Assembly (NCBI GenBank): GCA_035542215.1 | Contig: DATKLW010000195.1 | Span: forward strand, 4,520 to 68,519 | Length of the DNA: 64,000 nt | From: Thermoanaerobaculia bacterium | Lineage (GTDB): Bacteria; Acidobacteriota; Thermoanaerobaculia; UBA5066 | Reading direction: 5' to 3' | Shown here: positions 1 to 64,000 of the stretch, in pieces | How the letters are laid out: each line of letters opens with the position of its first letter | Numbering within the stretch: the stretch's first letter is position 1 | Notes under the pieces: model-generated | Database searches by the model: none | What the model was told of the DNA's origin: nothing | Seen by the model: the letters and a program-made list of their open reading frames with translations, nothing else | Program-made: the position numbers and the translations under genes

Positions 1-228
1 GAGACTTGGTTCACCCGGACGACCGCGCGGGTTGCGGGAGGCGCACGCCGCCTCGGCCGGCTCTCCAGCCGCGAAGAGAAAGAGTGGATCGAGAGCGCCC
101 TCGCGCGGTCGCGCGGACGCGTCTCCGGCCCGGACGGCGCGGCGGCCGCGCTCGGCATCCCCCGGTCCACGCTCGAATCGAAGATCCGGTCGCTGCACAT
201 CAACAAGCATCGATTCAAGACCGGATAG
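1..228 (+). CDS. sigma-54 dependent transcriptional activator (bEBP), C-terminal fragment; the gene starts upstream of the window
   Basis: Frame 1 is open from the window edge to TAG at 226-228. The translation ends ...SRGRVSGPDGAAAALGIPRSTLESKIRSLHINKHRFKTG, a Fis-type HTH tail. It aligns with the C-terminus of the 982-aa bEBP at 20748-23696 (...RVSGPAGAAARLGIPSTTLESKIKALGIDKHQFKAP). It is absent from the ORF track because there is no Met inside the window. Confidence 0.7.
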   Translation, partial: ETWFTRTTARVAGGARRLGRLSSREEKEWIESALARSRGRVSGPDGAAAALGIPRSTLESKIRSLHINKHRFKTG

Positions 229-279
229 AGGCTGCCTCCCCCTGATATCGTTGCGTCACCCAATGCGCACGGAGGACCA

Positions 280-672
280 ATTCCACTCCCCTTCGTAATC
301 GACCGCCTGCGACGACGGCTTCTGGCCGTTGCCGACGGCCCGGTGACTTTCCCGGACGTCATGGCTCACCTCGGCAAGGAGCGCGACGAGGACGGCCTGC
401 CCTTCCACGAGCTCATCGACGCCTCTCGGGTCACCCTGACCCTCAGTCCCTCCGAGGTCCGCCAGATCGTCGACCGGCTGCGCGAGCTGGGGCGTCGCCA
501 CGCTCTCGGTCCAACGGCCGTGATCGTCGGCGACGACGTCTCCTATGGAATGCTGCGGATGCTGGAGACCCTCGTTGAGGACGTCTGCGACGTCCGGCCG
601 TTCCGCAACAGGACTGAAGCGGAGGAATGGCTCGACGAAGTCGTGCCGCGTCGGCCCGCGAAAGAAGGCTAA
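280..672 (+). CDS. STAS/SEC14-like (SpoIIAA-like) small protein, paralog of 26805-27218; apparent ATT start
   Basis: The ORF track starts at GTG 343, but the in-frame upstream codons IPLPFVIDRLRRRLLAVADGPVTF align colinearly with the N-terminus MPIAYSVDRERRWLFAVAEGEAGF of the paralog. ATT at 280-282 sits exactly where the paralog has ATG, and both follow a homologous GGAGG box (271-275). The C-terminal pattern (AVIVGDD...VRPFRNRTEAEEWL) resembles SpoIIAA-like STAS/SEC14 proteins. Confidence 0.55.
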   Translation: MPLPFVIDRLRRRLLAVADGPVTFPDVMAHLGKERDEDGLPFHELIDASRVTLTLSPSEVRQIVDRLRELGRRHALGPTAVIVGDDVSYGMLRMLETLVEDVCDVRPFRNRTEAEEWLDEVVPRRPAKEG

Positions 673-767
673 GACCCCGTCGCGAGTGGCGATGTCGAAA
701 CCCGCCAATTGCCGACAGTCGCCACAGCAGCTCGCGCTCAAGTCACTGCAGGTCAATGCCCTCACGC

Positions 768-782
768 TGGCATCGCGGTTGC
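768..782 (+). promoter_or_regulatory. sigma-54 (-24/-12) promoter candidate upstream of the STAS gene
   Basis: The sequence is TGGCATcgcggTTGC, with the GG and GC dinucleotides at the canonical 12-nt register (consensus TGGCAC-N5-TTGC). It lies in the 125-nt gap before ATG 798. Confidence 0.5.
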
Positions 783-797
783 CTTAGTGGGCAATCG

Positions 798-1073
798 ATG
801 GTTCTGAGGATTGAGCCCGCCCCGAACGACTCGCCGACGCTCCTCAAGCTCGTCGGGAGGATCGCCTCGCCGGACGTCCAGGAGCTGAAGGCCCTGATCG
901 CGGAAATGCCGAACCCCGTCGCCCTCGACCTAAGGGAAGTGGAACTCGTCGATCTCGACGCGGTCCGCTACCTGGCGGCCGCCGAACGGGGAGGCCTCGA
1001 GCTGCGCAACCTTCCGCCGTACGTCCGTGCCTGGGTCCTCCTCGAGAGGGAGAGGCTCGGCGAGTCCGAGTGA
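798..1073 (+). CDS. STAS domain protein (anti-sigma-antagonist fold, no phosphorylatable Ser)
   Basis: The product MVLRIEPAPNDSPTLLKLVGRI...VALDLREVELVDLDAVRYLAAAERGGLELRNLPPYVRAWV has STAS topology. It is a paralog of 20347-20616. The true start is the internal ATG of track ORF 627-1073. Confidence 0.7.
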   Translation: MVLRIEPAPNDSPTLLKLVGRIASPDVQELKALIAEMPNPVALDLREVELVDLDAVRYLAAAERGGLELRNLPPYVRAWVLLERERLGESE

Positions 1074-1111
1074 CGCGCTCTCTACCGACGGACCCAAAAG
1101 GAGAAACGGAA

Positions 1112-1831
1112 ATGGAACGCATGCTGGTGGTGGTTTTCGACAACGAGAAGAAGGCCTACGAGGGCGACTCGGCGCTCAAGCAGCTCGAGCGCGAAGGACT
1201 CGTCACGATCTACGCGCAAGCGGTGATCGTGAAGCACGCGGACGGCACCGTGAGCGTCAAGCAGGTCGACGACCAGGGACCGCTCGGATCGCTGGCCGGC
1301 ACGGCCGTCGGGGGCCTGATCGGGCTCCTCGGCGGACCGGTGGGCGCGGCCATCGGAGCGGGGTCGGGCCTCGCGCTCGGCGCGCTCTTCGACGTCGACA
1401 ACGCGCGGATCGGCGAGGACTTCCTCGAGGACGTCTCGAAGTCGCTGACGCCGAACAAGGTCGCGGTCGTCGCCGAAGTGGACGAAGAGTGGACGACGCC
1501 CGTCGACACGCGGATGGAGGCGCTCGGCGGGACGGTGCTCCGCCGCGCTCTCTGGGACGTTCAAAAGACCGTGCGCGACGAGGAGATCGCCGCGATGAAG
1601 GCGGACCTCAAGCATCTCAAGGCCGAGATCTCGCAGGCCCACGCCGACCGGAAGGCGAAGCTCCAGAAGAAAATCGACCAGCTCCAGGCGAAGGTCGACG
1701 CGAAGATCGTGAAGGCCACGCAGCGCCAGGACGCGTTCGAAGCGCGCCAGAAGGCGAAGCACGAGATCCTCAAGAAGAACGCCGCCGCCGCCCGCCGGGC
1801 CCTCAAAGAGCTCGCGCACACCGCCGTCTGA
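1112..1831 (+). CDS. DUF1269-like glycine-zipper membrane protein with a C-terminal Lys/Ala/Gln-rich coiled coil
   Basis: An AAAGGAG RBS lies 7 nt before ATG 1112. The product has MERMLVVVFDNEKKAYEG..., a Gly-zipper GPLGSLAGTAVGGLIGLLGGPVGAAIGAGSG and ...EEWTTPVDTRMEALGG. It is a close paralog of 16679-17383. Confidence 0.75.
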   Translation: MERMLVVVFDNEKKAYEGDSALKQLEREGLVTIYAQAVIVKHADGTVSVKQVDDQGPLGSLAGTAVGGLIGLLGGPVGAAIGAGSGLALGALFDVDNARIGEDFLEDVSKSLTPNKVAVVAEVDEEWTTPVDTRMEALGGTVLRRALWDVQKTVRDEEIAAMKADLKHLKAEISQAHADRKAKLQKKIDQLQAKVDAKIVKATQRQDAFEARQKAKHEILKKNAAAARRALKELAHTAV

Positions 1832-1860
1832 AAATCGGAAATCAAGAAGGAGAAATCGTC

Positions 1861-2436
1861 ATGAACACGGAAACGCTCTCACAGGAGGTCTCCCGCCGCG
1901 CCGGCTGGAGCATCTTCATGGGCATCCTGACGGCCGCCGTCGGCGCCGCCATGATCCTTTACCCGGTGGCTACGGCCACCGCGTCCACCGTCTTCCTCGG
2001 GGCGGCGCTCATCGTCGCCGCGGCAGCGCAGCTCGTCTTCGCGTTCAGCTCCGACACCGCGGGGCAGTTCTTTCTCAAGCTCCTGCTCGGCATCCTCTAC
2101 GGCATCGCCGGGCTCTCCCTCATCGCGCTGCCGGGCCTCGGCGTCGTGACCCTCACCGCGATGGTCGGCGCGATGCTGATCGCCCAGGCCGTCGTCGAGA
2201 CGGTCCTCGGCTTCTCGGCTCCCGCGGGGACCGGCCGCGGCTGGCTCTTCTTCAGCGGCTTCGCGAGCCTCGTCCTCGGAGTCCTGATCATCGCGCAGTG
2301 GCCCGTCAGCTCGATCTGGGCGATCGGGACGATGGTCGGAGCCGGCGTGCTCTGCAACGGCATCACGCGCATCGTGATGTCGAGCTGGGTGCGCAGCGAA
2401 GCGCGCGAGTTCCAGCGGTCGTCCGCGCACGCGTGA
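1861..2436 (+). CDS. HdeD/DUF308 family membrane protein
   Basis: A GAAGGAG RBS precedes the start. There are six predicted TM helices and the typical motifs GWSIFMGILT...GAAMILYP and GVLIIAQWPVSSIWAIGTMVGAGVLCNGITRI. It is one of four paralogs in the window. Confidence 0.8.
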   Translation: MNTETLSQEVSRRAGWSIFMGILTAAVGAAMILYPVATATASTVFLGAALIVAAAAQLVFAFSSDTAGQFFLKLLLGILYGIAGLSLIALPGLGVVTLTAMVGAMLIAQAVVETVLGFSAPAGTGRGWLFFSGFASLVLGVLIIAQWPVSSIWAIGTMVGAGVLCNGITRIVMSSWVRSEAREFQRSSAHA

Positions 2437-2453
2437 CGGCCCCGCCAGACGTT

Positions 2454-2478
2454 CGCGAGAGCCGTTGGCGCTCTCGCG
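2454..2478 (+). terminator. GC-rich hairpin after the DUF308 gene (possible terminator or attenuator, no U-tract)
   Basis: CGCGAGAGC (2454-2462) and GCTCTCGCG (2470-2478) form a perfect 9-bp stem with a 7-nt loop, 18 nt after the stop codon. Confidence 0.3.
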
Positions 2479-2544
2479 GACGACTGCCGGCGTCGCGCCG
2501 ACGCGGAAGCGTCAGATCCACACCAAGAGAAAAGGAGTTACGTC

Positions 2545-2907
2545 ATGACTGCCGCGCTCTGGAGTGCCCAGGGACTCGCCTCCGCCGTCTTCTTCCTCAC
2601 CGGCATGCTCAAGCTCGTGACGCCGAAGGAGAAGCTCGTCGAAGACATGCGCTGGGCCGCGACGTGGCCTGCCGGCCGCGTCAAGCTGCTCGGCCTCGCC
2701 GAGGTCGCGGGAGCGATCGGCCTCGTCCTCCCGGCGGCGCTCAACGTCGCGCCCGCGCTGACGCCGATCGCCGCAGTCTGTCTCGCCGTGCTGATGTTCG
2801 GCGCCGTCCGAACGCACACGCGCCTTCACGAAAACCCCGCGCCGGCGCTCGTGCTCGCGGTCCTCTGCGTCGCGATCGCGGCGGGCCGGTTTCACCTCGG
2901 AGCGTGA
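2545..2907 (+). CDS. DoxX-like family membrane protein
   Basis: An AAAGGAG RBS precedes the start. The 120-aa product has 4 TM helices and the DoxX-like pattern FFLTGMLKL...GLAEVAGAIGLVLP...LMFGAV. Confidence 0.65.
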   Translation: MTAALWSAQGLASAVFFLTGMLKLVTPKEKLVEDMRWAATWPAGRVKLLGLAEVAGAIGLVLPAALNVAPALTPIAAVCLAVLMFGAVRTHTRLHENPAPALVLAVLCVAIAAGRFHLGA

Positions 2908-3008
2908 CGATGACGACTCTCGCGACATCGACAGCGTCGAACGGCCACGGTCCGGCCGCTCGCAAAGAGCGGTCCTCCACAGCCGCGTGATAGGGTTCCC
3001 TCGGACAG

Positions 3009-4007
3009 ATGGACGTCGAGCGGCGGGCGGTTGATCCTTGCGGGCGGCCCTTCCCGGTTTACGACGATCTCGCCGGGAGCCTCCTCGCCGCACACTGCCG
3101 AGAAGATGCCGGGCGCGACGCGGCCGTCGCGCACGTCCTCGGGACCTGCGCCGGCTACGCCTATGCGGACACCCAGACCGTCGCCATGATCATGGCCCGG
3201 CTCGGGCTCGAGAACGGCGCCTGCGTGCGCATCGCGCAGGCGGTCGACGCGATGTACATCTTCTCCACCGCATATCTCGTGCAGAGCCGTTGCGGTCGTG
3301 TGGCAATCCTCTGCTACCGGGGCACGGAGCCAGCGAACCTCGGCAACTGGCTGGCGGACGCGGATGTCGGGTCCGAATCGATGGCCCTAGGCGGCGAGGC
3401 GCTGGCTGTTCACTCCGGGTTTCTTCGGAACGTCCGGGCCACACAGTGGGCCGTCATCCGCGAGTTGAACCTCGCCCTGCAGGGGCACTCGCTGCTCGAT
3501 CCCGAAAAGAGCGTCGAACATCCTCTGGAAGCGCTGTACGTGACGGGCCACAGCCTCGGCGGCGCGATGGCGGTGCTCCTCGCGCTCTCGCTCGCCGGGA
3601 CCGCGGGACACCGCGAGATCGCCGACAAGCTGCGGGCCGTTTACACGTTCGGCCAGCCTTTGGCCACAGGCGAGCCGCTGCCCGAGGCTGCATGCGCCGT
3701 CGCGCGAAGACTGCACCGTCACATCCACGGACGCGACATCGTTCCCAGCCTTCCACCTGCGGCCTGGGGACGCTTCGCGCACTTTGGGATGGAGTACCGC
3801 TACGCGGACGGTGCGTGGCAATGCTCTGATGCTCCCGTCGCGCAGCTCGCGAATCTGCGAGAGGTTCCACGCGCGCTTCTGGCCTTCTTCGCCAAAGCGA
3901 AGCGCCGGGAATCAACCCGCTTCACGATGGCCGACCACGGTCCCCATCTCTACGTCGCGGCACTCCGCCCGAAAGGGCGCGTCAGCGAGCTCGGCGATCC
4001 GGGCTAA
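3009..4007 (+). CDS. class 3 lipase family alpha/beta hydrolase
   Basis: It carries the nucleophile elbow VTGHSLGGAMAVLLAL and a downstream TFGQP...HGRDIVP pattern typical of Lipase_3 proteins. Confidence 0.8.
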   Translation: MDVERRAVDPCGRPFPVYDDLAGSLLAAHCREDAGRDAAVAHVLGTCAGYAYADTQTVAMIMARLGLENGACVRIAQAVDAMYIFSTAYLVQSRCGRVAILCYRGTEPANLGNWLADADVGSESMALGGEALAVHSGFLRNVRATQWAVIRELNLALQGHSLLDPEKSVEHPLEALYVTGHSLGGAMAVLLALSLAGTAGHREIADKLRAVYTFGQPLATGEPLPEAACAVARRLHRHIHGRDIVPSLPPAAWGRFAHFGMEYRYADGAWQCSDAPVAQLANLREVPRALLAFFAKAKRRESTRFTMADHGPHLYVAALRPKGRVSELGDPG

Positions 4008-4050
4008 TCGGCCCGCTCCCGCACTCAAACGGACATAACCCCCGGCCAAT
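3949..4050. repeat. direct repeat copy A (lipase 3' end plus convergent intergenic region)
   Basis: About 80-85% identical by eye over ~102 nt to 5725-5827, for example cgcgtcagcgagc, ccgggctaa, gctcccgc and acggacat in the same order. Confidence 0.6.
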
Positions 4051-4055
4051 CCGAG

Positions 4056-5501
4056 TCACAGAAGCCACTCGATGGGTAACACCGAAAGACACCAGACCAA
4101 AGCCCGTCGCCACACACTCGTGCCCGGCTCCCTGTCATGCCGCAACAATTGCCCTCCGCGGCGCTCCACCCAATACAAGGTACCGCGCTCGGTCAAGCGC
4201 ACCTCATACGCGCTCGTCGGGACACGCGTTCGAAAGATAGCGTCAATCTCCCCGGCCAGCGAAGGGCTGTCGATGACAAAACCCATTTCCGTATTCAACT
4301 CTGCCGACCGCGGATCGAAATTGAACGAGCCGATGAACACACGTTTGCCGTCGACCGACGAGGTTTTTGCATGCAGACTCGACCCGGAGCTCCCTATGCC
4401 ACGCGCGGCTTTCTTTACGCCGGGACTCGCGGTCGCGCGCTTAAATTCGAGGAGCTTGACGCCTGCTTTCAGGAGGGGCTTGCGCCTTTTCACGTATCCC
4501 GCGTGGACGAGGACTACGTTTGTAGCCTCCAGCGAGTTTGTGAGAATCTCGATCTCGACGCCGCTCTTCGCCAGCGCCACGAACAAGGAGACGTCCGCGG
4601 CCGTCGGCACGAAATACGGCGAGACGAGCTCGAGCCGGGTCACCGGCTCACCCAGAGTCCGTCTCAGCTGACGGGGCATGAGCGCTTCAGGCGTCGCAAC
4701 GCCGAGACCCTTCGCGGGGTCATCGCTGAGCATGTGCGTCGAGGCCCACTCGAGTTCCAGGGTTCCCCGAACGAGTTCATGAACAAGAGATGAGTCGCGC
4801 AATGCCCTGGTGTAAGACGCGGCCCAAGGACTTACCTCCATCCGACGGGCAGCTTCGGCGACTTCAGCGATCTCGCCGGGGCGGGCGGGTGATAGCAAAC
4901 GCTCTGCCGGAATGGACGATTCGCTGTCCCAGTATCGGTCAAAAGAGGCCGAGACTTCACTCACGACCGGACCCACGGCGAGCACGTCGAGATCTGTGAA
5001 CAGGACGCCCTCCGTAGCGCCGAAGTACTCGTCCCCGACGTTTCGGCCTCCGATGATCGACGCTTGATTGTCGGCGGTGAACGATTTGTTATGCATCCGT
5101 CTGTTCAGCCGCCTGAAGTCGGACACGTAGCCGAAGGCGCGAAACCTGCGGTTGACGAAGGGGTTGAAAAGACGAACCTCGACGTTCGGGTGTGTCACGA
5201 GCGCCGCCAGCGTCGCGTCCAAGCCGGATGTGTTGTTGTCGTCGAGCAGGAGTCGAACGTGGACGCCGCGATCGGCTGCCGTGAGCAGAGACCCGAACAG
5301 CAAGGTACCCGTCATGTCCTTTCGCCAGATGTAATACTGAACATCGAGGCTGCGCTCGGCCGCGTGAGCCAGAAGCGCTCGCGCCGCAAACGCTTCTCGC
5401 GCGTCTGGCAGCGCACGAATGCCCGATCTGCCCGGATGAGCCGACACGTGTGGCGTGATCGCCCGCTCGAGCCGCGTGTCGCCGGCGTCCGAAGAGGCCA
5501 C
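4056..5501 (-). CDS. phospholipase D / cardiolipin-synthase-like protein with two HKD motifs
   Basis: The two HKD motifs are HNKSFTADNQASIIGGRNVGDEY and HAKTSSVDGKRVFIGSFNFDPRS. I prefer GTG 5501 as the start because GGAAGGAG lies 4 nt upstream. The track ORF extends to ATG 5681, but that extra N-terminus is Arg-rich. Confidence 0.8.
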   Translation of the reverse strand: MASSDAGDTRLERAITPHVSAHPGRSGIRALPDAREAFAARALLAHAAERSLDVQYYIWRKDMTGTLLFGSLLTAADRGVHVRLLLDDNNTSGLDATLAALVTHPNVEVRLFNPFVNRRFRAFGYVSDFRRLNRRMHNKSFTADNQASIIGGRNVGDEYFGATEGVLFTDLDVLAVGPVVSEVSASFDRYWDSESSIPAERLLSPARPGEIAEVAEAARRMEVSPWAASYTRALRDSSLVHELVRGTLELEWASTHMLSDDPAKGLGVATPEALMPRQLRRTLGEPVTRLELVSPYFVPTAADVSLFVALAKSGVEIEILTNSLEATNVVLVHAGYVKRRKPLLKAGVKLLEFKRATASPGVKKAARGIGSSGSSLHAKTSSVDGKRVFIGSFNFDPRSAELNTEMGFVIDSPSLAGEIDAIFRTRVPTSAYEVRLTERGTLYWVERRGGQLLRHDREPGTSVWRRALVWCLSVLPIEWLL

Positions 5502-5724
5502 GGAGCTCCTTCCTTGATCCCCGCCGCTCAGCGGAGGGCGGAGCGCAAGGCATATGCCAGCAGCGCCGGCTGCCGCGCTCGAAGGAACCGCTCGCAAACC
5601 CCGCGTTTCACGGCGGGAGCGTGTAGCGCACCGCCGACGACGTGACGAATCCTCGCGTTCTTCGTCCGTCAACAGAAGCACGTGAACACAGCCACTCGAT
5701 GACTCCCGGCGACTTGTTCTGCGA

Positions 5725-5827
5725 TCTACGTCGCGGCAATCCGCTCCGCGGATCGCGTCAGCGAGCCCGGCGAACCGGGCTAAACGGCCCCGCTCCCGCG
5801 CTCAGACGGACATGACGCTCGGCCAGT
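5725..5827. repeat. direct repeat copy B (vestigial lipase 3' end plus the 3' end of the PLD gene)
   Basis: It aligns with 3949-4050. In the lipase frame it reads YVAAIRSADRVSEPGEPG-stop, against LYVAALRPKGRVSELGDPG-stop in the intact lipase gene. Confidence 0.6.
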
Positions 5828-8495
5828 ACCGCATCCAGTCGCGGCGGCGGGCGGTCTGCTTCCAGGCGGGCGCGTCGCGATCGACGCGCACCGAGTCTTC
5901 GCTCAGCCGGTCGATGTGCGCCTCGAGCGCGCCCGCGATCGCCTCATCTTCCACGACGAGAAGCAGCTCGTTCTCCCAGTAGCCGGCCGTGACGTCCAGG
6001 TTCGCGCTGCCGACGGAACAGACGCGGCCGTCCACGCTCACGACCTTCGCGTGGACGTGGGGGTTCAGAACGCCGAGCCCCGGAGTCCAGCCGGGCTGCT
6101 CGGGCACCGCGAACTGATAGCACTCGGCGCCGGCCGCGACGAGCGCGTCGATCCGCGAGTGCACGAGCTCCGTCGCCGCGACCCGGGCCGTGCCCCAGGG
6201 TCCCTCGAAGCGCTTGCCGCTGTGCGTCGGCGTCAGATTGCCGAAAAACGTGCGCACCCTCACGCCGCGACGGAGCGCGCGCAGCATCGCGTGCTGGATC
6301 TCGAGGACCAGTGGAAAGCCGTTCACGGCGTATACGTGCGACGTCGCGGTCTCGATGAGCGCGAGGTAGGCCTCGAGCGTGGCGGCGTCGCGAAGCCCGA
6401 GGTGGACGACGACGCGCGCGGACGAGAGCCCGCACGCCGGGAGCTCGGCGATTTCGAAGGCGGCACCTCCCGCCTCGGTCCATGCCCCGAAGAACGAACG
6501 CTCCAGCGCGGTTGCGGCCGGGCCTTCCACCCGCGCGCCCGCGTCCAGCCACGGCACCTCCCGCCACAACGACCGGGGAGTGAGCCTCACTTCCTCGAAG
6601 CCGGTGTAGTACTCGTGTGAGAGATTGCGGCCGCCGAGGAGCGCCACCTCGCCGTCGACGATGGCGACCTTGCGATGGTCTCGCTGCTTCAGATCTTCGA
6701 GCGAGGGAACTCCGGTGACGGGCCGCAGGACCCGGAGCTCGACACCCGGGCGGCTTCCGAGGCGCTCGAGGAGCGGATTTCGCATGCCGAGCGAGCCGTG
6801 AAGACCGTGCAGCGAGTCGACGACGACGCGCACCGTGACGCCCCGCGCGCCCGCCGCGGCCAGCGCGGACTCGACCTCCGTGCCCACGTCGTCGTCCGCC
6901 GCCATGTAGACCTGGTAGTGGACACGCCGTCTGCTTTTTCCGATCGCTTCGAGGAGCCAGCGGCGCGCCTTCACGTTGTCTAACTCGACCTCGATGCGGT
7001 TGCCGTTCAGGAGTGGCGCGCCCGTCGTCGCCTCGAGGCGGCTCGCGAGAGACGGAGGTCCCGGCACGGACGGCTCGACGCGCCACCGCATCGAGGCGAT
7101 GTCCACCGCCCGCAGAGCCGCGAAGCCGATCGTGGACGGCTTGTGTGGGCCCTTGTGAACGATCGCCACGATCGGAAAACCCGCGGCGCGCATCCTCGAC
7201 CCGACGCGCGCGAGCCGCACGGGATCGACCTCGGCCGGGACATCGAACGCCTCGCCTTCGTCCAGCACGGCGCTCGCGTCCGCCACGCGCGGGGGGAGGC
7301 CGGCCTTGCGCAGCCGCTCGCGGATCGCCTTGCAGCTCTGGATCGGACGCAGCCGCACGGCGAGCACATCGGGCGCCTCGGGACCGCTGAGTTCCGCGAG
7401 CCCCGACAGGTCCGCGTCCGCGAGGTCCGCGTCGAAGAGGAGAAGCGGCCGCGAGAGAGGGCGGATGACGTCGACCCGCTCTTCGATCGCGGTCAGTGGA
7501 TCGGGCGCTCCGCCCGCTTCCACGCGAAACACGCCGAGTGATCCTGCGCCGGCATCCGCCGGGAGCTCGGCGTCGCCGTCGCTGGTCGTGACGACGGCCA
7601 CGATCCGGCCACCGGAGACGAACGCGACCTGCTGATCGGGAATCGGCTCGCGCCGCCCCACCCCGAGCCCGGTGTCGAAGCGCGCGGAAATCACGCCACC
7701 TTCCGCGACGAGATCCGGCACGTCGAGAGGGCGCCGGAGCACGGGCCCGGCCGCGGCCATGTGAGGGAGCACCAGAATCGGCGTGGGCCAGTCCCCCGCC
7801 GCGAGCAGGGCACCCGGAGAGCGCGCGAGGACCAGCAGATCGATGGCGCCCTCCCGCGCCCGTTCGCCGAACCATCGGAGTCGTGACGCCGCCTGCGGCG
7901 TGACGAGCTCGACGGCCGCCTCGATGCCGGCTACGTTCAGCGCGGCGGCGAGGTCGCCCGGCGACCCGGCTTCGGGGTGAAGGACGGTGGCGTGGAGGCC
8001 GGGCGCGCCATGGTCGCGCAGGAACGCCTCGACGGCGGCGCGCGCGCGGCCTCCCACCGCCACGCAGAGGAGCCTCGTGATCGGGCGATCGCTCGCCGGC
8101 GCGGCCGCGGTCCACAGGACGGCCAGGGATTGGCGCTTGCGCAGCTCCGCGGCGACGGGAATGCTCCGGAGCGACAGTCGTCCGGTCGCCAGCAGGTCGA
8201 TCTTCGACGCCGCCGTGATCTCAGCCAGATCGTCGACGGCAAGCTCGGGCGCGAACTTCACCTCGACCGCTCGCGCGGCGCCCGCCGTCGCGGTCCGGAG
8301 GGCTGCGAGCAACGCCGTCACCGCCTCGTTCAGATCGCCGGGGTTGTCGCCCGAAAACCAGGCGAACTTGCGAGCGGGCAAACAGGCGACAGCCACCAGC
8401 AGCTCCGCGTCAGGCGCCAACCGCCGGACCGTCGCGATCTCCGCACGCGCATCTCCGCCGAGCTCGGTGATGAAAAGGATGCGGCGATATGTCAT
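5802..8495 (-). CDS. large fusion protein: tandem universal-stress-protein-like N-terminus plus a PLD/cardiolipin-synthase-like C-terminus
   Basis: The HKD motifs are HRKVAIVDGEVALLGGRNLSHEYY and HAKVVSVDGRVCSVGSANLD. The N-terminal ~250 aa look like two USP-type alpha/beta units (RILFITELGGD..., RLLCVAVGG...LLVLAR). The track start at 8501 is a TTG. ATG 8495 forms an ATGA overlap with the upstream stop. Confidence 0.8.
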   Translation of the reverse strand: MTYRRILFITELGGDARAEIATVRRLAPDAELLVAVACLPARKFAWFSGDNPGDLNEAVTALLAALRTATAGAARAVEVKFAPELAVDDLAEITAASKIDLLATGRLSLRSIPVAAELRKRQSLAVLWTAAAPASDRPITRLLCVAVGGRARAAVEAFLRDHGAPGLHATVLHPEAGSPGDLAAALNVAGIEAAVELVTPQAASRLRWFGERAREGAIDLLVLARSPGALLAAGDWPTPILVLPHMAAAGPVLRRPLDVPDLVAEGGVISARFDTGLGVGRREPIPDQQVAFVSGGRIVAVVTTSDGDAELPADAGAGSLGVFRVEAGGAPDPLTAIEERVDVIRPLSRPLLLFDADLADADLSGLAELSGPEAPDVLAVRLRPIQSCKAIRERLRKAGLPPRVADASAVLDEGEAFDVPAEVDPVRLARVGSRMRAAGFPIVAIVHKGPHKPSTIGFAALRAVDIASMRWRVEPSVPGPPSLASRLEATTGAPLLNGNRIEVELDNVKARRWLLEAIGKSRRRVHYQVYMAADDDVGTEVESALAAAGARGVTVRVVVDSLHGLHGSLGMRNPLLERLGSRPGVELRVLRPVTGVPSLEDLKQRDHRKVAIVDGEVALLGGRNLSHEYYTGFEEVRLTPRSLWREVPWLDAGARVEGPAATALERSFFGAWTEAGGAAFEIAELPACGLSSARVVVHLGLRDAATLEAYLALIETATSHVYAVNGFPLVLEIQHAMLRALRRGVRVRTFFGNLTPTHSGKRFEGPWGTARVAATELVHSRIDALVAAGAECYQFAVPEQPGWTPGLGVLNPHVHAKVVSVDGRVCSVGSANLDVTAGYWENELLLVVEDEAIAGALEAHIDRLSEDSVRVDRDAPAWKQTARRRDWMRYWPSVMSV

Positions 8496-9415
8496 ACGCA
8501 ACCCTCTCGTGCCGCAATCGTCGTCCGTCGCAACGTCCCGCCTTCGGGATCGAACACGTGCGCTTCGACCGTCGCAATTCTTCCATGGTCGTCGATTTCG
8601 TACAGGTTGAAGCCGGCCCGGATCGAGGAGTCCGGGTGGTCCAGCGCGGCGCCGCTCGCGGCGACGACGTCGAGGGCCCCCGCCGCCGTCTTGAGAACGC
8701 AGCGCACGCGCACGTGCAGGTGACCGAAGAGCACGAGCCCGCGCTCGAGCGGTTCGAGAACGCTCCGAAGCGATGCGGCGTCGACGAGCCCGTCCCGGAA
8801 CCGTGCCAGCCGGCTCCGCCCGTCGACGGGCGGATGATGAATCAGGACCACGGGCGTGCGACGCGCGACCTCGGGGTGGGCGAGCAGTCGAGTAAGAGCC
8901 GCGCGCTGGGCCTCGCCGACGACGCCCGCGGCGACGAACGGGGGCCGCGGCACCGCGCTCGAGAGCGCGATGATCGCGGCGGGCCCGCGCAGTTTCACGA
9001 CGGGATAGGACCCGGCGGGCAGGTCGACCGCGAACGCGGGGAGGTCGCTCCGAAGAAACGCGCCGAAGTGATGGAAAAAGCGTCGCTCTCGCGCGACGGA
9101 CGGCAGATAGATGTCGTGGTTGCCGGGGACGACCGTGACCTCCGCGGAACGCGCGACGCCGTCGAGGAGCCGCCGCGATTCCTCGTACTCGCTCTCGAGC
9201 GCGAGGTTCGTGATGTCACCGGTGACGACGACGTGGTCCGCGTGCGCCGCGGCGGACGCGAGCACCGCGAGCAGGTAATCGCGGCGATGCACGCGGCCGC
9301 GGCGCAGGACTAGGTTTGCGAGGCCCGTGATGCGCTTGTTGAAGAGAATCCTCCGCCACTCGACCCCGGTTCGCGAAAGGACGTGAAGGTCGGAGACGTG
9401 TGCGATGCGCAGCAA
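8492..9415 (-). CDS. calcineurin-like metallophosphoesterase
   Basis: Motifs seen: IAHVSDLHV, VVTGDITN, VVPGNHD, LIHHPP and FGHLHV. The track start at 9520 would overlap xfp by 77 nt. TTG 9415 with GGAG 9 nt upstream avoids the overlap, but the start remains uncertain. Confidence 0.75.
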   Translation of the reverse strand: MLRIAHVSDLHVLSRTGVEWRRILFNKRITGLANLVLRRGRVHRRDYLLAVLASAAAHADHVVVTGDITNLALESEYEESRRLLDGVARSAEVTVVPGNHDIYLPSVARERRFFHHFGAFLRSDLPAFAVDLPAGSYPVVKLRGPAAIIALSSAVPRPPFVAAGVVGEAQRAALTRLLAHPEVARRTPVVLIHHPPVDGRSRLARFRDGLVDAASLRSVLEPLERGLVLFGHLHVRVRCVLKTAAGALDVVAASGAALDHPDSSIRAGFNLYEIDDHGRIATVEAHVFDPEGGTLRRTTIAAREGCV

Positions 9416-9443
9416 GGCGGCGGCTCCGTCGCGGCGTCGTGCC

Positions 9444-11831
9444 CTAGAGGTTCTTCGCCTGATTCGAGACGTTCCACTCCCAGTTACGGATCTCCGGCAG
9501 GTCCTCGCCGTATTTGGCAATGTACTGCTTGTGCTCGACCAGCCTGTCCTTGAGCTGCTGCTTCAAATAAATGCCCAGGGCGCCGGTCTGTGGCAGTCGG
9601 TCGATCGTGTCCATCACGAGATGAAAACGATCCAGGTCGTTCAGCACCGCCATGTCGAAGGGCGTGGTGATCGTGCCCTCCTCCTTGTAGCCGCGGACGT
9701 GGATGTTGTCGTGGTTCGAGCGCCGATACGCCAGCCGATGGATCAGCCACGGGTAGCCGTGGAAGGCGAAGATGACCGGCTTGTCCCTCGTGAAGAGCTC
9801 GTCGAATTCCAGGTCGGAGAGCCCGTGTGGGTGCTCTGTGTCCGGCTGCAGCTTCATGAGGTCGACGACGTTCACGACCCTGACCTTCAGGTCGGGCAGG
9901 TGCGCGCGCAGGATGGAGACGGCGGCAAGCGTCTCGAGCGTCGGTACGTCGCCGCAGCAGGCCATGACGACATCGGGCGGAGCGCCCTGGTCGTTGCTCG
10001 CCCACTGCCAGATCCCGATGCCCTCCGTGCAGTGTTTCACGGCAGCGTCCATCGAGAGCCACTGCGGCGCCGGATGTTTTCCGGCGACGACCACGTTGAC
10101 GTAATGGCGGCTGCGCAGGCAGTGGTCCATCACCGAAAGCAGGCAGTTCGCATCCGGCGGAAGGTAGACGCGCACGACTCCGGCCTTCTTGTTCACGACG
10201 TGATCGAGGAACCCGGGATCCTGGTGCGTGAATCCGTTGTGATCCTGTCGCCAGACATGTGAAGCCAGCAGGTAGTTCAACGACGCGATCGGACGGCGCC
10301 ACGGCAGGCGAGAGGTGACCTTCAGCCACTTGGCGTGCTGATTGAACATCGAATCGACGATGTGGATGAACGCTTCGTAGCAGTTGAAAACGCCGTGCCG
10401 GCCGGTGAGCAGGTAGCCCTCGAGCCAGCCTTCACACTGATGCTCGCTCAGCATCTCCATCACGCGCCCGGCGGGCGCGAGGAATTCGTCGCCCGGCAAG
10501 GTGGTGGCATTCCACTGGCGCTGCGTCGCCTCGAAGAGCGCCTCCAGGCCGTTAGAGAGCGTTTCGTCGGGTCCGAACACCCGGAAATTCCGCTGCTCGG
10601 CGTTCCGCGCGACCACGTCGCGCAGGAAACGCCCGAGCACGTGCGTGTCGCCGATGCCGCGCACGCCCGGCGAGGGCACGTCGGCCGCGTAGTCGCGAAA
10701 ATCCGGCAACCTCAGGTCGCGGAGGAGCGCCCCGCCGTTCGCATGGGGGTTCGCGCCCATGCGCCGCCCGCCCTCCGGCGCCAGCTCCGCCAGCTCCGGC
10801 CGCAGGCGGCCCCGCTCGTCGAACAGCTCCTCCGGCCGGTAGCTCCTGAGCCACTCTTCGAGAAGCCCGAGGTGCTCCGGGGGGGCCGTCGGCGACACGG
10901 CGAGGGGAACCTGATGAGACCGGAACGATCCCTCGATCCGCTGGCCGTCGATCACCTTCGGCCCCGTCCAGCCCTTGGGCGAGTCGAGGACGATCATCGG
11001 CCAGCGCGGACGGGAGAGATCGCCGCGCACGCGTGCCTCCCGCTGGATGTGCTTGATCCGCTCCACCGCCGTGTCGAGCGCCGTGGCCATCGCCTCGTGC
11101 ATCGGCCCAGGCTCGTGACCCTCGACGAAGAGGGGCGTCCACCCGCATCCGCGCAGGAACTGCTCCAGCTCCTCGCGTGTGATGCGCGCCAGGAGGGTCG
11201 GGTTGGAGATCTTGTAGCCGTTGAGGTGCAGGATCGGCAGCACGGCACCGTCGGTCACCGGATCGAGGAATTTGTTCGAATGCCACGCCGTGGCGAGCGG
11301 TCCGGTCTCCGCCTCGCCGTCGCCGACCACGCAGGCGACGATCAGGCCGGGATTGTCGAACACCGCCCCGAACGCGTGGCTGAGCGAGTATCCCAGCTCG
11401 CCGCCCTCGTGGATCGATCCGGGACACTCCGGTGATGCGTGGCTCGGAATGCCTCCGGGGAAGGAAAACTGCAGGAAGAGCTCCCGAAGACCGGCCTCGT
11501 CCTGGCTGACGTCGGGATAGATTTCGCTGTACGTGCCCTCGAGGTAGGTATTGCCGACGACGGCCGGGCCGCCGTGCCCGGGCCCGGACACGTAGATCAT
11601 GTCGAGGTCGTATTTCCGGATCGCGCGATTCAGGTGCACGTAGATGAAGTTCTGCCCCGGGGTCGTGCCCCAGTGTCCCAGGAGCATGTGCTTCACGTCC
11701 GCGAGCCTCAGCGGCCGCTTGAGGAGAGGGTTGTCGCGGAGATAGATCTGGCCGACCGCGAGATAGTTCGCGGCGCGCCAGTAGGCGTCGACCTTCCGGA
11801 GCAGCTCCGGCGTGAGTGTGCGGTCGTTCAT
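9444..11831 (-). CDS. xfp: xylulose-5-phosphate / fructose-6-phosphate phosphoketolase
   Basis: The 795-aa product begins ...[32 protein letters not shown]...[17 protein letters not shown], the diagnostic phosphoketolase N-terminus and length. Confidence 0.95.
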
Positions 11832-11834
11832 GGC

Positions 11835-13043
11835 TCAAATGTCCCGAAGCGTGCCCAGATTGAGGACCCGGCACACCGTTCTCGCGATCACGCCTTCTTC
11901 GTCCGTCCGAATGACTCGGACCGAGACCCGGCTTCCCGCTCCGGAAATCACACCCTCATTCGCCGCGTTTCGCCTCTCGTCCAGCGCGATTCCGAGGAAG
12001 CCGAGGTCCTCGCAGATCCGGGCGCGGATGATCGATGCGTTTTCGCCGATGCCGCCCGTGAAGACGAGCGTCTCCACGCCGCCCAGGGCCGCCGCGAACG
12101 CGCCGATCCATTTCTTGACCTGGTAGCAGAACACCTCGACCGCCTCGGCCGCCCGCACGTCCCGCGTTTCACAGTCGAGCAGCGCGCGCATGTCTGAGCT
12201 GGTTTCCGAGATCCCGAGCAGACCGGAGTCGAAGTTCACCATTTCATTGAATCGGCGGGCATCGAGGCCCTCGGTCTGCGCGAGATACCAGAAGAGGCCT
12301 GGATCGAGATCGCCCGAGCGCGTGCTCATCGGCACGCCGGCCGTCGGAGTGAAACTCATGCTCGTGTCGACGGACTTGCCATCGCGAACCGCCGCCAGGC
12401 TCGCACCGTTACCGAGGTGCGCGAGAATCACACGGCCATGCGCCGCCTGCGCTCCGGCCAGTCGGGCGAGCTCTTCCATAAGAAACGAATAAGAAAGCCC
12501 GTGAAATCCGTACCGCCTTACCCCCTGGGCTTCGTACCGACGCGGGATCGGGAGCAGACGGACCACGCGGGGCAGGTCGTGGTGAAAGGCCGTGTCGAAA
12601 CACGCCACCTGAGGCAGGTCGCCGAATCGGCGGTGAAACGCCTCGGTCAGCAGGATCTCCTCCGGCAAATGTTCCGGATCGAATGGACTGAGCCGGCGCA
12701 GATCCTCGACCATCCCCGCGGTGATCCGCCGCGGCTCGTGATACGTCGGGCCGCCATGCACGACGCGGTGTCCCACCGCGGTCAGGTCGTCCCGCACGCG
12801 GCTCTCCTCGATCCAGTCCATCAGGGCGCCGACCGCCGCGGTGTGGTCCGGCGCCATCACCGGCCGCGAAAAGTCCTCCGCCCGGTCCGGTCCCTTCACG
12901 CGGAAAGTGGCATTCGGCAGTCCAATTCGCTCGATCCCGCCGTCAAGAATCCGCCGGAGAGCATTGCCGGGCTCGAAGAGCGCGAACTTGATGCTCGACG
13001 AACCGCCGTTGATCGTCAGGATTCGCCCGGGTCCTCGTCTCAT
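11835..13043 (-). CDS. ackA: acetate kinase
   Basis: It shows ILTINGGSSSIKFALF, HRVVHGG, FHGLSY and TGGIGEN. It lies 3 nt upstream of xfp. Confidence 0.95.
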   Translation of the reverse strand: MRRGPGRILTINGGSSSIKFALFEPGNALRRILDGGIERIGLPNATFRVKGPDRAEDFSRPVMAPDHTAAVGALMDWIEESRVRDDLTAVGHRVVHGGPTYHEPRRITAGMVEDLRRLSPFDPEHLPEEILLTEAFHRRFGDLPQVACFDTAFHHDLPRVVRLLPIPRRYEAQGVRRYGFHGLSYSFLMEELARLAGAQAAHGRVILAHLGNGASLAAVRDGKSVDTSMSFTPTAGVPMSTRSGDLDPGLFWYLAQTEGLDARRFNEMVNFDSGLLGISETSSDMRALLDCETRDVRAAEAVEVFCYQVKKWIGAFAAALGGVETLVFTGGIGENASIIRARICEDLGFLGIALDERRNAANEGVISGAGSRVSVRVIRTDEEGVIARTVCRVLNLGTLRDI

Positions 13044-13054
13044 GAACGACGCCG

Positions 13055-13603
13055 CTAGGACTTCTTCTTAGGCGGGAAGCGCTCGAAGAGTCGTCTCACG
13101 GCCTCGTCGAGCACGTCGTGCTCCTTCTCGGCGGAGTCCTCCGAGTGGAGCTCGCTCGTCGCCGTTCCTCGCCAGGCGAGTTCATTTCTCGCCGCGTCCA
13201 CGAGGTCGACGATCAGCGTCCCGACCGGCACCTCCTGTACCTGCGTGGTCGCGGTTCGGTCACCGTAGCCGTAGGCAGGCGCCCAGCCCCAGCCGTAGCC
13301 CCAGCTGTTGCTGAAGAGGCTCAGTGTGATTTCCCTCGAGAAGCGGGTGTGGACCGCGATCTTCAGATCGGCGCCATTGTCCGCGCGGACGAGTCCCCTC
13401 GCCTGCAGCTGCTTGTCCACGGCCGCCTCGATATGGGCCCGAACGAAAGGACTCGTGATTTGCTGCGTCTCGAGCCAGGAGTATGTCTTGTATTTCGTGA
13501 AGTCGGCTCCAGGGTCGTAGTTCGTCTGGATGGAAATCGAGGAGCAGCCGACGACGGCCACGAGGGCGACGGCTGCAAGAGAGATACGGAGTGCCTTTTT
13601 CAT
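13055..13603 (-). CDS. DUF4136-like lipoprotein
   Basis: It has a GGGGGAG RBS and the lipobox MKKALRISLAAVALVAVVGCSS, followed by YDPGADFTKYKTYSW...VPVGTLIVDLVDAARNELAWRG. It is a paralog of 48276-48809. The upstream part of track ORF 13055-14359 is an antisense shadow of the kinase gene. Confidence 0.75.
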   Translation of the reverse strand: MKKALRISLAAVALVAVVGCSSISIQTNYDPGADFTKYKTYSWLETQQITSPFVRAHIEAAVDKQLQARGLVRADNGADLKIAVHTRFSREITLSLFSNSWGYGWGWAPAYGYGDRTATTQVQEVPVGTLIVDLVDAARNELAWRGTATSELHSEDSAEKEHDVLDEAVRRLFERFPPKKKS

Positions 13604-13611
13604 ACTCCCCC

Positions 13612-15282
13612 TCATGTCTCCTTGTCCGAAGTGATGTCCCCGGATTTCTTGATGGCCCGCAGCAGGCGCCAGCCGAGATAGATCGCTGCCAGGTAACCGG
13701 CGCCTCCAACCACAGAAACGTCCTTGATCGTCGGCGGCGCTTTCATGCTCCAGAGCAGGGAGGAGCCGACGAACAGCGCGGCGGTCCATACTCCGAGCAC
13801 GAGGCGGTTCACGACCGGGTTGATGTTCCGGTGGTCGAGGTGGACGGAGAAGCTGCCGTCGCGCACACGCCTGAGAAGCTCGTTCAGGTCGCGCGGCAGG
13901 GACGCCGCGAGCCGCTCCCATTCGCCTGCCGCGTGTTGAAGCCGGCCCAGGATGCGCCGGACCGAGAGTCGCTTGCGCACCATTTTTTCGTAGAACGGCT
14001 GGACGACTTCGGCGAGGCTGAACTCCGGGCTCAGCCGTTGGGCCGTTCCCTCCAGCTCGACCAGCGTGCGCAGGAGCATCGTGACCGCAGGCGGCAGCGT
14101 GATCGTGTAGCGCCGGATGATCTCGAACAGATCGTTCAGCGCGGCGCTCAGGTTCAAGTCGTGGATCGACTCGCCCACGTAGTCGGCGATGAAGTCGGTG
14201 AGGTCCGCACGCAGGAGGTCCCGCGGCGTCGCCGACGGCGCGGTGCTCACGCGAAGAAGCGACTCCTCGAGGTCCACCGCGCTGTGGTTCACCACGGCCA
14301 TGAGCATGTCGTTGAGGCCGTCCGCCAGCTCTTCGTCGAGGCGTCCGACCATGCCGCAATCCAGGAGCCCAACAACGCCGCCCGGTAGGAGCATGAGGTT
14401 ACCGGGATGCGGGTCGGCATGGTAGAAGGCATCGCGGAAGATCATCTCGAGAAACATCGTCGCGCCACGGCGCGCGAATTCATCGAGGTCGACGCCCGAG
14501 TTGGCGAGCGCCTTGGGATGAGTGCCCAGAATGCCGTCCAGCTTCTCCATCGTCAGGACGCGGCGAGTCGAAAACGTCGCATACGCGCGCGGCACATGGA
14601 CCGTCTCGTCCTGGGCGAAATTGGCCCCGAACTCTTCGAGGTTCCGGCGTTCGAAGCTGAAATTCAGCTCGCGGAGAAGCGTACGGCGGAACTGCCGGAC
14701 GACCTCTTCGGGCTGGTAGGGACGCAGCGGGGACGAGTGCTTCTCCGCCAGCTCGGCCAGACTGCTGAGAATGTCGAGGTCGGGCAGAATCTTCTCCTCG
14801 ATGCCGGCGTGCTGAATCTTGACGACGACGTGCTCGCCCGAGTGCAGCCGCGCCACATGGACCTGGGCGATCGAGGCCGAGGCCAGCGGCTCCTCCTTGA
14901 AGTGGGCGAACAGCGCGGCGGGCCGCTGACCGAGCTCCGCTTCTATCGTGGCCCGCACCGTGGCCGCGGAATCCGCCGGAGTGTCGGTCTGCAGCTGGGC
15001 CAGTTCTTTCGCCAGCTCGGGGCCGACGAGGTCCGGCCGCGTGCTGAGCATCTGGCCGAGCTTGATGAAGGTGGTGCCGAGCTCCGTCAAGGCCAGGCGC
15101 ACACGCTCCTCGATCTTGAGGTCGGGGATGCGCTGGCCGTCCGCACTCCGGATGCGCTCCTGGATCCACGGGGTATCCAGGCCCTTCACCCAGTCGGCCA
15201 GGCCGTACTTGGCCAGGACGCCGATGATGTCTCCGGCCCTGTGAATGTTGCGATCCAGCCGGGTGACGGCGGCTATCTTCAT
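13612..15282 (-). CDS. ABC1/UbiB family (AarF-domain) atypical kinase with C-terminal TM helices
   Basis: Seen: FIKLGQMLSTRPDLVGPELAKELAQLQ..., ASIAQVH.A.L..GE.VVVKIQ, FYHADPHPGNL and two C-terminal TM segments. Confidence 0.9.
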   Translation of the reverse strand: MKIAAVTRLDRNIHRAGDIIGVLAKYGLADWVKGLDTPWIQERIRSADGQRIPDLKIEERVRLALTELGTTFIKLGQMLSTRPDLVGPELAKELAQLQTDTPADSAATVRATIEAELGQRPAALFAHFKEEPLASASIAQVHVARLHSGEHVVVKIQHAGIEEKILPDLDILSSLAELAEKHSSPLRPYQPEEVVRQFRRTLLRELNFSFERRNLEEFGANFAQDETVHVPRAYATFSTRRVLTMEKLDGILGTHPKALANSGVDLDEFARRGATMFLEMIFRDAFYHADPHPGNLMLLPGGVVGLLDCGMVGRLDEELADGLNDMLMAVVNHSAVDLEESLLRVSTAPSATPRDLLRADLTDFIADYVGESIHDLNLSAALNDLFEIIRRYTITLPPAVTMLLRTLVELEGTAQRLSPEFSLAEVVQPFYEKMVRKRLSVRRILGRLQHAAGEWERLAASLPRDLNELLRRVRDGSFSVHLDHRNINPVVNRLVLGVWTAALFVGSSLLWSMKAPPTIKDVSVVGGAGYLAAIYLGWRLLRAIKKSGDITSDKET

Positions 15283-15447
15283 CGGCCGGCCGCGGCGTCG
15301 CGACCCGGACTTACTGGGGATGATCCCGGTGCGTTCATGGCGCCCCTCGTATTGCCCGTGAACTCCTGCCTACCGAACGCATCCGGAGCATATCGCGGGG
15401 CGTCTCTCTATCGCGTGCCGTGAGAGAACCGATGCCTGCCGGCTTCT

Positions 15448-16047
15448 TCAAGATTTTGAGGGCGTTGTGGGCTTGGCTGCTGGAGTCGGACTGCCCGCTG
15501 CGCCCTTGGCAATCTGTGAGCCGATGACCAGCCGGGCGTTGGCTTCCCGCAGCCCCTTCTCGACATCCTGAACCCAACGGTCGTCGAGCACCACGATGAG
15601 CGCGGAGCTGCCCGGCACCAGTCCGGCCTTCATCTTGTCGACTGTCTCGCGGGGAATCCCCACCGAGTCTCCGGTGAGATACCCCAGTCCGCCGCCAGCC
15701 GTGGCGCCGGCAACCGAGCCGACCGGTCCGCCCACGACGCCGATCAGGGCGCCGATCACGGCTCCGACCGCGGCGTCCTTCTTTCGCTGGTCGTGGACCT
15801 TCGTCTTGCCCTTCAGGTCTTTCGACACGACGGCATAGGACTGGATTCGTTCGCCGGTGGCTTTCTGGTTCTCCTTCATCGTTTTGAACACCTGGTTCGC
15901 AGTCTCGACCCCGTCGTACGTCGCGTAAACCAGGCTCTGAGATGTCACGTCCTGCGCGGCGATCGGGTGGGACGCGATGAGGACGGCTCCGGTCAGGACG
16001 GCCGTGGAGATCCCGAAGAGCGGAAGGACTCGTTTGAAATTTCGCAT
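15448..16047 (-). CDS. secreted or membrane DUF1269-like protein (third family member in the window)
   Basis: An AGGAGAAG RBS precedes ATG 16047. It has the signal peptide MRNFKRVLPLFGISTAVLTGAVLIASHPIAAQD and a Gly-zipper AAVGAVIGALIGVVGGPVGSVAGATAGGGLG. The flanking alpha/beta halves are like those of 1112-1831. Confidence 0.65.
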   Translation of the reverse strand: MRNFKRVLPLFGISTAVLTGAVLIASHPIAAQDVTSQSLVYATYDGVETANQVFKTMKENQKATGERIQSYAVVSKDLKGKTKVHDQRKKDAAVGAVIGALIGVVGGPVGSVAGATAGGGLGYLTGDSVGIPRETVDKMKAGLVPGSSALIVVLDDRWVQDVEKGLREANARLVIGSQIAKGAAGSPTPAAKPTTPSKS

Positions 16048-16076
16048 ATCTTCTCCTATCTGTTCCGGGCTCCGGC

Positions 16077-16382
16077 TCACTTGGCCTTCACCGCGTTCTT
16101 CAACCTCGTGCTGAGATCCGGCAGACCTGCCTTGAGCTGCGCGATGTCGCTCTCGAGGTCAGCCCTGAGCTGCGCTGCCTTCGCGTCGCCGGCCTTCTGA
16201 AGCTCGTGGCGCTTGGTCTCGATCTGCTGGTGCTTCGCCTTGAGGATCTTGACGGCGTTCGCTTCGGCCTGAGCCTTCTTGGACTTGGCCTGCGCTTCGA
16301 AGCTTCCCAGCTGCGCTTTGGCCTCGTGAAGGACGGAACTGACCTTCTCCTCGAAAGTCTTGGTTGTGACGCTCTGGTTCAT
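16077..16382 (-). CDS. small Lys/Ala/Gln-rich coiled-coil protein (101 aa), hypothetical
   Basis: A GAGGAG RBS lies 6 nt before ATG 16382. The product is MNQSVTTKTFEEKVSSVLHEAKAQLGSFEAQAKSKKAQAEANAVKILKAKHQQIETKRHELQKAG... It lies 30 nt upstream of the DUF1269-like gene. Confidence 0.6.
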   Translation of the reverse strand: MNQSVTTKTFEEKVSSVLHEAKAQLGSFEAQAKSKKAQAEANAVKILKAKHQQIETKRHELQKAGDAKAAQLRADLESDIAQLKAGLPDLSTRLKNAVKAK

Positions 16383-16409
16383 GGCGTTCTCCTCTCGGCT
16401 GAGCCGGTC

Positions 16410-16424
16410 GCAAGGCGCGTGCCG
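16410..16424 (-). promoter_or_regulatory. sigma-54 promoter candidate for the coiled-coil/DUF1269 operon
   Basis: The minus-strand sequence is CGGCACGcgccTTGC. The predicted +1 is near 16398, giving a 16-nt leader that contains the GAGGAG RBS. Confidence 0.55.
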
Positions 16425-16606
16425 CGGTGGACAGCACGCTCGATCATTGACGCCTCCGCGAATTCCTTGAGTCGCGCGCGAATTCACTGCTCGTGAGGCC
16501 GGGGTGTGCCGCCTTCGTGACGAATCGTCGTTCGTTTCGTCCGTCAGCTGACGTGCGGAAGGGTCGGAAGTGCGGGAGTTCGTGTGGGTTCAATGGAATC
16601 GCGACA

Positions 16607-16621
16607 TGGCATCCGAACTGC
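16607..16621 (+). promoter_or_regulatory. sigma-54 promoter candidate for the DUF1269/DUF308 pair
   Basis: The sequence is TGGCATccgaaCTGC followed by AA, with correct GG/GC spacing. The predicted +1 is near 16633, 46 nt before ATG 16679. It is divergent from the 16410-16424 motif. Confidence 0.5.
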
Positions 16622-16678
16622 AATACCTGGTCGGCAGGCGCGGTCAGAGAGCGCGCAAAGCAACGAAAGGAGAAGGTC

Positions 16679-17383
16679 ATGAATCGCATGCTGGTCGTGG
16701 TGTTCAAGACGGAGAAAAAGGCGTTCGAAGGTCGTGAGGCCCTGAAGAGTCTCGATCGCGATGGCAGCATCAGCGCCTACGCGTATGCGGTCATCAAGAA
16801 GACCCCGGACGGGGTGAGTGTCGTCAAGGAGGGGGACGACCCTGGCCCGCTCGGAACTCTGGTGGGGACGTCGCTGGGGAGCCTCATTGGTTTGCTGGGC
16901 GGGCCGGTGGGGCTCGCGGTCGGCGCCAGTGTCGGGATGCTCGGGGGCATGGTCGCGGATCTGGACAACGCGCGGATCGGCGACGACTTCGTGGACGAGG
17001 TCTCGAGAAAGCTGACGCCGGGGACGTTCGCTCTCGTCGCGGAAATCGAGGAAGAGTGGACGACACCGGTGGACACGCGCATGGAGGCGATCGGCGGAGA
17101 GGTCTCGCGACGCGCCCTCTCGGACGTCCGGCACGCCGCGAATACCGAAGAGGTGGCGGCGATGAAGGCTGATCTCACTCAGATGAAGGCCGAACACGCC
17201 CAGGCGAAGGCGGACCGAAAGGCGAAGCTGCACGAAAAGATCAATCAGCTCGAAGCAAGAATCCAGCAGCACCAGGAGAAGGCGAAGGTGAGGCGCGAGG
17301 CCGCCGAAGCGCGGGCGCAGGCCAAAGTCGCGGTCCTGAAGGCGAAAACGGATGCCCTCCGGAAGGTCGCTTCCGGAAGCTAG
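16679..17383 (+). CDS. DUF1269-like glycine-zipper membrane protein with a C-terminal coiled coil
   Basis: An AAAGGAGAAGG RBS precedes the start. The product is MNRMLVVVFKTEKKAFEG...GPLGTLVGTSLGSLIGLLGGPVGLAVGASVG...EEWTTPVDTRMEAIGG. More than half the positions are identical by eye to 1112-1831. Confidence 0.75.
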   Translation: MNRMLVVVFKTEKKAFEGREALKSLDRDGSISAYAYAVIKKTPDGVSVVKEGDDPGPLGTLVGTSLGSLIGLLGGPVGLAVGASVGMLGGMVADLDNARIGDDFVDEVSRKLTPGTFALVAEIEEEWTTPVDTRMEAIGGEVSRRALSDVRHAANTEEVAAMKADLTQMKAEHAQAKADRKAKLHEKINQLEARIQQHQEKAKVRREAAEARAQAKVAVLKAKTDALRKVASGS

Positions 17384-17428
17384 AACGCAAGGCAATCAAC
17401 CGGTCAAACCACGACCAAAAGGAGACTT

Positions 17429-18007
17429 ATGTCACAAACGAAAACTCTCGCTGACGATGTCAAGAGCCGCTCCGGCTGGAGCATCTTCATGGGCGTCCTG
17501 ATCGTGGTCGTGGGGACCCTCCTCATCGTGTACCCGCTGCTCACGGCGGCGATCACGACGGTGTTCCTGGGGTGGGCGCTGATCTTCGTCGGCCTCGCGG
17601 AGATCGTGCTGGCGTTCAATTCGACGACCGCCGGCAGCTTCTTTCTCAAGATCCTCTTCGGAGCCCTTTACGGAATCGCGGGAATCGCTCTGGCGTTCTT
17701 TCCAATGGAAGGCGTGGCGACGCTGACGGCCTTCCTGGGAGTGTTGCTGGTCGTTCAGGCCGGGATGTCTACGGTGCTCGCGTTCCAGGTCCGGCCGGCA
17801 AACGGCTGGGGCTGGATTCTCTTCGACGGAATCACGAGCCTCATCATGGGCGGGCTCATTCTCATGAGCTGGCCCTCGAGCTCTGTGTGGGCGATCGGCA
17901 CGCTCGTCGGTGTCGCGGTCTTGTTCCGGGGCGTCGGGAGGATCGTGATCTCCGCGGGCATCCGCAAGGGGGCTGCAGACGCTGAGCGTTTTGCTCACGC
18001 TTCCTAA
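17429..18007 (+). CDS. HdeD/DUF308 family membrane protein
   Basis: An AAAGGAG RBS precedes the start. The product shows GWSIFMGVLIVVVGTLLIVYP...SWPSSSVWAIGTLVGVAVLFRGVGRI. It is a paralog of 1861-2436. Confidence 0.8.
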   Translation: MSQTKTLADDVKSRSGWSIFMGVLIVVVGTLLIVYPLLTAAITTVFLGWALIFVGLAEIVLAFNSTTAGSFFLKILFGALYGIAGIALAFFPMEGVATLTAFLGVLLVVQAGMSTVLAFQVRPANGWGWILFDGITSLIMGGLILMSWPSSSVWAIGTLVGVAVLFRGVGRIVISAGIRKGAADAERFAHAS

Positions 18008-18061
18008 CGGAGTTGGGTGCGTCGTGGATCGGCTCGGGCGGGGGTGGCCCGAGCCGGTCTT

Positions 18062-18598
18062 TCATTTTGGTTGCTTCCCCGGAACGAATCTCTCGTAGAG
18101 CGGCTCGCCGGTCGCGAGGTCCTCACCGAAGAACTCGACATACTCGACCTTGGGGAGGGAACCACCTTCCTTCGATTGCACGAACAGCTTACGCAGGACG
18201 CCGTCGTGACCGCCAATCGCCCCGGTTACCGCCGGGCACCCGTTAAGCATGCGAACGACAAGGCGCCTATCTCGCCCTGCCTTGAATGCCATCTCGAACG
18301 TCCCCGGAGTCTTGCCGGGGACGACATCGATGCCATAGGCGTGTTGCCGCTCCACCAGGTTCAGCTCCTCCCGCGCCCCGCTCTCGCCGTTCAGGAGCCA
18401 GTAGGCGACCACGGGATCGGAACCGGCGAGATCACCGGCCGCGTTGCGATTCGCGTCGTACACGACAATGTTGGCGTTCTTGCTCCGCCCGAGGACGAAC
18501 AGATGCGAAGGACAGGAGTCCCCGGGCGGATCGGCCGCCTCGCCTCGAGACACCGGCGCGACCGCGAGCAGGACCAGGGCGAGGCATCCTCGACGCAC
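18062..18598 (-). CDS. secreted hypothetical protein, possibly DUF4833-like
   Basis: It has the signal peptide MRRGCLALVLLAVAPVSRGEA, then LFVLGRSKNANIVVYDANRN...VVAYWLLNGESGAREELNLVERQHAYG. The family assignment is from memory only. Confidence 0.5.
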   Translation of the reverse strand: MRRGCLALVLLAVAPVSRGEAADPPGDSCPSHLFVLGRSKNANIVVYDANRNAAGDLAGSDPVVAYWLLNGESGAREELNLVERQHAYGIDVVPGKTPGTFEMAFKAGRDRRLVVRMLNGCPAVTGAIGGHDGVLRKLFVQSKEGGSLPKVEYVEFFGEDLATGEPLYERFVPGKQPK

Positions 18599-18604
18599 GT
18601 CCTC

Positions 18605-19162
18605 TCAGCCTTCCACCAGCGACTTCAGCCGAAAGGCCCCGACGAGAAGCGCGGACCCGCTGACGATCGCGAAACCAGCCATGAAGCCGAGGATAGCGGC
18701 GAGCGTGGTCGGAGGCGACACCAGGGCGGCGACCGACGCAGCGAGACAGACGACGCCCCACGTGAGGGTCCATCCCCAGGGGAGGTCGAGCCGTTTCTCC
18801 TGCAGGGCGACGGTAATGCCGATGATTCCGGAAAGCAGCAGCCAGAGACTGACCCAGGTCACCGCGAACGCCAGCGAAAGACTCGGGTAGTAGCAGAGAG
18901 CGGCGATCCCGAACCCGACGCTGACGAGGCCGGCGAGGAGAAGCAGCCACCACGAGCTGAAGACGGATCGAAGATCGATGGAGCGCATGATTTCCGTGAT
19001 TCCGCTGACGAGCGCCCAGATCGCGATGACGAGCGCGAACGCGGCGACGGACTCGAGCGGCTTGACCAGAATGAAGATGCCGAGTGCGATGGCGAGCAGC
19101 CCTCGAATGACCAGCGCCCACCACGACCGACGGAACGCCTGACGGAGACTCTCGGCGACCAT
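18605..19162 (-). CDS. HdeD/DUF308 family membrane protein
   Basis: An AAAGGAGG RBS lies 5 nt before ATG 19162. The product shows WWALVIRGLLAIALGIFILVKP and six TM segments. The track ORF start at 19246 lacks an RBS. Confidence 0.8.
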   Translation of the reverse strand: MVAESLRQAFRRSWWALVIRGLLAIALGIFILVKPLESVAAFALVIAIWALVSGITEIMRSIDLRSVFSSWWLLLLAGLVSVGFGIAALCYYPSLSLAFAVTWVSLWLLLSGIIGITVALQEKRLDLPWGWTLTWGVVCLAASVAALVSPPTTLAAILGFMAGFAIVSGSALLVGAFRLKSLVEG

Positions 19163-19238
19163 GTGTCCTCCTTTCGATCCGTGCGCCGTCCATCGCCGCG
19201 ACGGATCAGTCGAAACGTCGCAAGTCTCGGCCTCGCGG

Positions 19239-20315
19239 TCACGCACGCGCAGCGGCTGCGGTGAAGGTCTCCGGGGAAGAAGTCGGAAGCCCCAGCCTGG
19301 AAATGCGATACACCAGCGTCGTGCGCTTCATCCCGAGGCGCGCGGCCGCGCCCTGGGGGCCCGCGATGACCCAGTTCGACTCCCTGAGAGCCCGGAGGAT
19401 GTGATCGCGCTCGATCTCCTCGAGTGTGCCCGCTGCGGACCGAGAGTCTTGCACGACCGCGTGCTTCAGCTGGGCGAGCGGAGGCCGGAGCACCGGCCCG
19501 GGCGACAGGATGACCGCACGCTCCAGGAAGTTCTGCAGCTCGCGGACGTTTCCCGGCCAGTCGTAGCACTGCAACGCCTCCATGGCCTCTTCCGGAATCG
19601 TCTCGATGTGGCGATTGAGCCGTGCGGCAAATCGGGCCACGTAGTGCCGGACGAGCATCGGGATGTCCTCCCGTCGCTCGCGCAGGGGAGGAAGATGGAG
19701 CGGAAACACGTGCAGCCGGTAGAACAGGTCGCCCCGGAACTGCTTGTCCGAGACCCTTTGGAGCAGGTCCTGGTTCGTGGCCGCGACGATGCGCACGTCG
19801 ACGCGCTGCGTGCGGCTCGTGCCGAGTCGCTCGAATTCCTGCTCCTGAAGCACGCGGAGCAGCTTCGGCTGCAGGTCGATCGGGATGTCCCCGATCTCGT
19901 CGAGGAACAGCGTTCCCTTGTCCGCGATTTCGAATCGGCCGGCCTTGCGCATGAAGGCTCCGGTGAAAGCACCCTTCTCGTGCCCGAAGAGCTCGCTCTC
20001 GAGCAGGCCGGACGGGATCGCCGCGCAATTCAGCTTGACGAAGGGCCGGTCGCGGCGCGAGCTGAGGGCGTGAATGGCGCGGGCGATGAGCTCCTTTCCC
20101 GTGCCCGTCTCTCCCTGGATCAGCACCGTGGAGTCCGTCGGAGCCACGATCTTGACCTGGCCGAGAATCTCCTCGAGGGCCGCACTCTCGCCGACGATCT
20201 CCGGAAGAGCCGCGTCCTGCCGAGACTCCTGGCTTGCCCTTCGCACATTTTCAGGCTCATCGAAGTGAGAATCCGAGGGGTGCTTGTCGGGGAGAGAGAG
20301 GGAATTTGAACTCAT
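19239..20315 (-). CDS. sigma-54 dependent activator without an N-terminal sensory domain (PspF-like architecture, ~358 aa)
   Basis: About 40 aa of low-complexity N-terminus lead directly into the AAA+ core ([14 protein letters not shown]..., [21 protein letters not shown]). A C-terminal HTH follows ([21 protein letters not shown]). The start is moved to ATG 20315 because the track ORF start at 20522 overlaps the STAS gene. Confidence 0.9.
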
Positions 20316-20346
20316 GGCGATTTCGCAGAGGTTCGCGTACGGGCGC

Positions 20347-20616
20347 TCAGCCCCTGCGCCTTTCGTGCTCTTGAGCAATCCACTCGCGGACGTAGCCCGG
20401 GCAATTCTCGAGCGCGATGCCGTTGTCTGCGCAGCGTCCGAGAAACTCGACGGCGCCGCGGTCGACGAGCGTGACGTTCTTGAGGTCCAGAACGAGGTGA
20501 CGACCGGTTCCCTCCAGATCAACGAGTCTCTTCAGCTCTGCCACGTCCTCGGCCTTTACTTCGCCGCTGAGGGTGAGGACAACGCCCCCGTTCGAGGCTC
20601 GTTCGATTCTCATCAC
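20347..20616 (-). CDS. STAS domain protein, paralog of 798-1073
   Basis: The product (M)MRIERASNGGVVLTLSGEVKAEDVAELKRLVD...LVLDLKNVTLVDRGAVEFLGRCADNGIALENCPGYVREWI has STAS topology. The first codon is GTG at 20616 and ATG follows at 20613. Confidence 0.7.
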   Translation of the reverse strand: MMRIERASNGGVVLTLSGEVKAEDVAELKRLVDLEGTGRHLVLDLKNVTLVDRGAVEFLGRCADNGIALENCPGYVREWIAQEHERRRG

Positions 20617-20629
20617 GCCGTCACTGACT

Positions 20630-20644
20630 GCAACGCACAGGCCA
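20630..20644 (-). promoter_or_regulatory. sigma-54 promoter candidate upstream of the STAS-bEBP operon
   Basis: The minus-strand sequence is TGGCCTgtgcgTTGC followed by A. GG/GC spacing is correct, with a weaker -24 half. It sits 13-16 nt upstream of the start codon, the same geometry as 768-782. Confidence 0.4.
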
Positions 20645-20747
20645 CGCGTATGTCGTTGAAAACACGTGGACGCCTTCTCGTCACGACGTTACGAAGTTCG
20701 TAAATCTGCGAGTTTCGCGAGAGTGCGGGCCGCGAATGAGACTGAGT

Positions 20748-23696
20748 CTAGGGTGCTTTGAACTGGTGCTTGTCGATCCCCAGGGCCTTGATTTTCGACT
20801 CCAGGGTGGTCGACGGAATGCCGAGCCTCGCGGCCGCACCCGCCGGCCCGGAAACCCGGCCGCGAGTCTCAGCCAACGCCGCTTCGATGATTTCCTTCTC
20901 CTCGTGCGCCGGCGCCCTCAACAACCTCTGACTTCCCGCCTGCGTCTCGCCAGCCACTCTCCGCGAGAGCCAGCTCTCGTCCACCGAAAACACCTCCGTG
21001 TCGCAGACGATGACCGACCGTTCGACGACGTTCTGAAGCTCGCGGATGTTTCCCGGCCAGGGATACGTCTGCAGCCGATCCAGGCTCTCCTTGTCGATGC
21101 TCGTGATGCTCTTTCCTGTCTTCCTCGCAAAGCGGTGGATGAAGTACTCCACGAGGAGCGGGATGTCCTCCCGCCTCTGGCGCAGCGGCGGCGTCTCGAT
21201 CGGAAACACGTTGAGCCGGTAAAAGAGGTCGCTTCGAAAGGCGCCCCTGTCGATCGCAGCCTGCAGGTCGCGATTCGTGGCCGCGACCACCCTCACATCG
21301 ACCGGAATCGGGTGCGCGCCCCCGACGCGCTGGAGCTCCCTCTCCTGCAGGACGCGCAGGAGGGCGACCTGGGTCTCCGCGGGCAGGTCCCCGACCTCGT
21401 CCAGGAAGATCGTGCCTCCCTCCGCGAGCTCGAAGCGCCCCAGATGCCGTTGCAACGCTCCGGTGAAGGCCCCCTTCTCGTGGCCAAACAGCTCCGAGGC
21501 GATGAGGGCGGGCGGAATCGCGGCGCAGTTCACGCTGACGAAGGCCCGGCCGGACCGAGGCGAGCGCTTGTGAATTGCGCGGGCGATCAGCTCCTTGCCG
21601 GTACCAGTTTCCCCGGTGACGAGAACGGTTGAGTCCGTGGGCGCGACCTTGGAGACACGGGAGAGGACCTCGCGGAGGGCGGAAGAGGTCCCCACGATCT
21701 CCTCGAACATCGAGGTCTTGTCGATTTCCTGGCGCAGCGAAACGTTCTCTCTCGCGAGCCGGTCCTCCGCCTGCTTGCGATCCTCGATATCGGTCGCCGA
21801 AACGTACCAGCGCTGGATGCTCCCCGCCTCATCTCTCCACGGGCCGAAGCGGATCAGGAACCACCGGTGATTGCCGTCCTTTCTGCGGAGACGCGCCTCG
21901 AACTCGTGCGCGGAACCGCTCAGGAACTTGCTTTGAGATTCGGCCACGCGCTCTCGGTCGTCCGGGTGATAGAACTCGCCTTTGCCGCGACTCTGAAACT
22001 CCTCCAGGGTGACACCGAGATAGTCGAGCCCGGACTGGTTGACATAGAGTGGATTTCTGTCCGCGGCCCGTAAGACGGCCACGAACTGCGGGACGAGGTT
22101 CAGGACCTGCCGGATCTCCGCCTCACTCCCGCGCAGGGCGGCTTCCACCCGCTTCCGATCCTCGATGTCCGTCCGCGTTCCGTACCACCGGATGATTCGC
22201 CCCTCGTCGTCCCGCAGCGGGTTGATGCGGATCAGGAACCAGCGATACTGCCCGTCCTTCCCAAGGAGTCGCGCCTCCGTCTCCCAGGGAATCCCTTGGG
22301 CGACCGCCTCCTCGCGCTCGTGCCGGAACCTCTCCAGGTCGTCCGGATGGAAGGCGCGGAAGAGATAGTCCGGAGTCCGGACGTCTTCCCGGGTGAGACC
22401 CGCGTAGTCGAGACCCCGCTGATTCAGGTAGAGGATTTCCCCGTGCGGCTCCAGGACGACGACGTGGTGCGGGATGGCATCGACGAGGCGCCGAAGCTCC
22501 AACTCGTCCTGCCGGAGCTTCTCGTTCGCCCTCTTTGCTTCCGTGACATCCATCACGGCGCCGACGAACTCGAGGCCGCCCGTCTCGTCTCTCGAGGCAT
22601 GCCCGACGACGTGGAGATGCTTGACGGAACCGCCGGGCATCAGCAGGCGATGCTCGAAGTCGAAGTTCTGGCCGGTTTCCGAGGCTCTCGCGATGACCTC
22701 CTGAACCCGGACAGCGTCCTCCGGATGAGTCCGCCAGAGGACGGTCTCCACGGACACCTCGTTCGTCCGGTCGATTTCGAAGATCCGGAAGGTCTCGTCG
22801 GACCAGAAGATGTCTCCGCGCGCGACGTTCCAGCCGAAGCTCCCGGTGTGACTGACGCGTTGTGCCTCCGCAAGGTAGGCCTCGCTCCGCCGCAAGACCT
22901 CCTCGGCGTGTACACGGTCCGTCACGTCGATGTTCGTCCCGAGGACTTCGACGACCTCCCCGTCGGCATTCAAGACCGGGTGGCCGATGGCGTCGAAGTG
23001 CCGAACGGTTCCGTCGGGAAGCGCCACTCTGTACGAGGCGGCGTAGTCCGCTTTCTCGCGGACTGTTCTGTCACTGAGCTCTTTGACTCTGTCGCGATCG
23101 TCCGGGTGTATCCGCTGCCATATTTGTTCTCGCGTGAGCATTCCCTGCTGCGGCTCCGCGCCGACCAAACGGATCAACTCCGCGGAGCAGTAGAGGAGCT
23201 CCCGGGTGGCGCCGTCGACAGCCCAGCTGCCCGTATGAGTCAGCCTCTGCGCTTCGGCCAGATAGGCCTCACTCCGCCGCAGCGCTTCCTGTGCCGCGAC
23301 AGCTTCGGCGAGCCGCTGGTTGGCGTTCAGGGCCTCCCGGCGTGCGCGATCCGCGAGACGGCTGGTCGTGATCCCGATGACAAGGAATGCGACCAGCGCG
23401 GCAGCGTCCCGCGGGTCGTCGAAAGTGAAGGTGCCCGGCGAAACGATCAGGGTGAACCCGATCGCGGCAAAGAACGAAAGGACCAGGGCGTAACGAAAAC
23501 CCCATGCGGCCGAGCCGATCAGGACGACGAACAGGAATGTGAGAGCCGCCGCAAACGTCCGGTCCGCCGGGTGTACGGCAAGGAGCGCGGCCGTGATCGC
23601 GGCGACAACCGCGACACAAATCGCAAGCCGGAAGACCGTTCTACCGATTCCGCTCGATCGGCCGTCGACCCCCTGAAGCGTGCCCTGCGGGTTCAC
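20748..23696 (-). CDS. membrane-anchored multi-PAS sigma-54 dependent activator (DUF4118-like TM module, several PAS domains, AAA+ and HTH)
   Basis: The N-terminal TM block resembles the KdpD-type DUF4118. The signature RRSEAYLAEAQR..HTGS(W/F) recurs and PAS-like units follow. Then come [21 protein letters not shown] and the HTH AAARLGIPSTTLESKIKALGI. Confidence 0.9.
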   Translation of the reverse strand: MNPQGTLQGVDGRSSGIGRTVFRLAICVAVVAAITAALLAVHPADRTFAAALTFLFVVLIGSAAWGFRYALVLSFFAAIGFTLIVSPGTFTFDDPRDAAALVAFLVIGITTSRLADRARREALNANQRLAEAVAAQEALRRSEAYLAEAQRLTHTGSWAVDGATRELLYCSAELIRLVGAEPQQGMLTREQIWQRIHPDDRDRVKELSDRTVREKADYAASYRVALPDGTVRHFDAIGHPVLNADGEVVEVLGTNIDVTDRVHAEEVLRRSEAYLAEAQRVSHTGSFGWNVARGDIFWSDETFRIFEIDRTNEVSVETVLWRTHPEDAVRVQEVIARASETGQNFDFEHRLLMPGGSVKHLHVVGHASRDETGGLEFVGAVMDVTEAKRANEKLRQDELELRRLVDAIPHHVVVLEPHGEILYLNQRGLDYAGLTREDVRTPDYLFRAFHPDDLERFRHEREEAVAQGIPWETEARLLGKDGQYRWFLIRINPLRDDEGRIIRWYGTRTDIEDRKRVEAALRGSEAEIRQVLNLVPQFVAVLRAADRNPLYVNQSGLDYLGVTLEEFQSRGKGEFYHPDDRERVAESQSKFLSGSAHEFEARLRRKDGNHRWFLIRFGPWRDEAGSIQRWYVSATDIEDRKQAEDRLARENVSLRQEIDKTSMFEEIVGTSSALREVLSRVSKVAPTDSTVLVTGETGTGKELIARAIHKRSPRSGRAFVSVNCAAIPPALIASELFGHEKGAFTGALQRHLGRFELAEGGTIFLDEVGDLPAETQVALLRVLQERELQRVGGAHPIPVDVRVVAATNRDLQAAIDRGAFRSDLFYRLNVFPIETPPLRQRREDIPLLVEYFIHRFARKTGKSITSIDKESLDRLQTYPWPGNIRELQNVVERSVIVCDTEVFSVDESWLSRRVAGETQAGSQRLLRAPAHEEKEIIEAALAETRGRVSGPAGAAARLGIPSTTLESKIKALGIDKHQFKAP

Positions 23697-23774
23697 GGTG
23701 CGCGATCCTGTAGGTCAACGCATCAGACTTCAACTCTCCGATCCCCGTCAATGGTCTTTCACTGATCCGATGCT

Positions 23775-24173
23775 TCAAGGTTTCGCGACAAGGACCCACC
23801 CGGCCTCGACTTTCGTTTCGTAGGTGCGGATGGATTCCGTGCGGACCTGCTGCATCTGCAGGGCGACGTTCCGCAGCATCGTGGCTATCCGGGGCGGAGG
23901 GGTCTCGTTGCCCAGGTCCGCCGGGACCGGACCGGAGAGGGCCCCGCCGGTCATGACGTCGAACTGGGCGCAGTGCATGCCGCAGGTGACGATCTTGCCG
24001 TCGAGCGTTCCCATCTCCAGCGGCGCATTCATGTGTCCGCACCGCCGCTGGATGGCGAAGTAAGTTCCGCCGCAATTGCAGATGACGACCTCGCGTCCAT
24101 TCAGCTCGACGGTCTTCATTCCGCCGGGCGCGATCTCGTCCGTGCGGATGGCGCGGAGGAACTCCTCACCCAA
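23775..24173 (-). CDS. Rieske [2Fe-2S] domain protein (small ferredoxin-type)
   Basis: It carries the CxH-X16-CxxH motif RRCGHMNAPLEMGTLDGKIVTCGMHCAQFD. The TTG start overlaps the stop of the upstream gene by 8 nt. Confidence 0.8.
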   Translation of the reverse strand: MGEEFLRAIRTDEIAPGGMKTVELNGREVVICNCGGTYFAIQRRCGHMNAPLEMGTLDGKIVTCGMHCAQFDVMTGGALSGPVPADLGNETPPPRIATMLRNVALQMQQVRTESIRTYETKVEAGWVLVAKP

Positions 24174-24501
24174 GGCCCACGTCCTTCGGCGGCAGCTGGG
24201 GAAGGCGGTTCGGGTCGGTGACGTCCTTGTGCACGAAGAGGCCGCACCAGCAGCGTTTCAGCGCGTCGAAATGTTCCCGGTGGAAGGGAATGCATGGACA
24301 GACGATCTGCATGTCGCGCGCGCGGTCGCGGCGTATCGGCTGGCAGGGACAGAAGGGAATGCCGTGCTTGGCCTCCAGCGTCACTTCCTGTTCGAGCAGA
24401 AACTCCTTCAACTCCTCGTCGGGCGTGAACTTGAAACCCATTGGCCCGACGATCTTCTCGAAGAAGTACTGAAGCGCCTTTTTCCTCGGTTCCGTTTCCA
24501 T
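24166..24501 (-). CDS. ferredoxin:thioredoxin reductase catalytic-subunit-like protein (FTR-like, variant Cys motif)
   Basis: The product is METEPRKKALQYFFEKIV...GIPFCPCQPIRRDRARDMQIVCPCIPFHREHFDALKRCWCGLF, giving CPC-X14-CPC-X13-CWC. This resembles the FTR catalytic CPC...CPC...CHC cluster or disulfide motif. The true start is the internal ATG of track ORF 24166-24780. Confidence 0.75.
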   Translation of the reverse strand: METEPRKKALQYFFEKIVGPMGFKFTPDEELKEFLLEQEVTLEAKHGIPFCPCQPIRRDRARDMQIVCPCIPFHREHFDALKRCWCGLFVHKDVTDPNRLPQLPPKDVGLG

Positions 24502-24512
24502 TCGACACCACC

Positions 24513-24758
24513 CTACGACGTCAGCGCGCGCGAATAGACCTCCGGCTGGTATCCCGAAATCACGGCGTCGCCGATCCTGGCGAATGGGAAGCCCGTGGCG
24601 CCGGCGGCATCGAGCTCCCGCGAGATCCTCTCCTGGGTCGCCTCGTCGGCGAGGTCGTAGTCGATGTACGTGAAAGGGATGTCGCGATCGGCGAAGAACT
24701 CCTTCGCTCTGCGGCACCACGGACAAGTCGAGAGCGTATAGAGCGTGACGGTTTTCAT
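24513..24758 (-). CDS. glutaredoxin/NrdH-like small thioredoxin-fold protein (CPWC active site)
   Basis: The product MKTVTLYTLSTCPWCRRAKEFFADRDIPFTYIDYD...GFPFARIGDAVISGY is 81 aa and has the typical Grx fold pattern. Confidence 0.8.
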   Translation of the reverse strand: MKTVTLYTLSTCPWCRRAKEFFADRDIPFTYIDYDLADEATQERISRELDAAGATGFPFARIGDAVISGYQPEVYSRALTS

Positions 24759-25096
24759 GCGTTTTCCTCACGTCCGACATTCACGAACAGTTTTCCGGCT
24801 TCGAGCTTCGTGCGATAAACCGTAAGGCCAAGTTCCGGCGCGTCGAGGAACCTGCCCGTTCGCACATCGAATCGCCAGTCATGGCATCCGCAGACGACCG
24901 TGAAGCCCTCCAGCCGTCCCCCGGACAGCGGACACGCCATGTGCGCGCACTTGCCCGCAACGGCGTAGACCGCGCCGCCGACGCGAGCGAGAAGGACATT
25001 CACCCCGAGCGGATAGGCCGCAGCCATGCGACCGTCTCTCAGCGCATTGTCGTCCAACGCGTAGGTCCATTCGGCGGCTCTGGTTGACTCATCCAC
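24755..25096 (-). CDS. Rieske [2Fe-2S] domain protein
   Basis: It carries the motif GKCAHMACPLSGGRLEGFTVVCGCHDWRFD. The track start at 25114 is a TTG lying inside the TTGC of the sigma-54 -12 element, so I prefer the in-frame GTG at 25096. The start is uncertain. Confidence 0.75.
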   Translation of the reverse strand: MDESTRAAEWTYALDDNALRDGRMAAAYPLGVNVLLARVGGAVYAVAGKCAHMACPLSGGRLEGFTVVCGCHDWRFDVRTGRFLDAPELGLTVYRTKLEAGKLFVNVGREENA

Positions 25097-25110
25097 GACC
25101 TCAAGTTTCC

Positions 25111-25125
25111 GCAAGGCTCGTGCCA
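25111..25125 (-). promoter_or_regulatory. sigma-54 promoter candidate for the Rieske/Grx/FTR-like/Rieske operon
   Basis: The minus-strand sequence is TGGCACGagccTTGC, a full match to TGGCACG-N4-TTGC. It lies in the divergent gap before the ABC transporter genes. Confidence 0.6.
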
Positions 25126-25192
25126 GCGCGTCGGCCGCGGCGACTGAGCCGAGGCCAACGATTTTCGGCTAACCTCAGGGCGAGATCCGAAA

Positions 25193-25987
25193 ATGGGTGA
25201 CGGCCAAGAGTCGAGGGTGTCCGCCAGCCCGGCTTCGGGCGACGGGCCGCGTGCCGTCGGATCGACGCCGCTGTTCGCCCTGCGCCGGGTCACGCTGGAG
25301 CGGGGCCAGTCGGTCATTCTGCGAGACGTCTCGCTCGATCTACCGCGCACCGAGATCACCGCGCTGATCGGCCCGTCGGGCGCCGGCAAGACATCGCTCC
25401 TCCGCCTCCTGAACCGGCTCGACGATCCTTCCTCAGGCGAAGTCTGGTTCAACGACCAACCAATCACGAGCACTCCGGTTGGCGCGCTGCGCCGCCGCGT
25501 CGGGTTCGTTTTCCAGAAGCCGGTTCTCTTCCCGGGCACGGTCGCCGACAACCTGCAGACGGCCGTAGCGCTCGGCGGACCCGCGGAGGCGGGCGGTGCG
25601 CCCCGGGCAGCTCTCGTCCTCGAGGCCGTGGGACTCACGGCCGAGTACGCCGCCCGGGAGACGGCGGAGCTGTCCGGCGGTGAGCAGCAGCGCGTGACAA
25701 TCGCCCGCGTCCTCATGACCCGTCCCGAGGTGCTGCTCCTCGACGAGCCCACGTCGGCGCTCGATCCGGAGGTCGCCGAGCACCTCCTCGTGACGATCCG
25801 GCGTCTCTCGCGGGAACGGGGTGTCGCCGTCATCATGGTGACTCACCGTCTCCACGAAGCCCGGGAGATCAGTACGCACGTGGTGATGCTCGAGGCCGGG
25901 CGCGTCGTCGAAGACGGTACGGCGAATGGAATTTTCTCCGCACCCACCCACGCGCGGACGCGAGAGTACCTCGCTGCCGCCGACTGA
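25193..25987 (+). CDS. ABC transporter ATP-binding protein, FetA/YbbL-like
   Basis: It has Walker A GPSGAGKTS, signature LSGGEQQRVTIARVL and Walker B LLLDEPTSALD. It is paired with a UPF0014-type permease. Confidence 0.85.
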   Translation: MGDGQESRVSASPASGDGPRAVGSTPLFALRRVTLERGQSVILRDVSLDLPRTEITALIGPSGAGKTSLLRLLNRLDDPSSGEVWFNDQPITSTPVGALRRRVGFVFQKPVLFPGTVADNLQTAVALGGPAEAGGAPRAALVLEAVGLTAEYAARETAELSGGEQQRVTIARVLMTRPEVLLLDEPTSALDPEVAEHLLVTIRRLSRERGVAVIMVTHRLHEAREISTHVVMLEAGRVVEDGTANGIFSAPTHARTREYLAAAD

Positions 25988-26004
25988 TCAGGAGGTCCGA
26001 AGCC

Positions 26005-26808
26005 ATGGCGGCCAGAACGATCGACATCTCGTGGATGCATCTCGCGCTCGCGGGAGCGCTCGTCCTGGTTGCGGTCGCCATTTCGGCCTGGCAGCGCCTC
26101 GGCCTCGCGCGGGGCTTCGTCGTGGGCGCAATTCGCGCCGTCATTCAACTGGTCGCCGTCGGTTACGTCCTCGTTTACGTGTTCGCGGCCGAGCGTTGGT
26201 GGCTGGTCCTCGTCGTCCTCGCCGTCATGCTCGTCGCTGCGACGGCGACGGCGACGAATCGCCTGTCCGGCGTCCCCGTGGCCGGGCGCCGGAAGCTTCG
26301 GACGATTTCCGGGACGGCGATGCTCGTGGGGGCAGGGCTCACGCTCGCGTACGTCACCGTCGTCGTGCTGAACGTTCGGCCGTGGTACGAGCCGCGATAT
26401 CTGATCCCGCTCTTCGGGATGATCGTCGGAAGCGCGATGAACGGCGCTGCCTTGGCCGCCGAGCGGCTGGCAAGTGAAATGGAGTCCCGGCGCGGCGAGG
26501 TCGAGGCATACCTCGCCTTGGGCGCAGCGCCCGCCCGGGCGGCAGCCGAGCCGGTCCGGCGAGCCCTGGTGGCTTCGCTCATCCCCGCCGTCAACAGCCT
26601 GATGGTCGTCGGCCTTGTCCAGCTTCCGGGAATGATGACGGGACAGATTCTGGCCGGCCAGTCGCCGCTTCTCGCCGTGCGCTACCAGATCGTGGTGGCG
26701 TTCATGCTCGCCGGATCGACGGCGATGACGTCGGTCATCGTCGTCCTCTGGTATCGGCGGACGTTCTTCACGGCGGCGGAGCAGCTCGCGGTGAGCGTTC
26801 CGCTCTAG
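26005..26808 (+). CDS. UPF0014 / FetB (YbbM)-like ABC exporter permease
   Basis: The 267-aa polytopic protein shows ...GLARGFVVGAIRAVIQLVAVGYVLVYVF... and ...MVVGLVQLPGMMTGQILAG..., typical of the YbbM/FetB family. Confidence 0.75.
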   Translation: MAARTIDISWMHLALAGALVLVAVAISAWQRLGLARGFVVGAIRAVIQLVAVGYVLVYVFAAERWWLVLVVLAVMLVAATATATNRLSGVPVAGRRKLRTISGTAMLVGAGLTLAYVTVVVLNVRPWYEPRYLIPLFGMIVGSAMNGAALAAERLASEMESRRGEVEAYLALGAAPARAAAEPVRRALVASLIPAVNSLMVVGLVQLPGMMTGQILAGQSPLLAVRYQIVVAFMLAGSTAMTSVIVVLWYRRTFFTAAEQLAVSVPL

Positions 26809-27218
26809 GGGCCAGACCGGTCACCGGAGCCGTTCGGGCCCGAGGCTTCCAATTCGGCGGCCAATAGCCACTCCTCAGCCTCGAGGCGGCCGCGAAACGG
26901 CCGGACGGCGCAGACGTCCTCGACGAGGATCTCGAGCATCCGCATGGCCCCGTACGAAACGTCATCACCGACGACGACAGCGGTCGGGCCGAGAGCGCCG
27001 TGACGTGCGAGGTCGCGCAGAAGGTCGACCACGCGGCGGACCTCTGCGCCGCTGAGAGCCACGGTGGCTCGAGTGGCGTCGATGAGCTCGGGGAACGGCA
27101 GGCCGCCGTCATCCCGCTCCTTCCGCAGATGGGTGGCGATCTCGGAAAAACCCGCCTCCCCCTCGGCCACCGCGAACAACCATCGGCGCTCACGGTCGAC
27201 CGAATAGGCGATTGGCAT
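26805..27218 (-). CDS. STAS/SEC14-like (SpoIIAA-like) small protein, paralog of 280-672
   Basis: A GGAGG RBS lies 4 nt before the ATG. The product is MPIAYSVDRERRWLFAVAEGEAGFSEIATHL...TAVVVGDDVSYGAMRML...VRPFRGRLEAEEWL. Confidence 0.6.
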   Translation of the reverse strand: MPIAYSVDRERRWLFAVAEGEAGFSEIATHLRKERDDGGLPFPELIDATRATVALSGAEVRRVVDLLRDLARHGALGPTAVVVGDDVSYGAMRMLEILVEDVCAVRPFRGRLEAEEWLLAAELEASGPNGSGDRSGP

Positions 27219-27236
27219 TCCCCCTCCTGCTCGGCG

Positions 27237-28310
27237 CTACGACTTCTTGGTTCCCGTCGACATGTCCTTCGCCCAGGCGGCCTTGGCCGCATCGCTAGCG
27301 GCCTTGGCGGCATCCCTAGCTGCCGTCGCCGCCCTCTCGATGGAACCTCGTGCTTCCGCTCCCGCCTTCCGTGCGGCTTCCTGGTCCGCCTCGAGCGAGC
27401 GCTTGGCGGCTTCCGCGGTCTTCGAGGTCGCGTCTCTGGCCGCCGCGGCCGCCTCCTTCGCGGCGGTCTCGGCCTTTTGCGCAAGCTCCTTGCTCGTCGA
27501 GACCGCTTTCTGGTTCGCTTCGATGACCTTCTTCTCGGCGGCCTCGGAGGCGGCCTGGGCGGTCAGCGCCGCCTGATGAACGTCCGCGGCGACCTTCGCC
27601 GATGCCTCACTGACGGTCTTTCCGGCGAGCTTCGCAGCCGCGACGGCTTTGGCCTCGGCCTCGTGGGCGGCGTCCTCGGCGGCTCGCGAGGCCGCCTTCG
27701 CGGCGTCCTGGGCCCGGTGCATCGCCGTCTTCGTGGACCTTTCCGCGGCGAGGGCGGCCGCCTTCGTGGCGTCCGCCGCTTCCTGTGCCGCGCGCTTTGC
27801 CTCCACCGCCATCTCGTGGGCGGCCTCCTTGTTGGACTCGGAGGCGGCCCGGACGGAGTCTTCCGCCTTTTGGAGCGCGGCGGCCGTCGCGTCCGCGGCG
27901 CTCTTCGCCGACTGCGCGGCATGCGAGGCGAACTCCTTGTCGGCCGCGAGCGCTCTCTGGTATGCGAGCTCGGCTTTTTCGGCTGCGCGTTTGGCTGCGG
28001 CGTTCGCCCGGTCCACGGCGGCCCTGATCTCCTCCGCCGTCTTCTGCGAGTCCTCTTTCGCGGTGGCCTCGAGCGCCTGATTCGCCGCCTCGGCGGCCGC
28101 ATGGGCAGCCGCCCTCGCGTCAGACGCGGCCTTCCGTGCAGCCTCCCGGCTCTCTGCGGCCGGAACGGCCGGCGCGGGGGGCGCCTGATCGGCAAGAGGC
28201 GCCGCGGAAAGCGCCCCGGCGCCCCAGGCGACGGCGGAAGCGGCAATGAGAGTTCGGAAAGCCGATGTGACGAATCTCGTGGTTCGTTGACAGCAGCGGC
28301 GAGAGTTCAT
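27237..28310 (-). CDS. secreted Ala/Glu/Lys-rich amphipathic-helix repeat protein (LEA / apolipoprotein-like), hypothetical
   Basis: A signal-like N-terminus (...RTTRFVTSAFRTLIAASAVAWGAGALSAAP) is followed by ~300 aa of AxxAAxEAxKAA-type low-complexity helix. AAGGAG lies 8 nt before ATG 28310. An alternative ATG is at 28316. Confidence 0.65.
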   Translation of the reverse strand: MNSRRCCQRTTRFVTSAFRTLIAASAVAWGAGALSAAPLADQAPPAPAVPAAESREAARKAASDARAAAHAAAEAANQALEATAKEDSQKTAEEIRAAVDRANAAAKRAAEKAELAYQRALAADKEFASHAAQSAKSAADATAAALQKAEDSVRAASESNKEAAHEMAVEAKRAAQEAADATKAAALAAERSTKTAMHRAQDAAKAASRAAEDAAHEAEAKAVAAAKLAGKTVSEASAKVAADVHQAALTAQAASEAAEKKVIEANQKAVSTSKELAQKAETAAKEAAAAARDATSKTAEAAKRSLEADQEAARKAGAEARGSIERAATAARDAAKAASDAAKAAWAKDMSTGTKKS

Positions 28311-28372
28311 GGTCATTTCTCCTTGAAGTACCGGCGTGGTCGCCAGCGGCGGACAAGCGCGCCCTCCTCATC

Positions 28373-28387
28373 GCAACTGGCGTGCCA
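28373..28387 (-). promoter_or_regulatory. sigma-54 promoter candidate for the LEA-like / STAS-SEC14-like operon
   Basis: The minus-strand sequence is TGGCACGccagTTGC, a full consensus match. The predicted +1 is near 28361, ~50 nt upstream of the start and downstream of the ftsH stop. Confidence 0.65.
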
Positions 28388-28395
28388 TTCCGTCC

Positions 28396-30339
28396 TCAAG
28401 CTGCGGTGGCTGACGGCCGTGCGGCGCCGGGGCTCGGACCCCCTGCCAGCGCCTCCTTCACGGCGCTGCCCGTCACCGTTTCCTGCTTCAGGAGCTGCTG
28501 CGCCAGGATCCGGAGAGCGGCGTGGTGGTCCCGGAGCACCGCCTGCGCCCGCTCGTACTGCTCGGTCACGAGGCGCTGGACTTCGGCGTCGATCACCTGG
28601 CGGGTTTCCGGGCTGATCAGGCTGTTGTCCTCGGTCGATCCGCCGAGGTATTGCATCTGCTGACCGGCGTAACGGACGGAACCGAGCTTTTCACTCATGC
28701 CAAATTCCGTGACCATCCGGCGGGCCAGCTCGGTCGCCCGCTGTATGTCGTCGCTCGCGCCCGTGCTGATGATCCCGAACTCCACCATTTCGCCCGAGCG
28801 CCCGCCGAGCATGACGGCGATCCTGTCCTTCAGCTCGTCGACCGACAGCAGGTAGCGGTCCTCGGTCGGCATCTGCATGGTGTATCCGAGCGCGCCGCGG
28901 CTGTGGGGCACGATGCTGATCTTGCTGACGGGCTCTCCGTGCGGCAGGAGCTCGGCCACCAGCGCGTGGCCGGACTCGTGGAACGCGACGGTGTTTCGTT
29001 CGTGTTCGTTCATCACCCGGCTCTTCTTCTCGGAACCCGCGATCACCCGTTCGATCGCGGCCTCGAAGTCACTCAGGGTGACGGACACGGCCTTGTGCCG
29101 GGCGGCGAGGAGGGCCGCCTCGTTCACGGCGTTCGCCAGGTCCGCGCCGCTGAATCCCGCCGTCATCCGTGCGGCGCGATCTAGGTCGAAGTCCGGTGCG
29201 AGCTTCACGTTCCTGCTATGAATCTTCAGAATCTGGACCCGGCCGACGAGATCCGGATTCCCGATCGCGATCTGGCGGTCGAAGCGGCCGGCGCGCAGAA
29301 GAGCCGGATCGAGCACCTCCGGGCGGTTGGTCGCCGCCATGATGATCACGGGAGCGCTCGTGTCCGTCTTGAAGCCGTCGATTTCCGCGAGGAGCTGGTT
29401 CAGGGTCTGCTCGCGCTCGTCATTGCCGCCCAGGCGCATCACGCCTCCACGGCTCTGGCCGATCGCGTCGATCTCGTCGATGAAGACGATCGCCGGGGCC
29501 GCCTTGCGCGCCTGTTCGAAGAGGTCGCGCACGCGGGCGGCGCCGACGCCGACGAACATCTCCACGAACGCGGAGCCACTGGTCTCGAAGAACGCGACCT
29601 GAGCCTGCCCGGCCGTCGCCTTGGCCAGCAGCGTCTTGCCGGTGCCCGGGGGGCCGACGAGCAGGACGCCCTTGGGGATGTGCCCGCCGAGGCTCGCGAA
29701 CTGGTCGGGTGACTTCAGGAACTGAATGATCTCCTGGAGCTCGGCGATGGCCTCGTCCGCGCCGCCCACGTCCTCGTAGGTGACCTTGACGTCCTCGGGC
29801 TTGACCTCGGTGGCCTTGCTCCGGCCGACGCCGAAGACGGCCCCGAGCCCTCCGCCCGCGGCTCCGCCTCCGCGCCGATACGCCATGTACCAGAAACTGC
29901 CGAGGAGAAGGAGCGGGAGAAAGTACTCCAGCAGGAGTCCGCCCAGGGGGTCCGGCGGATGCTCGAAGTGATACGTGACCTTGGCGGCCTGCAGCTCCTC
30001 GATGAGCCTGGGGTCGCCGGCGGGCGCGGAGACCGTATTGAACGGCACGACGGGAGGGCTTCCGCCCGGCTTGGGGTTCTTCATCTCCCCGACGATGCCC
30101 CGCGCGCCGATCGAGACCTTCGCGATTTGACCGGCTGCCAGTTGTGTCTTGAACTCGCTGTACGGAATCTCTGTGCCCCTCGTCAGCGGCGCCAGGACGA
30201 ACCGCTGGAACAACCACAAGGCGACGAGGCTCGAGAGCACGTAGCTGAGCGTGAACCGGACCTGTCGCCGGCTCTGCTCGTGGCGCTTCTTTTCATCTTC
30301 GGGGGCGGGCTTTCGTGGTGACGTTTCAGGTGCGTTCAT
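28396..30339 (-). CDS. ftsH: ATP-dependent zinc metalloprotease FtsH
   Basis: It shows GPPGTGKTLLAKATAG, an AAA+ second region of homology and the zinc site HESGHALVA. It has N-terminal TM helices and is 647 aa long. Confidence 0.95.
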   Translation of the reverse strand: MNAPETSPRKPAPEDEKKRHEQSRRQVRFTLSYVLSSLVALWLFQRFVLAPLTRGTEIPYSEFKTQLAAGQIAKVSIGARGIVGEMKNPKPGGSPPVVPFNTVSAPAGDPRLIEELQAAKVTYHFEHPPDPLGGLLLEYFLPLLLLGSFWYMAYRRGGGAAGGGLGAVFGVGRSKATEVKPEDVKVTYEDVGGADEAIAELQEIIQFLKSPDQFASLGGHIPKGVLLVGPPGTGKTLLAKATAGQAQVAFFETSGSAFVEMFVGVGAARVRDLFEQARKAAPAIVFIDEIDAIGQSRGGVMRLGGNDEREQTLNQLLAEIDGFKTDTSAPVIIMAATNRPEVLDPALLRAGRFDRQIAIGNPDLVGRVQILKIHSRNVKLAPDFDLDRAARMTAGFSGADLANAVNEAALLAARHKAVSVTLSDFEAAIERVIAGSEKKSRVMNEHERNTVAFHESGHALVAELLPHGEPVSKISIVPHSRGALGYTMQMPTEDRYLLSVDELKDRIAVMLGGRSGEMVEFGIISTGASDDIQRATELARRMVTEFGMSEKLGSVRYAGQQMQYLGGSTEDNSLISPETRQVIDAEVQRLVTEQYERAQAVLRDHHAALRILAQQLLKQETVTGSAVKEALAGGPSPGAARPSATAA

Positions 30340-30362
30340 GTTCCACCCCTAGGTCCTCACGG

Positions 30363-32948
<2,586 letters not shown>

Positions 32949-32991
32949 ACGCTCTCAATCCGTGACTGCATCATCACTCTGGGCGCTTTTC

Positions 32992-33006
32992 GCAAAGGGT
33001 GGGCCA
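32992..33006 (-). promoter_or_regulatory. weak sigma-54-like motif upstream of mgtA
   Basis: The minus-strand sequence is TGGCCCaccctTTGC, with correct GG/GC spacing and only 4/6 in the -24 half. The predicted +1 is near 32980, 32 nt before the ATG. Confidence 0.3.
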
Positions 33007-33137
33007 CGTGAGGCGGCGGCATGTTCGTCGCATGCTCGAACCTGAATGGTGAGAAGCCGATGACGACAGGTCCGGACGGGGGCGCTCGGTGTCAAATTTC
33101 GACGCGAATTGGCACGACTCGATGAGGAGGTGATCAC

Positions 33138-33803
33138 GTGCTCCCGAAGACGTCTCAGGACGGGCCGACGCGAAGACTCGACATATTCACCGAACCGCAG
33201 ACCTCGGACGACACGCTGAGCAGCCTCGGTCCGCTTCGGCCCCTGGCGGGGATCTGGGAGGGCCGCAAGGGGAGCGACGAGCACCCCGTCGAGAATGGTT
33301 CGGAGCAGAACGAATTCGTCGAGCGAGTCGAGCTGCAGCCCATCGACCCGCAGACGAACGGTCCGCAGCTCTTCTACGGGCTTCGCTACCACGTTCATAT
33401 CGTGAAGCCCGGTGAGGTCGAGACCTTCCACGACCAGGTCGGCTACTGGCTCTGGGAGCCCGCGACCCGGACGGTGATCCAGACGGTCGCGATCCCGCGC
33501 GGCCAGGTGCTACTGGCCTCCGGCCCGGCCGAACCCGGCGCGACGAGCTTCGAACTTACGGCTCGAATCGGATCCGAGACGTTCGGCATCTGCTCGAATC
33601 CTTTCCTCCAGAACGCGTTTCGGACGACGGAGTATCGGATCCGGGTGACTGTGAACTCCGACGGGACATGGTCGTACGACGAGGACACGGTCCTTCAGGT
33701 GCTGGGCCGGGGCGAGCCCTTCCACCACCGCGATCGAAACACCCTTTCGAAGATCGCCGACGCAACGCCGAATCCCAGGGCGCGGAGCGCCAAGACTCCG
33801 TGA
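33138..33803 (+). CDS. nitrobindin / THAP4-like heme-binding beta-barrel (DUF1794-like) protein
   Basis: A GAGGAGG RBS lies 7 nt before GTG 33138. The product shows LRPLAGIWEGRKG...LFYGLRYHVHI...HDQVGYWLWEP...FELTA..., a pattern reminiscent of nitrobindin-type lipocalin-like barrels. Confidence 0.55.
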   Translation: MLPKTSQDGPTRRLDIFTEPQTSDDTLSSLGPLRPLAGIWEGRKGSDEHPVENGSEQNEFVERVELQPIDPQTNGPQLFYGLRYHVHIVKPGEVETFHDQVGYWLWEPATRTVIQTVAIPRGQVLLASGPAEPGATSFELTARIGSETFGICSNPFLQNAFRTTEYRIRVTVNSDGTWSYDEDTVLQVLGRGEPFHHRDRNTLSKIADATPNPRARSAKTP

Positions 33804-33818
33804 CATCGGGACGGGCCC

Positions 33819-33968
33819 GCCGTTGAAACGGACCCGCCACTGGCCGCCGCGCGGCATGCCGAGGGCATACGCGGAGTAGGCACGGTTCGCGAAGTTCAGC
33901 ACGACCACGACGTCGTCACGCGGGCCGCCCTTGTCCCAGCGGTGAAACGCGAGGACTTTGTTGCCGTC
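33819..33968 (-). pseudogene. relic of the C-terminal domain of a GH13 enzyme (branching-enzyme-like), about 50 codons
   Basis: The minus-strand translation is DGNKVLAFHRWDKGGPRDDVVVVLNFANRAYSAYALGMPRGGQWRVRFNG. It resembles the C-terminal beta-sandwich of GlgB-type enzymes (...VLAFLR...NFTPVPRHDYRIGVP..G.WRE.LN). No catalytic domain lies upstream, because the DUF308 gene starts at 34083. Confidence 0.45.
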
Positions 33969-33975
33969 CCGAGGC

Positions 33976-33990
33976 TGGCACGACGCGTGC
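33976..33990 (+). promoter_or_regulatory. sigma-54 promoter candidate upstream of the fourth DUF308 gene
   Basis: The sequence is TGGCACGacgcGTGC. The -24 half is perfect and the -12 half is GTGC rather than TTGC, with correct spacing. The predicted +1 is near 34002, 81 nt before ATG 34083. Confidence 0.4.
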
Positions 33991-34082
33991 GAGGACCGCC
34001 GCGACGCGCGCCCGCAGAGTCCGTCGGGGCGACATGGAGGCGTTGAAGTGACGAACCGTGACAACGAGAAGGAGAAACTGCC

Positions 34083-34637
34083 ATGACCGAGATTGACGCT
34101 CTATCGATCGGCCTCCCCCCTGCAATGAGTCACAACTGGGGATGGTTCCTCGCTTTCGGACTCATCCTCCTGGCGCTCGGCGTTGCTGCCATCCTTCGGT
34201 CCTTCGGGTCCACCATCGTCTCGATGGCATTTTTCGGCTGGCTGCTGCTGTTCGCGGGCTTCATCGAGTTCGTCGACGCCTTCATGGTCGGGAAATGGGC
34301 GGGGTTCTTCCTCCACCTGCTGATCGCCATCATGCTCGTCGTCGCTGGCGCCGTGATGGTGGCGAAACCTCTGGCAAGCGCCGAGGCGGCGACTCTCTTC
34401 ATGTCGATGTTCCTTCTGATCGGCGGCGTGTATCAGGTGATCTACGCCCTGTGGACGCATTTGTCCGGCTGGGGTTGGCACGCCCTGAACGGGGGGATCT
34501 CCACCATCCTGGGCATCCTCCTGCTCGCGCAGTGGCCGGTCTCGGGCCTCTGGGCGATCGGCTTGTTTGTCGGCATCGACTTGGTTTTCTACGGCTGGGC
34601 CTGCGTCGCTCTCGCTTTCGAGCTGCACAAGCCGTGA
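34083..34637 (+). CDS. HdeD/DUF308 family membrane protein
   Basis: An AAGGAGAA RBS precedes the start. The product shows NWGWFLAFGLILLALGVAAIL...LLLAQWPVSGLWAIGLFVGIDLVFYG. It is the fourth paralog. Confidence 0.8.
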   Translation: MTEIDALSIGLPPAMSHNWGWFLAFGLILLALGVAAILRSFGSTIVSMAFFGWLLLFAGFIEFVDAFMVGKWAGFFLHLLIAIMLVVAGAVMVAKPLASAEAATLFMSMFLLIGGVYQVIYALWTHLSGWGWHALNGGISTILGILLLAQWPVSGLWAIGLFVGIDLVFYGWACVALAFELHKP

Positions 34638-34658
34638 GCGCGGGGACCGAAAGACATC

Positions 34659-35066
34659 ATGCGAGACGTCGTTTTGTGGATCGATCACCGGGAGGCCGTC
34701 ATCGCGGCCGTCACCGATGACACGGAAGACCTCACGCGATTTCTTTCAGGCATGGAAAAGCACGTCCGCTACTCCGCGTTCGAAGGGGGCGCCGAAGACA
34801 AACGCGACAGGCGCTTCGAAGGGCACCTGGACCATTACTACGATCAGGTCATCGCATCCGTGCGCGACGCCAGGTCCATTCTGATCATCGGCCCCGGCGA
34901 GGCAAGGCACGAAGTCGAGAAACGCCTCCGTTACGAGGGACTCGGCAAGACGATCGTCGCTGTCGAAGCGGCTGACAAGATGACAGACCCTCAGGTCGCG
35001 GCATTGGCGCGAGAGCGGTTCCAGCAACTTCGACGCGGCGATGTGCAAGGGGGCCCTCACGCATGA
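34659..35066 (+). CDS. hypothetical protein (135 aa)
   Basis: The coding potential is good (GC3-rich, no low complexity). The segment ILIIGPGEARHEVEKRL faintly recalls eRF1/Pelota-like or host-attachment-type folds, but I cannot support a family call. Confidence 0.5.
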   Translation: MRDVVLWIDHREAVIAAVTDDTEDLTRFLSGMEKHVRYSAFEGGAEDKRDRRFEGHLDHYYDQVIASVRDARSILIIGPGEARHEVEKRLRYEGLGKTIVAVEAADKMTDPQVAALARERFQQLRRGDVQGGPHA

Positions 35067-35290
35067 AACCTTCTCTCAAGCAGCCGAGACGGCGCGACCA
35101 AGCCAGGGCGGCCATTCGAGAGCCCGACGCCTCGTTTGCCGCGTTCAGAAGGCCACGGCACGAGCGGCGCCGAATCATCGCGGGAATCTGCGACCGGCTC
35201 GTCGGGGATCTCGACCGCTCCCTTCACGCGGTTCGGGAACTCTGTGACTCCGTGGATGCCGGCTCGCCAGAAAGGAAAATGGGGGCGTGA
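35063..35290 (+). CDS. possible small Arg-rich ORF (75 aa), very uncertain
   Basis: Its ATG overlaps the preceding stop as ATGA (35063-35066). It has no recognisable motif, and its Arg-rich composition is also what a GC-rich non-coding frame gives. Confidence 0.2.
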   Translation: MKPSLKQPRRRDQARAAIREPDASFAAFRRPRHERRRIIAGICDRLVGDLDRSLHAVRELCDSVDAGSPERKMGA

Positions 35291-35315
35291 ACCCGCAAAC
35301 CACCGTCGCGTACGC

Positions 35316-36281
35316 TCAGATGGCGGCCGCCCCCGCCGGGACCTCGTCCTCTTTGAACAGGTCCGTCGAGATGTAGCGCTCGGACGTCGACGGGACGATG
35401 AAGACGATGAGCTTGCCCGCGCTCTCGGGGCGCTTGGCGATCTCGACGGCTGCATAAGCCGCGGCGCCAGACGAGATGCCGCCGAGGATGCCCTCTTCCT
35501 TCGCGAGGCGGCGCGCCATCGCGAAGGACTGGTCGTTCGAGACCTGGAACGTCTCGTCCACGAACGTCGTGTCGAGGTTCTTCGGGATGAAGCCCGCGCC
35601 GATTCCCTGGATCTTGTGGGGGCCCGGCGCGCCGCCCGAGATCACCGGCGAGTGCGTCGGCTCCACGGCGACGAGGCGCACGGACGGCTTCCTCGGCCTC
35701 CAGAACCGGCCGACGCCCGTCAACGTGCCGCCGGTCCCGACGCCGGCGACGAAGACGTCCATCTTCCCGTCCGTGTCGTTCCAGAGCTCGACGGCGGTCG
35801 TCGCCTCGTGGATCGCCGGGTTCGCGGGGTTCTCGAACTGCTGCGGCTGGACCGCGTTCGCGCCGAACTCGGCGATGAGCTCCTGCGCCTTCGCGATCGC
35901 GCCCTTCATTCCGAGCGGGCCGGGGGTCAGGACGACCTCGGCCCCGAGGAGCTTCAGGACCTTGCGCCGCTCGATCGACATCGTCTCGGGCATCGTGAGG
36001 ATGAGGCGATAGCCCTTCGCGGCCGCGACGAACGCGAGGCCGATCCCGGTGTTCCCGGACGTCGGCTCGACGAGGACGGACTTGCCCGGCGTGATGCGGC
36101 CCTGCTTCTCGAGCGCCTCGATCATCGCGACGCCGATGCGGTCCTTGACCGAGTGGGCGGGGTTGAAGAACTCGAGCTTCGCGGCAACCGTGGCGCCGGA
36201 CGCGACGCCGGCCGTGACGCGGTTCAGCCGCACGAGCGGCGTTCCGCCGATGAGCTTCGTGATGTCGGATGCGATCTTCAT
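35316..36281 (-). CDS. cysK: cysteine synthase A (O-acetylserine sulfhydrylase)
   Basis: The product [21 protein letters not shown]...[16 protein letters not shown]...[12 protein letters not shown] has a PLP-lysine motif and length typical of CysK. The true start is the internal ATG of the track ORF. Confidence 0.9.
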
Positions 36282-36348
36282 GTTCTTTTCCTCTGGCGCT
36301 GCGCCGGATTGGCGGGGCGCGCGCCTTGCTAGAGTCCTGGGGGGCGAG

Positions 36349-36792
36349 TCAGATCGAGTAGGTGGGCTCCTCACGCTCGGCCCGGACCTCGGCGACGAGG
36401 TCCCCCACCGTCACGGAGGACAGGAATTGGCGGTAGCGCTCCGAGGCCCGCTGGTCGAGGTTGCGGATGAACCGCGGGGCGGACGGATCCTCGGGCGAAG
36501 GATCGCGGCCTTCGCGCGAGAAGAGCGAGACGACGGCGAGGATCGTGACGCCGGAGGCTACGGGCGTCGCCCGGTAGCCCCCGTTGCGTCCGCGCCCGGC
36601 CGCCACCCACCCGTTCCTGACGAGCGGCAGAAGCAGCTGGTGAACCGAGTCACGCGACAGGATCAGCCATTCGGCAAGCTGGCTCGACGGGACATCCGGA
36701 CCCGCGCGATAGACGAGCTCGACGAGCGCCTGAACCGCTTTCTTCTGTCGCGTGTTGAGAATAGTGAAAATCCTCTTCCGGTATATCGACAA
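36349..36792 (-). CDS. Rrf2 family transcriptional regulator (CymR/IscR-like)
   Basis: The wHTH pattern ...[42 protein letters not shown] matches Rrf2. It lies immediately upstream of cysK on the same strand. The track start is a TTG with no clear RBS, so the start is uncertain. Confidence 0.7.
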
Positions 36793-36797
36793 TTATT

Positions 36798-38111
36798 ATG
36801 GAACGACTGAAAATGAAGTCAACCCGCTTGGCAGTCGCCCTCGGGGCGCTTGCCGCAACGCTTCCCCTCCTCGGAGCCGGCGGCCGCGAAGAGCGCCGCA
36901 CTCCGATCGTCGCCGCCGTCGAGAAGATCGGCCCCTCCGTCGTGAACATCTCGGCGGAACACGTCGTCCAGCAGCGCCGCAGCGCGTTCGACCCGTTTTT
37001 CGGAATCGAGAGCCGGGGTCGGACTTCGCGCAGCGAGTCGCTCGGCTCGGGCGTCGTGATCGCGCCGGGCGTCGTCGTCACGAACGACCACGTCATCTCG
37101 GGAGCGTCGCGCATCTGGGTCACGACGTCGGACGGGCGCGAGCTCGAGGCGAGGCTCGAAGGCGCCGACGCCGACAACGACCTCGCGGTCCTGAGCGTCG
37201 ATCCGAAGGGCCTGAAACCGGTCGCGCTCGGGACGACCTCCGACCTCATGATCGGCGAAACCGTCATCGCGATCGGGAACCCGTTCGGGCTATCGAACAC
37301 CGTCACGACCGGCATCGTCTCGGCCGTCCACCGAACGGTGCAGGGCGAATCGGGCCGCAACTACTCCGACTTCCTCCAGACGGACGCCGCGATCAACCCG
37401 GGCAACTCCGGCGGGGCGCTCGTCAACATCCTCGGAGAGCTGATCGGAATCAACACGGCCATCGTGGGGGGCGCGAACACGATCGGCTTCGCGATTCCCA
37501 TCGACCGCGTCCGCCGGGTCGCGGACGATCTCCTGAACTACAGGGAGGTCAAGACGGTCTGGATCGGCGTGCGCGGGTCGACCGCCGCGCCGGCGAACGC
37601 GCGGCCATCGGCTCGGGGCCAGGGCCTGCGCGTGCGGTCGGTCTGGCCGGGCTCGCCCGCCGCCAAGGCGGGCCTTGCCCCGGGCGACGTCGTCGTCTCC
37701 CTCGACGGCCGCCCCGTCGAGAGCCGCGAAGACTTCGACACCGCGCTCGCCTCCGTCGGGCCCGGCCGGGCGCTCGGCGTCGTCTTCCGGCGCGAGGGCG
37801 CGGAGATCACGGCGCGCGTCACGACGGAAAGGACGCCCGAGGACCTCGGCCTCGACGTCCTCCGGCGCGAGATCGGCTTGACCTTAAAGGAGACGCGCGG
37901 AGGACTGATGGTGGCGTCCGTCTTCGGGCGCTCCCCCGCCGCGTCGAAGGGCCTCGAGCGCGGCGACGTCGTCCTCGCGGTCAACAATGTGCAGGTGCGT
38001 ACGCTCGACGACCTCTCGAAGGCCGTCGAGAACGGCTACTCGCGCTCGAGCCTCGTCCTGTCGGTCCTGCGCGACCCGTACGTCTACAACCTCACGTTCG
38101 GGCTGGAATAG
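36798..38111 (+). CDS. HtrA/DegP-type periplasmic serine protease with two PDZ-like domains
   Basis: A signal peptide is followed by the catalytic triad context TNDHVI, DNDLAVL and GNSGGALVN, then PDZ-like segments. An alternative start is ATG 36813. Confidence 0.9.
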   Translation: MERLKMKSTRLAVALGALAATLPLLGAGGREERRTPIVAAVEKIGPSVVNISAEHVVQQRRSAFDPFFGIESRGRTSRSESLGSGVVIAPGVVVTNDHVISGASRIWVTTSDGRELEARLEGADADNDLAVLSVDPKGLKPVALGTTSDLMIGETVIAIGNPFGLSNTVTTGIVSAVHRTVQGESGRNYSDFLQTDAAINPGNSGGALVNILGELIGINTAIVGGANTIGFAIPIDRVRRVADDLLNYREVKTVWIGVRGSTAAPANARPSARGQGLRVRSVWPGSPAAKAGLAPGDVVVSLDGRPVESREDFDTALASVGPGRALGVVFRREGAEITARVTTERTPEDLGLDVLRREIGLTLKETRGGLMVASVFGRSPAASKGLERGDVVLAVNNVQVRTLDDLSKAVENGYSRSSLVLSVLRDPYVYNLTFGLE

Positions 38112-39029
38112 TCAGTCCCGCGAGCGCAGCTCCGAGACGAGGATTCCCGCCAGGACGAGCCCTGCGCCCGTCCAGTCGCGGCGCGACATGCGCTCGCCGA
38201 GGAAGAGCGCCGCGAAGAGCGCCGTGAACACGGGCTCGAGCGCGAACATGATCGCGGCGTGCGTCGCGGGCATGCGCGCCTGCGCCCACGTCTGCGCGAG
38301 GAACGTCACGACCGTCGCGACGAGCGCCATCCAGAGAATCGCGAGGACGACCGTCCGGCCGAAGACGAGCGGCCGCGCCTCGGCGGCCAGGAACGCGCCC
38401 CTCTCGCGGAGGAATGGGGTCAGTGCGAGGCGCACGGCCCCGACGCCGACTGCCGCGAACAGGATCTGCCCGAAGGAATACCAGCGCACGTCGTGCGTCG
38501 CCGCCGTCTCGCTCACGATCACGATGAGGACGGCGTACGAGACGGCTGTCACGAGGATGAGGAGATCGCCGGTGTTGACGCCCGAGGACGCGTCCTTCGG
38601 CCACGTCAGGATCGCGAAGCCGAGCGCGGCGACCACGAGCCCGGCGAGATTCTCCCGCGAGGGCTTCTTCCGCGTCATGAGCCAGCCCGCGACGGGCGTC
38701 AGCGGCACGGAGAGGCCCGTCACGAACGCCGCCTTCGAGGCCGTCGTGAAGAGCTGGCCGACGACCTGGAACCCGATGCCCGCTGCGAGAAGAAGGCCGA
38801 CGGCGGCGCTGTCGCGCAGGAGGTTCGGCGTCCGCGGACGGCCCCGCGCGACCAGCCACAGAATGGCCGCCGCGAGCGCGAAACGCACGAGGACGAACAG
38901 GAGCGGCGGCGACGTCGCGAGGACGATGCGGTTCACGATGAACGTGGACCCCCAGATCGCCGTCACGACGACGAGGACGAGGTCGGCCGCGAGAGCCTCG
39001 CGGCGCGGAACGGCGACGGCTCCGGACAC
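38112..39029 (-). CDS. EamA/DMT family transporter
   Basis: It has ten TM segments in two EamA-like halves (...[15 protein letters not shown]..., ...[17 protein letters not shown]...). Confidence 0.85.
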
Positions 39030-39074
39030 AGCCCCGGATCATGCCCGAGTGCGGGCTGCTATCCTCGCCGACCC

Positions 39075-40496
39075 ATGGCCGCGCCGCGCGTGCGGTTCGC
39101 CCCCTCGCCCACGGGGTCCCTCCACGTGGGCGGCGCGCGCACCGCTCTCTACAACTGGCTCTTCGCCCGCCGGCACGGCGGGACGTTCATCCTTCGGATC
39201 GAGGACACGGACGTCGAGCGCTCGAAGAAGGAGCTCACGCAGCAGATCCTCGACGCCATGACGTGGCTCGGCCTCTCGTGGGACGAGGGCCCGTTCTTCC
39301 AGAGCGAGCGGCAGGCCCTTTACCGCGAGGCGGCCGACCGCCTCCTCGCCGAGGGCAGGGCCTATCGCGCGTTCGAGACGGCCGAGGAGCTCGAGGCGCA
39401 GAAGAAGGCCGCCGAGGCCGCCGGGGGGTCGTTCAAGTACGACGGCCGCGGGCGGTCGCTCTCGAAGGAGGAGTCCGACCGGCGGGCGGCCGCGGGCGAA
39501 AAGTTCGTCCTCCGCCTCCGCGTTCCCGACGAGCCGCTCGTCGTCGACGACGTCGTCCAGGGCCGGACGGAGTTTCCGGCGGGCGCGCTGGACGACTTCG
39601 TTCTCGTGCGCTCGGACGGCCACCCGCTCTACCACTTCACGGTCTGCGTCGACGACGTCGCGATGGGGATCACGCACGTCGTGCGCGGCGTCGACCACCT
39701 GCCGAACGCCCCGAAGCACGTCGCGCTCTTCCGGGCGCTCGGCGCGCCCTGCCCCGTCTTCGCGCACCTCGGGATGATCCTCGGCACGGACGGCAAGAAG
39801 CTCAGCAAGCGCCACGGCGCTGCGGGCGTCGAGGAGTTCCGGAGCCAGGGCGTCCTCGCCGAGGCGCTCGCGAACTTCCTCGCGCTCCTCGGCTGGTCGC
39901 CGGGCGAGGACCGCGAGCGGATGACGCTCTCCGCGATGGCGGAGATCTTCGAGCTCGAGCGCATCGGGCCGTCACCCTCGCGTTTCGACCACGAGAAGCT
40001 CCTGTGGCTGAACGGCCAGTACATCCAGTCGACGCCCGGAGAGCGCCTCCTCGAGCTCGCCGCGCCGTTCGGCCTCCCCGCGCGCGACGAGGCGACGCTC
40101 GCGAAGGGAGTCGAGCTCCTCCGGCCGCGCGCGAAGACGCTCGTCGAGCTCGCCGCGGGCCTCTCCGTCTACGGGGAAGACCCTGCGGCGTTCGAGCCGG
40201 CCGGTTTGAAGAAGTTCGGCAAGCCCGAGCTCGCTCCGGTCCTCCGGACGCTCGCCGCGCGCCTCGACGCCGTCACGCCTTTCGCCCACGCCGGGCTCGA
40301 GGAGGCCGCGCGCGCTCTCGCGGCCGAGACGGGAGTCGGGCTCGGGCAGATCGCGCAGCCCGTGCGCCTCGCGATCACCGGGTCGCTCGCGTCGCCCCCG
40401 CTCTTCGAGATGATCGAGGCCCTCGGCCGGGACACGACCCGCCGCAGGATCCTCGCGTTCGCCGACCGGATCGCCGCGCCGGCGGCCGCCAGCTGA
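39075..40496 (+). CDS. gltX: glutamate--tRNA ligase
   Basis: The product [46 protein letters not shown] shows the HIGH-type motif and KLSKR. The true start is the internal ATG of track ORF 38259-40496. Confidence 0.95.
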
Positions 40497-40504
40497 GGAA
40501 CCCC

Positions 40505-42211
40505 ATGACCGACACGCCGACCTCCCCGCCCGTCCCCGGCAAGGACTTCATCCGCGAGATCGTGGACGCGGACAACGCCGCCGGAAAGCACGGGGGCCGC
40601 GTCGCGACGCGCTTCCCGCCCGAGCCGAACGGCTACCTCCACATCGGCCACGCGAAGTCCATCTGCCTGAACTTCGGAATCGCGAAGGAGTACGGCGGGA
40701 CGTGCAACCTCCGCTTCGACGACACAAACCCCCTCAAGGAGGAGGTCGAGTACGTCGACTCGATCCAGGCGGACGTGAAATGGCTCGGCTTCGACTGGGA
40801 GGACCGGCTCTTCTACGCTTCCGACTACTTCGAGCAGCTCTACGCTTTCGCCGAGACGCTCGTCGAGAAGGGCAAGGCGTTCGTCTGCGACCTCACGGCC
40901 GACGAGGTCCGCGCGACGCGCGGGACGCTCACGGAGCCCGGGAAGAACTCCCCGTATCGCGGCCGCTCTCCCGCGGAAAACCTCGACCTGTTCCGGCGGA
41001 TGCGCGCCGGCGAGTTCCCGGACGGCGCGCGCACGCTCCGCGCGAAGATCGACATGGCGTCGCCGAACATCAACCTGCGCGACCCGGCCCTCTACCGGAT
41101 CCGCAGGACCGTCCACCACAGGACGGGCGACGCGTGGCACCTCTATCCGATGTACGACTACGCGCACGCGATCTCGGACTGGATCGAGCGCATCACGCAC
41201 TCGCTCTGCACGCTCGAGTTCGAGGACCACCGCCCGCTCTACGACTGGTGCCTCGAGGCGCTGGACCTTCCGGACCGCCCGCGCCAGATCGAGTTCGCGC
41301 GCCTGAACCTCACGTACACGCTCCTCTCGAAGCGGAAGCTCCTCCAGCTCGTCACGGGCGGGCACGTCACGGGCTGGGACGACCCGCGCATGCCGACGCT
41401 CGCGGGGATCCGCCGCCGCGGCTACACGCCCGAGGCGCTCCGGGACTTCTGCGACCGCATCGGCCTCGCCAAGCGCAACAGCGTCGTCGAGGTGGAGCTC
41501 CTCGAGCACTGCCTGCGCGAGGACCTCAACCGCCGCGCGCCGCGCTTCATGGGCGTCGTGGACCCCGTGAAGGTCGTCCTCACGAACTGGCCGGCGGGCA
41601 AGGTCGAGATGCTCGACGCCGTCAACAACCCCGAGGACGCCTCGCAGGGCACGCGCGCGGTCCCGTTCTCCGGGACGCTCTACATCGACCGCGACGATTT
41701 CCGCGAGGTCCCGCCGCCCAAGTACCACCGCCTCTCCCCCGGCACGGAAGTCCGCCTGCGCTGGGCGTACGTGATCCGCTGCACGGACGTCGTGAAGGAC
41801 GCCGCCGGGACGGTCACGGAGATCCGCGCGACGTTCGACGAGGCCACGAAGGGCGGCGAGGCGCCGGGCCGCAAGGTCAAGGGCACGATCCACTGGGTCT
41901 CGGCCGCCGAGTCGCTCCCGGCCGAGGTCCGCCTCTACGACCGGCTCTTCAGCGTCCCGAACCCCGACGAGACGCCCGAGGGCAGTGACTTCACGTCGAA
42001 CCTCAGCCCGGACTCGCTCGTCGTGAAGGCCGGCGCGCGCGTCGAGCCCGCGCTCGCGGCGCTGCCGGCGGGGACGGTCCTCCAGCTCGAGCGCACGGGC
42101 TACTTCGTTGTCGACGGGGATGGTGCACCGGGCCGGCCCGTTCTCAACCGCTCCGTGTCGCTGCGTGACTCGTGGGGCAAGATCGAGAAGAAGGCGCGCG
42201 GGTCCGCGTGA
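40505..42211 (+). CDS. glnS: glutamine--tRNA ligase
   Basis: The product shows [44 protein letters not shown]...[10 protein letters not shown] and LSKRKL. The true start is the internal ATG of track ORF 39041-42211. Confidence 0.95.
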
Positions 42212-42276
42212 TCGCAGGGCCGGCGCGCCGTTTGACCACGGCGCGCCGCCCGCTCATAATCCGCCGCCCGCCGTGC

Positions 42277-42350
42277 TGGGGGGTCGTCCAACGGTAGGAC
42301 TCCAGACTCTGGATCTGGCTATCGGGGTTCGAATCCCTGCCCCCCAGCCA
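42277..42350 (+). tRNA. tRNA-Gln (anticodon CTG), CCA encoded
   Basis: A manual cloverleaf fits: acceptor TGGGGGG/CCCCCCA, D arm GTCC-aacggta-GGAC, anticodon arm CCAGA-ctCTGga-TCTGG, T arm CGGGG-ttcgaat-CCCTG, discriminator G and CCA. The total is 74 nt. Confidence 0.9.
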
Positions 42351-42373
42351 GTTATTCCTCCCGGATTTCCTCT

Positions 42374-42841
42374 CTAGTCCCCTGCGAGCGACCGGAAGAA
42401 CGCCGCGAGATCCTCCGGGTGGCCGCTGCCCTGATACGTAACCGAGATCGCACCGGCCTTCCGGCCGCTCGTCGCGCCCCGGCGCATTGAAACGCGATCC
42501 GCGCGGCCCGCGCCCCTGCGCCGGCGTGCGCCGGCGGGACGCAGACGCGAGACGTCGGGCGCGCCGAGGCGGACACCGAAGCGCGTTCCGACTTCCTCGA
42601 TGACTTTCTTGGCCTCGAGGACGGGATTCTTGTCGAGCAGCGCCTTCGCAAAGGCGATGGCTCCGGGCCGGTCGATGCCCAGTTTCTTGCGGACGTCGCG
42701 GATGACACCTGCGCTGATCGTCTTCGGGTTCAGCTTGAAGGCGCGGCCGATCGCAGCTTTCACCTCGCGCTCCGTGAGCGCTTTGTTCTTCTTGAGCAAG
42801 TCCGTGACGAAGCCGCGAATCTTCGCGACGCTCTTTTCCAT
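42374..42841 (-). CDS. hypothetical protein, Lys-rich N-terminal half and Arg-rich tail
   Basis: A GGGGAGG RBS lies 8 nt before ATG 42841. The product is MEKSVAKIRGFVTDLLKKNKALTEREVKAAIGRAFKLNPKTISAGVIRDVRKKLGI... I recognise no family. Confidence 0.5.
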   Translation of the reverse strand: MEKSVAKIRGFVTDLLKKNKALTEREVKAAIGRAFKLNPKTISAGVIRDVRKKLGIDRPGAIAFAKALLDKNPVLEAKKVIEEVGTRFGVRLGAPDVSRLRPAGARRRRGAGRADRVSMRRGATSGRKAGAISVTYQGSGHPEDLAAFFRSLAGD

Positions 42842-42975
42842 GAGTAAAACCTCCCCGATCGCCAACTTTGTCATGAACGTGCGCACAAATCAAATGTGGT
42901 GGGCTCCTTCCCTTCCGACGCCTCGAGGCACGACAGTTCCGGACGCCGGGGGGTGGGCGGTAGAATCGGCCTCCC

Positions 42976-44526
42976 ATGCTCGAACAATTTCGCAACGAAG
43001 CCTTCACTGATTTCAGCCGCGCCGAGGAGCGCTCCGCGTTCGAGGCGGCCCTCACCCGAGTGGACCGCCAGAAGGGCGTGGAGATCCCCGTCGTCGTGGG
43101 CGGACGGCGGCTCAGGACCGGCCGTCTCCTCGAGAACCGGAACCCCTCCGACCGCTCGGAGATCCTCTCCCGCCACCACCTCGCCGACCGGAAGATCGCG
43201 CTCAAGGCGATCGAAGCGGCCGTCAGGGCTCAGCGCGAGTGGGCGGACCTTCCCCCGCGCGAGCGCGCGTCGGTCCTGCTCCGCGCGGCCGCCCGGATGC
43301 GCGCGAAAAAGCACGAGTTCTCGGCCACGATGGTCCTCGAGATCGGCAAGTCCTGGCCCGAGGCCGACGTCGAGACCGCGGAGGCGATCGACTTCCTCGA
43401 GTTCTACGCGCGGGAGATGCTGCGCTGGGGCGGCGAGATTCCGGTCACGCCGTACCCGGGCGAGTTTCCCGAGACCCTGTACGTCCCCCTCGGCGCGGGG
43501 GCCGTGATCCCGCCCTGGAACTTCCCGAACGCGATCCTCACGGGCATGACGTCCGCCGCGCTCGTCACGGGCAACGGCGTCGTCCTCAAGCCCGCGTCGG
43601 ACACGCCCCTCATCGGATGGCGGGTCTTCACGCTCCTTGAAGAGGCGGGCGTGCCCGCGGGAGTGCTCAACTATCTCCCCGGGCCGGGCAGCGAGGTCGG
43701 CGACGTTCTCGTCGAGCACGCGCAGACCCGGTTCATCTCGTTCACGGGCTCCAAGGAAGTCGGCCTCGGCATCAACCAGAAGGCGGCCGCGGTCGCGAAG
43801 GGCCAGCGCTGGATCAAGCGCACCGTTCTCGAGATGGGCGGCAAGGATTTCATCTTCGTCGACGAGGACGCGGATTTCGATTTCGCGGTCTCGCAAGTCG
43901 TCGGATCGGCGTTCGGCTTCCAGGGCCAGAAGTGCTCCGCGTGCTCGCGCGCGATCGTGCACAGGCGCCTCTATCGGCGCTTCGTGGACGCCGTGGTCGC
44001 GCGGACGGCGAAGCTCGCGCAGGGCCCGACGCGCGACGTGAAGAACTTCATGGGGCCGGTCGCCTCCGAGCGCCAGCTCAAGACCGTGACCGATTACATC
44101 AAGGTCGGGAGGCGCGAGTCGAAGCTCGGCACCGGCGGGACGTGGAGCGCCCGGACGGGCAATTTCGTCGCCCCGACGGTCTTCTACGACGTGAAGCCGT
44201 CCGCGCGCATCTTCCGGGAGGAGATTTTCGGGCCCGTCCTCGGGATCACCGAGGCGAAGGACTTCGAGACGGGAATCGCGTACGCGAACGCGTCGGAGTA
44301 CGGCCTCACGGGCTCGTACTTCGGCCGCGACCGCAAGCGCATCGCCGAGGCCAAGCGCCGCCTCCACTGCGGAAACCTCTACATCAACCGCAAGTGCACG
44401 GGCGCGCTCGTCGGCGTCCACCCGTTCGGCGGCTTCGACATGTCCGGCACGGACAGCAAGGCGGGCGGGAGGGATTACCTCGGGCTGTTCCTGCAGGCGA
44501 AGTCGATCTCGGAGCGCCTGCTGTAG
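42976..44526 (+). CDS. pruA: L-glutamate gamma-semialdehyde (1-pyrroline-5-carboxylate) dehydrogenase
   Basis: This aldehyde dehydrogenase fold is 516 aa, with the N-terminus MLEQFRNEAFTDFS... and catalytic context EMGGKD / GQKCSACSR, typical of PruA/RocA. Confidence 0.85.
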   Translation: MLEQFRNEAFTDFSRAEERSAFEAALTRVDRQKGVEIPVVVGGRRLRTGRLLENRNPSDRSEILSRHHLADRKIALKAIEAAVRAQREWADLPPRERASVLLRAAARMRAKKHEFSATMVLEIGKSWPEADVETAEAIDFLEFYAREMLRWGGEIPVTPYPGEFPETLYVPLGAGAVIPPWNFPNAILTGMTSAALVTGNGVVLKPASDTPLIGWRVFTLLEEAGVPAGVLNYLPGPGSEVGDVLVEHAQTRFISFTGSKEVGLGINQKAAAVAKGQRWIKRTVLEMGGKDFIFVDEDADFDFAVSQVVGSAFGFQGQKCSACSRAIVHRRLYRRFVDAVVARTAKLAQGPTRDVKNFMGPVASERQLKTVTDYIKVGRRESKLGTGGTWSARTGNFVAPTVFYDVKPSARIFREEIFGPVLGITEAKDFETGIAYANASEYGLTGSYFGRDRKRIAEAKRRLHCGNLYINRKCTGALVGVHPFGGFDMSGTDSKAGGRDYLGLFLQAKSISERLL

Positions 44527-44578
44527 CGCCCCGCGGAGCTCCTCGTCTTCGATCTGGCGTGAGCGGCGCGGCCCGGCG

Positions 44579-45766
44579 TCAGCCGAGTGCGGGCAGGTCG
44601 CGGCAGCAGGCCTCGCGGCAGCGCTCGTAGACCGAGCCGCGCTTGACCGGCGTGAAGCCCGAGTCGCGGATGAGACGTCGCATCGCCTCCTCGCCTTCCA
44701 TCCGGTTGTGCGAGCCGGCGGCCGCGACGACGTTCTCCTCGATCATGATCGACCCGAGATCGTCCGCGCCGAACGCGGCCGCAACGCTCCCGATCTTGGC
44801 GCCCTGCGTCAGCCACGAGCCCTGCACGTGCGGGATGTTGTCGAGATAGAGCCGCGCGATCGCGAGGGTCCGGAGGTAGTCGTAGCCGCCGGCGGTTTCC
44901 ACTTTCCCGTCGAGGGCCGTGTTCTCCTCCTGGAACGTCCAGGGGATGAACGCCGTGAAGCTCTCGCCCTTCTCGGCGAGCGACTCGTCCTGCGCCCTGC
45001 GGACGACGTCGAGATGGTGGAGGCGCTGCTCGTGGCTCTCGCCGACGCCGAACATCATCGTCGCCGTCGTCGGCATGCCGAGGCGATGGGCCGCACGGTG
45101 GACCTCGGCCCACTTCGCGGTCGGCGCCTTCGTGAGCGCCCAGATGCGTTTACGCACGTCGTCCTCGAGGATCTCCGCGCCGCCGCCCGGGAGCGACTGC
45201 ATTCCGGCGCTCTGCAGCCTCTTCAGAACGTCCGCGGGGCTCGTCTTCTCCTTCTTCGCGAGGAAGTGGATCTCGGGCGCCGAAAACGCGTGGCGGTGGA
45301 CGCGCGGGTGCTTCTCCCTCAGGTATGAAAGGACATCCTCGTAATACGAGAACGGCAGCTCCGCGTGAACGCCGCCCTGCAGGAGGATGCCGGTTCCGCC
45401 GAGCGCGATCGTCTCCTCGACCTTCTTTCCGATCTCCGCGAAGGAGAGGACGTATCCCTCGGCGTCGCCCGCCGGCCGGTAGAAGGCGCAGAACGCGCAG
45501 CGGTAGATGCAGACGTTCGTGTAGTTGATGTTCCGGTCGACCTGGTACGTGAGGCGGTCCGCGGGGTGGAGGCGCCGCCGCACGGCGTCGGCCGCGCCGC
45601 CGGCCTCGAGGAGCGTCGCCTCGCGGAAGAGAGCGAGGCCGTCGTCCCACGAGAGGCGCTCGCCGCCGCGCGTGCGAGACAGGATCTCCCTCACGCGCGC
45701 CGACCCTCCGAGGCCCGGGGACACGGCGTTCGGGAGGACGGCCGGAACGTCGAGAACCGCGGGCAC
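44579..45766 (-). CDS. mqnC: radical SAM menaquinone (futalosine pathway) enzyme, MqnC/MqnE family
   Basis: It has the CxxxCxxC cluster in DRNINYTNVCIYRCAFCAFYR and a CofH/MqnC-like C-terminal half. It is directly adjacent to the mqnA-like gene. I cannot fully resolve MqnC versus MqnE by eye. Confidence 0.7.
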   Translation of the reverse strand: MPAVLDVPAVLPNAVSPGLGGSARVREILSRTRGGERLSWDDGLALFREATLLEAGGAADAVRRRLHPADRLTYQVDRNINYTNVCIYRCAFCAFYRPAGDAEGYVLSFAEIGKKVEETIALGGTGILLQGGVHAELPFSYYEDVLSYLREKHPRVHRHAFSAPEIHFLAKKEKTSPADVLKRLQSAGMQSLPGGGAEILEDDVRKRIWALTKAPTAKWAEVHRAAHRLGMPTTATMMFGVGESHEQRLHHLDVVRRAQDESLAEKGESFTAFIPWTFQEENTALDGKVETAGGYDYLRTLAIARLYLDNIPHVQGSWLTQGAKIGSVAAAFGADDLGSIMIEENVVAAAGSHNRMEGEEAMRRLIRDSGFTPVKRGSVYERCREACCRDLPALG

Positions 45767-46576
45767 TCAGAGCTCCCTTCGGGGGACGAGCGGCACGCCC
45801 ACGAAGGGCGGCGCGTCCGGCGAGGGGAGGAGGCCGTGCGCGTGCGCCCGGCGGTAGAACTCGGAAAGCCCTCTCTCGTCCTCGGACGAGAGGTCGTGGT
45901 GCAGGTTTCCGTCGACGTAGGTCCGGAGCGCGTCCTCCGTCAGGCCGGTCCGCGGGGCGGCGGCCGCGACGATCTCGTCGAGATGCGTCTTTCCGTACTC
46001 GCGCGACCACTGGAACGGCTCGGGCGGGACCGAGGGCCGCACGGCCCACACCGCGAAGACGAAGGGCAGCCCCGTGAGCCGGCGCCACCCCTCCGCGAGG
46101 TCGAGGACGTGGAGGCCGGACAGGTCGGCCTTGAGGGCCGGGTCGCCGAGAAGAAGAGCGGCGTCGTGGTGCGCGAGCATCTCGGCGAGATCCGGAGCCG
46201 CCGTGTGGAATTCCGGCGCCGTCCCGAGGAGGTCCTTGAAGAGGACGCGGGCCATCGCGGCCGACGAACGCGACGAAAGGTCGAGCGCGACCGTGCGGGC
46301 TTCCTCGAACGGCCGGCGGCTCGCGAGGATGACGCTCCGGACGCGCTCCTTCGAGGCGATCCCGATTCCGCGCACGATGCGGACGCCCGGAATGCGTGCG
46401 GCCTCGATCGACGGGACGAGGCCGGCGTCCACTTCTCCGCGCGCAAGCCGGTCCGCGCAGGCGGACGGGACGTCCGTGATCCGGTCCGCGCCCTCGACCG
46501 CGCCCCGGAGGAATCCCCAGGTCAGCGGCCAGGCGTTGACGTAGTCGACGAGTGAAACCCGGAACGCGGTGGTCAT
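45767..46576 (-). CDS. mqnA: chorismate dehydratase (MqnA-like, futalosine pathway)
   Basis: A GAGGAGG RBS precedes ATG 46576. The product MTTAFRVSLVDYVNAWPLTWGF... has a periplasmic-binding-protein-like fold pattern typical of MqnA. Confidence 0.7.
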   Translation of the reverse strand: MTTAFRVSLVDYVNAWPLTWGFLRGAVEGADRITDVPSACADRLARGEVDAGLVPSIEAARIPGVRIVRGIGIASKERVRSVILASRRPFEEARTVALDLSSRSSAAMARVLFKDLLGTAPEFHTAAPDLAEMLAHHDAALLLGDPALKADLSGLHVLDLAEGWRRLTGLPFVFAVWAVRPSVPPEPFQWSREYGKTHLDEIVAAAAPRTGLTEDALRTYVDGNLHHDLSSEDERGLSEFYRRAHAHGLLPSPDAPPFVGVPLVPRREL

Positions 46577-46633
46577 GGCCCTCCTCAAAAATACACTACC
46601 CGCGCTTCGGCGCGGAGTCGGCGACAATCAGGC

Positions 46634-47797
46634 ATGCCGTCCGAGGCGCCCCCGCTCGTTTCCGTGGTGATGCCCTGCCTGAACGAGGCCGAGACCGTCG
46701 GCCGGTGCGTGGCGGAGGCGCGCGCCGCGCTCCTTGCGGCCGGCCTCGCGGGCGAGGTCCTCGTCGCGGACAACGGGTCGACGGACGGCTCGCAGGGTCT
46801 GGCCGAGGCCGCCGGCGCGCGCGTCGTCGCCGTGCCGGAGCGCGGTTACGGCGCGGCTCTCGCGGGCGGCTTTGCGGCCGCGCGCGGGACGTACGTCGTC
46901 ATGGGCGACGCCGACCTCTCGTATGACTTCGGCGCCGTGGCGGATTTCGTCGAGGCGCTCGAGAAGGGCGCGGACCTCGTGATGGGATCGCGCTTCAAAG
47001 GCCGCATCGAGGACGGCGCGATGCCGCCGCTTCACCGGTGGCTCGGCAACCCCGTCCTGAGCGGCCTCGGCCGCCTCTTCTTCCGGACGGACGTCTCGGA
47101 CTTCCACTGCGGCCTGCGCGGCTTCCGGCGCGAGGCCCTCGAGTCGCTCGACCTCCGGACGACCGGCATGGAGTACGCGAGCGAGATGGTCGTCAAGGCC
47201 GCCCTCTTCGGCCTCGTGATCCGCGAGATCCCCGTGACGCTCCGCAGGGACGGCCGTTCGCGTCCGCCGCACCTCAGGACGTGGCGGGACGGCTGGCGGC
47301 ACCTCCGCTTCCTTCTCCTCTATTCGCCGCGGTGGCTCTTCCTCGTCCCGGGCCTCTTCTTCGTGCTCGGCGGCGGCGCGCTGATGCTGTGGCTCCTGCC
47401 GGGCCCGCGCGTCGCGCTCGGCGCGACGTGGGACGTCCACTCGATCCTCGCCGGGGCCGCGATGGTCCTCGTCGGCGCGCAGGCGATCTTCTTCGGCGCA
47501 TGCGCGAAGATCTTCGGCATCACCGAGGGCCTCCTTCCGAAGGATCTCCTTCTTGAGCGCCTGTTCGACCGATGGATCACGCTCGAGACGGGGCTCGCCG
47601 CCTCGCTCCTCGCGCTCCTCGCGGGCGCGGGCCTCGCCCTGCACGTCGTCTCGGCGTGGAGCGCCGCGGGCTTCCACGACCTCGCCTACCCGACGACGAT
47701 GCGCTGGATGATCCCCGGCGTCCTTCTTCTCGTTCTCGGGGCCGAAGGCGTCTTCGGGTCGTTCCTGCTCTCGCTCCTCGGCCTTCGGCGGCGCTGA
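46634..47797 (+). CDS. family 2 glycosyltransferase with a C-terminal membrane domain
   Basis: It shows VSVVMPCLNEAETV...VADNGSTDGS...GDADLSYD (GT-A DxD context) followed by 4 TM helices. Confidence 0.85.
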   Translation: MPSEAPPLVSVVMPCLNEAETVGRCVAEARAALLAAGLAGEVLVADNGSTDGSQGLAEAAGARVVAVPERGYGAALAGGFAAARGTYVVMGDADLSYDFGAVADFVEALEKGADLVMGSRFKGRIEDGAMPPLHRWLGNPVLSGLGRLFFRTDVSDFHCGLRGFRREALESLDLRTTGMEYASEMVVKAALFGLVIREIPVTLRRDGRSRPPHLRTWRDGWRHLRFLLLYSPRWLFLVPGLFFVLGGGALMLWLLPGPRVALGATWDVHSILAGAAMVLVGAQAIFFGACAKIFGITEGLLPKDLLLERLFDRWITLETGLAASLLALLAGAGLALHVVSAWSAAGFHDLAYPTTMRWMIPGVLLLVLGAEGVFGSFLLSLLGLRRR

Positions 47798-47800
47798 CGC

Positions 47801-48178
47801 CTACTTCCCGACCTCCAGCCGGATGTCGCCGTGCTGCTCGCTCGACGGGCCGCTGTCCTGGCACGTCGCGCCCTTTGCATCGCATGTGCACGTCCAGACG
47901 ACCGGGCGCTTTGAGCCCGCGAACATCGCCGTGTCCCCCTCGACGTGTCCGGGCATCGAATACTTCTCTTTCGTCCCGTCGACCGAGACGTCGAGCTTCG
48001 CGTAACCTTTCTCGTCGCGAGCGACCGTGATCGTCAGCGCCTTGTTGGCGCCGGGCCCCTTCTGCACGATGTGAAACTTCGCGCCGGCCTTCAGGACGGC
48101 CGCGCACTCCGCCGCGGCGGGGCCCGTGACGGCGAGGAGGGCGGCGGCGGCAAGGGCGAGCGTTTGACGAGGATTCAT
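47801..48178 (-). CDS. small secreted Cys-containing hypothetical protein
   Basis: It has the signal peptide MNPRQTLALAAAALLAVTGPAAAE. The mature part has 5 Cys and I recognise no family. Confidence 0.5.
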   Translation of the reverse strand: MNPRQTLALAAAALLAVTGPAAAECAAVLKAGAKFHIVQKGPGANKALTITVARDEKGYAKLDVSVDGTKEKYSMPGHVEGDTAMFAGSKRPVVWTCTCDAKGATCQDSGPSSEQHGDIRLEVGK

Positions 48179-48220
48179 TCGGAGTCTCCTTGATCTTCGG
48201 GTCGTTTTGGGAACGCACTC

Positions 48221-48257
48221 TTCCGGCCCCCGGACGATACTTCGGCCGGGGCCGGAA
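48221..48257 (-). terminator. strong GC hairpin between two minus-strand genes
   Basis: TTCCGGCCCC (48221-48230) pairs perfectly with GGGGCCGGAA (48248-48257). There is no clear U-tract on the minus strand. Confidence 0.3.
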
Positions 48258-48275
48258 AAGGAACTCCCCGTGCCG

Positions 48276-48809
48276 CTACTTCTTCGCCTGCGGCGGGTAG
48301 TTCTCGAAGAGCTTCTGCGCCACGAGATCGGCCTTCTGCTGGCGCTCCTCGGGCGTCGCGGTCGTCGAGATCTCGTCCTTGGCGATCCCGCGCCAGACGG
48401 CCGTCTTCGCCTTCGCGTCGACGAGGTCGATGACCACGGTGCCCGTCGGGATCTCCTGCACCTGGGTGGTCTGCATCCCTCCCACCCCGCCGTAGCGCCA
48501 GCCGCCGCCCCAGCCGCCGTACCCGTACGTGTTGAGCTGGGTGTCTTTCCCGAGGCTGAAGTGGGCGAAGACGTTCAGGTCGGCTCCTTCCGCGACCTGC
48601 TTCAGGCCGCGCGCCTCGAGGGCCGCGGTGAGGGACTTCGCGAACCGCTCGGCCGCGATCGGGTTCTTCGGGGGGGTGCCCGCCTTGAGCGTGAACGTCT
48701 TGTACTTCGAGAAATCCGTGCCCGGGGCGTAGTCGGTCGTGACCTGCAGCGTCGAGCACGCGACAGCCGCGGCCGCGAGGGCGACTGCGGCGAAACGGAG
48801 CATCTTCAT
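48276..48809 (-). CDS. DUF4136-like lipoprotein, paralog of 13055-13603
   Basis: It has the lipobox MKMLRFAAVALAAAAVACST, then YAPGTDFSKYKTFTL...IPTGTVVIDLVDAKAKTAVWRG. Confidence 0.75.
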   Translation of the reverse strand: MKMLRFAAVALAAAAVACSTLQVTTDYAPGTDFSKYKTFTLKAGTPPKNPIAAERFAKSLTAALEARGLKQVAEGADLNVFAHFSLGKDTQLNTYGYGGWGGGWRYGGVGGMQTTQVQEIPTGTVVIDLVDAKAKTAVWRGIAKDEISTTATPEERQQKADLVAQKLFENYPPQAKK

Positions 48810-48914
48810 AAGGTGTGTTCCTCCTAGAGCGCGATTCGTCCCGTGAGCGTATCCGCCTCCCCGGCCCGGCGCCCTTGATTCATTTGCTTCAAGCCGCCGC
48901 CGGCGCGGGCCCGG

Positions 48915-49931
48915 CTACTTCGCGGGCTTCTCGTGATGCCCGCCGAACTGGAAGCGCATGGCCGAGAGGAGCTTGTTCTGAAAGTCCGCCTCGCCGCGCG
49001 ACGAGAACCGCTCGTAGAGCGCGGTCGTGAGGACTGGCGCGGGGACCGCCTCGTCGATCGCGGCCTTGATCGTCCAGCGGCCCTCGCCCGAGTCGGAGAC
49101 GCGGCCCGCGAACTTCGAGAGCGCGGGGTCCTCGACGAGCGCCGCGGCGGTGAGGTCGAGGAGCCACGAAGCCACGACGCTTCCCCGCCGCCAGACCTCG
49201 GCGATGTCCGCGAGGTTCATGTCGTACTGGTAGTGCTCCGGCTCCCGGAGCGGCGTCGTCTCGGCGTCGGCCGCGTGGGTCTGCTTGCCGACGTTCGCGG
49301 CCCGCAGGATCCCGAGGCCCTCCGCGTAGGCCGCCATGAGCCCGTACTCGATGCCGTTGTGGACCATCTTCACGAAGTGCCCCGCGCCGTTCGCGCCGCA
49401 GTGGAGGTACCCTTCCTCCGCCGTGCCCTTCGCCTTCCCCCGGCCCGGCGTTCGCGGGACGTCGCCCGCGCCCGGGGCGAGCGTGCGGAAGATCGGGTCG
49501 AGACGCCTCACGACGTCCCCTTCGCCCCCGATCATCATGCAGTAACCGCGCTCGAGCCCCCAGACGCCGCCGCTCGTCCCGACGTCGACGTAGTGGATCC
49601 CCTTCGGGGCGAGCTCCTTCGCGCGCCGGATGTCGTCGACGTAGTACGAGTTGCCGCCGTCGATCAGGGTGTCTCCCTTCTCGAGGAAGGGAAGGAGGTC
49701 GGCGATGGACGAGTCGACGACAGCCGCGGGGACCATCAGCCAGACGGCCCGCGGCTTCGCGAGCTTCCCGACGAAGTCCGCGAGGGACGAGGCGCCGATC
49801 GCCTTCTCCTTCGCGAGGTCCGCCACAGCCCTGGGCGACATGTCGAACACGACGCACTCGTGGCCGCCGCCGATCAGCCGGCGCACCATGTTCGCCCCCA
49901 TCCGTCCGAGCCCGATCATTCCGAGTTGCAT
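48915..49931 (-). CDS. gnd: 6-phosphogluconate dehydrogenase (decarboxylating), short Gnd-like form
   Basis: The product [19 protein letters not shown] shows a Rossmann motif, plus ...[16 protein letters not shown]. Confidence 0.85.
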
Positions 49932-49946
49932 GGCACGCTCCCTTTC

Positions 49947-50240
49947 CTACGGCACGCGGACGACGGCGGGCACGGGCGCAGCGTCGATGGCCGCCCGGAG
50001 CTTCTCCTTCGCCTCGGGGCTCTCCAGCCGCCTCAGGTAGGTCTTGTTGTCCTCCCAGAAATCCGCGGCGCCGAAGGCCTTTCGCTCGGCGATCGCGTCC
50101 TCGACGCTCCACCCGTCCACGAGGATCCGGTAGACGGCGACGACGAGGCCCGTCCGGTCCATCCCCGCCTGGCAGTGCACGAAGCGTTCCGCGCCGGGGA
50201 CCGCGAGCAGGGAGGCGCAGGCGAGGGCGAGGAGCGACAT
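49947..50240 (-). CDS. truncated Cys-based protein tyrosine/dual-specificity phosphatase-like ORF (97 aa)
   Basis: The P-loop HCQAGMDRTG (CX5R) begins at residue 22, right after a hydrophobic signal-like N-terminus MSLLALACASLLAV. Full-length relatives have ~100 aa before the P-loop. AAGGAG lies 11 nt upstream of the ATG. Confidence 0.45.
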   Translation of the reverse strand: MSLLALACASLLAVPGAERFVHCQAGMDRTGLVVAVYRILVDGWSVEDAIAERKAFGAADFWEDNKTYLRRLESPEAKEKLRAAIDAAPVPAVVRVP

Positions 50241-50255
50241 CGGACGGATTCTCCT

Positions 50256-50789
50256 TCAGATCCCGAGGAGCTCCGAAACCGCCGCCGCCGCGCGCTCCTC
50301 GCGCGCGGTCCCGACGCCGGAGACGCCCGCGACCCGGGCGCCGGCCCCGGCGAGGGCGGCCGCGAAGAGCGCGTGCATTTCCTCGCGGGCGGCGGGCCGG
50401 TCGCGCACGCCGTCGGACTCCCACGGGAGGTCCGGCGCGCACAGGAGGTAGAGGTCCCCCTGCCGCTCGGCGGCGAGCCGCTCGATCCAGCGCGGGCAGT
50501 CCCCGTAGTAGTGCCTCGCGTAGACGACGGTGGACAGGAGGTCCTGGTCGAGGAAGACGACGCCGCGCCCGGCGTCCCTTGCCGCCCTCTCGGCGTCCTC
50601 CGCGAGGCGGACGTGCGCCCGCGCGATCACGGGCACGTCCTCGGGCCCGAGGACGCCCGGGCGCGAGAGCGCGACCTCGCGCGCGGCCTCGGCCGCCCAC
50701 GACGTCCCCCGGCGCGCCGCGAGCGCGCGGGCGAGCGTGGTCTTTCCCGTGCACTCGCCCCCGGTCAGGACGACCCTCAGGGCGCCCAT
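50256..50789 (-). CDS. NadR-type (AAA_28-like) small-molecule kinase/ATPase
   Basis: The product MGALRVVLTGGECTGKTTLARALA...VFLDQDLLSTVVYARHYYG...YLLCAPDLPWESDGVRD follows the P-loop pattern of ribosylnicotinamide-kinase-like proteins. Its ATG overlaps the stop of the TonB receptor gene as ATGA. Confidence 0.65.
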   Translation of the reverse strand: MGALRVVLTGGECTGKTTLARALAARRGTSWAAEAAREVALSRPGVLGPEDVPVIARAHVRLAEDAERAARDAGRGVVFLDQDLLSTVVYARHYYGDCPRWIERLAAERQGDLYLLCAPDLPWESDGVRDRPAAREEMHALFAAALAGAGARVAGVSGVGTAREERAAAAVSELLGI

Positions 50790-52918
50790 CAGAAGCCGAG
50801 ATCCAGCGAGACGTACGCGCTGCGCGTCGCGAGCGGGTAGTAGTACGGGATGCCGGCGAGCGTCTCGGCGCCCGACGCGTCGCGGTTCGCGTAGAGGTAC
50901 GAGTACCCGCGCGGCCAGAGCTTCCGGTTGTCGAGGACATTGTTGACCTGCAGCTTGAGGCGCGGCTTTCCCGCGGGGATCCAGCGCGCGAGTTCGACGA
51001 CGAGCGTCGCGTCCAGCTGGAAGGTCCTGGGCGCCTCGAGCCCCTCCGTGTTCGTGTTGTCGAGCCAGGAAGCGGCCACGTAGCGGCTCGTCGCGCCGAC
51101 GGTGAAGCCGCGGAGCGCCGTCGTCTCGGCCCCGAGCGTCGCCTGGAAGGGGGGCGTCGCGACGGGAGCGACGTCGTGGTACGTCCGGCTCGTCGACCCC
51201 GCGTAATCGCCGTTCGCGTCGTACACGTCGTAGAACTGCGTCCACGTCGAGATCCGGTTGCGGCTCGCGTTCGCGGTCGCCGTGAGGCGGAGGGCGTCGA
51301 GCGCCTGCCACGACGCCTCGAGCTCGATCCCGCGGCGGAAGCTCTTGTCCACGTTCTTCCGGAGCGGCTGGCCGATCGGCGAGAGCTCCCCCGTCGCCGC
51401 GATCTCGTTGCGAAACTCCATGTCGTAGAGGTTGACCTTCGCCGACAGCGTCCGCGTCCTCCACTCGGCGCCGAGTTCCACGTCCCAGACGGTCTCGGGC
51501 TTCACGGCGGTGAGGTCGGGAAGGGCCGACGCGTTGTCTTCGCCGTACAGGAGGTCGCTCCGCGCCGGCTCGCGCTCCGTCCGGCCCACGGAGAGGTACG
51601 CGCTCGTCCGCGGCGAGACGTCGACGCGGACGCCCGCCTTCGGGTTGAAGAACGTCCAGCTCGTCGCCGTGTCGCCGACGTCCCCCTCGTAGCCGAAGCG
51701 CGCGTGCCGCACCTGCGCGTCGAGGAACGGGCGCCACCGCCCGAGATCCCAGAGGAGCTTCACGAAGCCGCTCAGCTCGCTCTTCGTCCCGTGGTTCGTG
51801 TAGAGGCGCGTCCCGTCCCCGTCGTCCAGCGTGTGCGTCGACTTGTAGCCGTATGCGTGCGTCCCGAGCGTGAGCCGGAGCGCGCCGAGCTTCTGCGTGT
51901 ACGTGGCGATCCCGCCGCCGAAGAGCCAGGACAGGCCGTATTCCTGGAGGTCGGCGAGCGTCGTCTCGTCCGCGTAGAGGTCGTACCATCCGCCCGCGCC
52001 GACGAGGTACGGCTGGAGCGAGAGGCTCGCGTCGTTGCCGAGGGCGAGCGTCCACTGCGCGGTCGCGAGGAACTCGTGGAAGTGGTCCTTCTCGTCGGGA
52101 GACATCGGGTTGTACGCGAGGTTCGTGGCGAGGATCTCCGGCTCGACCGCGAGGAAGGCCTGCTGGATGCGCTCCTCGCCCGCGAAGCCCGAGATCCGGA
52201 GGCTCGAGGACCCGAAGTCGCGGACGGCCGTGAAGTAGAGGCTGTCCTGCTTGACGCCCGAGTGCTCGCGGAAGCCGTCCGTCGTCTGCCACGACGGCCG
52301 CAGCGAGACGCGCCAGCCGCCGCCGAACGTCCCCGAGCTCCAGTCGACGCTCGCCTGCGCGGTTCCGAACGACCCGGCGGCGAGCGAGGCCGCCAGGCCC
52401 GGCGACCGCGGCGCGTCGAGGCTCTCGAAGTTCACGGAGCCCGCGAACGACGCGGCGCCGAACGTGGACGTCCCGACGCCGCGCTGGACCTGGACGCTCG
52501 CGAGGTTCCGCGAGAGGTTCCCGAAGTCGGCCGTGTAGACGGCGGAGTCCTCCGGCTCGTTGAGCGGCACGCCGTCGAACGTCATGTTCACCCGCGTCCC
52601 GGAGAGGCCGCGCAGCGTGAAGTACGCGTAACCCTGGCCGGAGCCCGTCTCGGAGTACTGCGTGACCGAGGGCGTGTCCTGCAGGAGGACGGGCAGCTCC
52701 TGCCCCCACGTCTTCTCGACGAGCGCCGGGCGGTCGAGGTCCGTCTTCGTGACGGGCGCCTCGTCGTCGCCGCGGATCGCCTGGACGACGACGCTCTCGG
52801 AGCGCGCGGGCGTCGGAACGGGCGTCGGTGTGGGCGCGGGCGCGGGGTCGGCGGCCCGGAGGAGGCCGGGGCACACGAGAAGCGCGAAAAGGAGGGGTCG
52901 AAACGTCCCGGATTCCAT
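50789..52918 (-). CDS. TonB-dependent outer membrane receptor
   Basis: A signal peptide is followed by plug-domain motifs (VVVQAIRGDD..., FTLRGLSGTRVNMTFDGVPLNEPED) and a beta-barrel ending in ...YVSLDLGF (C-terminal Phe). Confidence 0.9.
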   Translation of the reverse strand: MESGTFRPLLFALLVCPGLLRAADPAPAPTPTPVPTPARSESVVVQAIRGDDEAPVTKTDLDRPALVEKTWGQELPVLLQDTPSVTQYSETGSGQGYAYFTLRGLSGTRVNMTFDGVPLNEPEDSAVYTADFGNLSRNLASVQVQRGVGTSTFGAASFAGSVNFESLDAPRSPGLAASLAAGSFGTAQASVDWSSGTFGGGWRVSLRPSWQTTDGFREHSGVKQDSLYFTAVRDFGSSSLRISGFAGEERIQQAFLAVEPEILATNLAYNPMSPDEKDHFHEFLATAQWTLALGNDASLSLQPYLVGAGGWYDLYADETTLADLQEYGLSWLFGGGIATYTQKLGALRLTLGTHAYGYKSTHTLDDGDGTRLYTNHGTKSELSGFVKLLWDLGRWRPFLDAQVRHARFGYEGDVGDTATSWTFFNPKAGVRVDVSPRTSAYLSVGRTEREPARSDLLYGEDNASALPDLTAVKPETVWDVELGAEWRTRTLSAKVNLYDMEFRNEIAATGELSPIGQPLRKNVDKSFRRGIELEASWQALDALRLTATANASRNRISTWTQFYDVYDANGDYAGSTSRTYHDVAPVATPPFQATLGAETTALRGFTVGATSRYVAASWLDNTNTEGLEAPRTFQLDATLVVELARWIPAGKPRLKLQVNNVLDNRKLWPRGYSYLYANRDASGAETLAGIPYYYPLATRSAYVSLDLGF

Positions 52919-52923
52919 GGTCT

Positions 52924-53006
52924 CCGCCTTTCCCTACGCCGGTGTGAACCGGATCAGGTTCCGGGGTGTGATCTCAGGCCCTCGCGGGCCACCCCCAGGC
53001 TGGCGA
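52924..53006 (-). promoter_or_regulatory. TPP (THI-box) riboswitch in the 5' leader of the TonB receptor gene
   Basis: The minus-strand sequence is tcgccagcCTGGGGGTGGCCCGCGAGGGCCTGAGATCACACCCCGGAACCTGATCCGGTTCACACCGGCGTAGGGAAaggcggagaccATG. It contains the conserved CUGGGGUG, CUGAGA, ACCUGAUC and GCGUAGGGAA elements. There is a P3 hairpin GGCCC-GCGA-GGGCC, a P5 hairpin CCGG-ttcaca-CCGG and a P1 pairing tcgcc/ggcgg. Confidence 0.85.
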
Positions 53007-53032
53007 CAATCTGCGCCGGTCGGGGCGCGGAG

Positions 53033-55009
53033 TCAACCCGCGGCCGGAGACGAGGCGGGCGCCTCGAGGCGCGCGAGGACGCGGGCGAGGTCCTCGTGGG
53101 CGCCGACGAGGACGAGCGTGTCGCCGGCCGCGACGCGGAAACCCTCGGGCGGCGGGGCGTGCGGAACGCCGTCGCGCAGGACGGCCGGCACGGCGACGTG
53201 CGCGGCGGGGAGGTCCAGCTCGGAGAGCAGCCGCCCGTCCGCCGCGGCGTCCGGGAGGACGAGGAAGAGCTCGCTCGTCCCCGCCGCGACGAGCGCCGCG
53301 AGGCGCCGCCCGCCCGCCGCCTTCGACTGCGGGTCGCGCAGGCGGCGGTACGCCTCGTCGCGCAGGAGGCGGATCTGCGTCGCGACGACGTTCCCGGGCA
53401 CGTGCAGGAGGCGCAGGACGCGCGCGACGAGCTCGATCGACGTCTCGAACTCCTCGGGGATGACCTCGTCGGCGCCGAGGCGTCGGAGCGTCTCGACTTC
53501 CTTGACGTAGCGCGTCCGCACGAGGATCCGGAGGTCCGGGGCGTGCATCCGCGCGAGCCGCACCGTCCTGCGCGACGCGTCGGGATCCGGCATCGTGACG
53601 ACGAGGCCGAGCGCGCGTGCGACGCCGGCCGCCGCGAGCCCCTCCGGACCCGTCGCGTCGGCGCGCAGCGCGTCGAGGCCCTCCCTGCGGGCCTCCGCGA
53701 CGCGCTCGGGGTCGATGTCGACGAGGACGTGCGGGATGCCGGTCTCGTGCAGGACGCGCGCGACGTTCGTCCCGTTCAGGCCGGCGCCCACGACGACGAT
53801 GTGCCGGGCACGGGGCTTTCCGCCGGCCTCTCCGGCGTCCTCGACGGCCTCCGGCAGCCGGACCGCGAGCGCGGGCCCCGCCGCGACGAGGAACGGCGCG
53901 AGGACGAGAGTCCCGACCGTCGCCGCGATGACGGTCTGCCGCGCGTCGCCGGCGAGGAGGCCGAGCGCCGCGCCCGTCGTCGCGAGGACGAAGGAGAACT
54001 CGCCGACGTTCGCGAGCGCGAGGGCCGCGCGCGCCGCCGTGCGCGGAACGGTCCCGGCGGCGCGGAGCGCGAGGAACGCGGCCACTGCCTTCAGGACGAC
54101 GAGGACCGCGACGCCCGCGCCGACCTCGACGGGGTGCGACGCGAGGAACGCCGGCTCGAGGAGCATCCCGACCGAGACGAAGAACAGGCTCGAGAGGAGG
54201 TCGTGGAGCGGGGCGAGCGTCGCGGCGACCTCGTGTACGTGGTCGCTCTCGCCGAGGACGATCCCCGCGGCGAACGCGCCCATCGCGGCCGAGACGCCCG
54301 CCTTCTCGCCGGCCGCGACCATCGCGAGGACGAGGACGACGACGGCGCCCGTGAACGTCTCGCGGCTGCCCATCCGCGCGACGGCGTCGAGGAGCCGCGG
54401 CGCCGCCCGCCGGCCGACGGCGACGAGGAGCGCCACCGCGACGATCGCGAGGGCGACGCGCCCGGCCACGGCGGCGGCCCCGGGGGCGCTCGCGGAGACG
54501 AGCGCCGGGAGGAAGAGGACGATCGGGATCACGGCGAGGTCCTGGAAGAGGGCGACGGCGAGGAAGCGCCGGCCGTACGGCGCCGCGAGCTCGTCGCGCT
54601 GCTTGAGGATCGGCAGGACGACCGCCGTGGAAGAGACCGAGACGAGGAGGCCGAGGAAGACGGCTTCGTTCGGCGTGCGGCCCGAGAGGCGCGCGAGCGC
54701 GAAGCCGGCCGCGGCCGTGAGCGCCATCTGCAGCGTGCCGCCCACGAGGGACGTGCGGCCGAGCGCCTTCAGCCGGCGGATCGGGAACTCGAGCCCGACG
54801 AAGAGGAGGATCAGCGCGACGCCGAACTCCGCGAGCGTCTCGACGCGGCGGGTCTCGCGCACCCACGCGAGCGCATGCGGTCCGATCGCGACGCCCGTGA
54901 CGAGGAAGCCGACGACCTGCGGGAGCTTCAGCCTCCGGCAGAGGAAGAGGACGGGGAACGACGCGGCGAGGACGACCGCGAGGTCCCGCAGGAACGACCC
55001 TTCCCACAC
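53033..55009 (-). CDS. CPA2 family monovalent cation:proton antiporter (Kef-type) with RCK/TrkA domains
   Basis: The N-terminal Na_H exchanger-like 12-TM region is followed by the Rossmann motif HIVVVGAGLNGTNVARVL (TrkA-N) and a TrkA-C-like tail. Confidence 0.9.
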   Translation of the reverse strand: MWEGSFLRDLAVVLAASFPVLFLCRRLKLPQVVGFLVTGVAIGPHALAWVRETRRVETLAEFGVALILLFVGLEFPIRRLKALGRTSLVGGTLQMALTAAAGFALARLSGRTPNEAVFLGLLVSVSSTAVVLPILKQRDELAAPYGRRFLAVALFQDLAVIPIVLFLPALVSASAPGAAAVAGRVALAIVAVALLVAVGRRAAPRLLDAVARMGSRETFTGAVVVLVLAMVAAGEKAGVSAAMGAFAAGIVLGESDHVHEVAATLAPLHDLLSSLFFVSVGMLLEPAFLASHPVEVGAGVAVLVVLKAVAAFLALRAAGTVPRTAARAALALANVGEFSFVLATTGAALGLLAGDARQTVIAATVGTLVLAPFLVAAGPALAVRLPEAVEDAGEAGGKPRARHIVVVGAGLNGTNVARVLHETGIPHVLVDIDPERVAEARREGLDALRADATGPEGLAAAGVARALGLVVTMPDPDASRRTVRLARMHAPDLRILVRTRYVKEVETLRRLGADEVIPEEFETSIELVARVLRLLHVPGNVVATQIRLLRDEAYRRLRDPQSKAAGGRRLAALVAAGTSELFLVLPDAAADGRLLSELDLPAAHVAVPAVLRDGVPHAPPPEGFRVAAGDTLVLVGAHEDLARVLARLEAPASSPAAG

Positions 55010-55033
55010 GGGCGCCGCCCGACGCCCTTCCGG

Positions 55034-55930
55034 CTACTCGGCCCGCAGGAGCCGGCGCGCCGCCGCGAGCTCCTTCTTCTTCGCCTCGTCGACCTCCGGG
55101 TAGTGGAGGCCGAGGCCGTCCATTGCGTGGATGATCGCGCCCGCCACGACGAGGCGGGTGAACCACTTGTTGTCGGCCGGCACGACGACCCACGGGGCCC
55201 ACGGCGCCGCGGTCGCGCGGATCGCGTCCTCGTAGCACGCCATGTAGTGCTTCCAGAGCTGGCGCTCGCGCGCGTCCGCCTCCGAGAACTTCCAGTTCTT
55301 GTCCGGGAGGTCGAGGCGCTCGAGGAAGCGGCGTCTCTGCTCCTTGCGCGACACGTTCAGGAAGAACTTCAGGACGACCATCCCGTTGCGCGCGAGGTGC
55401 TTCTCGAAGTCCGCGATGCTCTCGAAGCGCTCCTTCCAGATCTTCTTCGTGACGAGGCGCGGCGGGAGCTTCTGCTTCGCGAGGAACTCGGGATGGACGC
55501 GCACCGCGAGGACCTCCTCGTAGTACGAGCGGTTGAAGATCCCGATGCGGCCCTGCTCGGGCAGGCATTTCGTCGTCCGCCAGAGGAAGTCGTGGTCGAG
55601 CTCCTCGGGCGACGGGGACTTGAACGAGTAGACCTGGCAGCCCTGCGGGTTCACGCCCGACATGACGTGCTTGATCGTCCCGTCCTTGCCGGCCGCGTCC
55701 ATGGCCTGGAAGATCAGGAGGACGCCCCAGCGGTCCTGCGCGTAAAGCTTGTCCTGGAGGTCCGCGAGCCTCTCGACGCCCGCCGCGAGGATCTCCCGGG
55801 CCTGCTTCTTGTCTTCCCTGAGGCCGGCCGTGTCGGAGGGATCGTGGTCCTTCAGCCGGAAGCCCTTTCCGCTCGTGACGCGGTACGGCTTCACGAACCG
55901 CACGATCCGCGACATTTTGATCTTCGCCAT
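55034..55930 (-). CDS. polyphosphate kinase 2 family protein (polyphosphate:nucleotide phosphotransferase)
   Basis: It shows the Walker-like LLIFQAMDAAGKDGTIKHV, then ...FNRSYYEEVL... and the lid region typical of single-domain PPK2. Confidence 0.85.
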   Translation of the reverse strand: MAKIKMSRIVRFVKPYRVTSGKGFRLKDHDPSDTAGLREDKKQAREILAAGVERLADLQDKLYAQDRWGVLLIFQAMDAAGKDGTIKHVMSGVNPQGCQVYSFKSPSPEELDHDFLWRTTKCLPEQGRIGIFNRSYYEEVLAVRVHPEFLAKQKLPPRLVTKKIWKERFESIADFEKHLARNGMVVLKFFLNVSRKEQRRRFLERLDLPDKNWKFSEADARERQLWKHYMACYEDAIRATAAPWAPWVVVPADNKWFTRLVVAGAIIHAMDGLGLHYPEVDEAKKKELAAARRLLRAE

Positions 55931-56068
55931 GTGTCTCTCCCTGCCGGGGGCCGATTCGATTATCCGCTGGACAGCGCTCGCCGGGCCGTTCCCGATACAA
56001 TTACATCAACGGCCCCATAAGCCGGCGTGGGGTAGATTCCGGAGACGTAACCCCGTTTGGAGGTTTCC

Positions 56069-57274
56069 ATGCCGATTCCGTCTTTCCGGCGCTTCCCGCG
56101 CCTGACCGCGCTCCTCGCACCTGCCCTCGCCGGCGCCCTCGCGCTCGCGGCCTGCGGGAAGAAGGAAGCCGCCAAGCTCCCCACGCCCGAGGTCTACGTC
56201 ACGAAGGCCGTCGCGAAGGACGTGCCCGTCGGAATGGAGCTCGTCGGCCAGACGGCGGGCTCGAAGGACGTCGAGATCCGCGCCCGCGTCGAAGGCTACC
56301 TCGACACGGTCGACTTCGTCGACGGCTCCTTCGTGAAACAGGGCGAGCTCCTCTACACGATCGATCCGAAGCCGTTCGAAGCGGCCGTCGCGAACGCGAA
56401 GGCGCAGGTCGCGACGATGAAGGCCCGCGTCGACAACACCGAGATCGAGGAGGCGCGGCTCAAGCCCCTCGCCGAGCAGCAGGCCGTCAGCCGGCGCGAC
56501 TACGACAACGCCGTCGCCGCCCGCGACGCCGCACGCGCCCAGCTCGACGCCGCGAAGGCGCAGCTCGACAAGGCCCAGCTCGACCTCGGCTACACGCGGA
56601 TGACGGCGCCCGTCTCGGGCCTCGCGGACTTCTCGCGCGTCAAGCCCGGCAACCTCGTCGGCCGCGGGGAGTCGACGCTGCTGACGACGGTCTCCGTCGT
56701 CGACCCGATCTACTTCACGGCGTCCATCACGGAGGCCGACTACCTGAAGTTCGCCCAGAGGGTCGCGGCATCGGACGGCTCGAAGCCCGAAGCGAAGAGA
56801 GAGGCAGAGCTCGTCCTCGCCGACGGCTCCGTCTACGAGCACAAGGGCCGGCTGGACGCCATCCAGCGCGCCGTGGACCCGAAGACGGGCACCCTCGCCG
56901 TCCGCCTCCTCTTCGCGAACCCCGACCGCGTCGTGCGTCCGGGCCAGTACGGTCGCATCCGCTTCGTCTCGGACGTCCTGCACGGCGCCGTCTGCGTGCC
57001 GCAGAAGGCCGTGTCGGAGCTGCAGGGCGTCTACCAGGTCGTCGTGATCGGTCCGGACAACAAGGCCGAGATCCGCACCGTGAAGGTGGGGCCGCGGTCC
57101 GGCGACCTCTGGTCGATCTCCGAGGGCCTGAAGGCCGGCGAGACGGTCGTGGTCGAGGGCCTCCAGTCGGCCCGGCCGGGCGCCGAGGTCGTCGCAAAAC
57201 CCATCGAGGAGCTCGCGAAGGCGGCGGCAGCCGCCCCCGCCGCTTCCACGTCCGCCGCGCCCGCGGGGAAGTAG
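56069..57274 (+). CDS. RND efflux periplasmic adaptor (membrane fusion protein) lipoprotein
   Basis: GGAGG lies 5 nt before ATG 56069. The lipobox is LALAACG. It has coiled-coil hairpin and barrel-sandwich motifs (GELLYTIDPKPFEAA..., LGYTRMTAPVSG...). Confidence 0.9.
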   Translation: MPIPSFRRFPRLTALLAPALAGALALAACGKKEAAKLPTPEVYVTKAVAKDVPVGMELVGQTAGSKDVEIRARVEGYLDTVDFVDGSFVKQGELLYTIDPKPFEAAVANAKAQVATMKARVDNTEIEEARLKPLAEQQAVSRRDYDNAVAARDAARAQLDAAKAQLDKAQLDLGYTRMTAPVSGLADFSRVKPGNLVGRGESTLLTTVSVVDPIYFTASITEADYLKFAQRVAASDGSKPEAKREAELVLADGSVYEHKGRLDAIQRAVDPKTGTLAVRLLFANPDRVVRPGQYGRIRFVSDVLHGAVCVPQKAVSELQGVYQVVVIGPDNKAEIRTVKVGPRSGDLWSISEGLKAGETVVVEGLQSARPGAEVVAKPIEELAKAAAAAPAASTSAAPAGK

Positions 57275-57278
57275 CCTC

Positions 57279-60200
57279 ATGTCCGCCTTCTTCGTCCGCC
57301 GGCCGATCGTCGCGATCGTCATCTCGATCGTGATGATCATCGTGGGCGCGGTGGCCCTGAAGGGCCTTCCGATCGCCCAGTATCCCGAGATCACGCCGCC
57401 CCTCATCCAGGTCACGACGACGTTCACGGGCGCGAGCGCCGTGGACGTCGAGCAGTCCGTCGCGACGCCGATCGAGCAGCAGGTCAACGGCGTCGACAAC
57501 ATGCTCTACATCAAGTCGACGAACGCGAACGACGGGACGCTGAAGACGGAGGTCTCGTTCGAGGTCGGGTCCAACCTCGACATGTCGAACGTCCTGACGC
57601 AGAACCGAGTCTCGCAGTCGACCGCCCAGATGCCGCAGTCCGTCAAGGAATACGGCGTCACCGTCAAGAAGTCGCTCTCGTTCCCGCTCGTCCTCGTGAC
57701 GCTCACCTCGCCGCAGGGGACGTGGGACAACCAGTTCCTGTCGAACTACGCGAACATCAACGTCGTCGACCAGATCAAGCGCATCCGGGGCGTCGGCGAC
57801 GTGATCCTCTTCGGCGGCTCCGACTACGCGATGCGCATCTGGATCCGGCCCGACCGGCTCGCGAAGCTCGGCCTGACCGTCATGGACCTTCAGAACGCGA
57901 TCAAGCAGCAGAACCAGCTGTCGCCCGCGGGCCAGATCGGCGGCGAACCCGCGCCGAAGGGCACGCAGTTCACGTACACGGTCAAGACGCAGGGGCGCCT
58001 CCTGAACCCCGAGGAGTTCGGCGACATCGTCGTGAGGTCGAACCCGGACGGCTCGCAGGTCTACCTGCGCGACGTCGCGCGCATCGAGCTCGGCTCGCTC
58101 CTCTACAACCAGACGGGGCGGCTCAACGGCAAGCCGGCCGCCGTCATCGGCATCTACCAGTCGCCCGGGTCGAACGCGCTCGCGGTGCGCGACGCCGTCA
58201 ACGCGACGATGAAGAAGGTCGAGCCGACGTTCCCGAAGGACCTCGTCTGGACGATGTCCCTCGACACGACGGAGGCGGTCTCCGAGGGCATCACGGAGAT
58301 CATCCACACGCTCTTCGAAGCGGTGCTCCTCGTCATCATCGTCGTCTTCATCTTCCTGCAGAACTGGCGGGCGACGCTGATCCCGCTCCTCACGGTTCCC
58401 GTCTCGCTGATCGCGACGTTCGCGATCTTCCCGATCCTCGGGTTCTCCGTGAACGTCCTCTCGCTTCTCGGCCTCGTCCTCGCGATCGGGATCGTCGTCG
58501 ACGACGCGATCGTCGTCGTCGAGGCCGTCATGCACCACATCGAGCACGGGATGGCGCCCCGCGAGGCGACGCTCCAGGCGATGAAGGAGGTCTCCGGGCC
58601 CGTCGTCGCGATCGCCCTCGTCCTTTCGGCCGTGTTCGTGCCGGTCGCTTTCATGGGCGGCATCACGGGCCGCCTCTACCAGCAGTTCGCGGTCACGATC
58701 GCGATCTCGGTCTGCTTCTCGGCGTTCAACGCCCTCACGCTCTCGCCCGCGCTCGCGGCCAAGCTCCTGAAGCCCAAGGGCGAGTCGAAGTCGTTCCTGG
58801 ACCCCTTCTACAACTGGTTCAACAAGGTCTTCGGGAAGTTCACGGGCGGTTACACGTCCTTCGCATCGATCCTCATCCGCAAGAGCGTCCGCAGCTTCAT
58901 CTTCATCGGCATCCTCCTCGCGCTCACGGTCGGCCTCGTGAAGAGCCTTCCGACGGGATTCCTGCCCGACGAGGACAACGGCTACTTCATGATCAACTGC
59001 CAGCTCCCGGACGCCGCCTCGCTCGAGCGGACGGACGCGACGCTCAAGAAGATCGAGCAGATCACGCTCGCGAACCCCGCGATCGAAGGCGTCACGACGA
59101 TCACGGGATTCAGCCTCCTGACGGGCGCCTTCGCGCCGAACACGGGGTTCATCTTCGTGAAGGCCAAGCCCTGGCACGACCGGAAGGACGTGAAGGAGCG
59201 CGTCGACAACACGATGAAGGCGCTGAACGCCGCGTTCTACAAGGGCATTCCCGAGGCGCAGGTCTTCGCGTTTGCGCCGCCGCCCATCACGGGCCTCGGA
59301 AGCGGCTCGGGCTTCACGTTCATGCTCCAGGACCGCGCCGGGCGCAGCCCCGCCGAGCTGGACGACATGGCGAAGAAGTTCATCGCCGAGGCGCGCAAGC
59401 GCCCCGAGATCGGCCGCGTCTCCACGACGTTCCGCGCGACGGTTCCGCAGGTCTACGCGAACATCGACCGGCAGAAGGTCCTCAAGGTCGGCGTGCCCGT
59501 CTCCGACGTGAACGGGACGCTCGGCGCCCTGCTCGGGTCGGCGTACATCAACGACTTCAACCGGTTCGGGCGCGTCTACAAGGTCTTCATGCAGGCCGAG
59601 CCCGAGTTCCGGGCGTCCCCGAAGTCGCTCGGCCTCTTCTTCGTACGGGCGCAGGACGGCAGCATGGTTCCGCTCGACACGCTCGTCACGACGAAGGAGA
59701 CGAACGGCCCCGACTTCACGGTGCGCTTCAACCTCTACCGCGCCGCCGAGATCTCGGGCGTCCCGGCCGAGGGCTACAGCTCCGACGACGCCCTGAAGGC
59801 TCTCGAAGAGACGGCCGCGAAGGTCCTCCCGGCGGGCTGGGGCTACGACTGGTCGAACATGTCGTTCCAGGAGAAGCGGGCGGCCGGAACCGCGGGCGCC
59901 GTCTTCGTGATGGCGATCGTCTTCGTCTTCCTGATCCTCGCGGCGCAGTACGAGAGCTGGTCCCTTCCGTTCAGCGTCCTCCTCGGGACGCCGTTCGCGG
60001 CGTTCGGGGCGTTCTTCGGCCTCTGGGCGGCCCGAAACCTCCTGCCGGCGGTCTACGGGAACAGCTACGTTTCGAACGTCTTCGCGCAGATCGGCCTCAT
60101 CATGCTCATCGGCCTCGCCGCCAAGAACGCGATTCTCATCGTCGAGTTCGCGAAGGAGAACGTCGAGAAGAAGGGCATGCCCGTCGTCGAAGCCGCGCTG

Positions 60201-60470
60201 GACGCCGCGAAGCTCCGCTTCCGGCCCATCCTCATGACGGCGTTCGCGTTCATCCTCGGGGTCGTCCCGCTGCTGACGGCGTCGGGCGCCGGCGCCGAGT
60301 CGCGCAAGGTCATGGGCATGGCCGTGTTCGCCGGGATGCTCATCGCGACGATGCTCGGCGTCTGTCTCGTCCCGGTCCTCTTCGTCGTCGTCGAGAAGCT
60401 GGGCGGGAAGAAGGCTCACGCGCCGGCCGCGCCCGAGACGGCGGCGCCGGCCCCGGCGGGAGGTCACTGA
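57279..60470 (+). CDS. RND (HAE1, AcrB/MexB-like) multidrug efflux permease
   Basis: The 1063-aa product begins MSAFFVRRPIVAIVISIVMIIVGAVAL... and has 12 TM helices with two large periplasmic loops. Confidence 0.95.
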   Translation: MSAFFVRRPIVAIVISIVMIIVGAVALKGLPIAQYPEITPPLIQVTTTFTGASAVDVEQSVATPIEQQVNGVDNMLYIKSTNANDGTLKTEVSFEVGSNLDMSNVLTQNRVSQSTAQMPQSVKEYGVTVKKSLSFPLVLVTLTSPQGTWDNQFLSNYANINVVDQIKRIRGVGDVILFGGSDYAMRIWIRPDRLAKLGLTVMDLQNAIKQQNQLSPAGQIGGEPAPKGTQFTYTVKTQGRLLNPEEFGDIVVRSNPDGSQVYLRDVARIELGSLLYNQTGRLNGKPAAVIGIYQSPGSNALAVRDAVNATMKKVEPTFPKDLVWTMSLDTTEAVSEGITEIIHTLFEAVLLVIIVVFIFLQNWRATLIPLLTVPVSLIATFAIFPILGFSVNVLSLLGLVLAIGIVVDDAIVVVEAVMHHIEHGMAPREATLQAMKEVSGPVVAIALVLSAVFVPVAFMGGITGRLYQQFAVTIAISVCFSAFNALTLSPALAAKLLKPKGESKSFLDPFYNWFNKVFGKFTGGYTSFASILIRKSVRSFIFIGILLALTVGLVKSLPTGFLPDEDNGYFMINCQLPDAASLERTDATLKKIEQITLANPAIEGVTTITGFSLLTGAFAPNTGFIFVKAKPWHDRKDVKERVDNTMKALNAAFYKGIPEAQVFAFAPPPITGLGSGSGFTFMLQDRAGRSPAELDDMAKKFIAEARKRPEIGRVSTTFRATVPQVYANIDRQKVLKVGVPVSDVNGTLGALLGSAYINDFNRFGRVYKVFMQAEPEFRASPKSLGLFFVRAQDGSMVPLDTLVTTKETNGPDFTVRFNLYRAAEISGVPAEGYSSDDALKALEETAAKVLPAGWGYDWSNMSFQEKRAAGTAGAVFVMAIVFVFLILAAQYESWSLPFSVLLGTPFAAFGAFFGLWAARNLLPAVYGNSYVSNVFAQIGLIMLIGLAAKNAILIVEFAKENVEKKGMPVVEAALDAAKLRFRPILMTAFAFILGVVPLLTASGAGAESRKVMGMAVFAGMLIATMLGVCLVPVLFVVVEKLGGKKAHAPAAPETAAPAPAGGH

Positions 60471-60471
60471 G

Positions 60472-61899
60472 ATGAAACGCGCCCTCGCCTCTCTCCTCGC
60501 GCTCTCCCTCGCGGGGTGCATGAGCGGACCCGACTACAAGCGCCCCGAGACGGTCCCCCCGGCGAACCACCGCGGCGCCGCAGCGCCGGCCGCCGAGCAA
60601 TCACTCGCGGACCTCGCGTGGTGGGACCTCGCGAAGGACGATCCCGTCCTCGTCGGCCTCCTCAAGGAGGCCCTTCAGAAGAACCAGGATCTGAAGATCG
60701 CCGCCTCGCGCGTCGAGGAGTTCCGCGCGATCTCGCGGATCAACTACGTCCTGCCGCAGATCAATGCGGGCGCCGGCGCCGCGCGCGGGCGCGTTTCCGA
60801 GAACGTCGCGTCGCCCATCGGCGGCCAGACGGTCAACGCCTTCGACCTCTCCGCCGCGTTCACGTGGGAGATCGACCTCTGGGGCCGCCTCCGACGCACG
60901 AACGAGGCGAACCTCGCCCGCTTCCTCGCGACCGAGGAGGCCCGGCGCGGCGTGTACCTCGCCCTCCTGTCGGACGTGACGAGCGCGTACTTCCAGCTCC
61001 GCGCCCTCGACCTCCAGCTCGAGATCGCACACCGCACCGTCGTCAGCCGCAAGGACAGCCTCGACCTCGTCGAGAAGCGACTGCGCGGCGGGATCGGAAA
61101 CAAGCTCGAGTCGAGCCAGGCCGCCTCCGCCCTCGCCCAGACCGAGGTGGCGATTCCGCAGATCGAACAGGCGATCTTCGAGCAGGAGAACCTGATTTCG
61201 CTCCTCCTCGGGCGTCCGCCCGGCCCGGTGGAACGCGGCCGCGCGATCGCGGAGGTCGCGGCGACCGCCGTCCCCGCCGGTCTCCCGTCCGCGCTCCTCG
61301 AGCGGCGGCCCGACGTCCGCGAAGCCGAAGCGAACCTGCGTGCGGCGAACGCCGAGGTCGGCGTCGCCGAGGCGAACCTCTTCCCGCAGCTCTCCCTCAC
61401 CGGGAGCGCCGGCGTCCAGAGCGCCGACCTCTCGGACCTCCTGAAATCGCCGTCCTTCGTCTGGAACATCGCCGGCGGGATCTTCGCCCCGATCTTCCAG
61501 GGCGGCCGGCTGCGACGCGAACGGGACGCGGCGAGCGCCCGCTGGGACCAGGCCCGCCTCGCGTACGAGAAGGCCGCCCTCGCCGCGTTCGGCGACGCCG
61601 CGAACAGCCTCAACGCGATCGGCAAGACGCGCGAGATCCGCGAGGCCTACGGACGCAACGTGGACGCGCTCCGCGAAGCCGAGAAGACGGCGTTCCTCCG
61701 GTACGACGGCGGCGTGTCGCCGTACCTCGAGGTTCTCGACGCCCAGCGCGAGCTCTTCACGGCCGAGCTGGACTACGCGACGTCCCTCCGCGACCAGAAG
61801 ATCGCCGTCATCCGCCTCTACCGCGCGCTCGGCGGCGGCTGGAACACCCCGGAGATGCCGCCCGGCGGCGCCGCGCCCCCGGCGAACGCCTCGAAGTAA
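60472..61899 (+). CDS. efflux outer membrane factor lipoprotein (NodT/OprM family)
   Basis: It has the lipobox LALSLAGCMSGPDY and two repeats of OEP-type helices (...LDLQLEIA..., ...YRALGGGW). Confidence 0.9.
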   Translation: MKRALASLLALSLAGCMSGPDYKRPETVPPANHRGAAAPAAEQSLADLAWWDLAKDDPVLVGLLKEALQKNQDLKIAASRVEEFRAISRINYVLPQINAGAGAARGRVSENVASPIGGQTVNAFDLSAAFTWEIDLWGRLRRTNEANLARFLATEEARRGVYLALLSDVTSAYFQLRALDLQLEIAHRTVVSRKDSLDLVEKRLRGGIGNKLESSQAASALAQTEVAIPQIEQAIFEQENLISLLLGRPPGPVERGRAIAEVAATAVPAGLPSALLERRPDVREAEANLRAANAEVGVAEANLFPQLSLTGSAGVQSADLSDLLKSPSFVWNIAGGIFAPIFQGGRLRRERDAASARWDQARLAYEKAALAAFGDAANSLNAIGKTREIREAYGRNVDALREAEKTAFLRYDGGVSPYLEVLDAQRELFTAELDYATSLRDQKIAVIRLYRALGGGWNTPEMPPGGAAPPANASK

Positions 61900-61908
61900 G
61901 GAGCGCAC

Positions 61909-62736
61909 GTGGCGCAGAAGGCGAAGAGGAACGGCGGCAAGAAGACCGAGGGGAGCGGAAAGCTCTCCGGGAAGAAGTACGCGAAGGAGCTCCGGCGCCT
62001 GCAGGTCGAGCTGTGCCACCTGCAGGAGTGGGTCAAGCACAAGGGCCTGAGGGTCATCGTGATCTTCGAGGGGCGCGACGGCGCGGGCAAGGGCGGCACG
62101 ATCCGGGCTCTGACGGAGCGCGTCAGCCCGCGCGTGTTCCGGGTCGTCGCGCTGCCGGCGCCGTCGGACCGCGAGAAGAGCCAGATGTACATGCAGCGCT
62201 ACATGCAGCACTTCCCGGCCGCGGGAGAAGTCGTGATCTTCGACCGCAGCTGGTACAACCGCGCCGGCGTCGAGCGCGTCATGGGCTTTTGCACGGACGA
62301 GCAGTACGAGCGCTTCCTCGCACTCTGTCCCGAGATCGAGAAGTACATCGTCGACGGCGGGATCCTGCTGCTGAAGTACTGGCTGGAGGTCGGCAACAAG
62401 GAGCAGGAGCGCCGGTTCGCCGCGCGCATCACGGACCCGCTGCGCCAGTGGAAGCTGAGCCCGATGGACCTCCCGGGCCGCTCGAAGTGGTACGAGTACT
62501 CGCTCGCGCGCGACCGGATGCTGAAGAAGACCGACACGCGGCACGCGCCGTGGACCCTCGTGAGGTCGGACGACAAGAAGCGGGCCCGGCTGAACCTCAT
62601 CGCCCACCTCCTCGAGCGGATCCCCTACAAGAAGGTTCCGCGGGAGAAGATCAAGCTCCCGAAGCGCTCGAACAAAGGCGCGTACGACGACCAGGCGAGC
62701 ATCAGGACGCGGCGTTTCGTTCCCGAGAAGTACTGA
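61909..62736 (+). CDS. ppk2: polyphosphate kinase 2
   Basis: It shows VIVIFEGRDGAGKGGTI..., ...IFDRSWYNRAGVERVMGF... and ...WKLSPMD, the diagnostic class I PPK2 pattern. It starts 9 nt after the OMF gene. Confidence 0.9.
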   Translation: MAQKAKRNGGKKTEGSGKLSGKKYAKELRRLQVELCHLQEWVKHKGLRVIVIFEGRDGAGKGGTIRALTERVSPRVFRVVALPAPSDREKSQMYMQRYMQHFPAAGEVVIFDRSWYNRAGVERVMGFCTDEQYERFLALCPEIEKYIVDGGILLLKYWLEVGNKEQERRFAARITDPLRQWKLSPMDLPGRSKWYEYSLARDRMLKKTDTRHAPWTLVRSDDKKRARLNLIAHLLERIPYKKVPREKIKLPKRSNKGAYDDQASIRTRRFVPEKY

Positions 62737-62753
62737 CGGCGGCCTCCCCCGGC

Positions 62754-64000
62754 CTACTTCAGCGTGAAGTCGACGCGGCTCGCGCGGGCCTTGTCCGTCG
62801 GAGCCGCCGCCTGCGCGCCCGGCTCGAGGACGAAGACGCGCGAGGCGTCCGCCCCGGCCGGCCCGACGAGGTAGTCCTTCACGGCGTTCGACCGGGCGAG
62901 GGCGAGCTGCCGCAGGTCGTCGTCGCCCACGGCCTCGTTCGCGAGCATGAGCTTCTCCATCTCGTCGGCCGGAAGGTCCTTCGCAAACCCCAGGGCCGTG
63001 TGCGGCTTCGGGAACTTCTCCTTCTTGTAGGCCTTCCTGAGGTACGCCTCGCGTTCGGCGGCGTCCACGACGACGTCGTCCACGCTCGCGGGCGGGGTTC
63101 CCGCCTTCACGAGGTCGGGCAGCTTCTGCGCCTTGATCTTCCGCTCGACGCGCGCCCTTCGCAGCCCCTCGAGGTCCGCCCCGGAGAAGCGCCCCGTCGC
63201 CTGGAGCCTCAGGGCCGGCCGCTCGGCGAGCGCCTTTGCGAGGGCGTCGAGCTTCTTTTTCGCGGCCTCGTCCAGGGTCGCGAGGCCGTCCGGGAAGTCC
63301 AAGGTGGAAAGCTCGTCGCCCTTGCCGCCGAACATCTTGCCGAGCAGCGCGAACGGTGCGGTCGCGGCCTTCGCGACGAGGTTCCCGAGGACCTGCCAGA
63401 CGACCTTGCCGATCCGGAACTTCGGGTCGTCGAGCGAGCCCTCGATCGGCAGGTCGAGGTCGATGACGCCGTCCTTGTCCTTCAGGAGCGACACGGCGAG
63501 GCGCACCGGGAGCTTCGTCGCCTGTTTGCTCTCGACTTTCTCGCCGAAATCGAACTGGTTCACGAGAAAGCGGTTCGACGCGCTGAGCTTGCGGTTCTCG
63601 ACCTTGTACGCGACCTCGATCGTGAGCGAGCCGCTCGCGATCGTGTAGCCCGCGTACGTCCCCGAGTACGGCGTGAACGCCGGGAGGTCGATGTCGCGGA
63701 AGCTCGCCTTGACGTCCGCGAACGTCGCGGCCGCGAGCGGGTTGATCGTGCCGGAGACCTGGAGCGGCGAGTGGTTCGCGAGGCTTCCGCGCAGGTCGAT
63801 CGTCGCGACGGTGCCCTCCTCCGAGGAAAGGCCGGCCACGCGCCCGCCGAGGTTCCCGAGCGTCGCCGCGTAGCTCGGCTTGATGAAGTGGTCCGCGAGG
63901 CCGATTCGGCCGCCCTGGATCGTGATCTCGTCGATCCGAATCGGCATCGAGAGGCGCGCGTCCCTTTCCGCCGGGGATGCCGCCGGGGCCGCCGGAGCGG
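62754..64000 (-). CDS. DUF748 / AsmA-like domain protein, C-terminal part (the gene continues beyond the window end)
   Basis: The product shows ...IDEITIQGGRIGLADHFIKPSYAATLGNLGGRV...INPLAA...DIDLPAFTPYSGTYAGYTIASGSLTIEV..., typical of DUF748 repeats. The frame stays open upstream of the first Met at 63947 to the window edge. Confidence 0.7.
   Translation of the reverse strand, partial: APAAPAASPAERDARLSMPIRIDEITIQGGRIGLADHFIKPSYAATLGNLGGRVAGLSSEEGTVATIDLRGSLANHSPLQVSGTINPLAAATFADVKASFRDIDLPAFTPYSGTYAGYTIASGSLTIEVAYKVENRKLSASNRFLVNQFDFGEKVESKQATKLPVRLAVSLLKDKDGVIDLDLPIEGSLDDPKFRIGKVVWQVLGNLVAKAATAPFALLGKMFGGKGDELSTLDFPDGLATLDEAAKKKLDALAKALAERPALRLQATGRFSGADLEGLRRARVERKIKAQKLPDLVKAGTPPASVDDVVVDAAEREAYLRKAYKKEKFPKPHTALGFAKDLPADEMEKLMLANEAVGDDDLRQLALARSNAVKDYLVGPAGADASRVFVLEPGAQAAAPTDKARASRVDFTLK

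Follow-up and report, generated by a model that had tools for sequence, protein, structure and literature searches.

A putative two-tier sigma-54 cascade with a STAS protein at a candidate membrane-stress locus from Thermoanaerobaculia

How does a signal reach a sigma-54 activator (bEBP) that has no sensor domain? The question is raised by a locus in a 64,000-nt stretch of Thermoanaerobaculia DNA (hereafter the window), where a short bEBP is encoded beside a STAS protein and genes for DUF1269, DUF308 and coiled-coil proteins. An earlier note had described the locus as a candidate Psp-analogous system, with the short bEBP at its top and the STAS protein, the coiled-coil proteins or both possibly acting on it in trans. 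Its calls of genes and domains were all recovered at the same coordinates, as were its three sigma-54 -24/-12 motifs, and profile searches confirmed the Sigma54_activat, DUF1269, DUF308 and DUF4833 domains. In our judgement, the odds are about even that the locus represents a copy of a conserved sigma-54 cascade that has two tiers and controls membrane stress proteins.

Genes and predicted promoters of the window

The minus-strand operon begins with STAS_A (20347-20616; 89 aa), identified by Pfam, AF2, Foldseek and alignment and carrying Arg at the phospho-Ser position. It is followed by the short bEBP (19239-20315; 358 aa, comprising a 39-aa N-terminal tail, AAA+, lid and HTH), an HdeD-like DUF308 membrane protein (18605-19162) and, as the last gene, a secreted DUF4833 protein (18062-18598; 94.8 bits). 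A convergent plus-strand operon encodes DUF1269cc (16679-17383; 234 aa; Pfam 47 bits, AF2) and a second HdeD-like DUF308 protein (17429-18007), and a computed hairpin with a 14-bp stem between the two operons (18026-18060) is probably a bidirectional terminator. Divergent from DUF1269cc, on the minus strand, lie genes for a 101-aa coiled-coil protein (16077-16382) and a secreted DUF1269/glycine-zipper protein of 199 aa (15448-16047, ATG at 16047). The coiled-coil protein is sll1863-like, scoring 34.1 bits against NCBIfam sll1863_fam, just below the cut-off of 35. In the AF2 model, DUF1269cc has a split alpha/beta domain with an inserted glycine-zipper segment, followed by an 87-residue C-terminal helix, and its family is highly conserved.

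Directly upstream of STAS_A, a minus-strand gene (20748-23696) encodes a 982-aa sensor bEBP with a DUF4118 membrane domain and four PAS, AAA+, lid and HTH_8 domains (Pfam). Neither this gene, which is part of the conserved unit, nor a second operon at 768-2436 figured in the earlier finding. The second operon is a plus-strand paralog (genes at 798-2436) consisting of STAS_B (798-1073), DUF1269cc_B (1112-1831) and DUF308_C (1861-2436); the STAS_B paralog, with its LVDLDAV motif, is real. A further minus-strand gene, which together with its upstream element spans 4056-5669, encodes a PLD-type phospholipid enzyme with two PLDc_2 domains, starts at GTG 5501 and is a probable member of the regulon.

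The motif YGGCAY-N5-YTGC occurs six times in the window against 1.1 expected, a count reached in 0 of 100 shuffles, and no sigma-70-like promoter was found in 15300-20900. The promoter of the STAS operon, TGGCCTGTGCGTTGC (20630-20644, minus), is supported by its motif and a conserved counterpart in other loci; it ends just 13 nt ahead of the start codon, which is unusually close, so the mRNA would be nearly leaderless. Its candidate UAS, CTCGCAGATTTACGAA (20697-20712, minus), placed at a 68-nt offset from the -24 element by the conserved spacing of other loci, is weak, being a diverged, poor palindrome with 11/16 matches to UAS-2. The DUF1269cc promoter, TGGCATCCGAACTGC (16607-16621, plus), ends 57 nt ahead of the start and has a candidate UAS at a 68-nt offset, the palindrome GTCCGTCAGCTGACGT with a perfect core CGTCAGCTGACG (16539-16554). 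That of the coiled-coil gene, CGGCACGCGCCTTGC (16410-16424, minus), ends 27 nt ahead of the ATG, with a GAGGAG ribosome-binding site between. Two GCGAATTC motifs, 20 nt apart (16458-16485), each match half of the UAS-2 palindrome, and the one at 16478-16485 lies at roughly the canonical offset from this minus-strand promoter. The paralogous operon is preceded (701-782, plus) by a UAS-1-like element, CCCGCCAATTGCCGAC (701-716), at the canonical 67-nt offset from a sigma-54 motif, TGGCATCGCGGTTGC (768-782).

Overall, palindromic elements occupy the canonical offset of all four promoters. A 29-nt element, ACGGACGAA-N9-GATTCGTCACG (16516-16544, minus), containing the inverted repeat GACGAA-N11-TTCGTC, recurs identically upstream of the PLD gene (5641-5669; sigma-54 motif at 5545-5559, minus); the two copies have the same orientation upstream of their respective sigma-54 promoters, at offsets 10 nt apart. 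The enhancers of the window differ from the family consensus, and assigning either bEBP to a particular candidate site here would be a guess.

A recurring module with a matched activator and enhancer

We surveyed 82 non-redundant STAS loci. Of the 62 STAS genes flanked by 1.5 kb or more in each direction, 59 had a bEBP within 1.5 kb; in 58/74 loci a bEBP lay within that distance upstream on the same strand, 45 of these with detectable PAS domains. The gene directly after STAS was a short bEBP in 39/69 loci and DUF308 or DUF1269 in 8/69, while 27/69 modules had no short bEBP. The usual order was PAS-bEBP, a 16-bp palindromic UAS, a sigma-54 promoter, STAS and short bEBP, followed by DUF1269cc/DUF308 in some loci only. 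A sigma-54 motif stood 13-75 nt ahead of STAS in about 66/89 loci, and the palindrome lay 67-69 nt upstream of the -24 element.

An independent survey seeded with DUF1269cc recovered the same architecture: a bEBP was upstream in 23/42 loci, 13 of those also with STAS, and neither was nearby in 19/42. Sigma-54 motifs were found in 45/75 loci of this survey, as was UAS-2 at a constant offset; these conserved sites support the earlier proposal that the effector genes are under sigma-54. DUF308 followed DUF1269cc in 36/54 metagenome loci, and homologs of the coiled-coil protein adjoined DUF1269cc in five (L009, L077, L091, L158 and L172). The module is widespread in soil Acidobacteria, with Edaphobacter modestus among its cultured carriers, and genes for a sensor-less bEBP, a non-phosphorylatable STAS, DUF1269 and DUF308 are found linked again across many genomes and metagenomes. 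This conservation answers one of the possible refutations named in the earlier note.

The upstream bEBP and the palindrome covary. An HTH reading P-R-STLES (R-type) paired with the core TTCGCCAATTGGCGAA (UAS-1) in 19/20 cases and P-[A/P]-STLES with TTCGCGAATTCGCGAA (UAS-2) in 12/12; the pairing set contained no R-type HTH with UAS-2 and no A/P-type with UAS-1, and the lone leftover UAS-1 pair had Gly at the variable position. This covariation of the UAS core with a single HTH residue, to which there was no exception, identifies the STAS operon as a direct target of the upstream bEBP. In three loci (L020, L077 and L036) the large bEBP was R-type and the short bEBP had a P..Y-type HTH; in the first two, UAS-1 lay at the STAS promoter and UAS-2 at the DUF1269cc and coiled-coil promoters. 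Comparison across loci establishes, at the sequence level, the module, its sigma-54 promoters and UASs and the pairing of the tier-1 bEBP with the STAS promoter. Within the window, the sensor bEBP carries the HTH LGIPSTTLESKIKALGIDKHQFK ('type A') and the short bEBP a different, 'type B' HTH.

The short bEBP, the STAS protein and competing readings

The short bEBP truly lacks a sensor domain: Sigma54_activat begins at residue 40, in agreement with the roughly 40 residues described earlier, GAFTGA lies at 115, and both Walker motifs (A and B) as well as HTH_8 are present. A longer N-terminus from a non-ATG start, which had been named as a possible refutation, was ruled out by finding no in-frame ATG, GTG or TTG between the STAS stop and the ATG at 20315, and a longer form would run into the conserved reading frame of STAS. 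In relatives the N-tails are equally short (median, 43 aa); they are conserved inside subfamilies and recur on two histidine kinases after STAS (L013 and L050). Against the PspF equivalog the protein scored 296.9, below the cut-off of 443.55, and its core groups with FhlA/NifA-type cores.

For STAS, the AF2 model showed a confident fold (pLDDT 92.3), and the Pfam STAS_2 score of 28.6 bits fell just below the 29.2 cut-off. The top Foldseek matches were RsbV, MlaB and SpoIIAA (TM about 0.7), all of which bind ATPases or kinases, with SLC26 STAS domains also among the best. Profile alignment to TM1442 placed an Arg opposite the phospho-Ser of 'MDSAG', bearing out the suggestion of a non-phosphorylatable protein, and this position is Arg or Gln across the family. 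Conserved motifs include LVLDL and RC...NCPGYVREWI, with the strongest conservation at D-R and CPGYVREW; these residues presumably fall in the loops that serve partner contact in SpoIIAA, RsbV and MlaB. Unlike those three, the STAS proteins here are shorter (87-93 aa), lack a phosphorylatable Ser or Thr and a linked kinase or phosphatase, carry a CPGYVREW motif specific to the family together with a conserved pair of Cys residues, and have sigma-54 activators as their linked genes in place of anti-sigma kinases or ABC transporters. STAS distances tracked those of both bEBPs (mirror-tree r = 0.72 and 0.73; bEBP versus bEBP, 0.47), a signal that co-inheritance and interaction produce alike, and no STAS-bEBP fusion was present among the best 150 representatives.

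If the locus worked in a single tier like Psp, the short bEBP would be the hub. Its production would be constitutive or would not depend on the neighbouring PAS-bEBP, and the STAS and/or coiled-coil proteins would keep it inactive in trans until membrane stress freed it. Its PspF-like architecture and tight linkage to STAS (median gap, 53 nt) fit this picture, as would conserved N-tails that, recurring on the two kinases, served as a STAS docking peptide. However, a sigma-54 promoter of its own precedes the STAS/short-bEBP operon, along with a UAS that matches the sensor bEBP upstream, so that the operon's expression in turn depends on a bEBP; many modules with STAS have no short bEBP, and domain searches found no PspA/IM30 homolog in the system. 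Taken whole, we regard this account as unlikely. The short bEBP loses its place at the top, since most loci have a PAS-rich sensor bEBP directly upstream that, by covariation, targets the STAS/short-bEBP promoter; signal input is then most likely through a transcriptional cascade, with no need for the short bEBP to be controlled in trans.

Equally improbable, in our view, is that STAS is a promoter-proximal accessory of the cargo (for instance, a MlaB- or SulP-type partner of a membrane protein or of another ATPase, or a binder of small ligands), adjoining bEBPs merely as gene 1 of the target operon. The MlaB and SLC26 matches agree with such a role, as do loci in which STAS or a pseudogene remnant adjoins DUF1269cc without a nearby bEBP (L087 and L090) and several in which STAS ends 48 nt ahead of DUF1269cc. 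Against this, the operons that STAS heads carry very diverse cargo, including histidine kinases, efflux components, a ClpB-like ATPase, hydrolases and short bEBPs, so the earlier idea of a STAS specific to DUF1269/DUF308 effectors was not upheld; what stays the same next to STAS is only a bEBP, together with its UAS and promoter, which is hard to square with a cargo-specific partner. Far less probable still is canonical partner switching, in which STAS would antagonise an unlinked RsbW/SpoIIAB-type anti-sigma kinase, controlling a sigma-70-family factor, with the sigma-54 module as a mere inducer of STAS. Source annotations of family members as 'anti-anti-sigma regulatory factor' and the fold matches to RsbV and SpoIIAA would suit it, but the phospho-Ser is replaced family-wide, the ORFs scanned in 1-35 kb of the window yielded neither a GHKL (RsbW/SpoIIAB-type) kinase nor a PP2C domain, in line with the earlier observation, and the family has expanded to numerous paralogs, every one of them attached to a separate bEBP module, a poor fit to a single anti-sigma partner.

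A proposed cascade and its relation to known systems

In the two-tier cascade that we propose, the membrane-anchored PAS sensor bEBP (20748-23696) would bind the palindromic enhancer, which precedes the 20630-20644 promoter by about 68 nt, and switch on the STAS, short bEBP, DUF308 and DUF4833 genes. The short bEBP, which without a sensor domain would be controlled mainly by the amount made, would then bind its own enhancers and activate the divergent promoters at 16410 (sll1863-like coiled-coil and secreted DUF1269 proteins) and 16607 (DUF1269cc and DUF308) and, probably, that of the PLD gene at 5545. We infer these targets, as well as the stress signal and any STAS-bEBP contact. The output would comprise stress proteins of the membrane and periplasm together with an enzyme that modifies phospholipids, and has the look of a response to envelope or membrane stress. 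The STAS protein is always made first from the tier-1 promoter. Most likely it is a subunit that binds a partner independently of phosphorylation and modulates the ATPase activity of bEBPs; it could act back on its own activator, gate the co-expressed short bEBP, or both.

Cascades in which one sigma-54 activator drives expression of another are known, for example Nla/Act in Myxococcus; unlike these, the present one is packed into a compact cassette that has been duplicated repeatedly and that includes a small, dedicated STAS gene and a fixed UAS-promoter geometry. The likeness to Psp (PspF/PspA/PspB/PspC) survives as one of logic: a bEBP without a regulatory domain, a small first gene product possibly feeding back on the activator, and membrane-associated stress proteins as output, some with long coiled coils. 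It does not extend to the components, as the candidate modulator is a STAS-fold protein, the coiled-coil proteins resemble sll1863 and are not PspA/IM30 homologs, the short bEBP has an FhlA/NifA-type core outside the PspF equivalog, and a PAS sensor bEBP sits on top.

In Pseudomonas syringae, the sensor-less bEBPs HrpR and HrpS, also encoded side by side, are set by expression level and a small trans-acting binder in the HrpR/HrpS-HrpV-HrpG system (PMC3105312). HrpR and HrpS act at a single promoter as an obligate hetero-hexamer, and neither HrpV nor HrpG is a STAS protein, whereas the two bEBPs here differ in HTH type and predicted enhancer. Interaction with a trans-acting modulator has been demonstrated experimentally for NifL-NifA (PMC12998190), FleN-FleQ (PMC8528422), RtcAB-RtcR (PMC9650030) and BtdS-RedR2, the last involving a short N-terminal tail of RedR2 (PMC10084136). 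As proposed here, a separate protein, often from or near the regulated operon, sets bEBP activity in these systems; unlike here, where gene context suggests the modulation, none of the modulators has a STAS fold. A link between the STAS family and sigma-54 activators appears to be undescribed, and may represent a new mode of controlling these activators.

Gene content and predicted sigma-54 promoters of the locus

ORF listing and Pfam searches located every gene named in the earlier note, which had proposed a Psp-analogous stress system around a sensor-less sigma-54 activator (bEBP). On the minus strand, a sigma-54 motif (TGGCCTGTGCGTTGC, 20630-20644) is followed by genes for a STAS protein (STAS_A, 20347-20616), the 358-aa sensor-less activator (short bEBP, 19239-20315), a DUF308 protein (18605-19162) and a DUF4833 protein (18062-18598; 94.8 bits, cut-off 23.1). 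A hairpin with a 14-bp stem (18026-18060) separates this operon from a convergent plus-strand operon, in which a second motif (TGGCATCCGAACTGC, 16607-16621) precedes genes for a DUF1269 protein with a C-terminal coiled coil (DUF1269cc, 16679-17383) and another DUF308 protein (17429-18007). Divergent from this plus-strand operon, a third motif (CGGCACGCGCCTTGC, 16410-16424, minus strand) lies before genes for a 101-aa coiled-coil protein (16077-16382, minus strand) and a secreted DUF1269 protein (15448-16047, minus strand). Sigma54_activat, DUF1269 (36.9 and 47.0 bits, cut-off 26.9), DUF308 (72.2 and 69.1 bits, cut-off 25) and DUF4833 all scored above threshold, while STAS_2 reached 28.6 bits, just below its cut-off of 29.2 and borderline by sequence alone. 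The 101-aa protein covered 91 of the 93 profile positions of NCBIfam NF052504 (sll1863 family stress response protein) at 34.1 bits, against a cut-off of 35. As far as its accessible text goes, the sll1863 literature describes responses to salt and other abiotic stress in Synechocystis; DUF1269 was mentioned only in passing in the papers found by our literature search.

The earlier observation was confirmed; two further components had been missed. Directly upstream of the STAS promoter lies the gene for a 982-aa bEBP with a DUF4118 domain, four PAS domains, an AAA+ domain and an HTH (big bEBP, 20748-23696, minus strand). A paralogous plus-strand operon consists of a sigma-54 motif (768-782), STAS_B (798-1073), DUF1269cc_B (1112-1831) and DUF308_C (1861-2436).

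Predicted sigma-54 promoters were defined by GG at -24 and GC at -12, with 10 nt between, upstream of a gene. The three motifs reported earlier (16410-16424 and 20630-20644, minus strand; 16607-16621, plus strand) and that at 768-782 (plus strand) all have this form and are retained at orthologous positions in other genomes. Overall, YGGCAY-N5-YTGC occurs six times in the window versus 1.1 expected, and no sigma-70-like promoter was found in 15300-20900. Across related loci, a sigma-54 motif lies 13-75 nt ahead of the STAS start in approximately 66 of 89 cases, compared with a chance rate that we estimate at ~4% of such stretches for so loose a motif. Both STAS genes in the window begin just 13-15 nt past the -12 element (20613-20644, minus strand; 768-800, plus strand), which implies that their transcripts have almost no leader; the spacing in other genomes is mostly 34-66 nt and includes a GAGAGG-type ribosome-binding site.

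Other sigma-54 motifs were observed elsewhere in the window. One (TGGCACGAGCCTTGC, 25111-25125, minus strand) precedes a redox-type operon (23775-25125, minus strand) that encodes a Rieske protein, a small CPWC glutaredoxin-like protein, a ferredoxin-thioredoxin-reductase beta-like protein and a second Rieske protein, and that terminates just upstream of the big bEBP gene. Another (TGGCACGCCAGTTGC, 28373-28387, minus strand) precedes two genes (26805-28387, minus strand) for a 359-aa secreted, Ala-rich, repetitive helical protein without a Pfam match and a 137-aa protein, the latter with a paralog at 343-672 (plus strand), just upstream of the STAS_B promoter. A sigma-54-like motif (TGGCACGACGCGTGC, 33976-33990) lies upstream of a third stand-alone DUF308 gene (34083-34637, plus strand). 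Third-position GC is 0.77-0.88 across positions 1-35000, which hold the sigma-54 stress genes, versus 0.93-0.97 across 35000-64000, which hold housekeeping-type genes (PALP enzyme, HtrA-like protease, 6PGD, RND efflux and TonB receptor). The left half (1-35000) may have been acquired horizontally as an island. The closest DUF1269cc homolog, at 98% identity, carries the label Fimbriimonadaceae, whereas most STAS relatives come from Acidobacteriota.

The STAS protein, its activators and their recurrence

The AF2 model of STAS_A (pLDDT 92.3) shows a STAS fold with the element order E-E-H-E-H-E-H, and its best Foldseek matches among solved structures were RsbV, MlaB and SpoIIAA (E ~1e-4, TM 0.66-0.74). 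The description of the protein as non-phosphorylatable was borne out by profile alignment, in which an Arg (Leu in the paralog) lies opposite the phospho-Ser of 'MDSAG' in TM1442; almost all of the 32 aligned members have Arg or Gln in this column. Conservation is highest at LVLDL, at a Cys that closes helix 2 and at NCPGYVREWI. Both conserved Cys residues are missing from STAS_B (NLPPYVRAW). A profile search of 1.84 billion representatives placed 1,391 clusters at 50% identity in the family (E < 1e-10), and each of the best 150 of these matches was a stand-alone protein (71-200 aa), so that no Rosetta-stone fusion with a bEBP was found among them.

The short and big bEBPs scored 241.8 and 239.5 bits, respectively, against PF00158, and both contain a C-terminal HTH_8. 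In the short bEBP, Walker A (GTGKE, residue 71), GAFTGA (115), Walker B (DEIG, 139) and HTH_8 are intact, and Sigma54_activat begins at residue 40, leaving only 39 aa ahead of the AAA+ core. A longer N-terminus can be rejected because the stretch from the STAS stop to the ATG at 20315 contains no in-frame start codon, and any extension would run into the conserved STAS frame; the absence of a sensor domain, as first read from the sequence, thus holds. Short bEBPs in related loci have N-terminal tails with a median of 43 aa, which are conserved within subfamilies and open with a motif like M-S-L-N-S-L-S/T. Two related loci carry sensor-less HisKA_3 histidine kinases directly after STAS (L013:10293-11099 and L050:10288-10911), whose N-terminal sequences are similar to the tail and the opening AAA+ residues of short bEBPs (MDFNSLLSS...NFAGIVG; MSSNAVATL...DFEGIK). 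From their sequences, these kinases look like chimeras that retained the tail, which would fit a role of the tail as a functional handle.

By its HTH, the big bEBP of the window belongs to type A and the short bEBP to type B. In the related loci (L007-L172), every type-A bEBP, whether big or short, has an (E/P/K)SWLS motif in the stretch from AAA+ lid to HTH; type-B short bEBPs lack this motif. This segment is a possible docking site.

One genome per species was scanned for STAS genes, giving 366 loci, mostly from Acidobacteriota (Terriglobia, Bryobacterales) with some labelled Nitrospirota or Verrucomicrobiota; we fetched 80 of these and called neighbours by HMM searches over six-frame ORFs. 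Cultured carriers include Edaphobacter modestus DSM 18101 (L063). Of 62 STAS genes flanked by 1.5 kb or more on either side, 59 have a bEBP within 1.5 kb. In 58 of 74 cases a same-strand bEBP lies just upstream of STAS (45 with detectable PAS), and a short bEBP follows STAS directly in 39 of 69, with a median gap of 53 nt. DUF308 or DUF1269 follows STAS in 8 of 69, and L020 and L077 have the full order STAS, short bEBP, DUF1269cc, DUF308. Where neither of these follows STAS, the cargo is diverse and includes HlyD and OEP efflux parts, a ClpB-like ATPase, YjgF, a ferritin-like protein, enoyl-CoA hydratase, alpha/beta hydrolase and, in a few loci, ordinary HisKA_3 histidine kinases. Mirror-tree correlations of STAS with the big and short bEBP were 0.72 and 0.73 (partial, 0.62 and 0.64) and, being equally high, do not discriminate between co-evolution with one or the other.

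A second, independent survey, seeded on DUF1269cc, covered 80 metagenome loci. DUF1269cc has more than 4,000 homologs, with 65-77% identity over ~94% of its length. Of the 42 loci that extend 2.5 kb or more upstream, 13 contain STAS and a bEBP, 10 a bEBP only and 19 neither; DUF308 lies downstream in 36 of 54. A sigma-54 motif 36-84 nt before the DUF1269cc start and an enhancer of the type termed UAS-2 below, at a constant offset, were each found in 45 of 75 loci. Short bEBPs immediately upstream of DUF1269cc have the UAS-2-type HTH, and loci in which STAS ends 48 nt before DUF1269cc have no separate promoter. Exact-protein look-ups yielded further loci, among them L091, in which STAS is transcribed divergently from a group of DUF1269cc, coiled-coil and DUF308 genes. 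Its STAS protein lacks the second Cys (NSPPYIRVW), and immediately 3' of the DUF1269cc operon this single metagenome contig carries a prokaryotic ubiquitin-like / E2 / ThiF (E1-like) cluster (L091:8100-11046). STAS pseudogene remnants (C-terminal ...CAAHVREWILAEK) lie directly upstream of DUF1269cc in two others of these loci, with no bEBP near (L087:5671-5922 and L090:5659-5922). The DUF1269cc AF2 model was of medium quality (pLDDT 69), and Foldseek against the PDB returned nothing below E = 0.1, with vague ferredoxin/ACT-like similarity only.

Candidate enhancers and a predicted recognition rule

In related loci, a 16-bp palindrome lies 67-69 nt upstream of the -24 element in one of two versions, TTCGCCAATTGGCGAA (UAS-1) or TTCGCGAATTCGCGAA (UAS-2). 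An HTH reading P-R-STLES in the upstream bEBP pairs with UAS-1 in 19 of 20 non-redundant pairs (the remaining one has Gly at the variable position), plus 7 further pairs outside the regular expression, and P-[A/P]-STLES pairs with UAS-2 in 12 of 12; these pairs come from related sequences and are not an independent-sample statistic, yet the partition is clean. In the same set, no R-type HTH was paired with UAS-2 and no A/P-type with UAS-1. This covariation identifies the STAS operon as the putative direct target of the bEBP encoded just upstream, and leads to a predicted one-residue rule whereby Arg versus Ala/Pro in the HTH would select a CCAATTGG versus CGAATTCG core.

Three loci (L020, L077 and L036) combine a big bEBP with an R-type HTH and a short bEBP of the P..Y type. 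In L020 and L077, UAS-1 occurs at the STAS promoter and UAS-2 at the DUF1269cc and coiled-coil promoters, a split that we read, from sequence comparison, as the probable signature of a two-tier cascade. Two other loci (L009 and L023) have no short bEBP, a single big bEBP with a P-type HTH and UAS-2-like sites before both promoters.

In the window itself, each of the four promoters has a palindromic or half-palindromic element at the canonical offset of 67-68 nt: the UAS-1-like CCCGCCAATTGCCGAC at the STAS_B promoter (701-716), the candidate enhancer CTCGCAGATTTACGAA at the STAS_A promoter (20712-20697, minus strand), a candidate enhancer with the perfect core CGTCAGCTGACG (16539-16554) and an element containing GAATTCGCG (16477-16492). 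The short bEBP has a type-B HTH, and enhancers unlike UAS-2 are therefore what the cascade model would predict; which site belongs to which of the two bEBPs is something we infer.

A 29-nt element, ACGGACGAA-N9-GATTCGTCACG, is present in two copies that agree at all 20 specified bases: in the divergent DUF1269 promoter region (16516-16544, minus strand) and upstream of the sigma-54 motif (5545-5559) of a PLD-type gene (5641-5669, minus strand). The copies have the same orientation and lie 92 and 82 nt from their respective -24 elements, a difference of one helical turn. Across 1.3 Mb of related loci, the inverted repeat GACGAA-N11-TTCGTC was absent, and it is thus lineage-specific. The PLD-type gene, whose real start is GTG 5501, lies with its upstream motif and element in 4056-5669 (minus strand) and encodes two PLDc_2 domains; next to it are another PLD-like gene (5802-8501) and one for a class-3 lipase (3009-4007). 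It probably shares a regulon with the divergent DUF1269 promoters, which suggests phospholipid remodelling.

A proposed cascade of sensor bEBP, STAS and short bEBP

Comparative evidence points to a two-tier cascade, in which the PAS sensor bEBP would activate the STAS - short bEBP - DUF308 - DUF4833 operon; the short bEBP, controlled chiefly by its own abundance, would in turn activate the divergent DUF1269/DUF308/sll1863-like operons and probably the PLD gene. STAS, as the invariant first product of its operon, would modulate bEBP activity through the canonical STAS partner-binding face, without phosphorylation, and its effect could be PspA-like feedback on its own activator, gating of the short bEBP, or both. 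This step is suggested by gene context, fold and tight gene spacing, with the mirror-tree analysis favouring neither bEBP. The conserved Cys pair of STAS might add a redox input, and the redox theme of the 23775-25125 operon might be related to it.

The control logic resembles that of Psp, and the short bEBP, with 39 aa before its AAA+ core, is laid out like a PspF-type bEBP without a regulatory domain. The components that belong to Psp are missing: no protein of 15448-23696 matched PspA_IM30 at E <= 0.01, no PspB or PspC domain was among the Pfam matches of window ORFs in 1-35 kb, and the coiled-coil protein matches the sll1863 family instead. Lacking PspA, PspB and PspC, this is not a Psp system. 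The short bEBP is no PspF ortholog, scoring 296.9 bits against the TIGR02974 equivalog (cut-off 443.55), below the FhlA and NifA models. The earlier interpretation survives in part, recast as a sensor bEBP - STAS - short bEBP cascade. Canonical partner switching, as expected of a STAS protein with an RsbW/SpoIIAB-type GHKL anti-sigma kinase and a PP2C phosphatase, is unlikely because the phospho-site is absent and neither enzyme was found among the Pfam-scanned ORFs of 1-35 kb, as the earlier note had reported for the vicinity.

Among trans-modulated bEBPs, HrpRS/HrpV follows a similar logic, as do NifL-NifA (PMC12998190), FleN-FleQ (PMC8528422), RtcAB-RtcR (PMC9650030) and BtdS-RedR2 (PMC10084136) but, unlike the module described here, none of these systems includes a STAS protein. 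Our literature search found no paper linking STAS proteins to bEBPs. Tentatively, and with appreciable doubt, we propose as a joint claim that the Cys-bearing STAS proteins of 87-93 aa constitute a large and new class of regulators dedicated to controlling sigma-54 activators in trans, that their binding to the AAA+ ring or to a short docking tail requires no phosphorylation, and that every STAS paralog has a bEBP cassette of its own as its counterpart.

Acidobacteria rank with the most abundant bacteria of soils and encode many sigma-54 activators; to our knowledge, almost nothing is known of how these are wired. The cassette defined here recurs many times with fixed promoter and enhancer geometry, and it puts three widespread protein families that lack an assigned function into a regulatory setting (DUF1269 with coiled coil, DUF308/HdeD-like and sll1863-like). 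Known trans-acting bEBP modulators form a short list of PspA, NifL, HrpV and FleN. If STAS proteins bind bEBPs, they would add a new class to this list, and the partner range of STAS would extend from anti-sigma kinases and transporters to AAA+ transcription activators. Should the joint proposal be true, Acidobacteria would gain a modular 'sensor bEBP - STAS - output regulator' unit with a role comparable to that of two-component systems.
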